A DNA stretch of 64,000 nucleotides from Yuukianura sp. NJ FZ-2021 (Eukaryota): assembly GCA_046563655.1 (NCBI GenBank), contig CM102283.1, positions 2,852,001 through 2,916,000 of the forward strand, in the 5' to 3' direction. Positions within the stretch are counted from its first letter, which is position 1; every line of letters begins with the position of its first letter. The position numbers and the translations under genes were made by a program. Below are positions 1-64,000 of the stretch, piece after piece. Under the pieces are notes generated by a model. That model was given only the letters and a program-made list of their open reading frames with translations. It searched no databases and was not told where the DNA came from.

Positions 1-493
1 TTTTCCTTGGTGGATTTCCTAAATCCACCAACGCCGGGGAATGTTTGTGGAATTGCCCATGCAACTTCCACTAGGTTTTTCACTTTAAACTTCCCGCTAG
101 TTTTTAGGTTCAAATTTACCTCAATTTTAGGCTCCTTAGCCCCTCCCTCTACTACGCAGTTAGATTTGTCTTTTGTTCTGTTTTGCTCTGTTAGCCCTAA
201 GTCGATCTTAGCACGTTGTTAACAGAAGTACCATGCTTTCAGTCTGCTAAGTACTCGCTCTCTCACCTTTCAATCAACAATTAATTGTTTCTCCATACTA
301 ATTAACTTTCTTTAATTAAACGTTGGGTTAAAAGCCCTGATTAATCTGAACTTTCAGATTCTAGTTTTGCCTCAAAGTTATTCCTAAAAAGTTCAGTTTG
401 AAAGTTACTGAACAGGGGTCCATCTCCATAAAAAAATTGCCACTGGAGCTGTTTTTTCTTTGTAAAACTCCTGGAGCGAGACAGTACTCACTA

Positions 494-589
494 CAGCAAA
501 ACCTCTCTTATAGAAACTCCCTCCCATACCGTAAACTCTCGTTTATGGTACCGGTTTCTGGGAAAGAAGTTGTTAGAGAGCTTTTGCTG
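494..589. mobile_element. Tc1/pogo-type MITE (~96 bp)
   Basis: TA|CAGCAAAACCTCTCT ... AGAGAGCTTTTGCTG|TA: inverted termini with 1 mismatch in 15, TA on both flanks. Confidence 0.65.
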
Positions 590-803
590 TAGTGGTTTCC
601 TGAAATTACGAAAATGGATTCTCGTGATAACCATTACGAGTTAGATCGATATTGATGAGAAAATGCTATTTTTGGCTGGTCGATTCTCACGGGAAAACAT
701 CACCCGACCTTCACTTTTTATAGTCTGGAATCTACTACAGAAAAAGCACTTTTTAGCACTAAGTTATGTTTGACGGGAACTGATTTATTGATTACGTTTT
801 CAG

Positions 804-1899
804 GTGGATTGTCTTCCGTCGTGTCTTCTTTATTCTGGGATGGCTCTATCTAATGAGATCTTTCACAATGTACGTTACCGTGCTACCTGTCGCTTCTAGA
901 TCATATGCCCTCCATGTCTGTGCTCCCAAAGCAAACAACACTTCGCCATTTGTAATTGCACGAAGAGCCATTCAGCTGATGAGTGGATTCGGACTCTCTA
1001 TGAATGGACATCACGTGTACTGTGGAGGTAATTTGCTAATTGAATTACAGTAAAACTCCTCGTTGTGCAACGTTTTCAAGGGTTGTAATTGTAAACTCTC
1101 AGTTAAACTTTCCAAGTATTGAAGCGGTGATTGGTGTGTACTTTATAAGAAACTTTACGGTAACACACGAAATATTTCGCAATGAGAGGTTTTACTGTAT
1201 TTCAGTTTAGCTATGAGCTGCATTATGGTATAAGGGTAATGCAATTCCGTTTTTGTACTAAAATCGATATTGTTCCATTTGCAGATTACATGTACTCAGG
1301 TCACACAGTTGTGCTCGTCACTTCCTTCCTCATCATTCAAGAATGTAAGTAAAATATTCCTGCTCTCCGTAAAATCAAATCGTTTTTTTTTTTCAAAATT
1401 TTTGTTTCTTTCTACTCGATTTCAATCGATTTTTCTCGTTGTTTGGTTTTCAGACAGCCCTAAAAGGTATCACATTTTGCACTGGATAGCAGGAGCTCTG
1501 AGTGTCGTTGGTGTTGTAATGATTCTGAAATCACGAGGACATTACACCATTGATGTGCTAGTGGCCTACTATGTAACCACGCGACTCTGGTGGACATACC
1601 ACACCATGGCGAATAATATCATCCTAAAGGTACCATGTCAAATTCAAAATTTTGAAGATTTTTGGACATTTTGAATGAAAATATGTCTGGATTGAGCAGT
1701 ATTTTGAAAATTTTCGATTTTGTTTTTGAACTAGAATTACTCTCCTTCCAATTACTTGGCGAGGATATGGTGGTTTCCAATTTTTCAGTACCTGGAGGGC
1801 AATGTGGGTGGAATTGTGCCCAGAAACTATAACTCTCCGTCTGCCTGTCTCTCAAAACTGCATGGACGTCTGTTTCGTCGTAACAACGTTCGTAGCTGA
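804..1899 (+). CDS. Sphingomyelin synthase family protein, copy 1 (5'-partial; upstream exons not identified, probably outside the window). Exons 804-1027, 1285-1344, 1454-1629, 1735-1899
   Basis: Spliced translation gives WIVFRRVFFILGWLYLMRSFTMYVTVLP...CGDYMYSGHT...SRGHYTIDVLVAYYVTTRLWWTYH...ARIWWFPIFQYLEGNV. This contains the SMS D2, D3 (CGDxxxSGHT) and D4 (HYTxDVxxAYYxT) motifs; GT-AG introns preserve frame; stop TGA at 1897-1899. Confidence 0.93.
1048..1197. mobile_element. Tc1/pogo-type MITE in an intron of SMS copy 1
   Basis: TA|CAGTAAAACTCCTCGTTG ... CAATGAGAGGTTTTACTG|TA: imperfect TIRs starting CAGT, with TA flanks. Confidence 0.7.
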
Positions 1900-4800
1900 C
1901 TCTAGTGGAGTCCACTAGTAATACTTACAAGTGGAGTTCACTAATACTTGCAAGTATTTGTTCCCTTTTAATTACTGATTGAGTAAGTTCTTTCTTCAGA
2001 GTCTCTCGTCCACATCGACGTCCTTCTTAGCTTGGCAAACTCAAAACTATATACTTATTTAATCGTCGCTTGATCAGCTCACTTTTCAGATCTGTTCTTA
2101 ACTAATCATTGCTATTTTTAATAGGACGACCTTGTTACACACAATTTATGGAGTGATAGTACAGAGAAACAGTTGGCACAGTGTTAGCAATCCAGTTAAT
2201 CTTAATCTTTACTGTTAGTGCATACACGCAGAGCAGTAAAGTTTAAAAAGGACTAGTTGAACTAACGCAGCTTTTGAAAAGTACTAAAAAGCTGTTTAGA
2301 AAAGTACTAAAAAGCTAAAAAGAATCAAAGACAGGCAAAGCAGAAATGAGAACAAAAATAATCAAAATCTCTAAAAATACAGTTGTGATAAACTTTCAGA
2401 TTACTAAAAAGCGCTAAATAACCGACACAAAAATGTTAACGTTTTGAGAAATAATTAATTTTGACTTTAACTTTAGTGTTAAGAAATACAAATTATTGCT
2501 GTTAAGTACTATACTAAAAATTAACTGAAATTGACAATTTTGAGAATCATCAAACCTGAAATTAATCATTTAGGTAAATTACTTTCTTCTTTCTTTACTT
2601 CTTTCCAGAAAATACAAAATTGTTAAAGTAATTTTTGATAAGTTTCTCTTGTTCTATTTTCGAAAAAGTCGCAAAAAGAAGACAACTTATTAGGAAGGCT
2701 TGAAACTGCAAAACAATAAACTTCGAGTTCAACAAATCTTCATTCAAAATTTACCAAACAGAAGTTTATTGCCGCCGGTTTTTAGTATCAGTGACCTTTA
2801 ACATTCGTTTTAATGATAGTTGGCATCTTTTCGGCATTTTACTTATCTCTAAAAGCCGAAAAGACTGGCTACGAAATTTTCGCAGTTAACTTTAGTTGGG
2901 TCAATTAAAACTTATCATAACATTTTCTTAACTTGCAACTTAACTGTTTGAATGATTCGCGTACTTTCATGCCTTTGATGAAAGTTTTGTGTGAAAAACA
3001 ACCCCCTACCCCCTCATAGTTTTTGCCAAAGTTTTTATGAGTGAATTCATATCGACAACAACATTTGCTTGGCTTCACTTCCTACTTCCATATGCGTTGA
3101 AGTTAACAGTTAAGTGCACAACTACTTCACAGAAACAGTTGATTGATAACCAGTATTTGTCAACTTTACAACAAAAAAAAACTTCCCACTCAGGTTTTTA
3201 GTAAAAACTTGTTATTAGTCAGTCACCAAACCACAACAGACGTTAGGTTTTGTTAGCCTAACTTTTTAATTGTTTGGAAATTGGCCATATTTGGATAACC
3301 GAATTCCGATTGTGGACGTAATTAAAGTGCTTGAACAACTTCAGAACCTGGACATATTACTACCAAAATTACTAAAATTTTGGTTAAAAAAAAGCTATTG
3401 TTTCAGTTCATTCATCCGTGTGTGACTCAGCATCACGAACACTTTACTTTAAAAAAACTCATGAATTGTGATGTAATTCGTCCTTTGCTTTGTAGTTTTC
3501 GTTAAGTCACAACTCACAAATCGTAATCGTCAGTGATATCACTTTTTAGTAATTCACTTCAAGGAAAACACCCCATTTGTGAATTGTGACGTTGACAAGT
3601 CAGTAGGACTAGCACTCCTTAAATGCTTTGTAGTTAAATCATAAAGTGTCCGAATGACACATCAATTGCTAACTTTTGACATTTGACTCCAAAAAGTGCT
3701 AACTAGGACACCACAAAATAATTTTTAGTGTTCTTCCAAACTCTGATGTTGGCGTAACCTCACATCATCTTTTCTTGGTGGAAGTGAAATCAATAGCGAT
3801 ACTAGTGGTACGAAATTTTTACAACCGCGCAAACTTATTGACTGGCCGGACTCGTCTTTAAGTAAGTTTCGTTAATTGGATTAACTAATTATTGACAAAC
3901 TGGAAACCACAAGCGAAATTTTGCAAAAAGTTAAGCATTTGTAGCATTGGACAAGTAGGAAAGAAAAGTATTTGGGCAAAACAATTCCAAATACAAACGG
4001 TGACGGTATATTTCTACGCTGGCCCAGCAGTTTGTTTTCGAAATTTTTCTATGAATTTTAGCACTGATACGTAATCAATGGACTGATTAAACTAAAGCTT
4101 GGCAACTACAGATTGCAGCACTTGACAATTTCAAACAATTGAAGTTGTCAAACAACAACATGTTTTGGAATGGCCACGAGATTTAGGGCATCATGGCACT
4201 ACCGAGCTTTATCCAGAAACTTGGATTGGTCATATTAACTCATAAGTGGCATGAGGGTGACGATATGACTCCAGTCGGAATCGAGTGTTGATTTAAGTGT
4301 GGTTGGACTCTCTTAACTCAATTTCTGATGTGGTTTTGTTTTTTCCTGGCCTTCTGAATTTCGGTGGTTGAACCAGGACAGATAAGATTAACCCGTATGG
4401 TAGTTTATATTAACGTATATGGTTAACATTTTAGTCCAGTATTCACTTCATTAACATAGCGACATGGCACGAGACTAATGTTAAGTTTAAGTGTTAAGCT
4501 TAACTAAGTTTAAGTTACACGATACACACTCGAATAGTTTACAATTTTTAGCCAGAGTTTAACAAATCCGATGTTGGCAAATGGCAACTATCCAGTGACG
4601 TTCTTGGAAGTTCCCCTTTAAATTGCGATTCTAATTACTCGGCTCCATTTAGCCGTTAACTCTCCCAAATCTCGTGAGAGTGATTAGGTCAGTAAACTCG
4701 CAAAAAATTTGCACAATAGTGCACAAAAAAAAAGTTGTGAATCATCCGTCATCCCCGTGCAAAGTAGTAAAAGCTAAAAACCCAATCTACAAAACACTCG

Positions 4801-5343
4801 AAATGTGTAGCGCCGGATATCATTTCCAAAATCCCTGTACGAGCTATCACTTCCAGGATTACGTTTTCTAAATATTTCGGTTGTTTGTTACGCATTTCAG
4901 AATAACAAGGACAAGGGCACGACATAACGGTTATTTTTCGGAGAAGATGAAGTGCCACTAAAAAGATCCAAATTCTTTCTGGATTCATTTGAAGTTGGAC
5001 ACACCTCAACTCATCATTTTTTGTGAAGAGTCAGTCCTCGGATGATCTTCGGGCGGAGATCATTCAAGAAGAGCCTGTGAGTGACATTTCCAAAAGAATC
5101 CGCACTTTCCCTAAAACCAAAAAGTGTTTTTAGTATTACAGAGGAAGTGAACAAATGAAGTTCTATTTTTATATTTTTGGTTTGAACAGTTACCAGCATA
5201 CTAAAAGGATCTCCCCACTTAGTACGTTTTCACTACAGAAGTTTCCTTCCTGGAATTAGGAATATCATTTGACGAGGACACGCCACAAGAAGTCATCCAA
5301 CATCATTAGCACGAAGAGGCAATAACTTGCAACACGGTGGATT

Positions 5344-7388
5344 ATGAGCGGTGACAGCAGTGGTCGGCCAACAATCTCACAGTCGGCGAACGTCCCCAAC
5401 GAAACCTCTCCTCTTCTCATGGATTCAGCCACACCTCCCTCATCCGTAAGTCAACGTGTCTGTCAGGATTCCGGTTTTGATAAGTTTATGAGTCACTGGA
5501 ATATCAAAGAAAACATAACATTAGTGTCATAGCATCAAAATACAGTGGAACCCCTCTTTTCGCAACTTGTTTTGCTTAGGGACACCGTAAACGTCCGAAG
5601 TTATCGAGACATCTTAATCCACTGCCGACGATTTGGGTACCAGTGGTAGTGGATATCCACTTTTTTACGTTTCATTCGGTGGATAACATATTTCATCCGG
5701 TTTTATCCGGAAGAAATGGCTGGATAAAACGGATACTTCCACCTAATTTGATGTAGGTGGAAGAAATAGGTAATCGGACAACACTGGGTACCTGCGCTAT
5801 ACTCCAATATAATGTGGTAATAATACAATACCTGTGGTGTACTGTGATCAGAACAAGTTGCAAAAAGAGAAGATCCACTGTAGAATTACTAGAGAGTACT
5901 TAAGTCATTCATTAGATAGGTAGTCCTTAAGATCTCAATTACTAATTAACATATGGATATTGTACTTGAATTGCAGCAGAGTCGACTTCAGCCGAACGAT
6001 GAGACTCGTATAGCAATTTCGGACTCGTCGGAGGACAAGGACGATAGTGCTGCGAGGGAGCGTCGTCAGCTGGATGAGCTACTTCCGGCAGAAATACATA
6101 AAACAGTTGTTGGTGCCTTAGTTTTAGCAGTATGTTTCTTCCTCAACACTTTATCGCTGGTGTTGACACATCAGAGACAACCGGACAGAAATACTACAGC
6201 GCCGTTACCTGATATAATTATGGACAATCTACCATTTACTCCCTACGATGATGGATTGTACATTGCAGAGGTCATGATCATGTTCTCCACGATTTCTACA
6301 ATCATACTCGCCACACTCCATCGTTTTAGGTAACAAATTGAGTCAATTCCAACAATCATCTTTTATTTAAGTTTCGATTAATAATTGATTGTTGTACTTT
6401 TACAGATGGATCATTTTCAGAAGGATATTTTTCATTATGGCTATACTGTATTTTATACGTTCAATTACAATGTACGTGACCGTCTTTCCAGAGGCTTCCT
6501 ATACCTATTACTGTTCACCCAAGTTTTCTCCAGCGACGGCCTTGGATATCCTTCTGGGGACGTTAAAAGTGTTAAGTGGGTTTGGGCTTTCAATTAACGG
6601 AGAACACACGTATTGCGGAGGTACATCAATTGAGGACATAAGTAATTAGTTTAGAGCTTAGCAAGGATCATTATGTGAGTCAATCGTTATTTTACATTTC
6701 AGATTACATGTACTCGGGCCACACTGTGATTCTTGTCACTGCAGCTCTAATCGTCCAGGAATGTAAGTCAATGATATCAGAAATAGCTGAGATAAACAAC
6801 TTCATCATTATCTCAGCTATTCCTGCCTATGTTTAGATAAACGTTAACTCGATAAAGGATATTGGTTGTAGAGATACTGAGAAGGTGACACTTTTTGTTC
6901 TGGCACATTACAGATAGCCCGAGATTAACCTGGCACTGGAAAATCCTGCATAGTTTCTACTGGTTGTTGGCCATTGCCGGTATTCTGCTTGTGTTGGCCG
7001 CCAGAGGGCACTACACCATAGATATTTTGGTGGCCTACTATATAACTACCCGCATTTGGTGGATTTATCATTCACTAGCAAACAATAGAGAGTTTCGAGT
7101 GAGTTTCTCCTTTTCATGTCATTTCTTTTGTTGTTTGTCACATGACTGACCTTGACCTTGAAAAAAGATGAGCTCATTTTTCATTCTGTTCTCGTTCACC
7201 TTTAGAGAGCCGAAGGGAATTTCATAAATCGTGTCTGGTGGTTTCGTGCCTTTGAATGGATGGAGGGAAATGTCAAATCCAGAATTCCGTATCACTATTC
7301 AATACCGTGTGTTCCCAAGTATGCTGACTTGGATAAGAACCCAGTAGCTATCGTTCGAGTTCATGAATTGCCGAGATACAGTAGATGA
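5344..7388 (+). CDS. Sphingomyelin synthase family protein, copy 2. Exons 5344-5445, 5977-6329, 6406-6620, 6703-6762, 6914-7098, 7206-7388
   Basis: Contains PLPD (D1), RRIFFIMAILYFIRSITMYVTVFP (D2), CGDYMYSGHT (D3) and ARGHYTIDILVAYYITT (D4); intron positions and phases match copy 1. The first exon is less certain. Confidence 0.93.
5543..5880. mobile_element. Tc1/pogo-type MITE in intron 1 of SMS copy 2, carrying a probable nested element (5641-5786)
   Basis: TA|CAGTGGAACCCCTCTTTTCGCAACTTGTT ... AACAAGTTGCAAAAAGAGAAGATCCACTG|TA: 29-bp TIRs with 4 mismatches, TA flanks. Confidence 0.8.
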
Positions 7389-7544
7389 CACGACGTTATT
7401 ACTATAATTGGAAAGTGGGGGAACAATATTGCTGACCTTTGACCTTGAAGTGATGTATTATTGATGCTGGAACTTTAAAGGTAGTGCAATTTCCGGTTAG
7501 TGTAGAAGATGGAAGACGTTTGGTGCTCGTTGCTGAGAATTTAT

Positions 7545-9032
7545 TTATGAAGTCTCTTCCGATTTCGAGTGCAGTAGCCTTAAAACGTCAGTCTTCTTTA
7601 GTGTCCTTGACAAAGCAAAACCTGAAAAAAGAAACAGTGATGCAAAGATGAAATAAATTCAGAAGCAATATTTCTACATATAACAGGAAACTTCGTGTAA
7701 AATTTTGAAAAAAAATTTGGTAGATTTTTTTAAAAACTCACAAGAATGACCATAAACGTCTCGAATGTTTGGACAGGCTCCCATACCCAGCAAGAGTCTG
7801 ACGGTATCCACATGGTTTTCCTAAAATTAGAAGGAAATTAAAATTATTTTGTAATCAATTAGTTAATTCAATTGATTTGTAATGGTTTTGGGGTATTACG
7901 CGACAGGCAAAATGAAGTGGTGTGAGTCCTTGAGACTTTGTTGCTTTGTTTACGTCCAAGTGATGTTTGACAACAAGCGAAATGATAATCGGAATTTGGC
8001 CGGCTTCTGCTGCAATGTGCAAGCAGTTCATGCCCAGAGAGTTTTCCAGTGTAACATCAGCATTGTACTTATCAGTCAGCAGAGTCAGGATATCACAAAG
8101 TCCAAAGCGACATGCATCCATGACGAGAGTTGTCTGACATGAATCTCTGACATCAACATGACCGGGATCCAATGCACTTGCTCGTTGAAGCAACAGGTCA
8201 ACTACTTCTTTATGGCCATGCATCACTGAAATGAGACAAAAAAGACATTTCAATTGTTTAATAGGATGCAACGACACTTGTGTTGTCATTTACCGGCAGT
8301 ATGCAATGGTGTTCTGCCATTCTTGCTTTTCGTTAGTAACAGAAGATCGGCACTAGAATGACTGAGCAGTGCAGTTATAACAGGAAGGTGACCTTCGCGT
8401 GCTGCAATGTGAAGCGAGTTCCAGCCATCTTTATTTTGAAACGTCGGATCCGATCCGTGATCCAGTAGGATTTGTATCACTTCCAAGTTATCTTTGGTAC
8501 ATGCTAACATCAACGGTGTCCAGTCAGCCTTCTTCACAGCCTGGACATTTGCTCCTGGAACACAAGGAATCACATCCACATCATTTTATGTTAAGTTCAT
8601 ATTCACAAAAAGTACATAACAAAACTACCTCGTAAAAGTAAGTACTTGACCAGTTCTACATGTGAAAAGTGGGCAGCATTGTGAAGCGCTGTTTTCCCGT
8701 CTAGGTTCACCACTTCCAGTCTTCCTGCTCTTTCTTCCATCAGATATCTACTTGGAAAGATAAGAAACTTTAAGTTGACCTGTGACCTTTGAATAAGATC
8801 CAAATTATAACTAAACCTCCAGTTCTCCAGTTATGCCTTACCTCAGCATGCCCAAGTGATCTTCTTGCGAGGCGACATGCATGGCGGTGTCACCAGTGGC
8901 TTTTCGAAACGTAAAATTGACGTCGACCGCGCTACCTTGACTTTCCATGTGGGTCAAAAACGTCTTCACACCGTCCAGGTCATTTCGCTGCACAAGTTTC
9001 AGAAATACTTCAACCTCCTTCTGTGACACCAT
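7545..9032 (-). CDS. ANKRD16: Ankyrin repeat protein, ANKRD16-like. Exons 9032-8842, 8747-8629, 8554-8294, 8225-7900, 7820-7742, 7621-7545
   Basis: Multiple ankyrin repeats ([70 protein letters not shown]). KxADWTPLMxACT, NKDGWNSxHIAxREG and SKxxRTPLHTA are as I recall them in ANKRD16; GT-AG introns in frame. Confidence 0.85.
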
Positions 9033-9615
9033 TTAATAGTCCATGTATTACTGCAACAAAGTTCACATCAAGAAGTTACACTAATAAATTAGCTACACAG
9101 TCAATTAATTGTATTCCGTAAACGACTAAAACCTAAAGACAAACGTGAACAAAGAAACACAAAAGAAAATGGAAAATAAAAAGTGAATTTACAACTTTCC
9201 CGCGCCCTCATTTTCAAAACTAGAATCCAAGTCTCAGCGTCATCTCCATTTATCCATATGGATTTCACAAATTAAAGATTAATTAATTAACCAAACTTAA
9301 TTAGCCCTAAAATTAACAATTAGCTCATCTTAAAGTCAAATTTTGAAGAACAAATGAACTATAAGCAAATTACCTTAAAAAATCCCTAAACTTCAACTTT
9401 TCCTAATTTTACAAACAAAATCTACAACTATAATTCGCAACTTTTTAGCATACCAATTACTGAGGGAAAAATTTTCTAGGTCAAAATTTACTTACCGAGG
9501 TCATTGACTCCAAAAATTGGTCCACTTTTTCTGAGGTGCTAAAATCAAACGTTACTTCGTTTGTGACTGTCCCGACCCGAAGGGCCATGGTCTTCGGAGT
9601 CCTTCACAAAGTGCC

Positions 9616-11325
9616 ATGAAGTGTCTCAAATCATCCATTCTTCAAATCATCTTCCTCTTGAGTTTGGCGTAAGTCCACTATATCATGTCGAATTCTGAAA
9701 AATTTTAAAAAAAAATAAAATTTTTAGTATTCTGAATCAGTAATCTTTGATTTGATGTTTTTTAACTTACAGGAGCAGAAGTTATGCCGCGGAAGAAGAA
9801 ACCAAAAATGTCACCCGGACTGTTGCCGGTACTGGCTGGAATGTCACCCGGAATGCTGTCAGCACTGGGTGGAACTGGAGAACGTTGACTCCAGAGACTC
9901 AAACGGCGCTTCAAGCTGTCCAAACTGTGCTTAACGGCGGTCAAGCTCCACTGGACACGAGTCTGACTGACCTCAAAGTGGGGCTTATCGATCAGGGAGG
10001 AAAACCCCGTATGGAGCTATGGGTGTTTCACCCCATCCAGGCGCGAAGCGCCTGGACCACCCCCCCACCCCCTTGACAACGTTTTTGTTAAAATTCCTAC
10101 AAAAACTAACGCGAAATGGCGGTTCGCTAACTAAAAATCTAAATTTTATTGCGTTTTTGGCTCAAATACATCGCATTTAAGCCGAAATCCGCCTCAAAAC
10201 TGCGTTTTTATTTCTAAAAACTAAGCATTTCGTGCACTTTTCAGGGTGCCAAGTACCCCTCCCCCCACCCACCCCCCTGCCAATCTCAGCGACCACCCCC
10301 TCAAAGATCCATGAGGTTTTCCTCCCTGTTATCGATGCTCTTAGTTCGTTAAAGTTGAATCCATTTGTGATCTTCAACGCCTTCATCACTGCCTGGAGAA
10401 ATTCACTTCCAACGCTCGTGCCAATTGGAAATTACACTTTGCTCCAAATCGCTTTGATCCTCACTATTGGTGGTTTAGCTGCTGGTTTGAATCTAAAAAT
10501 AAAAAAGAAAAACTTATTCTACCACTAAAAATTTAGAAAAAATTTTTCTGTAAAAAATGTTTTGTTTCAAAATTACTTCCAGGAGCTGCAGTTGTAGTAG
10601 CTGAAGCATTTTACTTCAAACAGCTTCACGAAGAAGAGGAATTCCAGCATCACTTGCGCAGAGCCTATGACAACTTGTATTATGGCACAAAACGACAAGA
10701 AACCGCAGCAACTTCAAAAGTCAAGCGGACTCGAACCGCTCCGACGCTCCCTCCAAATCGCTTCAAACCCCAATCGCTGAAAAGGACTCAAAGACGAAAT
10801 CAGCGTAAAAACAAAAACGCTGGAGCACAACTCGAGTATTACAAGAAAGTTAAGGCAGCCGAAGCCAAAGCCGCTGCAGCAGCCGAAGCCAAGAGACGAA
10901 GAGGCAAAAGGCAAGTGACCTTTGACCCCTCGCTGTTTGTTCAGTATCCAACGGTAGCTCCGCGGCCGGCATACATTCCCCAGCACAGTGTAAACACAAT
11001 CGTTACTCCTTCTCAGCCGTTGCCTCCGTCAAGACGCGTACTACGGCCGTTTCAGCAGCGATTTCCAGTACAACAAAAACCGTCAGAGAACATCTTCAGC
11101 TTGACGTTCATAAAATCGTTCCTCCGTCGTCATCGTCCTGCATGGACGAAATACTTGCCAAGTTTTCCAGGATTTGGATCCAGTAGTACTGCCGAATCTA
11201 ATCAAAAACCAAAACGTTTTTGGGCTTCATCAGCATCAGCAGTATCAGGAAATCCGTATTACGAACGTCGAAGAGACGAATTCATCCGACCTGTACTCAA
11301 TTTCAAACAGAACAGGATTAGTTAG
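9616..11325 (+). CDS. Unknown signal-peptide, single-TM protein with a basic Arg/Lys/Pro-rich C-terminal region. Exons 9616-9668, 9773-10008, 10245-10484, 10583-11325
   Basis: MKCLKSSILQIIFLLSLA signal-like start; frame-consistent GT-AG junctions; hydrophobic LLQIALILTIGGLAAGAAVVVAEAF segment; long final ORF. No family recognised. Confidence 0.65.
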
Positions 11326-11574
11326 AGTATTTTCGCGCCACAAAAAATTGGGTGAAATTCAAACTCTGAAACTTGAATTTGTAATGTTACTTGCACGTTG
11401 TTTATTAAATTTATGTTGTATGACAAAAAATCGTTATAAATGTTATTGGTCAACGATTGGCCGATTAGCGAAAAAGTTAATTACTGAGGCTCAAAATCCA
11501 TCAGTTCAGGAAAATCCTACATACAAAAGTAATTAGAAATTAAGTTTTCACACAATTTGAGACTTTGAGATAAG

Positions 11575-11770
11575 TTGAGATATCTTAGCTTCGGTACCAT
11601 ACTGAGATATCCTAATTGCGGTATTGGGTATCCTATTCGTATTGATATCGTGGTTGATATATCAGGTATGGCATACAGCTATCTTACGTTGGGATATCGG
11701 ATATCCTAGTAAAGACATCTTATCGAGATATCCCTCAGATATAACAGTTGAGATTACGATTGAGATATCC
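11575..11770. repeat. Degenerate GATATC-rich repeat tract, probably a decayed MITE interior
   Basis: GATATC and close variants (GAGATATCC, GGATATC, GATATA) recur many times in ~200 bp between two convergent genes. Confidence 0.45.
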
Positions 11771-11916
11771 TATTTTGACTTTAAACTTGAATGTCACATA
11801 CGAATGTTAGGTAAATAGGTTAGGCACAGTGGAAAGTGGAATGTAGGTGTAAAAGGAATGTAGATGTTAAGTTAATTAGTCAATGTTAATTAGTTAATTT
11901 AGTTTACCGTTAACAA

Positions 11917-14734
11917 TTACCACAACGACGACCATCCGAGGTAATCTGAAATGTTAAGTCTTGTAAGTAGGTCGGAGGCATTAGGGAATACCATTGTTTC
12001 CTTGATTTGATCCAAAATTGAACTAGACAAAGCCGGGTCTTCCGTAAATACTAGTTTCTTTCCATTGTTTCTGTAACCATCGGCAGCACATGACAAGCAT
12101 CGAACAGATTCCACCACTCCAACTTCCGGTTTGAATCCGCCAGCATTCTTGGTAAGTTTCCCGCCAAATTCCAGTATATCACCTGATCGGTATGACAGAA
12201 TCAGTTTAGTAGCTTCCAGCTGACCACTCTTGTTCAAGTTCTCAGTTGACACGAAGAATAGCACAGGAGCAAAGGCAAGAGTTTCTGATTGCTTGCTGAA
12301 CATCGACGGTAGGAGGTCAAACCAGTTCCATTGTACTCCGTTTCCTGCTTGGAGGTATCCAGAAAGTAGCTCTTCTTGATCTCCAACGCTCATCAGTACT
12401 TCAAATTGCAAATTCGTTAAATTTTGAACATTTTTTGAAAATGAAACTTGCTCATTCGAAGTTGAAGATACTTCATGCTCTTTGAGTTTCACGTAGGAGA
12501 GTTTTCCAGTCCAGTTGACAGTCCGATTCAAGTAATTCGTGGTGCAGTAAATCTGGGTTTCAGCAATTGATCGGATTTTCCATGCCGGTCGATGACAATT
12601 CTGTTCGTATTCGATCCAACCTAGATTCGGAAGTTGCGATTGGTTGTCACTTTTGGATCCTGTATTCTGATTGGTGGTCGGATTAGTACCGAAAGTTCCG
12701 ACGAGAATGAGCCAAACAAGGACAATGATCGCGGTTTTACAACAAAGTCGTTTGAGCGGCAAACTTGGATTGACGAATTTGTAAATGCCGAAAGTCAGAA
12801 AAACTAGAAATGCGATTCCCAAAATTTCGATTTCAGCCATATTCCAAATGCAATCGGTGATGTTGGTTCCAAGACAAGTATAAAGTCCGTACGTAAATAC
12901 GTGGAGGAATTCTGGGCGTTGAGGACTGTGAGGCTTGTGGACATGCCTCATGCCCTTTTTGAACCGTAGTACAACAGCAAGTCCAATAAGGACGATAGTA
13001 AAGGTCACGGAAAGTGCCACGAAGTCTGGAAGTCGATAATGCTTGTGCATCAAGCTCAAGCACCAGAAGAGATATCCTTGGTCTTGTTTCGGAGTAACAG
13101 AAGAATCGCTCCAGTCCTTCTTTAGAGGAATTCTCAGCATTGCAGCTCCAACGTAACACCAGTAGACCTCATGTGGAATCGATTTCTGAAAATGTCTGAT
13201 TCTACCGAGGTTTAGCCCAAGAAACAACGTAGTGGCGATGAGACATTTTAGGAAGAAGTGAGAGTTGGTGAAAGTGGGGAAAAATGAGAATAAGCAGCCG
13301 AACATGACGTATGGGGCGAAGTAATTGTCAGAAAATCTGTCCAAGGCCTTCTGATCTGTCCATGGAACGTCTTCCTTCAAAGCACTTCGAAAAAGTTCGG
13401 ACCAATCTGAAACAAATCAAAAAGTTAGCACGAGGAGGTACTTTTCGGTTAGGCTATTTATGATTTTGATTAGCTTAATTCACATTGCGACTGACCTTGA
13501 AAAGTTTGCAATCGACTTTTGAACAAAACGAAGTTGTATGAAACCCAGGCTGAGAGGTAAGCACAGACGACGTGGACGCCAGAATCGTAGGAGATGAAAT
13601 CCAACAAGTGGGAAAATAGAATAAGTTGAAGGACAAAAGCAGTCCAAGGTGTGAAAAAGTTCCAGTCGTAGAGATATTTTGATTCAGAGTTGGAGTCGAT
13701 TGATACATCAGGAAGTTCCCCTTCGTTGAACTTAGAAGCGATACGGGTAAGATCATCCAGAGTAAGTTTAACTCCACTCTGACTTGCGTATTTGTTCTTC
13801 TTCAAAGAATCTGCTAAGTGTTCCGATTCGCAAGAACTGATGTAACTACTGGTATCGTTATCGTTGTCTTCGGCAGAAGTACTGGCGTGGTTGTTCAACT
13901 GCTCGCCTGTGCCGAAGTTCGTTGCTTGTGGCGCCGGGGCCTCAAAAGTGACCTTTGACTTGTAATTTTTGGAATCAAGTCTTGCCTGGAGCTGTATCGT
14001 TGTGATAAAGTCTTCTCCATTGCAGAGCCTGAAAATCAGTTAGATTATGAGCTTTGAAGATGTCAATATTCAAATCCTTATCAAGGCAAGGCGAATGTGG
14101 TTTACTTTGCATAAAGGAGACGGGCGGCCTTGAAAGTAAGCTTCTCGTTACGCGGAGTGGTGAGACACGCCTTGACATCCAAGATATTCTGACATGTTAT
14201 TCCTATCATGACAAAAGTAGGTAGGAAATGGATTCAATGGATTCAACACGGATTTCAACCTTACCATGACCGGAATCATAACATTCTTGTAACAACGAAG
14301 TAGCCTCATCGTTTCCTTGTTCCGAAGCTTTTATGAACCAGTAAACGGCAAGTCTTGCGTTCTCACCTAAACGAACAATAAGAACTTTAATCTCACACGG
14401 TTTATAGAAGTCATGCGACGTCGAGTAGTAAAGTATTCTTACGCTGTCCAGCAGCATCTACACAGTCGGCTTTGGAGTCCACCAGTAGCCTCTTGCCAAC
14501 GTCCAATTGAGCCTCTTCGCACCCATCTTCTGCCAAGTTAGCCTTCAGCAAATGAACACTCACGACGGATCGATCTACCCAACATAATTAAACCATTAGT
14601 TAATTAATTGATAGTTTAATTTTAATAAAAATAATCGTATTCAATTTCCGCTTACCTTGAAGACTCCACATTTTCCTGGCTTTCTTTACAGGCGGCTTAT
14701 TGATGGGGTTTCCTCCCCGAATCTCTCCAGCCAT
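11917..14734 (-). CDS. wfs1: Wolframin (WFS1)-like ER membrane protein; multi-exon, ATG at 14734, large terminal exon containing the 13380-11917 ORF
   Basis: Spliced N-terminus RKMWSLQ...LAEDGCEEAQLDVGKRLL...GENARLAVYWFIKASEQGNDEATSLLQEC..GHGIT..NILDVKACL...LCNGEDFITT matches the arthropod wolframin Sel1-like region as I recall it. It is followed by several TM segments and a luminal WIEYEQNCHRPAW...AETQIYC...TVNWTG Cys-rich/OB-like domain. Confidence 0.88.
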
Positions 14735-15071
14735 CCCTTATCCTAATTAGCACCAATTCTCGCTACCTTAATTAGTAATTGCTTAATCTGAAGTTAAAGT
14801 TAACTCGAAATTGCAATTTAACTAACCTAATTAAGTTGAATAAGCTCTAGATTGATCCGCAGAGTCTCAACAAGACAAGAGGTCTTGGTCTTGTCTAGTC
14901 TATAGTATGGGTGGAGGGAGGTGGAGGACAAGGACATGGAGTAACAACAAATTCAAAACAAGAACAGCTGATGCGAAATAGCATGATGCCAGTTTCAAAA
15001 ATACTTCTCCTTGCCGCTTTTTCCACTGACGCTCGAAAGCCCCGCCCACAGTGTAAAGACTCTCTCTCTTA

Positions 15072-16343
15072 TGCCTAATTCCCAATGACTGCATCGCACG
15101 GACGGACGCTGCATGCGATTGCAGCGCGGACGTACGTCCGTGCAGTGCGAATTCGGAAGGTGGTTCCCAATGGCTGCTCAAACGCATGCGTTTGCATCGC
15201 CCGACGTACGTCGGTGCGATGGTCCGATTTTCTGCTGCAACCCGGTTCTCAATGGAAGCGCAACGCTGCACATAAACAAAAAACATCTGTTGTTGTTTTT
15301 TTTTGAGTTTCCATTTTTGTATTGTTCACTGTTTCACTGTTTTACCTATTCTAACTATACAACAAAGTCACAAAAACTCTAGAATATGTTTTTATTTAAT
15401 AAATAACTAACCTAGGCAATGAATATGAGAAACTACAAAAGGCCAGCTACCTTGGAATTGTACCTTGGTAATAAATAATACCTAGTTTTCTTGGTACCAT
15501 TAGGGTAGCCTAGAACTGTTAATTACCATCTTTATCTAATCAGGTAAACGTTTAACCTAGTTGTAGTATAGGCACTCCGTTAAAATAGAAGCATTGTTCA
15601 AGTCCTATGACTGACTAGAATCATCCTCTTCAGTGTTATCCATTTATGATGAGGCCGATGATTCCAGATCCCGCTCGGAAACAGTTTCGTCACAGGACAT
15701 CCCTTCAGTTCCTTGTGTGTCATCATTAAAAGTGTCAGTTGTGCTGCGTAATAAAGTAATTTAAGGTTTTTAGTATAGGTTAGGTTTGGAACTTTTTTAG
15801 ATTATATTTAATTTGTTAAATAACCGATTACCGTGTTTGGGCATTGTGTTCCGTAAGAAACATCAGCGACTCGTATTATTTCCAAATAACTGGAATCTCC
15901 TCCAGCCCATCTGCACTTTTACCACTTAGATTATTATGTAAATTAATTAGTTAACGTTTTACAATGCGACAAAATCAAACTTCACGTTTTAATTTTTTTT
16001 AGTAAAACTAAAAGTGAACTAAACATCTGATTTTCAATTTGGTAAATTCAAAAGTTTTGTTTACATTTTTCACTTTCCCGCCTGACGTATGCGTCGACGG
16101 ACGCAAAAGTTAAGATTTTTCAACTCATGCGATTTTGCGAAAATCGCATGACGGATCGATGGATCCGATTTTCGCATCCGTCGATCGCATTGTGGTTCAC
16201 AATTGCTGACTGCAAGAAATCGCATGCGTCAGCGATTTTCGCATGACGCATGCAGCGGACGCAAACCGGTTCTCACACTTTCGATGCGAATTCGGATGCA
16301 GCATCCGAATTCGCATGCGATTGCAGTCATTGGGAACCTAGCT
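15072..16343. mobile_element. Non-autonomous PIF/Harbinger-like DNA transposon (~1.27 kb) with palindrome-rich subterminal regions
   Basis: TTA on both flanks (15069-15071, 16344-16346); 22-bp TIRs TGCCTAATTCCCAATGACTGCA vs AGCTAGGTTCCCAATGACTGCA (17/22, inner 15 identical); internal MADF-like remnant. Confidence 0.8.
15570..15929 (-). pseudogene. Remnant of a MADF/Myb-SANT-like accessory gene inside the Harbinger element
   Basis: Minus strand reads LSGKSADGLEEIPVIWK*YESLMFLTEHNAQTR, resembling the MADF C-terminal SGxxA...WKYYxxLxFL motif, with a stop at 15876-15878. A GT-AG intron (15832-15744) follows, then an acidic exon with two further in-frame stops. Confidence 0.65.
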
Positions 16344-16373
16344 TTATTAGAACGAAAATTTCAAATATTTTTC

Positions 16374-16702
16374 CGACCATATAATCACTTCCCAGATCAC
16401 TTATGAACAGACCTGTCAAAAATATTTAGTTCCCATGCCTGTAATGTTAACAAAATCAATATTTCGGGTGTTTTTGTTACTAAGTATTTATTTATTTGTC
16501 CATGCCCGTAATGTTAAGTTCGTAAATATTTCGACCTTTTTCAGTAAATATTGTATTTATTTAAATATTTCGCAGGTTTTTAGTAAATATTTTTGACAGG
16601 TCTGCTTATGAATTATCACTTGACGACCACCTACCACTTAACGACCGCCTATCACTTTCCCGACCACCGACCACATATCACTTCCGACTTCACGACCACT
16701 TA
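16374..16702. repeat. CGACCAC/ATCACTT degenerate repeat tract (likely subterminal repeats of an older element), interrupted by the hAT MITE
   Basis: Repeated cgacca(c)...atcactt units on both sides of the MITE. Confidence 0.45.
16408..16604. mobile_element. hAT-type MITE, 197 bp, apparently recent
   Basis: Perfect 21-bp TIRs CAGACCTGTCAAAAATATTTA (16408-16428, inverse 16584-16604); perfect 8-bp TSD CTTATGAA (16400-16407, 16605-16612); internal direct repeat CCATGCC(T/C)GTAATGTTAA. Confidence 0.92.
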
Positions 16703-17661
16703 TATTAGGCAGTATTTTCAATTTCATAATTTTCTCTATATTTAACATTGCATGAACTTTTGAAAACTGACGATATAAGATTGAAAAAAACTTTTTTTTT
16801 TTTTTTTTGAAAAAGAGAATGAATTTTTTGAGATGTTTGATTTGTCCCTTGGCCCTTTTGCTATGTACTATATAGTAAAGGTTACTCTACTTTAATAAAA
16901 TGCATAAACCTTTGAATTTAAATTTTAATCCCAATCTAATTAAAAGTTAAAATTTAAACATAACTAAAAATCTATAAAAACTAGAGTGGAAATAAGTTGG
17001 CCACTGGGAATTCCAAGGTCATAGACTTTGGCTCATGTTCTTCTGAATTGATAAATTGACCCAGCAGGAAACTGCAAATTCGATTAAGTCATGTCCACTC
17101 GTCTTCCTTTCCTATGTTCTTTGTATTTCAAAATCCAAAAATAGACAATTTTTGATTAGGTTGTATTGGACTAAACATTTTTATGAAAATTATTTTTTGG
17201 AAACAGCGGATGTGTACTTTTGTGCAACAGACTTATCGAGTACCCCGTGTGACCTCTATAAGTTTTAGGTTAAGGTTCCACTTTATCAATTTTTGGTTTA
17301 CAGGATGTTGGACTTTCTGGAAGTTGCGCAATAAAAATTTTTTGGACATTTCAGTCGAAGCTTGGCTTGACATTAATCTAGTTCTTACTTTTACAATTCA
17401 GTTTTTGAAAAATTTTAGTTACATTAGGGTCTCAAATTTTAAATTCAGAATTTACTTTTCAAATTTTTCCAAAGTTTTGTCGTTTGAATTTTGCTAATTT
17501 GACGTCTTTTTCAGGATGAACAAACAACAGCAACAAAAAGAAAACGAACGCTTTGCTTTTTCGCTTTGCCTTGTTAATCCGAAAATCTTGATTTTGGAAT
17601 TTTGAAATTTTTTCAAAATTTTGACTTAAAATTTTGTTTTTTCATGTCACGTGATTTCCAG

Positions 17662-19975
17662 GTTCCTGGAATGCCTGGATCTACACGTTCACCAATCACG
17701 ATTCCGGAAATGCCCGGATTTGAAAAAATTCGGTGCACAAAAGCCGGAGTTTTCATAAATCCGACCGACTGTAGCAAATTCCATAAGTGCTCAGAGGTCA
17801 CTGACAGGCGTGGCAGGTCAACTTGGCAAATTACGGAGTACGATTGTCCCCAACTGTTTATCTGGGACGAAAGTCAAAGGTCATGCGCACCCCACGATCA
17901 AGTTTTTCCAAAACCAGATTGCTGGGTGCACGTAAGTTTCAAAATTTCATGTTCCAGTGTTTAACTTCAGATTTTTCGAAATTTTGAAACGTTTTTTGTA
18001 AACAGAGCCGAGATAAGTTTGGCGTGAGAGGAGCACCAGCGCCAATGCCTGAAACAACAACGACAACGACCACTCCTGCACCTGAGGTAAAAAATCTTCA
18101 CCGATTTTCAAAATCTTGTGCGAATTTTGAAAATCTGGCACGAATTTTACGTGATTTTCACATTTTTTCATTGTTTTAGGAAACTGAGGGCGGTCAGACA
18201 ATGCGTCGACGCAGACCTAATGACCGTGAACCCCGCGTTGACCCGGTTTGCTACCTGCCTGGAGTTTACCCTGACATGAACAATTGTACAAACTACTACC
18301 AATGTCTCCCGAACCGCGGAGGTGAGCTCAGCTTGATCTGGCGACAATGCCCCAAGGGCAAAATGTTTGACCCGGCGACAGAAACATGTCGCCGAACTCG
18401 CGACGTCCAGCCGAAACCACCGTGCTGGGCTAACCACAAGTACATGAAACATGTCACCCGCGTTGACGAATTTGTTGAGGTCCTCGAAGGTCAAGTAAGG
18501 AAAATTTGTTTTTGCTTTGACCCGTCACTTTTCGACATTAACCTATGACTTTTTTACTTTAACCCGTGAATTTTTCACCTTAACCCATGACTTTTCTACC
18601 GTTGACCTTTTGACGTTCTTTTTGCAGGACACATCTCAAGAGATTTCTGGCGAACACGACCAGCAAGAAACTTCCGGAATCGTCCAAGGCTCCACCGCTC
18701 CTGGCAGCAGCTACGTTCGAACGGTCAATACCACATCGACGGTATGAACTACTTATAATTAGTTAAAATCGTAATTAAAATAGTTAATTAAAACTTATTT
18801 TATATTATTTTCGTTAACAAATTATATTATTTTTATTAAGTATTATATTTTAATCCAAGGACCTGTGTGTCTCTGAATCTTTTAAGGTCGATACGGAACA
18901 TCAAGTGACCCCCGGAGAAACTGTTGACTCCAGACCAATCAAGGGCAAGAAAACTCGAATCACGGTAACCTTAGTTGTTCAAAATTTTCAAAATTTGAGT
19001 TTTATAAAAATCTCGACTTTTCAAAATTTTATTTTTTTACGCCTGTGCAGATTCCGAAGAAGACTGGACCCAAACCAGTTCCAGTTTGTGAACAAGAGGG
19101 ACTCATTCCGCATCCAGCAGAATGTCCGAAGTATGTGAAGTGCATGAAGAGAGGCACTGCACTCAAAGTGTACCGCTTCTCATGTAGCCCTGCAGGGACC
19201 CTCTTTGACCCCTTGACCTTGACCTGCAAAGAAGCCAAGGAATTCCGACCAAAGACGAGCATTCCCGAGTGCGTCTACTGGGACGAACCGATTCGCCAAA
19301 TCTTTGAGGACATGCTGAACGAAGAAACGGAAGAAGATATCCAACCAGGGTTTAGCGTAAGGATACATTTTGGAACCAAATTCTAAAATTTTGAAATTTT
19401 TAGTTCAAGAAACTCTTAATTCGAAATTTTCATGTTTTTCAAAATTCGTTCATTGATTTTTTTTAGACACTGCAAACCACTACCGTTTCGCCTCCACCGA
19501 TGACCAGCACAGTTCGACCTCATAGTCCAGACGTAAGTTTCTAAGTTTTGAAAAAAGCTTTTCAAAATGCTTGCTTGCCTTAAAAATAACCTGCGCAAAG
19601 ATGCTAAAAATCGCACTGTTGTGCGAAAGTCGTCTTCGTTTTGTTGCTGTTGTTGGGAGAAGAAGTTCGTTTTAGTTGAAACAGTTTAGAAATTTCAAAA
19701 TTGGTGGGAAATTTCAAAAAAGAAGGTGACCACCGCCTTTTTTGTATTAGAGTCAAAATAAGGCGGGAGAAGTTTGTTCCTCAGAAGCAGGAACGATGCA
19801 GGGGAACCAGACGTAAGTTTTGTTTTCCAAAGTTCATTTTTTTTTCAAAATTTCAGAAAGTAGTAGAAAAATGTTTGGTTTCAGTCAAAGACGTGACTGT
19901 GAAACTGTATTTCTGACTTCAACGACTACTACAAGGCCTACTCGCAGATCGTCTTGGAGAAGACAACGACAATAA
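17662..19975 (+). CDS. Chitin-binding type-2 (peritrophin-A/CBM14) protein with three domains and Thr/Pro-rich linkers; 5' end not resolved. Exons approx. 17662-17931, 18006-18086, 18180-18494, 18628-18741, 18888-18964, 19051-19356, 19468-19532, 19751-19812, 19885-19975
   Basis: Three six-Cys ChtBD2 domains: CTKAGVFINPTDCSKFHKC...CPQLFIWDESQRSC..C; CYLPGVYPDMNNCTNYYQC...CPKGKMFDPATETC..C; CEQEGLIPHPAECPKYVKC...CSPAGTLFDPLTLTC..C. Confidence 0.8.
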
Positions 19976-20484
19976 TGAAAATGAAACTGTATTTGGACGT
20001 GATTTTTTTGGCGCGCAAATTTATGTATAGTACCATATGCACATGTATTAGTTTAGTCGTAGTTCCAAGTTTTACTACAAGGTTGTACAATTTTCAGAAA
20101 AAAATTTTTTGAACATTTATTGTTCTGAAAAAAGAAAAACGTTTTGCATTGCTCAAATCATGTCAAATGCAAAACAACCATAGACCGTAGCTCAAAAATT
20201 TAAAAAAAAAGAGAATCAAATTACAACAAAACTTGCAAGTTTGAAAAATTGCATAAAATTACAGCAAAACTTTTTGAACAATCGCCAACATCAATCCTCC
20301 AGAAAGATTACTTTGCAAATTAGATAAGTAAAATCCAACAGAATTTCCAGCAACGAGATGCGAAACTGCAGTTTCCTAGAGTTGTAAAAGCGTCCAGCAG
20401 GGTAAGAAAGTTAAAAATTTCAATTTGCAAAAATTTGCAAACCTTGCAGAAAAAAACTGTTTTACAAAAGTGTAAAACCGAAGT

Positions 20485-20491
20485 TATAAAA
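20485..20491 (+). promoter_or_regulatory. TATA box of the 20582 gene
   Basis: TATAAAA ~30 bp upstream of an Inr-like GCAGTT and ~95 bp upstream of the ATG. Confidence 0.5.
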
Positions 20492-20581
20492 GGGAGTGGA
20501 GCTGACCTTGAGCCTCGCAGTTGTCAAAGTTCATTCTGAAAGCTAAAAGGCACAAAAAAGTTTGCTTAAACTCGTACCAAA

Positions 20582-21507
20582 ATGTCACTCAAGGTCAAGT
20601 TCATCTTTTTTCTTGCTTTTGTGTGTGTGACCCTGGAGGTCAAAGGTGAAATCGGCACTTGGTTTAGACAGAGCCACGACCACGGTGGGGCAGCTTCAAA
20701 TCAACATCAGGAGCCACATCCAGAACACAAGAACGACGCAAGTAAGATGTCCCCTGGATGGAAACCTCCTGTGACCCCGGGGTCAGCAACCCCAGGCAGC
20801 GCAACCCCGGGGTCAACAACCCCGGACAAGGTAACCCCGCTCCATGAAATTCTGAACGCCACCAAAGGAGACATGCACAAGGCCAGACGAGACGCCAGTA
20901 GCGCAGCAGCAGCACAATCTACGACGACGCAACAAACGTTTGCAGCTCCCCCTCCAGTAGCAGCAGCTCCACTTCCAGCATATCCGTACCCACCAGCAGC
21001 ATATCCGTACCCACCATTTGGTGGCTTCTTCCCAGGATTCGGTGGTGGGGCAGGGGCGGGGCTTAACATTGGCGTCGATGCTGGCATCGGTGCTGGAGCT
21101 GGTGGATACTTTCCAATTATTGAAAAGGTGAGTCCAATTTTTGAAAACTTTAAATACAATGGGATGACCTTGACCTTGACCTGACATTTATTCAGAATTT
21201 CTAAATTCCAAAATTTTTGATTTCCCGCCTTTTTTTTTCTTTTGTGTCAAAGGTCATCGTCATAGTTGGTGGAGGAATTCTGATTCTGATCTTCCTGGCT
21301 ATCATCCAAGCGATCTTTACGAAAGGCGGATTGGGTAGAGGATTCGATAAGATGTTTGGCTTTGATGCTGCCAAGTCTTTTGCTGGATCGGTGGATGTGA
21401 ATGCTGGACCATTCCATGCTTCCAAGTCAGCCTCAGGATCAGTAGCCTTCGACCAGAACGCTCATCTCACACAGAGAGTCATGAACGGAGTCAACCAACG
21501 CTGGTAA
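20582..21507 (+). CDS. Secreted/membrane Gly-Pro-Ala-Tyr-rich protein, possibly cuticle-associated. Exons 20582-21127, 21253-21507
   Basis: Signal peptide MSLKVKFIFFLAFVCVTLEVKG; TPGSA repeats; KARR dibasic site; PAYPYPP/GGF low-complexity region; hydrophobic VIVIVGGGILILIFLAIIQAIF; phase-0 GT-AG intron. Confidence 0.75.
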
Positions 21508-22106
21508 ACTCTAACATGCACAATTAGCATAGTAGTTAAGTCAGTTAAAGCTAAAATTCACTCAACTTCTGCAAAAAGTTAGCATTTTTGCTAAACTTCT
21601 GTCAATTTTAACTGCATTTGTTCGCATCACGTTAGTCGCATAAATTTAAATTTAACTGAAAAAAGTAATTAGTCTTTAGTAAAATCTTATTCGCTTTGCC
21701 AAAGAAATAAAGTCTGCAAGAAAAAAAGTCAAAACCAAAAACTTGTGTGCAGATTTTTTTTTTTTGCATTTTCATTTCATCTCTGCCTTTGACACAAGCT
21801 TGTGATGAAAATTTCTATTTTTAAACACAGTTTCACCTTTAGGCAAAGCAGGAACTGTGCCGTGAGTTTGTACTCTGTTATTTGTTAAGGCAAACATTAC
21901 TGTTGACTCAGAGCTTGTGTTTTTCAAAACAGAATTTTCAAAAAGTTACATTTAAAACATGTTTAGAAAAAAAACACATTTTGAAACGTGTGTGTTTAAA
22001 AGCATGGGACTTGTTTTCCTTGTCACCACAACTTCCCGATCCCGACGAGTCATTCCACTTTTGTTTTTTCCAATTGAATTCATTCAACCCCAGTTGATAT
22101 CAGTTG

Positions 22107-22196
22107 CATCATCATGCATCATCATCATCATCTTCACTGTTCATCATCATCATTGTTCATCATCATCATCATTGTTCACCATCCTGGTTCATCATC
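22107..22196 (+). repeat. Imperfect (CAT)n microsatellite
   Basis: catcatcat runs interspersed with tgtt. Confidence 0.8.
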
Positions 22197-22814
22197 CTCT
22201 TATATTGATGAGTACTTGTCGCATACTCCTACAATTTTGTTTTGCACGGTGCCTGGTTGTGCTTTTGGAGGAAGGAAGTCAGAAATTTTAAAATCCTTTT
22301 TTCAGAATTTTGAATTTTGAATTTTTCAAGTTGCTGCTGTATGACTTTTGGAACACCCTGTACATTTGTGTTTGGATTTCAAAATTTTGTTGTAAACTGG
22401 AAGGTGAAGGCGAGTTGAAAAACAGGTTGAACGTTGATTGTAAAAAGTAGTATTTTGTATTCCTTGTGCAAGTGCTGATTCCTGTTCCAAAGTGAAATTA
22501 ATGTGCATTGCCATGGGAGATTAGTTATTAAAGTGGAGTTTAAGTGGGCCCAAATCTTCACACAATTCCAAAGCAGTTGAGGAATAAAAAACCACAGCGG
22601 AGGGTGGGCTCGAACTCAAGGCCAGACTAAAAGAGAAACTGTTTTGTTCTTGTGCTTCTGGAGATTTCACCTCTCATTTGTCTTCTTGTTCCACTTTTGA
22701 CGTGAAGGTGTCAAGTGGTGTAGTTACAGTAGTGTTACATTCAAAGTGTAGAAAATAGTTATTTTTGACGTGTAAAAGTGTAACACTAGTGTTACAGCAT
22801 TTGCATCCGTTGGC

Positions 22815-25800
22815 ATGGGATCCCTCACAAAAACAACAAATGGAGCCCTGGAGAGTGCTGGAAGAAGACAGCCCCTCTGGACACCAAATCCAGCACATTT
22901 TCCACATTTGAATGTAGAAAAGTTTAGGAAAAATGTCAATCACAAGTATGGACTCCAATTAGGTAAAAATTTAAAGTAAAAGTAAAATTTTGAAAAGTGA
23001 AAGTAAAAGTTTCAAAAGAAAAAGTTTTTTTTTAAATTTTACTTTTGCAGAAAGTTATGCAGACTTGCATGATTGGTCGGTGACAGAACGGAGTAAATTT
23101 TGGGCGGAAGTTTGGGATTTCGCGGGCGTTTTGCATTCGGAGAGTTACTCGGAAGTGGTCGACGACCGAGCGACAATTGACTCCATACCAAAGTGGTTTC
23201 GTGGTGCTAAACTCAACTATGCAGAAAACCTGATTGAAAAGAGCGGGAACGATGATCGGTTGGCAGTTCTGTACAGAGGTGAGTGACCTTTGACCTTCCA
23301 AAATTTTGGAAAACAAACATTTTCCAAAAAAAAAAATCAATTACATACATGATTTTTGTAACAAAATGCAATTTCAACTGCCAAAGTCAAACAGAGAAAT
23401 ATTGTCAAAATTTTTGAAATGCAAAAAAAGAAGTTTGAACAGAAATTGTTATGATTAAGAGAAAATGCGTTTCTATCGAATGTCAGAAGAAAAAACTTTT
23501 TTTTTTTTTTGGTTTTTGGCAATTCTGCAATGAAGTTTGAATTGAAAGTGGCGTGGTTTTTGGTGACGTAATTTGGTAGTAGATAAAAAGCTTGTTAAAA
23601 GACATGACGGTAGATTTGCAAAAATTCTTGAAGTGGAAAGGCCAATGTCAAGGTCAGGGATTTATTGCACAAACTTAATCTCGCAAACATTTTGCACTTG
23701 TTAAGAAGCTCAAGAATTTGCACAACTCATTTCGCAATGTACACGTCCGATTTTCATGTTCATGATACGGAAGATTTTTTACTTTTTTAAATGAAGCATA
23801 TATGAAGCTCAAAATGGAATTTTTTCATTTACAATTTCAAAATTTGTGATACGAATTTCTGAAATTTTGTTTCAGGAGAGGCAAATCCTTTGTCTATTGA
23901 GAAATGGACGTTTGGAAAATTACGATCAGAAGTTGCCGCGTGGGCAAACGGTTTGAAAAATGCTGGAGTCGGAAAAGGCGACGTTGTTGCCGGAGTTCTT
24001 CCAAATTGCCCTCAGGTCATTTTTGAAAACAATTTTTCAAAATTTCTTGTTCAAAAAAGTTCAAAATTTTGATAAAAGTTAACCTAATGCTACAGACATT
24101 AGCAGCTCTACTGGCCACTGCAAGTCTTGGGGCAGTTTGGACTTGTACGTCACCAGACTACGGAATCACAGTAAGGAAAATCCACTAATTTAACTCGTTT
24201 GTGAGAATCTCTGGAAATCCTTTAAAAAATTAATGCGTTTCTACAAAAGTTTTTTAGTTATGCGTTTTAAAAGAAAATCAGTTTCGTAATTTGGTTTTAC
24301 CAAAAAAAAACTTAGACCTTGTTAAATTCCAGTTTGCTGCGTCCTTCAAAAACTCTCAAAATCAAAAAAAAAATCAAAATTTCATTTTTTTTTTGTTTTT
24401 TGATTTCAGGGCGTAGTTGAACGGTTTAAACAAACCGAACCGAAAGTCATAATCTCCGTCAACGCTGTTCTGTACAACGAAAAAGTTCACGAGGTCATTC
24501 CAAAACTAACTGAAATCACTGCGCAACTCACCACAGTTCAAAAGGTCATCGTCATTCCCTTCCTTGGTCATGTGACCTCCACATTTCCCCAAGGGGTAAC
24601 TAACTGGTAACTTTTCAAAAACAAACTTTTCAGTAAACTTTTCTTTAAAATTTTCAAAATTTTCTGATTTTTCAAAATTTCAAAATTCGTAGGGTCCTGT
24701 CAACCGAATTCCTCAAATCAGATGGACTTTCCACCAAATCCGGAATCCACTATGAACAAGTTCCCTTCGACCATCCTCTATTCATCATGTACTCATCTGG
24801 AACTACTGGTAAATTACAAAATTTCAAAATTTTCATTTCATTTCAAAATTTTGACGTTTTTCAGGGAAACCAAAGTGTATGGTCCACTCAGTCGGTGGGA
24901 CACTGTTGAAACACTTGGAGGAGCACATTTTGCAGAGTGATCTCAAGCCGAACGACACAATTTTCTACTACACGACTGTTGGCTGGATGATGTACAATTG
25001 GCTCATTTCGTCACTTTTCGTGGGGTGTCCAATCGTCTGCTACGACGGATGTCCGTCTCCCGCTCTTTGGAACCTCATAGAGGACATGGACATTACTGTA
25101 TTTGGCACCAGCGCAAAGTGGATCGCTGTCCAGGAAGACCTGCTCACCAAAAACGCTGATCCGATCGCTGCTGAGCAGCAGCGTAAGAGGCTGGACAAAA
25201 AAGGAACGCGTCTTCGCATGATGCTCTCGACTGGCTCGCCACTCAAACCACAGTCGTTTGACTTTGTCTACAAAAATGTCAAATCTGACATCATTCTCGG
25301 CTCAATTTCAGGTCAGATCAAAACCAAAAATTCAAAATACCGTATTTTCCCGCATATAAGACGCGTATTATCTGTGGAATTTCAGAAACTTTGGAATTTG
25401 GAAAAACCTTCTCTTTTTTTTGTATAAATTCATCAAAAAAAAACATAAATCTGTGGCTTTGTATGCCAGCTTTTTACATGTATATTTTACATGTTGATGC
25501 TGCGTCTTATCCGGTAGAGCGTCTTATCTGGGATGCATTTTTTCTTAAATAAGCTGCGTCTTATTTTTGAAATTCCAGTAAATTTGAAATGAGGGAAAAG
25601 CTTCTTTTTTAACTATAAATTCGTCAAAAAACCATGAATCTGTGGATTTATGCCCAAGTTTTTCACATGTATGTACTGTGTTGAGGCTGCGTCTTATCCG
25701 GTAGAGTGTGTTTTAACTGCGAGAAAATACGGTATCAAAAATTTTTACAAAATTTTAATTTTTTTTTTTGAAATTTTAGGCGGGACGGATATCATTGGGT

Positions 25801-26669
25801 GTTTTATGGGACAGAATCCGTTGCTTCCAGTGCACCGTGGAGAGATCCAGTCGTATCACCTTGGATGTGACCTTGACTGTTTCCTGGAAGACGGGACTTC
25901 TGTGATTGGTCAACGCGGAGAACTGGTCGTCCGCACACCGTTTCCATCCATGCCAACACATTTCCATGGTGACACTGACGGAGTTTTGTACAAAAAAGCG
26001 TATTTTTCAAAATTCGCGGGAATTTGGGCCCATGGGGACTTCATGATGGTGGATCCAGAAACTCGGGGGGTCACGATGCTAGGAAGGTCAGATGCTACGC
26101 TGAATCCAAACGGAGTAAGGTTCGGAAGTGCTGAGATTTATCACGTTGGTGAGTTTTTTAAAATTTTGAAACTTTAAAAGCAGTGCAATTTTGAGAAAAC
26201 GTGGATTTTAACATCATTTTGACTTTGGGTTTTGGTTTTAGTCGAACAGTTTCCGGAAATCGCTGATAGTGTTTGTGTTGCTCAAAGAAATTCGGCTGGA
26301 AGCGACGAACGAGTTGTTTTGTTTTTGAAATTTAACGAAGGCGCGAGTTTTTCAGAAAATTTTTTGGGCCGTTTGAAAAAAGCTATTCGTGATCAGCTCT
26401 CGCCACGTCACGTGCCTGCTCTAATTCTCCCTATTACTGAAATTCCGGTAAGCAGAGGTCAAAGGTCACAATTTTAAAAAAAAATGAAAATTTTGATTTT
26501 TTTTTAACTTTTTGAAATTTTGAAACAGTATACCATCAGTGGGAAGAAAGTGGAAATTGCTGTTCGAAATGTGATTGAAGGCGAAGAAGTAAAGAATTCT
26601 GGTGCCCTGGCAAATCCAAAGTGTCTTGACCTCTACAGAGACATTCCAGTGCTGGGGTCATGGGCTTAG
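22815..26669 (+). CDS. AACS: Acetoacetyl-CoA synthetase; multi-exon
   Basis: SYADLHDWSV...[124 protein letters not shown]; stop TAG at 26667-26669. Confidence 0.96.
25340..25732. mobile_element. Tc1/mariner-pogo (Tc2-like) MITE in an AACS intron
   Basis: TA|CCGTATTTTCCCGCA ... TGCGAGAAAATACGG|TA; GCGTCTTAT subterminal repeats; internal ~190-bp duplication (GCTGCGTCTTATCCGGTAGAG near 25499 and 25686). Confidence 0.85.
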
Positions 26670-27076
26670 AAATTACGAAATTTTGAATTTGTTGTTTTAG
26701 GTTTTAGAAAAAAGAAAAATTTTGAACAAAAATTCAAAAAATGTGTGCTTCCAAGTTTCCCTCCACTCTAAACTCCATCTCCGTGTAGCTATTAACGTTT
26801 CGCAAGAATTGCAATAAAGAATTCAAAAAATTTTTGGAAAGAAAAGAATATTTGTTGAAAATGTGATTTCGAAATGAAAAAGTGTAAAATTTTGTCGAAA
26901 ATTGTACAGATAAGGCGTTTTATTCTTGTAAGCCAATTTGAAAAACAAAATTAAAAAAAACGCTAATTTTATCTTTCAAAATGACCCAAACTCTGCAAAT
27001 TCTGAAATATTTTCATTGTTATTGCATCACAATTTGAATTTTTTCATAATTTTTACATTTTGGCGCCAAAATTTTC

Positions 27077-30000
27077 TCAGTTTGAAACTGCCGCTTTGTC
27101 CACATCATCTCCCGGTGAGTGGTAGGATTCCATTGGTGGACAAGTACACATCAAGTTCTTGTCACCATAAATGTCATCAATTCTGCTCACTGTTGGCCAA
27201 ACTTTCGTTTCAGGTCGGACGAACGGCTGTTTTCAAAGAAAATGAAAATTCAAAATTTTGAAATTTTTTGTTGAAAATTTTAAAAATCTTGACTTACTGC
27301 TGGAAATGCCGCCAACTCACGACTGTAAGGTCGGTTCCACTCTGATGCCATCACAACATGAGGAGTATGTGGAGACATTTTTAAAGGATTCACATTGATG
27401 TCCATTCGGCCTTGCTCAATCGCTGCAATTTCCTGACGAATGTCTAAACATTTCAAAAAAGAAGAAGTGTTTTTTAGAAACTTTTTAGAAAAAGTTTTTT
27501 TGAAACTTTTTTTTTGAAATTCTTACAGATGAGGGCATCACAGAAGCGATCTAGTTCTCCCTTGTCCTCAGACTCTGTTGGTTCAATCATAAGTGAGGCG
27601 GCGACTGGCCATGACATGGTGGGAGCATGGAATCCGAAGTCCATCAGCCGTTTAGCGATGTCCACTGCTTCGATGTTGGCAGTTTTTTTGAATTCTTTGA
27701 CATCAATGATGAATTCATGAGCAACCAATCCATTCGTTCCTTTGTGCAAAGTCTTATAATGCTTCTCCAATCGCTTCGACATGTAATTTGCATTCAGAAT
27801 GGCTACTTGGGTTGCTCTCTTCAAGCCCTTGGCACCCATCATCTTCAAAAATACACAAAAAAAAATCAAAATTTTGAAGAAAAAAAAAGAAAAAGATGGA
27901 GGTTTAGCCGTGCCTAATCCTAAGAATTTCTCAGAAGATTCTGAAAATATATTGAACTAACAAGTACAATCACAGCTTTATCTCTGTTATAATACTAATG
28001 AGAAAGTGTAACTCCAAATTGGAGTAGGTAAATGGTTGATTTGTTTACTCTTTTTTTTGAAATTCTCCAAAGTCTCTAAAGTGTAACTTCCTTATTCATG
28101 ACAAATTGAAATTTTCCAAAAAATTTTTTCTTTTCAAAGACCATCACACCATCTAACTTTCTACAGAAGGCATTTGGAAAAAGTGACGATTAGGCTGAGA
28201 AATTCACTAAAGTGCAACTTCCTAATTTATGGCATTTCGAAAAAGTGACGAATTAACGTGTCTAGGGCGATGTCCCACGTATCATGTATAGCACGCTTGT
28301 TAATTATTAAAGTAATTGTTGAATTGAACTACAAAATTGAATTAGAAAATTTCATTAATATAAGAACTAACCTTGATGTAAGCCCATGAAATTGGTAGAA
28401 TTGCACTGGAACCGAAGGGTGCAGCGGAAACGGCTCCAAATGACTTTGCTAATTTGCCCAATGACGCCAATGGATTAATCACAGGATGTGATGGGAGAAA
28501 CGGTGCTAAATGAGCCTTCACTCCAATTGGTCCCATACCTGTGCAAAGAATTTCAAAATTTCAAAATTTTCAAAATTTTGAGCCAAAATGTTGTTGGACA
28601 TACCTGGCCCTCCACCTCCATGGGGAATACAAAACGTTTTGTGTAAGTTCAAATGGGAGACGTCTGATCCGTAGTCGCCCGGACGACAAATGCCGACCTG
28701 CGCATTCATGTTGGCTCCATCTAGGTACACTTGACCTCCAGCGTCATGGATCATTCCGCAGACTTCGGCAACAGTTTCTAAGTTCAAAGGCAAAGGGTCA
28801 ATCACCTTGTAAGGTCAAAGATCAATGACCTTGTAAGGTCAAAGGTCAACTAACCCTCGAAGACTCCATTAGTCGATGGGTACGTGATCATGAGACATGC
28901 GAGGTTATTCTGATGCTTGTCAATCTTGGTCCTGAGGTGCTTCATATCAATGGCTCCGTTGTTAGTGACATTGATGGGCTCCACTTTCATGCCAGCCATT
29001 TGCGCAGAAGCAGGGTTTGTCCCATGTGCAGAAACCGGAATTAAGCATACGTTGCGGTGACCTTCGTTCTTAGCTTCCAAGTAGGATTTGATCACACGGA
29101 GTCCGGCGTACTCTCCCTGAGCTCCACTAAACTCAAAATTTTGAAGTCTCAAATGTTTTGGAAATTCTAAATTTTTAAATTTTGAACAAACCTGTTTGGT
29201 TGGAAAGAGATTTGGTCATATCCAGTGATTTCACATAAGTCACGTTCCAGAGTTTCAAAAAGTTCGCGGTAGCCTAAAGCTTGGTCGAGCGGTACGAATG
29301 GATGGATGTCCGTGAAATGGCGGAAGCTACATGGCATCATTTCCGTTGTACTGTTTAGTTTCATTGTACATGATCCCTGAAATTTCAAAAAAAAAGTTCA
29401 AAATTTTGATAAAGTTCAAAATTTCAACACAGTTCAAAATTTTGAACGTTCCGTACCAGTGGAATCATGGAGTGAACAAGTGAAATGTCCTTATTCTCCA
29501 GCGTCTTCATGTACCGGACGATCCGTGTTTCGGAGTGATGAGAATTAAATACCGGGTGACTCAAAAATTCCGTTTTTCGAACAAATTCATTTGCGTTCAA
29601 AATGTTTCCTTCCAAAGTCTCTGGTTGAGAAATTTCACTGTTGAGCTGAAATTTCAATTATTTTCAAAATTTTAGTTGGAAATTTTTTTTTTACAAATTT
29701 TTGAATTTTTTTTTTCGAAGTTGTCATTTTGACTTACCTTTGTGATGGTTTGGTTTGAGCCGAAGATGGACATGAGGTCGTCCAGATCCTGTTCCGTTAC
29801 CGTTTCGTCCAGGGCGATACCGATCGTACCGTCCGGAAAATACCGGAGATTGATTTCCTTCTGTTCCGCCAATTGTCTCACGTGGGTTTGGCCGTGTTTC
29901 GGTTTGACGCGGATCGTATCAAAAAAGTGTGCGTTTTCAATGGAATTTCCACAATCTCGAAGAGCTTTAGCCAAAACCAGGGTGGCGATGTGTACTCTCT

Positions 30001-31704
30001 TGGCAATGTTTCTCAAACCTGAAATTTAAAATTTCAAAATTTCAAAAAAAAAAAAAAAATTCAAATTTTTCCATTTTGAACATACCGTTGGGTCCGTGAT
30101 ATACAGCATACATGGCTGACATGTTTGCAAGTAGAGCCTGCGCAGTACAGATGTTACTGGTAGCTTTATCTCTCCGAATGTGCTGTTCGCGAGTTTGTAG
30201 AGCCAATCGGAAGGCTTCTTTGCCACTGGCATCTCTAGAGGCGGGAAAACAAAAATTTGAAAATTTGGGGCCAAAATTTTGATTCTTTTTTGTTGAATTT
30301 TTTTCTGAAAATTTACCGTGTTACACCAATCATACGTCCGGGAATCAACCGCGTGAGGGATTCGCGACATGCAAAAAATCCGGCATGCGGTCCGCCGTAT
30401 CCGAGTGGAACTCCGAAACGTTGACTTGTTCCCACGGCCATGTCGACGTTGAATTCTCCCGGTGGTCGGAGAATGGTCAGAGCTAGGAGGTCAGTGGCAG
30501 CAACGGCGAGTGACTAAAGGTCAAAGGTCAAGGTCATTGACCTTGTAAATGTCAAGATCATTGGTCTTTAAGGCTATGTTTTTACTTACGCCATTGGCAT
30601 GTGCTGATTCGACCAATTTGGAGTAGTCATGAATGTTGCCTTCAGTATCGGGATACTGAAACAGCACTCCGGAAATGTCGCGATTTGAAAAGTCGAATGT
30701 CGCCACGTTGCCAATGATGATTTCCATGCCCATTGAGGCTGCTCGTGTCGCCACGACTGAAATGCTCTGTGGATGGACTTTATCCGAAATGTAAAACTTC
30801 CGACGTTTGTTTTGTCTAAAATTTCATAAATTGAAAATTTCATAAATTAAAATTTAGAAAAGTTAAAAAGTTTGAGTTTTTTTTAGAAATACCTGTAACA
30901 TAAGCCCATAGCCTCTGCTGCTGCCGTTCCTTCATCAAGAAGCGACGCATTTGCAATTGGCAGACCAGTCAGGTCCGTCACCATCGTTTGGTAATTTAGC
31001 AGTCCTTCAAGCCGGCCCTGTGCAATTTCTGGTTGGTATGGAGTGTACTGCGTTGTCCTAAAAAGTAAAATTTTGAAGTTATTGGAGCAAAATTTAAGTT
31101 TTTTGAAATTTTGAAGTTACCATCCAGGATTTTCAAAAATGTTTCTCATAATGGGATGTGGGACGACGCAGGAGTGGTAGCCCATGCCGATAAAACTTCT
31201 CCAAATTTTGTTCTTTTCGGCAATTCCACGGATACGATTGATCAGTTCATGTTCATCTGCAAATCCAAAATTCAAAATTTTGAAATCGTAAATTTCGAAA
31301 TTTTGAAATCCTTAAATCTAACCATGACACTCCTCGAATTCCAATTCCCGCTTGAGCCTGATGCTTTCCGGAACGGCTTTTCCGATCATCTCCTCCAAAG
31401 TCTAAAGATTCAAAAACATTTTTCCAAAGACATATTTCTAGTTTCCCATAATTTTTTTTTTAAAATCAAAAAACTGTTTTTGAAAACGTTTGATACTAAC
31501 CTTATATCCTATGTAGGCTAGCATTTGATCTCGTTCTGCCTTTATGGGACCGATATGTCTCGATGCGAATTCCTCTCTCTTCGGAATGAGTTTCTTGACC
31601 TTTGACCCTGCTACGCTTGACATTGGACTTATTTGTTGGAGTGTCCATGATCGGTTGAGTTTGGACAGCGTCCGGACAGTAGTCGGGGTGATTCGGCTCA
31701 ACAT
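27077..31704 (-). CDS. GLDC: Glycine dehydrogenase (decarboxylating), mitochondrial glycine-cleavage P protein; many short introns
   Basis: Basic mitochondrial-type leader [105 protein letters not shown]-Lys motif [34 protein letters not shown]. Confidence 0.97.
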
Positions 31705-32353
31705 GGCGACCAATCAGAAACTAGGACACAAGAGCACACTGGACACTCGTCAGTTGTGGACGAGAGAGTGACGAATAGCCTGAAACTGCTGACCTCTGGA
31801 CGTGTGTGGCTTATCGCTGCTATAGAAAATTTCATCTTTCCCTTCCCTATGTTAATTCCTGTCTTCAGATGGGATTGGGCAACAGATAAATATGAAATAC
31901 ATAGATAAAAACTGCTGCTGACCTTTGACCTTGAAGAGAAGGTCAGCTGACAGGAGCATCAAGAGTCTTGTGGATTCTTATCCCCTCAGGCATCAACAAT
32001 AACCAAATAAGTTTTATTCTGGACATGACCAAGGTGTCATGTCACACTTTTCCTTAGGAAATGCTGAATTTTTAAATTTTGAATTCTGAAACTTCGAAAT
32101 TTTGAAATGTGAAGTTTTGAAATGAATGGACTAATTGAGAGATGATTAAGTTTGGACCTGATTTGGAAAATTAGTTTAAAATTGAAATTGAGTCACCGGA
32201 TTGGTGGAAATTTTGTTGTCCGTGAAGCATTTATGACCGGTAATTGCTTGTGTTGCAATTTTGGACGTGACCTTCGTAAGATCTTAATGGAGTAGAGGTC
32301 ACTCATTAACTTATGTTAACATTAGCTTAATTACAATTAAGGGTAAGCTCACC

Positions 32354-32361
32354 TATATAAA
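32354..32361 (+). promoter_or_regulatory. TATA box of the repetitive secreted protein gene
   Basis: TATATAAA with an Inr-like TCATTC ~31 bp downstream (32385) and the ATG at 32449. Confidence 0.6.
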
Positions 32362-32448
32362 GTCAACCCGAAATTTAGTTTCAATCATTCGAAAACTGGA
32401 AAGCAAAATTCAGCTTTGTACCAAAACAAAAGTTCCAAAATATTCAAC

Positions 32449-33452
32449 ATGAAGATTTTCTTGAGCGTAAGTGAAGGAGGGAAACTTTGAATTTTTGAAA
32501 TTTCAAAACTTTAATTTTGCTTTTGGAATTACAGGTAGCCGTACTTTGCTTCATTGGAGCCACCATTGCTCTGCCGTTGGATGTTAAGCCGTCAAAAGAC
32601 AACAAGACTGACACCGCCGCGGTCAAGGTCACCAGAGCCGTTGAACTCATCAAACCACCAACCAAAGACAACAAGACTGAAAACGCCACCGTTGCCGAAC
32701 CAGATACCGTCAAAGTCGTAGTTCGAGCTGTCGACATGACTGCCAAACCGGTAAAGGACAACAAGACTGAAAACGGCACCGTGGCTGCCAAAACCGTTCG
32801 AGCTGCTGAGCTGATCGCTGCCAAGGACAACAAGACCGGAAACGCCACTGTTACACCCAAAGTTGCCCGAGCAGTTGAAATCATGGTTGCCAAGGACAAC
32901 AAGACTGGAAACGCCACAGTCACCGTTGCTAAGGTTGCCCGAGCAGCTGAAATCATAGTTGCTAAGGACAACAAGACTGGAAACGCCACTGTTACACCCA
33001 AGGTTGCCCGAGCAGCTGAGCTGGTTGCCGCCAAGGACAACAAGACCGGAAACGCCACTGTTACGCCCAAGGTTGCCCGAGCAGCTGAAATCATGGTTGC
33101 CAAGGACAACAAGACTGAGAACGCCACCCTTCCAGCTGCTGTAGCCACAACTAAGGTTCGCCGTGCCGTTCCAGATGTGAAACAAACCTTGCCGAAACCA
33201 AACGCCACTGAAACCGTGAAACCCAACGGAACGGAAACCGATTCGATTGAAACTCTTGCCGCCAAATTGACCCGTGCCCTGGCCGAAGAAGCTGCCAAAC
33301 TGAACGGAACTGCTGTCAACGGTACTGAGTCTGCCGAAGAGCGAGATGCCCGATTTCTGCTTGGATTCGGCTGGCCCTACTATGGAGGATACCCATACGG
33401 GGGATACCGATACCGGTATGGGTGGGGATGGGGATGGCCATACTACGGTTAA
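32449..33452 (+). CDS. Secreted repetitive protein, putative polyprotein precursor. Exons 32449-32466, 32535-33452
   Basis: Signal peptide MKIFLS|VAVLCFIGATIA; eight KDNKT-containing repeats (core 23 aa/69 bp); C-terminal FLLGFGWPYYGGYPYGGYRYRYGWGWGWPYYG; strong codon bias; TATA upstream; AATAAA near 33620. Confidence 0.85.
32799..33128 (+). repeat. Coding tandem repeat, ~69-bp unit (AAELIAAKDNKTGNATVTPKVAR)
   Basis: Near-identical gccaaggacaacaagac(c/t)ggaaacgccac units. Confidence 0.9.
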
Positions 33453-34005
33453 ACTACAACTAATTCTAACTGAGATTCAAATTTTACGGTAATGGTGACT
33501 CTTTACTTTAATTAACTATCAATTAATTTAACAAACTTCTGTTTTCCCGCTCTTTTTTCTTTGTAACTTTCCCCTTCGGCTGGTTCGGAACTTTTTCGTA
33601 CTCTTATTCTTCTGACGTAAATAAACTTTCAATTGCAACTTGAAATTTTGTCATTCATTTCCAAAATAATTTAGTTTTTGTGAAGTTGACCTTTGACCTT
33701 TCCAAAACTATTAAATTTTATGACGCTCTTTAAAAAAGTACACTATCCGCCATCTAACGGGAGAATTGTAAAACTGAAAAAGAAAAGTTTGAGATTCTGC
33801 CAAAATCAAACTTTGCCCTGTCTTTACTTTTGCGCAACTCACGCTAATTTGAGCAATTAAATTAATCGTGATAATACGTCGATTAATTAATCGATTAACG
33901 TAACTATTTAGTTGAAACTTAGAAACATTTAGAGTCATTGTCGACAGGAGTAATTGATCGTGAATGAACCGATTAACGCTGACTGACAAGAGCCAAAAAC
34001 AAGAA

Positions 34006-34977
34006 ATGGTGGAAAAGGAAAGTACTTCACAACTGAAGAATTTACTGGGCGGACTGGGCGGAATGTATCCCTCGTACTCCATGGATGACCCCTCCATGAA
34101 TGTCTCAGGTCAGTATGTCAGTAATTAGGTAGTCAACTGAATGTAAGATGACATGAGTGATGCAATACCTTCTACGGTGTGATTCATAGGTCTAATAAGA
34201 AGACATTGTTTATGTACGTAATGTGTGACTGATCCGTGATTGGTTTGGTTTTATATTGCAGTCAACAGTAGCAGAGTGGGCCATCAGCTGTCACCTTACC
34301 TCAGCGTAGACCCATACTTAGCCTCTGAACCAGAATTTATCCTTCCGGAAGGGGCGGGGAGACAACGAGGCCGATTTGAATATGCCTTCGGAAGTATCGG
34401 TGGATCAGTTCTCGTTGGAGCCGGAATCGGAAGTATATCGGGCCTTTACAAAGGATGGAGAGACACTCAGGGACAAATCGGCAAAGTTCGACGTACTCAG
34501 TAAGCTTTTGACTTTCTGGAACATTGCGGTGCTCATAGTCTTCGTCAGATGAGCTTAATTTTAATTATTCATGTTTCAATTAGGTTACTAAATTATGTTG
34601 GAAAGCACGGTGCTTCAACGGCGAATTCACTTGGCGTAATGGCCCTCATGTACTCTGGTTTCGGAGTACTGCTCAGTTACGTCAGAGGATCAGATGACGA
34701 ATACAACACACTAGCCTCAGCAACCGCTACTGGCTTATTGTATAAATCATCCGGTAAGGCTTCATACCCAAGTCATTGTCCTCTTGAACCTTCTGAATTC
34801 AGTTCATGAATAACTTATTTTTGTCAATTAGCTGGACTGAAACGATGTGGAATTGCTGGTGGAGTAGGATTTTCCCTAGCCTCAATGTATATCCTTTGGT
34901 CCAAGGGCTCTCATGACCGTTCAATTGCTGACTACGTAGGATCCTCCAGAACCTCCGGTCGTCACTCGCACTACTAA
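34006..34977 (+). CDS. TIMM23: Mitochondrial import inner membrane translocase subunit Tim23. Exons 34006-34108, 34262-34499, 34584-34753, 34832-34977
   Basis: SPYLSVDP...EFILPEGAGRQRGRFEYAFGSIGG...RRTQLLNYVGKHGASTANSLGVMALMYSGFGV...RGSDDEYNTLASATATGLLYKSSAGLKRC. Confidence 0.95.
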
Positions 34978-35742
34978 ATTCTCCACTCCCATTCAGTTTC
35001 AACTTATCCTTCCACAAGCTTCTGTCACGGGCAGTCATCAACAACGGCATGTCCACGGTTTTACCAATAGTCATTCTCTTGTTGCTCTTGTCCTCTTAAA
35101 ATTCTATCGACGAATGACGATGAAAGGCCGAATTTCAAATTACGAACGAAACGGAGATTTTACGAGTTTCGGAAACACATTGTGAGCAGTGTTAAAGGTT
35201 GGACAAAACGTTTACTCTTCGTTTACAATTCATTACAACAGCGCATTCGTCTTTGTAGTAATCAAACCAAAGTCAAATAAACAAATCTCCTAAAAATAAT
35301 CGATTACTCATCGATAATTAATGGTATTATACAATGAAAACGTTTTTATTCTACACAATTTCACAACAAGGTCGACAAACTTAAAATATTTTAAATTTTG
35401 ACCCGCCTTGCTACATTAAGTTCAAAGTTCGCGCCAAATCCCCATTCCTAACCCTCCCAAAAAATTCGAGTTTAAAACTTTTTGACTTAAAAATTGAAAT
35501 AATTTCAACTTTTTTTTTTGATTTTTCATTACAAAGGGATTTATCAGTAATCTAAAAATACGATTTTTGCCTAAAAATCGCGGGAGATTCGATTTCTACC
35601 CTGTTCTCGACTTTTTCATCTTTAACAAACCATGAAACCTTTTTAACATTCCAGTTCAAAAAATCGATTTTTATCCACATTTTTTGCTGCTGATTTTTTC
35701 TTCGATTTTTTCGTCTTTTTTCAAATGTTTTCCTGCGTTTTT

Positions 35743-38700
35743 TTACTTTAGACTATGCCACTCTGATGCAATGGTTCTAGGAGCTCGAATCATTTTTTCC
35801 CAATGAGCTTTCGTTACCTGATTTCTAACACTGTAGCCAAAGGCTACTTTGCCTACCACGTGATCCTTTGACCTCGACGCAGTATCAGTACTAGATGCTG
35901 ATGCTGATGCTGGCGACTGCCGAGTCGGGGAAGGTGACGGTGGTTCGGCCGATCCACGACGACTGTTTCCGGCCGAACTGCTTTCGAATACTCCCGAACT
36001 GCTGCGACTACACCGATTCATGTTGTCTCCATAGTGAAAGAGGGCGTCGTCAATGGAATGTCTTTGATGATGAATGTGATGAGACTCGAACATTTCCGGA
36101 GGTCGGAGATGATGTTCCGGAGTGGAATGTCGCTTGGCCGAAGTGTGGAGCATTGACGGGGGAGACGGGGACTGGTCACCCCCGCCGAGAATCGTGCCTC
36201 CGCCGCTCTGAATTTTGTCCGTGAGGCATACCATTACGAGGAGAACCGTTTGAATTAATTCGGACGGTGGCATGTCAAAGACAAGAGTTTCATTGAAGAT
36301 GGGCTGATCTGCGCATGTGCCGAGACGCTGATACGACGTTTTCTTCCGTTTTATTACTTTTCCGGTGTCTGCTCTCAAGAGGAAGACGCGAACGTAACAA
36401 ATGCCTAAAAGTTTAGGAAAAATCAAGTTTTTAGAGTTTTTGAAATTAAGGATTTCTAAATTTCAAATTTGAATTCAAAACAGGCTGAAAACAAAATGTC
36501 AAATACAGAGGAGATGATGTTTAGGCGATGCTACTTCGAAGTCAGACGTAGTTGGCTTCATTTTCGGGATTTTAGATAGTAAAAGCGAACATACGGAGAA
36601 AGTTTCATAATTTTTTTTTTGCTTTTGGTATGACGCAAACCATGTTTTCATTAACTTTGACCTTTGACCTTGCCACAGTAACTTTAGTAATACAATGAGA
36701 GTACAAATTTTCTTCAAAAATGCGAAAAGGGTCTAAAATTTTAGACACATTTTTAATTTTTTGCACCTTTTTGAATTTAAAACTAAACTGCGTTGTTATC
36801 GTTGTTTACTGTTACATTTTCTGCGTTGAGTGATGTTGAGGTCACGAGGTCACTTGAAAGTCATAAAAAATATGTGTCAAATGACATAGTTCGTTTGTAC
36901 TTAACTTTTTAGTTGACCTCTTGACCTGTGACAGACTACGCCTTCTTAAGATAGTTTCTGACCACAACCTCTTCATTCATTTACGAAATATGAATGTCCA
37001 TGCAGTGAATACTTCGCATTTATTTTCAGTTTTCGCAACATTGCAATTTTGTAGTCTTAATTACTGTTTCTCAACAGGAGTAATTTTATTGCAAACTGCG
37101 ACGTTTGCAAATTTTTGTTTTTCGACCCAGATTTTCTTCCGTTCTAAGAAATTCTGGAAGGACGAAGATTATAGGCTAAAATTCAAAAAAAAAACTAATC
37201 CTTTTTTTTTATGTTTTTGAAGCGTGTGACATTCCATGAAATTTTAAGATTTCCAAGAAATGGCCTTCTTTGTAACTTTTTCATTTTACGAGTAATTTTT
37301 TACAGAGTTCAGGTCAATACGTGACCTTCAGGCTCAGGCACGCCCTGCCAAGATTTCAGATTTTGAATTTATGATTTTTTGAAACCTTGGTTCATTTTTT
37401 TTCCGAAGGTGAAAAGAATTGGGTTAATCTGCTCTTTTTAGGATAATTTTTTCATTGGATGCGTTCCAGTACTCATGAGGTCCTCAGCATTTGAATTATT
37501 ATTTTATACATTTATTTAATTCCTTTTATTATATTCTTGCCACCGACGCTGCTAATTACTTTACTGTTCCATTATGCTGAAAACTGCACTTTGCAAAATG
37601 AAAATCCAGGTTAATTCTGCTTGGAGCCAAAAGTATCCAGGATCAAAAGGTTTAGACTTTCTTTGAAGTTGAACTCTGACCTCTGCTAGTCCCTGCTTAA
37701 GTTAAGGGGAACTGGATCAAGTGAATTTGTGGAAGGCGTTACACAAAACTAAAAAGTTACGTGTTGGAAGTCTGCTGCTGTTACAGCGTTTGGGATAAGT
37801 TGAAAAAACAGATGCGGGAAATTACAAAATTCTTTAATCAATCAAGTTGCTCCACATTCTCTCAGGAATAAATGCATTTTATTCTCTGGAACTGGAAATC
37901 ACATTACACCAACGTATTTTGTCTCATTCATTTCAGTTTTAGCATGAAAAAAGAAAAACTTACTTTCTTTTACGAGTGCGTAGAGCAGGTCAAAGGTCAA
38001 ACATAAAAAGAGTTCAGAGCAAACAAAAACTTAAGGTGTGATGTTTGCTTTTAGATTTACAATCGGTTCCAGAATACCAAAATTAAATTTTTACAACCTA
38101 AAGCCCCGTTCACACCGAAGTAGTAAAGTTGTTAATAAATTTGCAGGTTTTGCTTTGCTTTAAGTAACAATATTGTGAACTCAATGGTCTGGTTTTTCAA
38201 AATTTTGAAATTTTTAGTAAAAATAATAATTTTTCAAAACTTACTTTGTTTTGTTATGGTTCCATAACTGAAGTAGGGATTCATATTTGTCACTTTCATG
38301 ACGTTGACTGACATTCTCTCTGCCGTTGGCAGGTAGCACAGTCCCAGAAGTAGCTCACCGCGTTTCTGAAATTCAAAAACAAGTTCAAAATTTGAATCAA
38401 TGTTCAAAAATACAAATTTTTTGGTCAATTTTCATTAGAACTAAAGTTGACACAAGCGCTTCGCAAATTTGGTAAACAACAAAATCCGCTTTACGTTTTG
38501 GAAACTCGAACCAAATCAAATTGTGCGATTTTTAGGAATTAGGTTCATGTTAAGTTAAAATCTGGCTTTAAGTTTTACGTTTCAGTTATGTTTAGTCTAA
38601 ATTTAAACTAGGCTTAGAATAAAGTTGTGGAAGAAAGTTTATAATTAAGTAGGTAGCTGTATGTAACGACGCAGAAAGTTCAGAGCTTAGCTTTGGTCCC

Positions 38701-41700
38701 ATTTGGGAAAATTGAGTTCAATTTTAAGTTTATTACTTTCATTTCTCCTCATAAAAGGAAAAGAAAGTTTAAGCTCAGAGTGGGAAAGTTTAAGATTAAA
38801 ATAAATTGGACTTTTCTTAGAAAAAAAAAGTTTAAAGAACTCTTTTTTTTAAATCTGCCTCCCAAAAGACTTCGTTTGAACAAGACTACTAAAAAGCACC
38901 GTCTTTGAACACGACTTCACTTTTTCAAGACTTACAAAATCTCTTCCTCACAGAGAAAAAACTTTTTCCCTCGCTCAAATTTCAAATTGTCCTACCGTTA
39001 GCTTTTTCAATTTTCCCGCTTCATTTCCAACCGCCTGCTGCTACGACTCTTTCCGTGGTTTAGTTTTGATTTGACTTTTTTCATGATTCATAAATCTCTC
39101 CTGATGTCTATTTTTCAGTTTATGGTCAATAAAATTTGAAAAATGAGTTTTCGGATTGTCCGCCATTTCTATTTGCTCCAGTTTTTCGCGCTAAACTAGC
39201 CCTTAAGTATCGCTTGCTTTGTGTGAACAATCTTTAAGCAAGTGTTGCTTCATGACCTTGTAGCTTTTGCTCTTTTTGAAATTTTGTTTCCTGCTCGGAT
39301 CGATTTAGAACAAGGAAATGTCATTTTTTGCTGTTCAGGGCCACTTAAAGTCGCGCAGAAAGCGCGGGTAGAAAGAGTTGCACAATTCAAATACAAATTG
39401 GGGTAAAATGAGACGGTTGAAGAAAAGTGAAGAAACGGGTTTCAAGGATTTTTCCTTTCAAGTACATCTAGACAAAAGCTTAGAAGTTATAATGGCGGAA
39501 GCGATGTTTCGAAATTTCGAAGGAAAAGTGGAAATTTGTTTTTCAAATTGAAAACTTTTTAAATTGCTTACGATAACTGGTTCTTTGAGAGAGCAACTGA
39601 GGATGAGTTTGTGGTTGGTGAAATCACGGAAGTCGTCGAACGTGAGTGTCGTCGAACCCAATTCCGTTGGATTTCCGAACCGATCCGAATCGAATCCGGT
39701 AAAACGAATCTTGTAGTCCTGAAGAAAGTTAAAAGATTTTCAAAAAGAAAGTTGATTTCAAGAAAAATTCTGAAAAAGTTGTGAAAATAACAAACCCGTG
39801 GACGAAAAGAGATCAGATGCCAAATTAAAACTTTCTCGGAAAAGGCAGACGAAAATTGTCCTTGGGAAACTTTTACATTTTGAGAAAAAATATGTTTGGA
39901 ACTTTTTTGGGATATTGGATTACACCATTATGAAATGATTTCATAAAAATCAAACCAAAAATAAAACTTTTTGTGGTTTTCAAAATCACACAAAACTATT
40001 CAATTCCAGACGTGGAAAGTTTAAAACTAGGACACGGAAATTTTGAAACTACCGCTACATCTACTGCCGCTTAACCTTGAGCTTGTTTCCTCTTACCAAA
40101 GTTAATTAAATTGTGAGGTTCCTGTGTTTGCTTTTAGTTTTCATGTTTTGGTTATAGGTTCTGCTTAGCCTAACGTTAGATTAGTGTTAGCCTAACAAAA
40201 ATCTAACAAACTCAATTGCCGGAAATTACTTTTTTCCCTCAAAGTTTTGGTTTTTATCAAGACCGAAATCACAACAAAAGGTTTTTACCACTCAATTTAC
40301 CTTTTCTGTTTTTTCTTCGAATGGAAACCGAATTTCTTTTCTGAAAACATTTCTTCATTTTCGAAAATCTATTTTTATTTCTAATATAAAATTAGTTCAA
40401 TTCTGTTTCCAATTTTTGTGTAATTTAATTTTCTACATCCTCCATGCAAATGATTGCGTCACTGGGTCAAAGGTCACAGATTGAAAAAAAATTGCTTATC
40501 ACTTGCATTGTCTAACTTTCATAAATTATTCATCCGCTGCAATTGTTAAAAAATGATGTCACTAAATGAGTCTGCTAGCAACAAAACCTTAACTTAACCT
40601 AAATTTTTACAATGATAAGTTTTTGTTCAGTTTTGATTTTTTGGAATAAACTATCACTGCATCATTTTTTCTAAAATTAGACAAATATCTGGTACTAGTC
40701 ATTTTTTTTTTTATAACTTTTTCGAAATCCTTGCCGATACTTTGATTTTTTTTCCTTGGAAAAAAAATGTGACATTTTTGGAAAACTTAATTTGACCTTT
40801 GACTAAAATTTGTTGACTGTTGGTTTACCTTTAAGTTGGCCTTTGAGAGTTGAGCCAGAAACTTTTCTGAGAAGTCGCAAATGTCGTTGGCCTTTTTAAT
40901 TGTTTTGGTGACAAATCGATATCGCATCATCTCTGTTTTGTAGCCTCCGCTGCTTCCCAGACTTGTTTTGCGACTACTCAACTTCCGAGGCTCAATTTCC
41001 AGTGTAAAGAAAGGATCCGTAGGTTGATTCAAATATTCCCGCCATGGTAAGTTCCGCGCTTCCTGCAAAGTGTTGTAAACAGAGTCATTTAGAACCAAGC
41101 AACAGAAACAAGCTACGGAAACATCAAGCTACTTAACATGAAACCCAAGCGACATAGCCTCAAAATAACCGAAAATCCAGTAAACCTAATCTGGAAACAC
41201 CATCAAACACAAAATTTTCTTTGTGTTCAAAATTCGTTCAAAATTCAAAGTTTTCTGTTTCGACCAATCAGAAATCGGCTTTTCGCTCATGAAGCTAATA
41301 CAGGACGTTGGGAAATGCAAACTTTTGAAACAAAAGTCGCTAAACTTCGAAATTTCTAAAATTTCAAACCAGAGTCAAAGTTATGCTGAGTGACAAGCAA
41401 AAGAGTCAACGTGTTTTTCAAAATGAAACCAATTTTTTTTAAAAGAAATATTTTTGTTACATTTTTATTTTGTCAATTCATTTGCTAAGCGAAGGCTAGA
41501 AATTAAAGTATAAATACTTAGTTAAGTAGTTGCTTAAAAATTAACGTTTTAATTTACTAATACGAGGGTATACAATTTTAAAAAGTTAAAAAACACAACT
41601 TTTTTTTTAAAGTTTTCATTATTTTGGAAATTTAGCCGAATGGCGGTGTTAAGAATTCTTGAAGCTCAGGAAAGTGTGAGTTCATCAATTTGGAAATGAG

Positions 41701-44700
41701 TAAATTCGGGTTAAAAATTTCCGGAACTTGAAGCAGTTTTCGACCAGCAGCGTAGACGAAGTCGTACGAAAGTACTAATGGCATTGTAGCTACCGAAACC
41801 AGTTTCATAATTTTGTATTGTCTTAGTTTTGCACGTAAAGTGCTCATGTCGTCGTCAATAGCTGCTCGAAACATTTTTTGAACTGATTCCGGTACTTTCT
41901 CTTCCGACTCCCGAATGGTTTCACAATTCCGGCAATTCTGGTTGGTCCAATCTTGATCTTCTTCTGGTTCCGATGATTCGTCTTCTGTATCTGTACCGGT
42001 TTGGCTTGAGTTCGGCTCAGCGTCTTCAGAATTTGTACCGGTTTGTTCAGTAGATCCCGCAAATCTGCAGGGTTTGCATCTAACGAGGTCACGTTCAACT
42101 AAAAACCGTCGTCCATCGGCGTAACCTTGTTGGAAAATTTCGGCTAGATCGTCCGGTCCGGGCGGAATGAAAGAATGTGTGAGGCGCGAAATATTTTTGG
42201 CGGAAATTTCAAACGAAGTGTTTTTGACTTGTAGCATCCAAGATGACAATGGACCATCGCGTGGACAAATGTCAGACTGACCACAAAACGGACTCACGGT
42301 GACCGTGTTTTCGTCATGGATGATCAAATTGTTTGAAAAACCGCCATCGACGTGTCGTTCTCCGCGAAACAGGGGCGGAATGAGACCGACGAAAAACGGA
42401 ATTGTGATTGAGCATATCAGAGCATCGATGAGGTCTTCGCGGGATTCAAAATTTGAAACGATCATGTTTTTCATGTCACGCACTCTGGTGAGTGAAATAT
42501 GGACTTTTCCGGATGCCAATATATGTCCATTGTGTGGAACGTTTTTCTCAAGATGGTAACGCACGATTCCTGCGACGTCGCTGGACGGACTCAGAGCACC
42601 AATGACCTTGTCTCGTGTAGTAACACAAGTATGGATCCACATTGACGCTGCATCGCTGATTTCGGTGTCCATGATTGTCAGTGAAGTTGCAATTGCACCG
42701 GCGCTGGCACCAGAAACTTTAGTGAGTAAATGTGGAACGTATTTTTTCAGACATGCCATCACTCCAAAATGGTACATGCCCAGAAATCCACATCCGGCAA
42801 AAGAAAAGTTCAATTTTGAATTGTCTTGTTTCGAAATTACAGTCATTTTTAAGTTTTTTTGAAAAATAAATGAGGCTGTAACTTCCTCTGGTTCCAAAAA
42901 CTTGGTACAAAAAGTTTGTCTTTTTCACACAACTTCTAACTTTTCACTTTTGTTTAACAACTTTTGTTCAGATTTTGAAGCTTTCCGACTTTGAGTTTAA
43001 GAACACACTAACGCTGTTTGATGTAACTGAACTTTTTGCAAAAATTTGAAAAAACGCTGACACTTTTCAAAAACTTTTTCACTTTTGGCGATAAACTTGT
43101 TCCGTGGTTGACTAAAACTCCAGAATCATTTTGCGTTGCGATTTTATGTGAAAATGTTTTTTCATGAATCATCCAGCTTAGAGTGTTTCGTTCTCGTTTT
43201 TTCTCGCAATTTCTTTTTTGCAACTTTTTTTTTTGCACAAATTGCTTGCCAAATTCGCACTACTTTTTACACATCTAAGCTGATTTGGTCTATAACCAAC
43301 GTGTCATTCAGGAAACTTGCTCTTATCACTTTTCAATTCAAGTTGAACTTTTGTGTCATCAGCTATTTAGTATTGACCGTGTCCAAAAACACTCAACACA
43401 GTTTTTATATTAGGTTAGGTTGTTTATACATTCAGTGAAAGGTGACCTCGTGACCTCCCTTTCTTGCAAAAATGACTTATGATAACTTTTTTTTCCCAAA
43501 AAACTCGTGACTTTTTAATAGTTTTTTTGTTTTCAGTGCAGTTTAGAGCACGTGGTCCAATCGAAGATTTTAAAACAAAACTGAAATTGAGCTGAAAAGT
43601 GAAAAAATGAGGTTTTAAATACAAAACACCGTGGAAGTTCCAATAAAAACTTGACCTTCCCACGTTGTCATTGTCATGCCAGATTATCTAACTATTGATA
43701 CAGAAATAGCAAAAATCCCACCAGTTGCACGACAAGTGTTATTCAACGTATTGTCATCCTCAGTTAACAGTTTTGGAAATTTCGAAAAATAGAATTTCAA
43801 TTCAAAAGTTTTATCGAACCAGACTAGTTTTCCAAAACTCAGACCCCTTCAAAATCCCAATTACTAATGTCAATCATAGCAATTACACAACACGTGTGTT
43901 AATGAATTGCTGTCGTCAGTACTTAGCTCTGGAAATTTCGAAAAAAAAAATCAAAATTTTATCTTCTAACCACTTCCAAAAAGTTTCCAAAATTGATCTT
44001 AGTTTTAGTATAAATTTTAATAGGTAGAAGTACATAACGTGATGAGATGATTGCATTTGTACCGAGAGTGAGAAAGATGTGAGATTTTTGGGCAGTTTTT
44101 GAAAAATTACGGTACTTTTTGCACCTATCGGACCATCCTTCTTGGAGGACCAATCACAACAAAGCTCGTGACATGTGAGAACAATGGGTGTCTATTTTAA
44201 AATGCTTATGGCTTAAGTACTATGAAATTTTGGATGGGATTTTGAGGCGTAAATTCCCAAGTATTTGTTATCATAAGCAAAAAAAAATTCTGTAAAAATT
44301 GCCACTTAAATTCTTGATTTTTATAAAACTTTTTTTTTCTACAAAGCCACACCCCTGTTTAGCAAGTTACGCTTGTGAAAAAGTGGGTCAAACGCAGTTA
44401 GTGATAAGTTTTGTAGTTTTTTGTTTGAGTTTTGCACTTATCATATTAGTTTTCAAGATCACCTTCAGAAAGTTGGCACGTTTTGGAGTTTCAAGATAAA
44501 GTGAGAAAAACAAAAAATAGTTACGCATTTCAAAGAAAAAATTTAACTTTTAAAACGTAAAATTAAAAGAATAAAATACCAAAAACTTGAAGAAAAAACA
44601 AAACTTTCCACAAAGAAAATTCTAGCAAACGGAATTTTTTTTTTAGTTTTTTATTTTTATTTCAAAAGATGAACCATTAAAGCTAGGACAAACAAATTAA

Positions 44701-47700
44701 ATTTGGTAATACTAGTAACAGCGGTAGATAAGTACAAAAAGCATGTTGTTTTTCGAAAATCGTTTTTTTCGAAAAGTGTTTTTTTTTGAAAATGTGTTTC
44801 TGAAATTTAGGCCAGTGGAATTAGGGCCTCCTGGAACGGAACCAAACTGATTAGCTTTGAAATGGCCACATTTGGATCCAGAAGTTGTGGAACTTTCGCC
44901 AACTTTTGTCCAGTTGCATAAAGTATGTCGTAGTAGAGAGCCAAGGGCATTGTAGCCACGGAAACCAATTTCATGATTTTGTATTGACGCAATTTGGCAC
45001 GCAACCTTTGAGTGTCGTCGTCAATGGCGTCACGAAACGTTTTTTGAACGGATTCCGGTATCACGACATTCGGAAAGTACCGTACCGTTTCACAGTCGCG
45101 ACAATTCCGAACCCAATCCTGGTCTGCTTCTGCGTCCGACATTTCTTCTTTGACATTTTCTCCACCAATCAGCTCTCTCCGGGCAATTTCGTCTCGACCA
45201 ATCACAGCATCGCTGGGGATTTTGAATCCACCAATCACAGGGTCGCTGGAGGTTTTGAATCCACCAATCAGGGCCGTCGGTGCCGGAAGACATACGTCAC
45301 AACCTACAAAACCCTGTTCGACCAACCACCTTAACGCATCTTGGTATCCGTTCCGGAAAAAACCGGACAGTGTTTCGGCTCGTGCCGGAAACAAGGAATG
45401 AGCAATTCTCGAAATGTTTTTGGTAGAAAGTTCGATCGGTGTGTTTTTGAAGTCCATGATCCACGGTGACCGTGGACCGTCGCGTGGACAGATACCGTCA
45501 CCGCCGCAGTACGGACTCACGGTCACGGTGTGTTCGTCATGTATAATAATGTTGTTTGTAAATCCACCGTCGAAGTACCGTTCGCCGCGAAACCGCGGCG
45601 GAATGAGGCCGACAAAAAACGGAATCGTCACGGCACAGATCAGAGCGTCGATAAGTTCTGCACGGGACTTAAATTCTGAAATGACGACGTTTTGCATGTC
45701 ACGCACTCTGGTGAGTGAGATATGCACTTTTCCAGTGACAAGGAGATGGGCATCGGGTGGAACGCAGCGTTCAAGGTTGCAACGTACGATTCCTGCGACG
45801 TCACTGGATGGACTGAAAGCACCAATCACCTTGTCCCGTGTTATGACACAACCTTGTATCCACATTGACGCAACATCGGCAATATCTATGTCGGCAACTG
45901 AGCAGCACATTGCAAGAGCTCCTGCGCTTGCGCCGGAAACTTTTGAGAGCAATTCAGGAACGTGGCGTTTGAGACAAGCGATGACCCCGAAATGGTACAT
46001 TCCGAGAAACCCACAACCGGAAAACGAAAAATTTATTTTTGATTTGTCATATTTTGATACCGCCATTTTCAAAAAAAGTCGTCAAACTAACGATGTTTGA
46101 CCTTTAGAAAAAGTTTTGAAGTTGGACGCTTTAAGTTTTTGAAGTTTTGACGGACGGCGTTTGACGTTTCAATTTTTTTGTGTTTGAAGTTTTGAAGAGA
46201 AGTCTATGACGTTACTTCTACTTGGTTTTGCAAAAATCCAAAAACTTGTCTTTTAAACTTAGAAACTTTTCGGGAAAAAATGAAGGTTTATGTAACTTTC
46301 CAAAAACAAAAGTTCAAAACCTAAAATCTGATTTTGAAACTTTTTGTTGAAACTCTTCCCATAAAGTTTTTTGCTAAAGGTAAAATGATGAAGAGAGCTC
46401 AATAATTTTCACGAAAAAAGATAGTTTTGATGTAAGCGAACTCTTGAACTTTTTTTTCTCAAAAAGTGAAATCCGTTGCATGTTTGTTTTGGTTGAATAA
46501 TTCCAGGAAGCAACGAAACTAAAAAGCTGACTGAGCTTTTAAAATCGCTTGAGCAGTGTTTTTGTAATCGTACACGCTTCCTTGTGATCAATGAATCACC
46601 CTAACTCCTACTCCCTGCCCCCTTGTATATTTTCAGCGCTAAATCGCTGGAAGTCTCAATTTCAAAGATCAAAATTTGTCCACGATCAATACATCATTGT
46701 AAGTTACAATTCGTGTCATCCAGAGACGCAATTGATCATGAATAAAATACTTCAAAATTTACATAGTAAGAGTTATGGTTAGGTATGGTATGGTAAGTTA
46801 CCTAACCTATAAAACAATTGAAGTTTATCTTTTTCAGTGTGTCAATCCATATAAAATTTTTAGAATGGTCACACGACATACTTGGAGTCCAAACTTTACC
46901 ATTAGTGTTACTTAGCAACAAAATTCAGAATAAAAATTTCAAAAGTCAAGACAAAAAAAAGAATAAAGTGATACACTTAGGTCACACCAAAAAAATTTCA
47001 CTCCAGAAATTTTTGGTGTTTAAACTTAAGTTTTGAAATTCAAAAATGAAGCAGTCCAATTTACAACAAAGTTCAAGTCTTTTGTAAACCATAAATGATC
47101 ATGATTCATAAGTTGATCTTTAGTATGAACTTCGGCACTAACTAACCTAGATTAGGTTACCCTAGCTTCAGCTATTTAGTTAATTATAATTATATATAAT
47201 TATAATATAAAATTAATAGCTAAATTATCGTATGTTGGGCTGTGAGCTAAAGTTAAAAGTACAGTAAAAATCCAAAATGTAGGCAATCAGCAAATATTTT
47301 GAGTTTTTAGTCAAAAACACCCAAATATTTATTCAATGCGACCTAAATTTTGCTAAATCTAAATTTTCTTTATGAAAGCTTTTTGTACTTGGAAAGAATT
47401 TGACGTAATTAGGCTACTGCGCTTAAAAACTGATTAGTTTATTCTATAACTAATTAATTGGGTTAAGTTAATTAGTTTTAGCGTTGGAAGTTAATTAGTT
47501 GTAGTGGAGCACTATAGAAGACCGACGACTCGAGGGAAATTCAATTGGACTTTGACACGTTCTGTCTCCGAAATTGACGACGTGCTCATTCGTTGTCAAG
47601 GGAACCTCTACGACATGGTATCTCGTTCCGCTCGTCACGTCCACAAAAGCGTCCCCTGGCGACACATTCATGTACTGCTCATTCCCTGGATACTCCTCTA

Positions 47701-50700
47701 CAATATCAATGTACTCTTGGTTCAATACTGGCAGCACATCTACCATTAACTGCTGCTGCTCTGGGACTCGCTCAACGTCAAACGTCAAATTTTCGTCACG
47801 CGTCTTCCAAAATTTCGATTTGAAATATTCCGATCCAAGTCCGGATTCGTAGATTGTGGACGGTAATTTCCGTACCGGTTCCAGATTCGGTATTGATGCA
47901 ACATCTAGTAGTTTTTGACCGGTGGCTAACACAAGGTCAGCTGACACTGCCCAGGGCAGGGTGACGAATCTCAAAAATTTGACGCCGCGAAACGTGGATA
48001 ACCAATTGAACAGTCCGCGCCGATTCCATTCAATGTCGTCTTCCAGCAACCGTGACACTGTAGGCGGAAGTGTATCTTCCAGGGCCATTTTTTTCCGTGC
48101 ATGACACTCATGGCATGACTCTGCTTCCAAAATTAGTTCAAAATGTTCTGTCATGTCAAACTCACTAAAAACTGGAGCGGTTTCTGGACGATACTGCGGT
48201 GTCTGTAGGTGCTGAGGTACACAATCCTGACAGCCCATCAAATCTCTCCGGGCTAAAAATCTTAGAGCGTCGTCGAATCCTTGTTGGCAAATTTCGTAAA
48301 ACAAGGTCGGGTTTGGTGGGAAAAAGGTTCCGTACAACCGTGTAAAATTTTTGGCGGACAATTCAAAACTTGTATTTGAAATATTTAGAATGGCTGATCC
48401 CAATTGGCCATCTCTTGGACAAATATCACTCTCTCCAGCATATGGCGTTACACTGACCGTGTTTTCGTCTCTGACTGGACAATTGTCTGAGAATCCTCCG
48501 TCCATGTACCGAACTCCGCGGAAACTCGGAGGAATCAATCCAGAAAAAAATGGAATGAAAGTGGCACAGAGAATGGCTTGTTTCACTTCATCGCGTGATT
48601 TGAACTCTGACACGGTAATGTTATGTCTATCGTGGACTCTGGTGAGAGAAATGTGAAGTTTTCCGGTACATCGGATATGGACGTCTTCTGGCAGTATTTT
48701 TTCTAAAACGTCGCCTAGCAACTTGCCCAAATTGAAACTGGGACTAAATGGACCGAGAGTTTTTGATCTTGCGGTGTTGGCCACTTTGAGTAAAACTTCA
48801 AGACTTGCGTCAAATGGAATGTCGGCGACCAATAGTAGGGCTGCTATTGCTCCAGCACTTGCTCCAGAAGCTTTGTCCAGGACCAAGTGATGTCCATATT
48901 TTTTCAAACAAGTTGTTACTCCAACGTAGTAAATTCCGAGGAATCCGCACCCGGCGAAGGAAAAGTTATACTTCTTGGTTCCCTTCATTTTTGATTCGTC
49001 GGAAACGTTCGGTTTTACCCGGATTTTGTAGGTTCACATTAGCACTACTCCACTTTGGTTAGACTAAACACTGACGACAATTGTCACCAATCAAAAACGT
49101 TTTCAAAACGTTTAGCACGTTTTTTGTTTAAACTATACCAAACGTTTGAGAAATTGTAGAAAACGTTTTTCAAACGTTCAGAAAGACACAAAATCGTCGG
49201 AAGACACAAAAAATGTGGGGAACAAAACGCGGGGAAAACGTTTTGAAAAAAACGTTTCGTAAACGTTTAAGGCTTTGAATCACAGAACGGCACTTTTTAT
49301 GTCTCTAATCTTAGTCTTCTGAACGTTTTCAACAGATTTCACCGAGTTCTGGACTGTTTTGAGAAAAATTGAATTTCAAAATTGTTTTTCTGAAATTTTC
49401 TGTGCTTCAAAAGTGAAATGAGCGACTACTCCACAACAACTGAAGTGGGTTTCATACTCCTATGTTCAATTAAGGCATTTAAAAAGTATGATCAGCACAA
49501 TAACTACGATCAGCAAAATACGTATGATCAGTAGCCATAGCCTATGTAGCAAATGTAGCTTCCATGACAGATAAGAAGTACAGTGCGATTTGATATGAAA
49601 AATTATGACGAAGTTGATGTCAGGAAGCATATGGCATGTGCAATTGAAGAATTTAGTAGTAATCAGTGACCTCTTCCATTGCCACTCTTATCTCCAAATT
49701 TCAGTAATTCGATACCAACTTTGTTGCAGTTTGAGCAAATAATTAAACATTCGGCACCACTTAACTCCTTTGACGTACATCGGAAATGCCGTTTGAAAAA
49801 AAAATCAAAATTTTCAAATAAAAAAAATCAACTACCATAGTTTCCATTTTGCCAATCCATCACCTAACTAACGTTGATTAGAAAACATAATTAACAATGA
49901 CCCAAATTTAACCTAACAGTTACGCTGATGCTGAGAAAAATGATAAAAAACACACATTTTTTGGAATACGACATTTTGTCGTTGTTTTGTCGAAAGTGAT
50001 CAAAGTTTTTGTTGACGTTTTTAGAGATGATGAGTCAAAATAAATAACTTCGTAAATAACTTTTTGATTTTGACAAAAGTGTCAACAACCTTGTGAGTCA
50101 CGATAATTGTCAATTACAGAAATTGCTCAGTTACAACATTGAAAATAACAAAAAAGTAGCGTGAAATTGGTCATTGCTTACCAGAAAGTCGATATTGATG
50201 GTTCCAGTCGTTTGATCATACTTAAGTCCAAAGGTAAAGAATGGCTGGGGATGGTGAGCCTGGAGGTCATTCAACTCAGCCTCAATAACTCCGCCGCCGG
50301 ATCGATTCCCACTGTCCTCAACTTTTTCTTGTTCTTCCTGCAGAGTAGTTGCTACGGGATGCTGTGTACCATTGTTGTTGTTTGGAGACACGGTTGCTCT
50401 GTGCTTATGGGGACTGGGGGTGGGGGTGTGGATGAGGTGGGAGGTTGAGTCGGGGGAGTTGGGGGTTCCGGTTAAGGGGGAAGCGGTGGCCGAACTGTGC
50501 CGAGGGGAGTTCGGGAGCTCATAGACAGAAGCCGAACTGTTTTCGGACATTGACGAATAAGTGGAGTCGCGTTTAACGGGAGATGAGCTACTGAAAATAC
50601 GGGCAATCTCTTCTTCAGGGCTTCCACGATGAATAATATCTAAAATATGGAAAAAAATGTAATTTTTGATTAATTTAAAAAAATTATGATTGAAATTTTA

Positions 50701-51015
50701 GGATTTTTGGAAAACTTACTTTCTCTAAAAACTCCAACCGATGAGGGATAAATATCCGGCGGGTAGCGAATACAAATAATGTCGTCCATTCCATTTTTCT
50801 TTTTAGCTGAAAGACAGAAAACAAAAATTTTAGAAACAAGTTTTTTTTTTAACTCTTCAAAATTTTGAAAACTTACAATCTTTCCAAATGAGCTGATGAA
50901 TCCAACACCGTTTCCAAATGATGCAGATCACAATTAGGGCAGTGAGTAGAACCGTGCCAAAAGCTACTGACGCAAGCAAAACTTGCTCAGCATACGTCAA
51001 TTCTCCCAAGTTCAT
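35743..51015 (-). CDS. Synaptotagmin-like protein (N-terminal TM, linker, C2A, C2B). Exons 51015-50877, 50806-50720, 50639-50182, 41062-40829, 39718-39572, 38365-38245, 36404-35743
   Basis: TM VLLASVAFGTVLLTALIVICIIW; C2A FGLKYDQTTGTINIDFL|EARNLP...DPFF...FDSDRFG; C2B RGELLLGLCYLPTAERMSVNVMK...YVRVFL...KRKKT...PIFNETLVF...VVGKV...HWEKMIRAPRTIASEWHSL; all junctions GT-AG and phase-consistent. Confidence 0.88.
41632..42846 (-). CDS. Patatin-like phospholipase (PNPLA2/ATGL/brummer-like) copy A; intronless, nested in the synaptotagmin intron
   Basis: Uninterrupted ORF from ATG 42846; SFAGCGFLG, GASAG, DGG, SPFCGQSDICPRD; CxxC...CxxC after the patatin domain. Confidence 0.93.
   Translation of the reverse strand: MTVISKQDNSKLNFSFAGCGFLGMYHFGVMACLKKYVPHLLTKVSGASAGAIATSLTIMDTEISDAASMWIHTCVTTRDKVIGALSPSSDVAGIVRYHLEKNVPHNGHILASGKVHISLTRVRDMKNMIVSNFESREDLIDALICSITIPFFVGLIPPLFRGERHVDGGFSNNLIIHDENTVTVSPFCGQSDICPRDGPLSSWMLQVKNTSFEISAKNISRLTHSFIPPGPDDLAEIFQQGYADGRRFLVERDLVRCKPCRFAGSTEQTGTNSEDAEPNSSQTGTDTEDESSEPEEDQDWTNQNCRNCETIRESEEKVPESVQKMFRAAIDDDMSTLRAKLRQYKIMKLVSVATMPLVLSYDFVYAAGRKLLQVPEIFNPNLLISKLMNSHFPELQEFLTPPFG
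44807..46066 (-). CDS. Patatin-like phospholipase (PNPLA2/brummer-like) copy B; intronless, nested
   Basis: Uninterrupted ORF from ATG 46066; SFSGCGFLG, GASAG, DGG, ICPRD; shares LRAKLRQYKIMKLVSVATMPL with copy A. Confidence 0.93.
   Translation of the reverse strand: MAVSKYDKSKINFSFSGCGFLGMYHFGVIACLKRHVPELLSKVSGASAGALAMCCSVADIDIADVASMWIQGCVITRDKVIGAFSPSSDVAGIVRCNLERCVPPDAHLLVTGKVHISLTRVRDMQNVVISEFKSRAELIDALICAVTIPFFVGLIPPRFRGERYFDGGFTNNIIIHDEHTVTVSPYCGGDGICPRDGPRSPWIMDFKNTPIELSTKNISRIAHSLFPARAETLSGFFRNGYQDALRWLVEQGFVGCDVCLPAPTALIGGFKTSSDPVIGGFKIPSDAVIGRDEIARRELIGGENVKEEMSDAEADQDWVRNCRDCETVRYFPNVVIPESVQKTFRDAIDDDTQRLRAKLRQYKIMKLVSVATMPLALYYDILYATGQKLAKVPQLLDPNVAISKLISLVPFQEALIPLA
47495..48988 (-). 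CDS. Patatin-like phospholipase (PNPLA2/brummer-like) copy C; intronless, nested, the most canonical copy
   Basis: 497-aa ORF; SFAGCGFLGIY, GASAG, GPFSPSFN, GVRYMDGGFSDN, PYAGESDICPRD, ICQQGFDDALRFL. Confidence 0.94.
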   Translation of the reverse strand: MKGTKKYNFSFAGCGFLGIYYVGVTTCLKKYGHHLVLDKASGASAGAIAALLLVADIPFDASLEVLLKVANTARSKTLGPFSPSFNLGKLLGDVLEKILPEDVHIRCTGKLHISLTRVHDRHNITVSEFKSRDEVKQAILCATFIPFFSGLIPPSFRGVRYMDGGFSDNCPVRDENTVSVTPYAGESDICPRDGQLGSAILNISNTSFELSAKNFTRLYGTFFPPNPTLFYEICQQGFDDALRFLARRDLMGCQDCVPQHLQTPQYRPETAPVFSEFDMTEHFELILEAESCHECHARKKMALEDTLPPTVSRLLEDDIEWNRRGLFNWLSTFRGVKFLRFVTLPWAVSADLVLATGQKLLDVASIPNLEPVRKLPSTIYESGLGSEYFKSKFWKTRDENLTFDVERVPEQQQLMVDVLPVLNQEYIDIVEEYPGNEQYMNVSPGDAFVDVTSGTRYHVVEVPLTTNEHVVNFGDRTCQSPIEFPSSRRSSIVLHYN

Positions 51016-54000
51016 TTTGAATTAAAATTTCAAATTAGTTGAAACCCGGCAAAGTTCAAATCACAAACAAACAAGTTCAAATTATACAAAGTGACCTTCA
51101 CATTGACTTCAGTTCGAAGACAAAAGTCAAAGGTCAAACTGTTCACCATGCACGGCGGAAGGTCAAACTGCACCTGAAAACAGAAAAAGAAAAAGTTACT
51201 AAAATTTGAACTTTTACTATCACTCAAAAATTTTATGATCCAAATTATTTACATGTATCAAATATTTTTTTTATTTTCTTTCTTTTCAAATCCATTTTTT
51301 TCAAATTGTATTTTGCTAATTTAGCAGTGATTTCAGTCTTTCTCTTTTTTACACTCTTTTAGGTTAATTTAATTTGTCTTTCCTTACTTCTAGACTGCTA
51401 ATTGAATTTCAGGCGAAAGAAACGTACAAAAAGAAAACTTTCTTTTAATTTCTACATTTTTTTTCAACGCATGCGCAAGTTGTCGATGATACTACTAAAG
51501 TTTGAGCTAAGAAAGTTCCTTTTGTAACAATTTAGGCTCGTGCAGATGCAGTGGAGAAAATTAGACAATTGCCAGTGCATTATAAACTGAAACCCAATGA
51601 TTAACGAAAATTACACGAATACAACCCGAATACCCGCCTCTTTTTCAAATCCTTCAACTGTTGAACTTTGACCTCAATCAATAACTTAATCAACAGCGAA
51701 ACATGTACTTTGATACTTCTGTAACTATGCAATTCTGAAACTAAAAAAGAACTCAATTGAATTCAATGTTTTCTAAGAAAAACTAAAAATAAAAGCCGTA
51801 CAAAAACAACTTTCATAATTTCTTTTTCTTTAGTATTTCATAATTTTTTTTTTGCATAAAAATTCACTGCGCAGCTTCCGGCAGGCAGGTTGCTGCGAAA
51901 AAAGTTTCAAAAATTATAGTTACTACTCCCGCTTCTGACAAAAAAATATGAGTGTTTCTATGTTTGTATGGCTTGCAGATTTCAAAAAATTGTAGAGTTG
52001 TGTTGCTATGCTACGGGAAATATGAAGCTGGGTGATAAGTGATAGGTAGCACATATCACGCTTCAATCTGGTGTTACAGAGGTCAAAGGTCACGTTACAA
52101 AGATGATCACCCTAACAGGAAACAACAAACTTTTATTATCGAGGTCACGTCGAGGTCATCTGCAGTTAAATATACAACGTTAGGACAGGTTGAAAACAAG
52201 GTTTAACAAACGTGACAAACGTGCAGAAACTTTTGTTTTTTCCAAATTCCGGATAGTGCTAAAAGGTAATTAAATTTTATCAGGAATTTGGACAGATTTG
52301 ACGCCGTCTCTTGATGATTGGATTTGGAACTTGCACTTTGTGAACCGGAGGCAGTTGACCTCTCCGAACTTTGTTTCCTCTGCATCTAGATTAATACTAT
52401 ACAATAGATTTGATTTGAAAAGTGGCGGTCATGTCATAAAAGCTTTTCCTAAAGGTCATTGACTTCAAAAAAGGTTCGCTCAAAGTTCCCACTCTTTTCG
52501 TAAAAAAACTTCGGACTAAAATAAATCTCCGAAGATTTGTTTACAGAAACTTGAACTTTTTAGACCAAAAAACAGAAAACAGGAAACGAAAAACAGGAGA
52601 AATGACATGAACGTTCCACCGTGCAGTAACCTGCACTTCGCAGGCTGGAATTTAAAAAAAAGTTGAAATTCGAAACTGTCAAAACTAAATTTTTTTTGAC
52701 ATTTTTTTCACAAAAAGTTGCATGTTTGTGCAAAAGCTGTCACTGACACAACTGAGTGTATTTATGAATTTATGGACCCATTTGTGTTCTGGAAGGCAGT
52801 TAATTTAAAATGTCTCGAAGATTTTGACAGTTAAGATAATTAATGAGTATAATTAATCAAAAACCGACGTCAAATATGTTCAAAATTTTGAAATTTTGAA
52901 ATTCCCACAACTGGAATTGTCCATGGTGTGGGCGATTGCATAAATTTCAACAACTGACGCTTTCAATAATGCTCAACATGCTGCAAATCTCATGCTCTCA
53001 GCCTTCAAAACTTTCAAAAAATGTACGAGTTTATTTGAAAAAGTTTAGCAAATTTAGAAAAAACTTGTAATTTTTTTAGACAAACTTTTCAGAAACAAAA
53101 TTAGAATCGTGGGAGTGCAAGGTGAGCACATGGATTAACTTTTTTTTAATTTAAAAAAAAACTAATATTTTGTAAAAAATGTATGGAAAGTGTGGGAGTG
53201 AGAGAGGTTATTTTGAAGGATGAGATTTTTGTTTGAACATGTTCAAACAAAAATTTTAAAAAGGAACTTGCCCTACAACCGAACAACTCAAATGAAATTT
53301 CCCACTCTCAGGGTTCATTTTGAGATTGAAATTCAGAATCACGTCTCCAAATGTATGATTATTGATTATCCAAAAACAACAACTTTTTTTTTCTTCAAAC
53401 ATTTCAGTTTTCTGCACTTACTTTTTCAATTCCTTTCTCTTGCTTCACTTTCCTTCTGCATTTTTCTGTTCATTGTTTTGATTTTTAAAAAATTTTGTTT
53501 TTAAAACAAAAATTTAAAGAACGTGACATTTCCGGGACACTTTTAAATTTCCCGCTCCGGGAATTAGGGAGGCTGTCACTTCAATCGTTTCTGGAATGCT
53601 TTTGATTTAATTCAAGCAGAAGAAAGTAGGCAGAGCTCTTGAAAAAAAAAGAAAAAAAAATCTTTTATGTGAATTGGAACTGGGAGAAAGCGGAGCTTTT
53701 TAATTTTTTTTTTAGTTCAAAAGCTTTTTGGCACAAATGTGTGGCTCAGCAGGATGCTTGGACAAGATTCACAGTGTGACACCTCCATCACTTACATTCA
53801 TTGTATGGCTTAACCGCATGTCACCACAATTTGTTCCTCACGGACATTAAACACGACCGTATTAAGTCTACATCACACTTTCTGAAAGGAATTTTAAAAA
53901 AGATTTTTTTTTGTAAGCATCCATTTTCTGAAATTTTCAAGTTGAAACGCTTTCTTTTTTTGAGAACAACAACGACCTTGGCAAATGTTTAGCAATTGAG

Positions 54001-57000
54001 AAACGTTTTTGGTAAACTCAAAACGTTTTTAACAAGGTGGAAATATTTTTACTCAACTTGGAACAGTTTTGATAAACATTTTTAGAAATGTTTTTGAGAG
54101 AAAGTTTTGTTTGAAGTTTCAAGGGATTTGGAGGGTTTCAGTGGTTGAGGAATGTAGAATGTAGAAAACATGCAGTATATGTTTCGAGTCCATTTTGGTA
54201 TAATCTGAATTTGAAAATTGCGCCAAAACAAAGAAAAGTTGAATTAATTAGAATCTCTTTCTTGTTTTACTTATTTACATTTTCTGGTTTCAAAGAGAAA
54301 GAAAGTTTGGACATTTAGGAGAGTCTTGAAAGTACAAAGTACAAAATGGTGGTTTTGATTAAGCTTGAAGATGGTGATGCTGGCTGTTTTTGTGAATTTG
54401 TAAAATTTTAGAACTTCAAACAAATTTTTAGAAAAGCAGAAAAAGTAATTCTGGGAAAAAAGAACTTCGACCTTGAAAATGGTGGAAGCGCAACAAGTAG
54501 GCGACGGAAGTAGTGGCGTGGGTGGAAAATCGTTTTTTTTTTATTTTGAAAAAAAAAAATTTTTTTGTTTGTACCGCTGGGACTTCCTACTTGTAGATTG
54601 AAAATAAACCCGGCAAGTTTAATTTCCGTTTTATCAGGAAGCTTATGCAACAGCACGTTTTCGCTTTTGAAAACAGAAAGAGAAGATTTTCTAGAAATTT
54701 CAAATGCGGTTGTTGGTATTATTTGGTTTTGACAATTTCAAGGTAAAAACTTAACCCAATTTATAATTTAGGTGAAATGCTCAAGGTTTCATACAAACTA
54801 GACTGCATGCAGATTATTCTAACAAGCGTTAACGTCATTTCAAGTTTAGATTGACCTTTAGACCTTAGATGTTACAACGCAACAGACTTTGTGAAGTGAC
54901 AAGTTGTAGGTGGATTTTGACACTTTTGGAATAAACTTGGTTGCATACAGCGCTGTATCGGCGGTTAATTCAAAATTCAAACAAATAATTAGCTCCCGTT
55001 TTGAATTTAGCAATTTACATCAGAAGTGTTTTCGTTCTTTGGAAGAAAATTTTCAAAAAAAATGACAAGGTACAAAAACAAGTTTGCGTTTTTTGTTCAG
55101 CTGAAAAAGTTTGTTGTTCTAAACAAACTTTTTAGTTTTTGATCAAAATGACTCAGATTCTTAAATATGTTTAGGCACTCGCAATGTTTAATCGATTTTT
55201 TACTTTATAAAAGGCCAGCCATGTGTGGAATCAAATCTGAACAAGGAAATTGAACCGTAGAAACAAAAAGAAACTGGAACTTGATACGCGTGGTGCCTAA
55301 AACACTGAAAACGCTGAAATTTGTGTCATGGCATGTCAAATTGCCATTTTGGTTGCATTTTAAAAACTGCTTCATTCCAAAGTGATTCAAAGTGTAATAA
55401 AACCATTTTGTTTGTTACACAAATGAAATAAAATACTAATTCTCCTAATTTCCGTTTCGGAGATTTCCAAAAATTTTGACCAAAAAAAAAAAACTGAACG
55501 ACGCACGAGGTTCACTCAAGTGGAAATTTTATGGATAATCGATTGAGCCAGAGCGAATCAGAAAAATGTCTCTACTTTCTCCAGTAACAAGCCGCGTTTC
55601 AAATTGCAGAACCAAAAAAACATAAGTTTTTGCAATCTTTTTTAAAAATAAAATTCAAAGAATTCAGATGGAATAAAAAATGAACGGTAAAGTTATTTCA
55701 GAAACTCCGGGTTTTTTGAAAACCCAAAGTTTTTGAGAGTGATGCTGCGTAAACATCATGAAATCCTGAGAGAAAATGACATTTTTCTCCCGGTTTCAAA
55801 TTTTCCATTTTTTTCAACGTAACAAAAATTGAAAACTTTCACAATTTCATATTCTGATCTCCAATCGATAATATCCAATAGCTCGAGTGTTTGCACAAGA
55901 AAATTTTTTGGCTCAAAGTTTTTTAAACCCAAAAAATACTGTAGACGCTTCATGTTTTGATAAATTTCGATCAAACTTCCTCCACAGCTTGTTGTTCTAA
56001 CCGAAAAGAGTAAACAGTTCAAAATTTTTATTTTTTTTTTAAATTCTCCGCTGTTATCAGTGATAACCCATTAGCATTGGAGAAATTCAGAAAACAAAAA
56101 AAACTTCATAATCCTATTATTCTGCTTGAGAAACTCGAATCTTCCACCCCCGCGGGAAAATTTGACTCGGATTTGACAAAAGCTGACACTTTTTTCCTGT
56201 TTTGACGCCTTTTTCGAATGATTGACCTGCCTCCATGGTTTTGGCTTATGTAAAAAGAATTAGCCTTAACAAGCCCTAATTAACACACCTGTTGCTCCAG
56301 TACCTTAATTACTAAATCTCAAGTTGACCTATTTTCGTTTTTGTGTTTGTTAACCTAATCAATTAAGAAAATTAATGAATACAAAATATAAATATATTAA
56401 TACAAACAACATAAAAACAAGACGCTCGTGTCGTATCCTAACTTCATTCAGAGAAATTCGAAGCATTTTAGGTTAGTCTTTTCATTCCAAACTCATTCCT
56501 AGAAGTTTCCAAATTTGACAAGCGGAATTCCCATGAAGCTTAAAAAAACAGCCGCAGTAAATTTATGAAACATCAAAAATTTTTGTTCAAAAACTTAAAA
56601 AGCTCAAATTTAAAAAGAATTTCTCGCCTTTCAATAGGAAAAGTGAGAAATTTTGAAACATTTTGAACTTCAGATTGTTATGAGTTGACTAAAAATGTTG
56701 ACGAAAGTCATGGCGTGTGCTAACGTAAGTGTCATTAGTTGTCTATGTCACATGACTTCTGTGGAAGTTTAATTTTTCATTGCATGTCGAGTCATACTGT
56801 GGAGAGTTGGGTTAGGTTGGACATATGGGGGCGGGGTGGCCTACTTTGGACGCCATGACACTTTGTAAGTGCATTTTAAAAAAAAGTGAGGTACAATTAA
56901 GTAACATTGGTTAAAAAAATCAGTTGTTGAATTGAATGTATTTCGAGCTTTCTCCTAAGCCTTTTAGTTTTTTATGAAAAACAAGTTTTAAAAAAGTGAA

Positions 57001-60000
57001 TGAAGTTTTCCTCTTTTTTCGTGCTAATTAAAAACTGAAGACGCTGCATTTTTAGCCATAGTACTGCTTATCTGAGCACAAAAGAGGATTATATTGAAAG
57101 AAAACAGACGAAAGCCATTCAAAATTCAAAAGTGTTTGAATTTTTCAAATACTTAATACTGATATATACGGAAACGTAAATACAACAAACGTAATTTTTG
57201 AATTTTTCTTAATGTTCTGTCAAAAACTGCTGCAAGAAGTTTTATACTATTTCAGTAAAATTGAGCCAGAATCAAGATTTCAACGAAAAGGGAAAATGTT
57301 TTTTCAAAAACTTGTTTTTCTTAAAACTTAATTCAGTAATTAAGTAATTAAAATTGTGGAAAAGTGTCAATTAGGTGAGTAATTAAGTCAATAAGTGGCT
57401 TACCTTTAATGTTGTTTGTGCTATGCACTTGATGATGAAGTCACTCTTCACTTTTTTGAGTGATTTTTTAGTATTTTGAGTTCACTGCTTTCAAGGGTCG
57501 GGATTTTAAAAACTTTGGACAGTTCTGCTATGAACGTTTGCGCGGGATTGTTTAAATTTTGAAAACTTGAGTTTGAAGACCTCACTGCAGGGTGTGTTCC
57601 ACTTTTGTGGTAGTTTTTAGAAGAAAAACTTCTCGAAGGTGGATTCGCCTGTATCCTGCAAGGTGAAAGCGAGAACTGACTGGAGAGAAAGTAGGACTCG
57701 CTTGTCCAAGGGCTGCTGGCGAGGGAGAAAGTGGCTGCCACTGCGTCGCTTCCAAAATTTAGAAACACTCCTCCACTCTCCTCACTTTTTTCAGACCCGT
57801 TAGAATTCAATAACTCCCACCATAGTTGGATCTCCAGCCGGTTCCGGAACGGTACGAACCCAAACGGTATGCGATTCGGTACTACGAAACACTCTTGGTA
57901 TAAAAACCCTACGCTTGAATCTTAACCGGAAGAGACAAAAAAAAAGATTCTCAGTTTTGGTCCAATGTTCCAAAATTGTTTCGACCAAATTCGAATTTCT
58001 AAATTTTTGCAGTAGTTAAGCTCCAATATTTCGAAATTCAACACTTCTGAAATCAAATTTTTCCAAAAAATTCAAACTGGTCGGGAAAAAAAACGATAGA
58101 ATTTTGCAAGAAAAAAACTTCGCCAGTAAGCTGCTGGTCCGAGAAGTTTTAAGTTCTGTAATAGACAAACAAAATCGGTTAAAATACCGTTTCATTCCGA
58201 TTTTCGAAACTGTACTGAACTTTTTTTCTGTAATTTTTTTTTATCAAGTGTATCGTACCGACTCGACGCTGAGAGAGGAACTTAAGCGCCTCTTTTTTGC
58301 ACCATTTGAATGAAACAGCGGTGCTCAACTCTTCCTGTGTACTTTGCGTCTGTGTACTTTTGCGCCGTGTTTTTCTAAGAATCGCTTAGCTATGCTATTC
58401 TGCTTACTGTGGCTTTTTCTCCAGAGGTGATAGAACTCTGGACGCCGTTTGCCTAAAGTGGAGCACAGAGACTAACCAAAGGCGCGTCACAGACACAACT
58501 GAGTTATGAGATGCATATTTGCTAATTTGACAGATCCAGAAATATTGGCACAATTGTTTCCGAATTGCTCACTTTTCCAAAAAATGAACTTTTGTGTAAA
58601 AACTGGTCAAACTCACCAATACAGTTGAAATGAAACAGTTTCTGAGTCACGTGAACTTTTGACCTCGACGAGAACTGATGACTGAGAACATCATCGTTGC
58701 GCATGCACAGTTGCAATAAAACTGAAGTTGAACTTTTGAGTAATGAACTTGTGCATGAACTTTAGAAATTTTGATTCCAACGTAAACTCAACCTGTCAGT
58801 GTCAAAAAGTAACAATAAAGTTTCGACTTTTCTGAAATTTTGACACAATTTAAAATTGTGAATGAAGAAGTAATCCGTTAGAGAATCGCACTCTTTGAAG
58901 ACGTTTCAAGGTTCATGGACTTTTCACAAGTTCAGACAATGAAGAAGAACAAAAACTAATTTTGTAATTTGCAATTGTTTCCAATTTTTATAAAGTTACA
59001 TGTAATACACTATGTATAAAGAAACTTTGGTAAAATAGAGTGTGCCGTTGGAAAATTTAATTTCCGCGCAACTGACTTTTAGTGCTTGTAATCTTCTTTT
59101 CTTCTTGGTCTAAACTTTATTATTGGCAAAGAAAAAACAGTTTTTGACAGTTACAAATTATTTTAACAAAGACTTTAACCTATAACAAAAAGCTTTTTCT
59201 TTTTTCAAAAGTTCACAATCAAGTTCAAAGCAATTCACCCTATGCGAGAAAAACACCGTTGCAAACTTCAAATTAAACATTCAAACATTTCCGCTATTTT
59301 GTAACTTCCCGCCAATATTTTTATTTCCCACCACTTTTTTTTTACTTTTCGCCACTTTTTAACTTTTCGTTATTTTTGCCATATCCAATTTTTTTTTACC
59401 ATTTAGAAGAAAATTTATGTCAAACTATGTATGTAAAAGCGGTTCGCTTTTGGTTGTTATGGAAACGAGGCTACTGAAAATTTCTGTTTTGGAATTTGTT
59501 GAATCTTTCGAAATAAACAAATTCTGAACTCGATATAAAATCTATTTTCAATGAATTTCTTTTTCAAAATTCCTGTTTTTTCTAAATTTTGAGTGGACAA
59601 GGTAGTAAGAATTTTTGGCGGGCTGGATGAAGTGTCGTTTCGGTTGAACAAGGTTCTTGTGCTCGTAAAAAACTCAGCAGCGTCCTCGTCGTTGTTCTGT
59701 GAGTTCAAAATTATGACAAAAATTTTCCCAAAATTTCAAATTTCGAAAGTTTCAAGTATTGAACCGGAAACAAGTAAACAAGTTTAAAATCAAAACATTG
59801 AATCCGCATGTATCTTTATTTTAGGAGTTGTGTCTTGTAGGAGGAAGTTTGGATTGGAAAAGTCAACAACCTAGGAGGTGGCCTTGAGCAAACAGGGCAT
59901 CGATCGTCTGAAATTTGCACGGAGCCCTTAAGTACCCCTTTGGAAGTTAGTGAAAGTGTGACCAAGGGAGAAAATGAGGTGAGCCAAAAACTCTTGTTTT

Positions 60001-62385
60001 TCGTAAAAGTAAACCTTATGTGACGCCTAAGTGCTTGTTAAGTGCTCTCATGCACGTACAATTCCTTTTTGTATTGAATCTGCGCATGCTCAAAGTTCAA
60101 GCTCGTAGGCACACAGAGCACTTCCGTGAGTCGGCGCAGAAAGTTTATAGTAGCCTCTGCACATCAAAATCTTTCATCTAAACATCAATTTCATCACAAA
60201 AACTGTCATTAATTTTCGTTTTCTTTAGAATGTGAGGCACTCTATTCTCAATGAATTGTCAAAACACAAAAACTGAACTGAGCAGGCGTAAAACTCTTTT
60301 CAAAAACCTAATTGGGCATGAGTCAATGAGTCGAAATTGAAATGCGCATGTCACGAGTTGATTCAGAGAATCTTTAGGTGGCATGACTCAACAAGTTAGA
60401 ACTGCAACTGCGCATGATTGGATGAGTCTGAATCAGGAAATCAGAACTGCCCATGCGCAGACTCAGAAATTCTTTCTGTTCTGCTTTGATGTGATGAGAA
60501 ATTAAAGCAATTAAGACAGTTTTTAGTTATAATGTTGACACCTTCTGGTCCACATCTTTTGTCATGCAATCACCCAAAAATCTTGTTGTTTTGAGCATGC
60601 ATCTCCCCATTTGTACTCCCACTGACCTACATTTGAGATCTGTGCAGTAGCCGTAGGTGCAGTGACTGAACTGCGCATGAGTGTATGTTGAGCTTTCATA
60701 ACAATCACAACTACAATGCTTTAGTATTGTTGGAGATCTCGTTAGTCGACTGGTCTCGAAGTTTCACTTTCTTATGAACATTTTGCCAAGAGTTTCATTC
60801 AAGTTTGAACCTTGAAAGGAAAAAGTCGCCAGTTCGAATCTCACTTCATGTGGATTTTTGTGTCAAAGGTCATTCACTTCCTAGAAGAAAAGTACCACTA
60901 TTTTAGAGTTTTGTTGCTCAACAATGAGCTAAACCAGGAAAATTTCCATGAACAGAACTCAAATTTTGTGAAAATTGTGCGGTTTTTAAATTGAAAATTT
61001 TGCAAAATTTTGAGTGTTAAAAAAAGTTGTAGAAAAGTAAGCCACGAAGTCAAGGTCAAACTAAAGTGAGAGTGCCTCGGAATTGTGAAAATTCAGAAGA
61101 AAAATGCAAGATTTCGAAAAATGGTGACACTTAAAAAATAAGTTCAAACCGAAGAGGCTCAATTTCCTGAAACTTCAAAATTTTGAAAACTTGAAGAGGT
61201 CAAAGGTCAAGCACAATGAAGAGAAGAAGATGTCTATTCGCTTTATTTATTACAGGTAACAAAAAATTTCATTTCTTGTATTTCTTTAATTTTTCTTGTA
61301 ATGTATTCCAAACCGCAATGATTTAAATTGTTTGGGGATAAGTTCCGGTTTTGACTTTTTGAAATTGAAGTGAAAGTGAAATTTCAAGAAAATTTCGTTT
61401 TTGAAACCAGTTTTTCGAAATCCGGCACTCCCATTTACCACAAACTACTCAAAACGACTTTTCCTTTCCTTGCATTTTTGATACAGATCAAGATGATTTT
61501 TACTTTTATCGTGTACAAAAATTAAACAGTGCGCGGCAAACAGCAAACACCAATTATATTTTTTGCTCTAATTAAAACTTCCAATTTCTAAAATTTGAAA
61601 ACTTCATCGACCTCCATTTCCTGAGGTCAGCTTTTCTTTTTCAATGAAAATGACAATTTCAATCTTCTCAGAAACGTTTTCCTTTCTTAAATTTATCGTT
61701 TATCGTTTTTTGGCAGAGATAAAAGTGACACTAACAAAAACAGATTTTGGGGAAACACGACACTTTAGGAGAGTCTAAATCTCGGAAATCTCAGAAACCT
61801 TCTGCTCCGTATCACTTGATGAAGTTGACATTGACCTAGATGATCATCAGTGTCAATGTCAAGCTCATCTCTCAGACTCAAATGTAATTAAGGAAGGACA
61901 GAATGGTGGCAGAGATTGATTAGGGTCAACTTACACTCCATTGTCGCACCAAATTAATCTCAAACACACACAAAAATTGTGTGACGTGCACATGTCTAAC
62001 CAAATTCAATTAGAAACCAAAACAAAATGACATTTTAAAAAAAGGTGAAAGTGAAACACGCAATTTCAAACCTTCCCGCGTTTTTGATTGACACAAATCA
62101 ATCCAGTACTAAACTAAAAAGTTTTAGGCCAAAACGTGAAAACGTTTTTCAAACGAAGAGAAACCGTTTTTTAAAAAGGAGAGGAAAACGTTTTTAAAAC
62201 GAAGAGGAAAAAGTTTTTAGAATGAATAGGAGAATTCACGCCTCAGAGGGTTAAAACGAAATAGAAAACGTTTTTAAAATGAAAAGAAAAATGTTTGGGG
62301 CGAAAGTTACGGAATTTGAATTCTTTTTTTTGACAAAAGTGCTTCAGTACATTATTTTCGAAATTTTGAAAAATTTTCACTAAGA

Positions 62386-64000
62386 ATGTTTAAATTTTTT
62401 GCAGTTTTCATCTGGACAGTTCCTTGGTGTGTCTCAGGATTTCCGAGTCCTTCCGAACTTGGAATTCCGGCTGACGAAGCTCTGTCGCAAGAAGAACTGC
62501 GTTACCTCCTGTCCATGGTAGGCTCCAAACCGACTTCAAAGAAACCAAAAATACGAATTTTTCATAAAACGACTGCTGCACCAGTTCAAACACAAGAATT
62601 CCAATCTACACAGGAGCTACAACGCATGCGTAAGCGATCAGACAAGCCTCTGAGGAAAACCCATGCCGAACCAAAAGAAATACTTCAGCAACTCAATCTT
62701 TTAAATACTCTTCTGAAATCTGAAACGGAGAATTCAAAATCTGAAACGGAAACTTCAAAATTCGAAAGAAAAACCAACGAAAAAGTTTCAGCCATTTTGA
62801 AATCTGAAAAGAACACAGATGAAAAAATAGAAGAAATTTTGAAACAACTGGAGAAAGATGGAGACGGAAAAACTCCTGCTCAGATGCAAGAAAAAAGCAA
62901 CGCTGCCCAGTCTCTGGCTCTGCTCGAATCGCTTTTGAGTCGAAAAGATTCTGCCGGGAGAATTCAAAATTCAAAAATTTCACCTCCAGCTCTACGTCAC
63001 ACAAGTGACAGAGAGACGGCCAAGTTTTTGGCCAATCTCCTAGCGGCACAAGCACTCTCACCCGGAGGCGGGACAAATTCAAATTTGGATTCAAAATTTC
63101 AAAATTTTGAACAATTTTCAAACATGGATGTTCCAATGGATTCTGCGGAGTCCAATCAGCTCTCTTCACTCATAACTTTGCTTGGGACAATCGGATCTCT
63201 TGGAGGCGGGAATCAGATGACAAAGTTGTTGAACTTTGGACAGCCACAAACTTCGGGCTTGTTCGGTTCAAATCGGAATGTTTTTGGCGGTCAACAACAA
63301 AATGCTTTCAATTTGTTTGGAGGTCAACCGAGTGCGTCAACTTTGCAGCCTTCTACGCAGGCCCAGCCGGGAGTTGTCCAAAGTCTGGTTGGATTGGGAT
63401 CTTCCGTGTCATCTTTAGTCGGAAACACTTTTCAAAGACTCAGCGGTTCCCGTGCTGATGGAACACCGCGTGTCAGAGGTAAACTTTTCAAAAAAGTTCA
63501 AAATTTCACTCTGAAAAAAGTTTTTCCAAAAATTTTAAGTTGGAAATTTTTAATTTCTGAAAACAGGGTTCGACACTAGACTTGGACTGGGGTACCGCCT
63601 CGGACAAACCGTCGATGCTCAGATGATGTGGGAAGTTGGACCACAAATTTTTACTGAACCGCTAGAAAACGAAAAACGTGATACCGGAATTCAGTCGGCG
63701 CCGACACAACAGCAAATTTCACCGGAACTGGAACGTCAGCTGACCGAACTGCTTAGCAGAAATCCGCAATTGCAGAAACGCAGACAACTTGCAGCAGTTG
63801 AAGCTCAAAAAATAAAGGAAGAGGAGGAACATGTGCAGCTTGGAAAATTGCTTCACGCAGAACCGTCCGAGTACGTTGCCAAAGCAGTTCCACCTCCACT
63901 GAACATGCGTATGAGATACCCTGCACGTACAGAATTTTCCACTCCGGTTGCGTCTTTTCAACCACTACCGGATTATTACATGAAACCCAAACCGGTTTTA
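62386..64000 (+). CDS. Unknown secreted protein, 3'-partial. Exons 62386-63478, 63567->64000
   Basis: Signal-like MFKFFAVFIWTVPWCVSG; long first exon; phase-1 GT-AG intron; exon 2 (GFDTRLGLGYRLGQTVDAQMMWEVG...) stays open to the window end; RMRKR, KR and KRR basic sites. Confidence 0.75.

What the first reader, a model, noticed from the sequence alone, without database searches (positions are those of the whole stretch)
41063..50181. Three intronless PNPLA2/brummer-like lipase genes nested, same-strand, in one intron that splits a synaptotagmin C2A domain
Seen: host exon 50639-50182 ends ...TINIDFL|GTAAG and the next exon (41062) starts CAG|EARNLP, joining into a contiguous C2A beta-strand. 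The 9.1-kb intron between them holds three complete single-exon lipase ORFs, each with GxGxxG, GASAG and DGG intact and on the host strand. Every other gene recognised here has introns. Established: ATGL/brummer genes are normally multi-exon, and nested genes are more often antisense to their host. Inference: a brummer mRNA retroposed into this intron and then duplicated in tandem (A and B share an identical C-terminal block; C is closest to canonical), giving a lineage-specific lipase expansion. Host transcription would have to read through three internal promoters and poly(A) sites, implying mutually exclusive or interference-based regulation.
Basis: partly seen in the sequence, partly recalled or inferred. 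Interest (0 to 1): 0.75.

Follow-up and report, generated by a model that had tools for sequence, protein, structure and literature searches.

The report
Brummer lipase retrogenes in synaptotagmin intron
Three intact, intron-free copies of the fat-mobilising enzyme brummer/ATGL sit head to tail inside one intron of a springtail synaptotagmin-like gene; they are old copies of a spliced messenger RNA kept by selection, a clear example of a known kind of gene nesting.

Summary
A 9,119-nt GT-AG intron (50181-41063) splits a synaptotagmin-like gene whose Allacma and Orchesella orthologues read straight across the junction. It holds three intact single-exon patatin ORFs on the host strand. The retrogene reading is well supported. 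A multi-exon brummer parent lies on contig C8; its six introns in the alignable region are absent from all copies, and each copy has only one of the parent's two mutually exclusive catalytic-Asp exon modules. A fourth copy lies 99 kb away. The family is old: dN/dS is 0.09-0.18, a second species has copy C behind the same host donor, and the C versus A/B/D split predates speciation. Expression, tissue and interference are untested. Same-strand nested genes are mostly intronless in Drosophila (71.5%), and nested paralogue clusters are known, so the architecture is ordinary. I found no report of this family in print. Verdict: new member of a known kind.

The parts
50877..51015 (-). Host synaptotagmin-like gene, first coding exon (ATG, transmembrane helix)
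   Evidence: aligns with Allacma and Orchesella orthologues
50720..50806 (-). Host coding exon 2
50182..50639 (-). Host coding exon 3 (linker and start of C2A); its end and donor are conserved in another species (L017)
41063..50181 (-). Host intron, 9,119 nt, GT-AG, phase 0, holding three lipase genes
47495..48988 (-). Lipase C, 497 aa, intronless brummer/PNPLA2 retrogene, closest to the parent; orthologues P0001 (L017) and P0002
44807..46066 (-). Lipase B, 419 aa, intronless, A/B/D type, C-terminally shortened
41632..42846 (-). Lipase A, 404 aa, intronless, A/B/D type; predicted model matches patatin folds
47438..47443 (-). AATAAA 52 nt after the stop of C (a second one 162 nt after)
   Evidence: candidate poly(A) signal, function not shown
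44650..44661 (-). Two AATAAA 146 and 152 nt after the stop of B
   Evidence: candidate
41464..41469 (-). AATAAA 163 nt after the stop of A
   Evidence: candidate
40829..41062 (-). Host coding exon 4 (C2A)
39572..39718 (-). Host coding exon 5 (C2A end)
38245..38365 (-). Host coding exon 6 (C2B start), followed by a phase +1 intron that fits the synaptotagmin signature intron
35743..36404 (-). Host last coding exon (C2B, stop)

Best explanation
In an ancestor of one springtail lineage, a spliced brummer (ATGL/PNPLA2) mRNA carrying alternative exon module A was reverse-transcribed and inserted into an intron of a divergent synaptotagmin gene. It duplicated in tandem into a C type and an A/B/D type before the sampled species split. 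A/B/D then duplicated again, giving A and B in the intron and D 99 kb away. All four are under purifying selection and keep the oxyanion loop, catalytic Ser and Asp, a four-cysteine motif and the hydrophobic helix region; A, B and D have lost the parent's C-terminal tail. SHOWN: gene structures, parent, intron loss, single-module capture, constraint, conserved position of C. INFERRED: each copy is its own transcription unit with its own start and poly(A) site while the host splices over all three; the proteins are lipid-droplet neutral-lipid lipases or transacylases of a restricted tissue that mostly differs from the host's (male germ line is my best guess, about even odds, by analogy with Drosophila nested retrogenes only).
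For: Parent on C8 with introns at codons 58, 96, 136, 166, 199 and 294 in the alignable region (plus 401 and 433), none present in A, B, C or D. The parent has two 189-nt alternative modules, A (DGGFT) and B (DGCYS), also seen as Folsomia isoforms of equal length and in loci L023 and L028. All 4 copies in this genome and the 4 external orthologues have a single module with IPFF/DGGF; of the 6 placed in the 63-aa tree, none joins the B clade (support 96). NG86 dN/dS: A-B 0.18, A-D 0.16, B-D 0.18, C against its L017 orthologue 0.09; bootstrap pN/pS upper bounds 0.43-0.51 in 4 of 4 pairs. L017 has the host exon end and GT donor, then 773 nt, then an intronless C orthologue on the same strand. P0002 (C type) and P0123 (A/B/D type) both come from a contig of 5,631 nt, probably the same one. 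Single-origin clade UFBoot 98-99; monophyly of this genome's four copies is rejected (p-AU 1e-4). 5 of 5 host-strand AATAAA in the 5,150 non-coding nt of the intron lie 52-163 nt after a lipase stop.
Against: No transcript, junction read, tissue or enzyme data. Two independent retropositions are not rejected (p-AU 0.16 and 0.19 for 2 of 4 two-origin trees), and long branches may attract each other. The assignment to module A is weak for C alone (9 A-like against 9 B-like of 28 diagnostic sites), and A/B/D are unresolved in the 63-aa tree. AATAAA after the stops is not significant against composition-matched shuffles (P 0.06; only the absence elsewhere is, P 0.006), and host intron 6 carries 5 sense AATAAA. 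No TATA or DRE match lies near any ATG and no flank is shared among copies. No remnant of the parent's UTRs was found. L017 ends about 800 nt after the stop, so the downstream host exon was not seen there.
Confidence: 0.82

Rival explanations
1. Same origin, but the lipases borrow the host's promoter: the host's non-coding first exon, or exons 1-3, splice onto a site upstream of or inside a lipase ORF as an alternative last exon, possibly giving a membrane-anchored TM-lipase chimera.
For: Same strand; the host donor is phase 0; A has two weak in-frame AG sites 54 and 39 nt before its ATG; acceptor-like sites exist upstream of every copy. Unchecked earlier notes describe such sharing at other loci.
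Against: C and B have no in-frame AG in their open upstream frames. For C, B, A and the L017 orthologue, every acceptor with at least 10 of 14 pyrimidines runs into a stop within 1-55 codons. Strong acceptor-like sites upstream of C, B and A occur at 0.5-0.8 per kb, no more than in other host introns (0-1.6 per kb). D is intact and constrained outside the host.
Confidence: 0.1
2. Two independent retropositions from brummer (one giving C, one giving A/B/D) landed in or moved to the same intron.
For: C and A/B/D are only 38-43% identical, similar to A/B/D against the parent; 2 of 4 two-origin topologies are not rejected.
Against: The best tree joins them (UFBoot 99). 12 sites are shared by C-type and A/B/D-type orthologues against six agreeing springtail parents, though several of these also match outgroups. 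Two landings in one intron are unlikely a priori.
Confidence: 0.08
3. DNA-level duplication of the brummer gene followed by loss of every intron, or pseudogenes or an assembly artefact.
For: Intron gain or loss does occur in this family: the intron at codon 166 is in this genome's parent but not in module A of L023 or L028.
Against: It needs loss of five or six introns and of one whole alternative module. Frames of 404-497 codons stay open at dS of 1.6 or more, with dN/dS below 0.2. The copies are too divergent to be assembly duplicates, and the arrangement recurs in an independent assembly.
Confidence: 0.04

Closest known systems
Brummer / ATGL (PNPLA2) triacylglycerol lipases
   Same: Patatin domain, GCGFLG, GASAG and DGG; best named hits are springtail PNPLA2/brummer proteins. 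The region matching the minimal active ATGL domain (to Leu254; PMC3198459, abstract) is complete in all copies.
   Different: Intronless; multi-copy; A/B/D are about 40% identical to the parent, with changed helices after the catalytic Ser and no C-terminal tail; C has a divergent tail.
Same-strand nested genes of Drosophila (Assis 2016, PMC5174743; passages read)
   Same: [quoted passage not shown]
   Different: Here three paralogues of a core metabolic enzyme lie in a coding intron, and the arrangement is old enough to saturate synonymous sites.
TipE/Teh cluster nested in CG18675 and GMC oxidoreductase cluster nested in Flo-2 (PMC3240667; passages read)
   Same: A paralogue cluster held in one host intron over long times, including a retrogene (Teh3), with escapes from nesting.
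   Different: Those clusters are mostly not retrogenes and are insect-wide; this one is all intronless and found so far in unnamed springtail-like assemblies only.
Drosophila doppelganger von brummer (dob)
   Same: A second brummer-like lipase gene in one arthropod lineage; induced on starvation in males (PMC6994176, passages).
   Different: Independent origin: two divergent Drosophila paralogues (assumed dob-like, not confirmed) group with fly brummer, not with these copies. The intron structure and testis bias of dob were not checked.
Synaptotagmin family, nearest arthropod cluster 'synaptotagmin 20' (host)
   Same: N-terminal TM helix, two C2 domains, best solved matches Syt3, Syt7 and Syt1, phase +1 intron near the start of C2B.
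   Different: Most acidic calcium ligands appear missing by eye (positions recalled, not tested); the subfamily rests on an automatic Atlas name.

Membership tests
PNPLA2/brummer lipase | Patatin domain above the Pfam cut-off | tested here: met
   3 of 3 window copies
PNPLA2/brummer lipase | Oxyanion GxGxxG, GxSxG serine and DGx aspartate | tested here: met
   A, B, C have GASAG, D has GSSAG, all have DGG
PNPLA2/brummer lipase | Groups with springtail brummer in a tree | tested here: met
   support 99-100 against insects and crustaceans; other PNPLA subfamilies were not included
PNPLA2/brummer lipase | Triacylglycerol hydrolysis and lipid-droplet localisation | not testable with these tools
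   needs an assay. The basic targeting patch described for fly Brummer (PMC3669214, passages) could not be aligned reliably
Retrogene | Intron-bearing parent at another locus, with its introns missing from the copy | tested here: met
   6 of 6 introns in the alignable region absent; the 2 later introns not testable
Retrogene | Carries one spliced isoform only | tested here: met
   one of two mutually exclusive modules; which one is only moderately resolved
Retrogene | Poly(A) remnant, target-site duplication or parental UTR | tested here: inconclusive
   only coding matches to the parent locus, as expected at saturated synonymous sites; target-site duplications were not searched
Retrogene | Functional: constraint on the frame | tested here: met
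Retrogene | Transcribed | not testable with these tools
   no sequencing run was available to lay on the locus
Nested gene | Lies wholly inside an intron of a single host gene | tested here: met
   (by homology, not by RNA)
Nested gene | Own transcription unit, no exon shared with the host | tested here: inconclusive
   no conserved in-frame acceptor; sharing of a non-coding exon cannot be excluded
Synaptotagmin (host) | TM helix, tandem C2 domains and the signature phase +1 intron in C2B | tested here: met
   TM helix and strand position judged by eye
Synaptotagmin 20 subfamily (host) | Orthology to hexapod Syt20 | tested here: inconclusive
   feature score 0.95 and TM 0.48/0.66 for the Orchesella orthologue; no tree made

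The most novel reading that the evidence does not exclude
Retroposition froze one of brummer's two ancient, mutually exclusive catalytic-Asp exon modules into a free gene. Its A/B/D descendants, with rebuilt helices next to the catalytic Ser and no regulatory tail, became enzymes of a new specificity (for example acyl transfer for sperm or cuticle lipids) and may be expressed through the host synaptotagmin's promoter or as membrane-anchored chimeras. The locus would then be a natural experiment on what the two brummer modules do.
Probability: 0.15. Interest if true: 0.55.

Novelty: new member of a known kind. Interest (0 to 1): 0.33.

Why it matters
Brummer/ATGL is the rate-limiting lipase of fat mobilisation and is usually single or low copy (general knowledge). 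A four-member, selectively maintained retrogene family shows that this enzyme can be multiplied and specialised. The family also exposes a pair of mutually exclusive exon modules around the catalytic aspartate of pancrustacean brummer, for which my one search found no description. As gene architecture the locus is ordinary: it adds an old, cross-species example to the known class of same-strand, intronless nested genes.

Tried and rejected
RNA runs: no RNA holder was listed for 40800-50700, so no reads were laid. Further copies: none beyond A, B, C, D and the parent in two genome searches or in 138 kb around the locus. Host exons next to relatives: 1 of 16 metagenome loci (L017) matched the host; most of the others are multi-exon parent-type genes, and L018 and L019 are unbroken parent-type frames that look like transcripts. 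TM-lipase fusion: no conserved in-frame acceptor. Recent gene conversion between A and B: rejected, 12 of 63 nt differ in the identical block. Shared promoter or duplicated flanks: none by blastn or motif scan. Tandem repeats in the intron: only short ones, the best a 33-nt unit inside B. Pfam did not recognise host exons 3-6 on their own; only the last exon gave C2, below the cut-off. The structure model of A (mean pLDDT 75) confirmed a patatin fold but gave nothing on specificity or on the cysteines. Literature: 'brummer + retrogene' 1 irrelevant paper; 'Collembola + brummer' 7 irrelevant; 'PNPLA2/gene duplication/arthropod/intronless' 15 of 171 listed, none on this; 'brummer + mutually exclusive exon' 6 irrelevant; 'Collembola/retrogene/nested genes' 15 of 22 listed, none on this. 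Subscription papers are not covered and I opened no supplements. Earlier-findings look-ups by relatives and by lipase words gave nothing.
Full report
Verdict. The locus is an old, selectively maintained family of intronless brummer/ATGL genes nested in a synaptotagmin-like host. It is a new member of a known kind of arrangement. Nothing here shows how the genes are expressed or regulated.

Anatomy. Three minus-strand ORFs lie in the interval: C 48988-47495 (497 aa), B 46066-44807 (419 aa) and A 42846-41632 (404 aa). All three pass the Pfam Patatin cut-off and keep GCGFLG, GASAG and DGG. Seven minus-strand exons from 51015 to 35743 join into an open 615-aa frame with a hydrophobic N-terminal stretch and two C2 domains; 6 of 6 introns are GT-AG, and the third is the 9,119-nt, phase-0 intron. 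A search with the last exon among longer proteins gave 2 hits from 2,861 candidates, from Allacma fusca and Orchesella dallaii. Both align along the whole model and are contiguous across the junction. The Orchesella protein maps to this one locus, apart from a weak hit on C7. It matches solved Syt3, Syt7 and Syt1, and its nearest arthropod Atlas cluster is named synaptotagmin 20. The last intron is phase +1 near the start of C2B, which fits the family's signature intron (PMC2823689, passages). The organism is most likely a springtail: its brummer is 77-78% identical to springtail proteins and 57-62% to insect ones.

The parent. A genome search with C gave 12 matches: the three window copies, a fourth intronless copy, and eight exon-sized pieces on contig C8. 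The fourth copy, D (435 aa, C1:2793311-2794618), lies 99 kb from A, outside the host gene. The C8 pieces assemble into a 511-aa brummer with introns at codons 58, 96, 136, 166, 199, 294, 401 and 433. The first six fall in the alignable region, and none is present in A, B, C or D. Five of the six positions recur in another springtail-like locus, L023, so the introns are ancestral and the intronless state is derived.

One isoform was copied. The parent has two alternative modules of exactly 189 nt for codons 137-199, which carry the catalytic Asp: A (DGGFT, split by an intron) and B (DGCYS). Folsomia has two annotated isoforms of equal length that differ here, and the Allacma, Portunus and Ephemera models contain both modules in a row. 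Every copy has one module only, with IPFF and DGGF. None of the six placed in a 63-aa tree joins the springtail B clade (support 96); C groups weakly with module A (73) and A/B/D are unresolved. At 28 diagnostic sites B and D are 11:4 and 11:5 A-like, A is 9:6, C is 9:9, and its two orthologues are 12:5 and 10:6. A DNA duplicate would have carried both modules, so a spliced mRNA is the simplest template.

Age and constraint. NG86 gives dS 1.6-2.5 and dN/dS 0.16-0.18 among A, B and D, and 0.09 for C against its orthologue; C against A/B/D is saturated. Bootstrap pN/pS stays below 0.51 in 4 of 4 pairs tested. The 21-aa block shared by A and B differs at 12 of 63 nt. Among the best 120 of 1,221 hits to C, two unnamed proteins stood out, P0001 and P0002, at 59% and 56% over the full length. 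A metagenome scan returned 16 loci, of which 1 matched the host. That locus, L017, has the end of host exon 3 with its GT donor, 773 nt of intron, and an intronless C orthologue on the same strand. It ends about 800 nt after the stop, so the far side was not seen. A profile of A, B and D found one A/B/D-type protein, P0123, at the top of 150 listed hits, of which I fetched 7. A search with P0123 added P0284 among 51 hits. P0123 and P0002 both come from a contig of 5,631 nt; I infer from the equal length alone that they are neighbours. Whether P0284's 1,459-nt contig is genomic or a transcript is unknown. No named springtail protein of either type appeared or 81 or among the 7 looked up, which is weak evidence that Folsomia, Orchesella and Allacma lack the family.

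Trees. The copies and their orthologues form one clade (UFBoot 98-99) that groups with springtail brummer. Monophyly of this genome's four copies is rejected (p-AU 1e-4), so the C versus A/B/D split predates speciation. Two of four two-origin trees are rejected and two are not (p-AU 0.16, 0.19), and a position outside all sampled springtail parents is not rejected (0.54). Long branches weaken all of these results. The trees used 17-25 chosen sequences of the several hundred fetched.

How it probably works. Shown: intact catalytic motifs, a patatin-like predicted fold for A, four cysteines invariant in 47 of 47 aligned sequences, and loss of the parent's tail in A, B and D. Inferred: independent transcription units. 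All 5 host-strand AATAAA in the 5,150 non-coding nt of the intron lie 52-163 nt after a lipase stop, and D and the L017 copy have similar sites. Their presence is not significant against shuffles of these AT-rich stretches (P 0.06); their absence from the other 4.5 kb is (P 0.006; 8 on the opposite strand), but host intron 6 tolerates 5. No conserved in-frame acceptor links host exon 3 to a lipase; A has two weak candidates. Sharing of the host's non-coding first exon stays open. By analogy with Drosophila, where internal genes tend to be RNA-derived, tissue-specific and often testis-specific (PMC5174743, passages), I expect a tissue that differs from the host's, with male germ line at about even odds. 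This is analogy, not evidence.

Comparison with what is known. In D. melanogaster 71.3% of nested genes are antisense, but 71.5% of the same-strand ones are intronless. Paralogue clusters held in one intron are described for TipE/Teh, including a retrogene, and for GMC oxidoreductases (PMC3240667, passages). Flies have their own brummer paralogue, dob (PMC6994176, passages); two divergent fly paralogues group with fly brummer. The minimal active ATGL domain ends at Leu254 (PMC3198459, abstract only), and fly Brummer uses a C-terminal basic patch for droplet binding (PMC3669214, passages). Five searches found no report of this family or of brummer's alternative modules; subscription papers were not covered and I opened no supplements. 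Earlier unchecked notes list other nested genes in this genome, which fits nesting being common here.

Scores. Interest 0.33; new member of a known kind. The most novel reading left open, a changed enzyme specificity or use of the host promoter, has probability about 0.15 and would deserve about 0.55.

Noticed in passing
L013 6139-6422 and 6785-6973 (G000:C8): The brummer parent has two mutually exclusive 189-nt modules around the catalytic Asp (DGG versus DGC); both are also seen in Folsomia, Allacma, Portunus, Ephemera, L023 and L028. Module A here has an extra intron absent in L023 and L028. One literature search found no description.
   Followed up: partly
L014 5311-6618, minus strand (57 kb left of the window): Fourth intronless copy D, intact, between the 3' end of an SH2-domain adaptor-like gene (label recalled) and a retroelement; it has a short internal repeat and an acceptor-like site 3 nt before its ATG.
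   Followed up: yes
window 49000-49400: Ten copies of the palindrome AACGTT in 400 nt upstream of lipase C, out of 46 in the whole window; none upstream of A, B, D or the L017 orthologue. Unexplained.
   Followed up: partly
lipase A residues 257, 260, 305, 308: A CxxC...CxxC motif invariant in 47 of 47 aligned arthropod brummer-like proteins flanks a hypervariable loop; possibly a metal site. It is absent from one divergent Drosophila paralogue, and P0123 lacks the second pair.
   Followed up: partly
G000:C1:2796038-2799219, minus strand (L014/L015): Two long frames (666 and 435 codons) of a non-LTR retroelement with reverse-transcriptase-like sequence, 1.4 kb upstream of copy D (classification recalled, not tested).
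   Followed up: no
L036/L037 (G000:C1:2846429-2851825, +) and window about 34300-35100: A 1,798-codon retrotransposon-like polyprotein frame just left of the window, and a short decayed fragment of similar look inside it (labels recalled, not tested).
   Followed up: no
window 32499-33452, +: Secreted-looking protein with many repeats carrying N-x-T sequons and a Gly/Tyr-rich end, possibly cuticular.
   Followed up: no
window about 57420-51173, minus strand: A probable 6.2-kb intron in the host's 5' UTR (donor-like site near 57420, acceptor at 51173), judged by eye.
   Followed up: no
L018 3-1328 and 2626-3219: A spliced-looking, Orchesella-like brummer module-B frame on one contig with a convergent zinc-finger-like frame (label recalled).
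   Followed up: no
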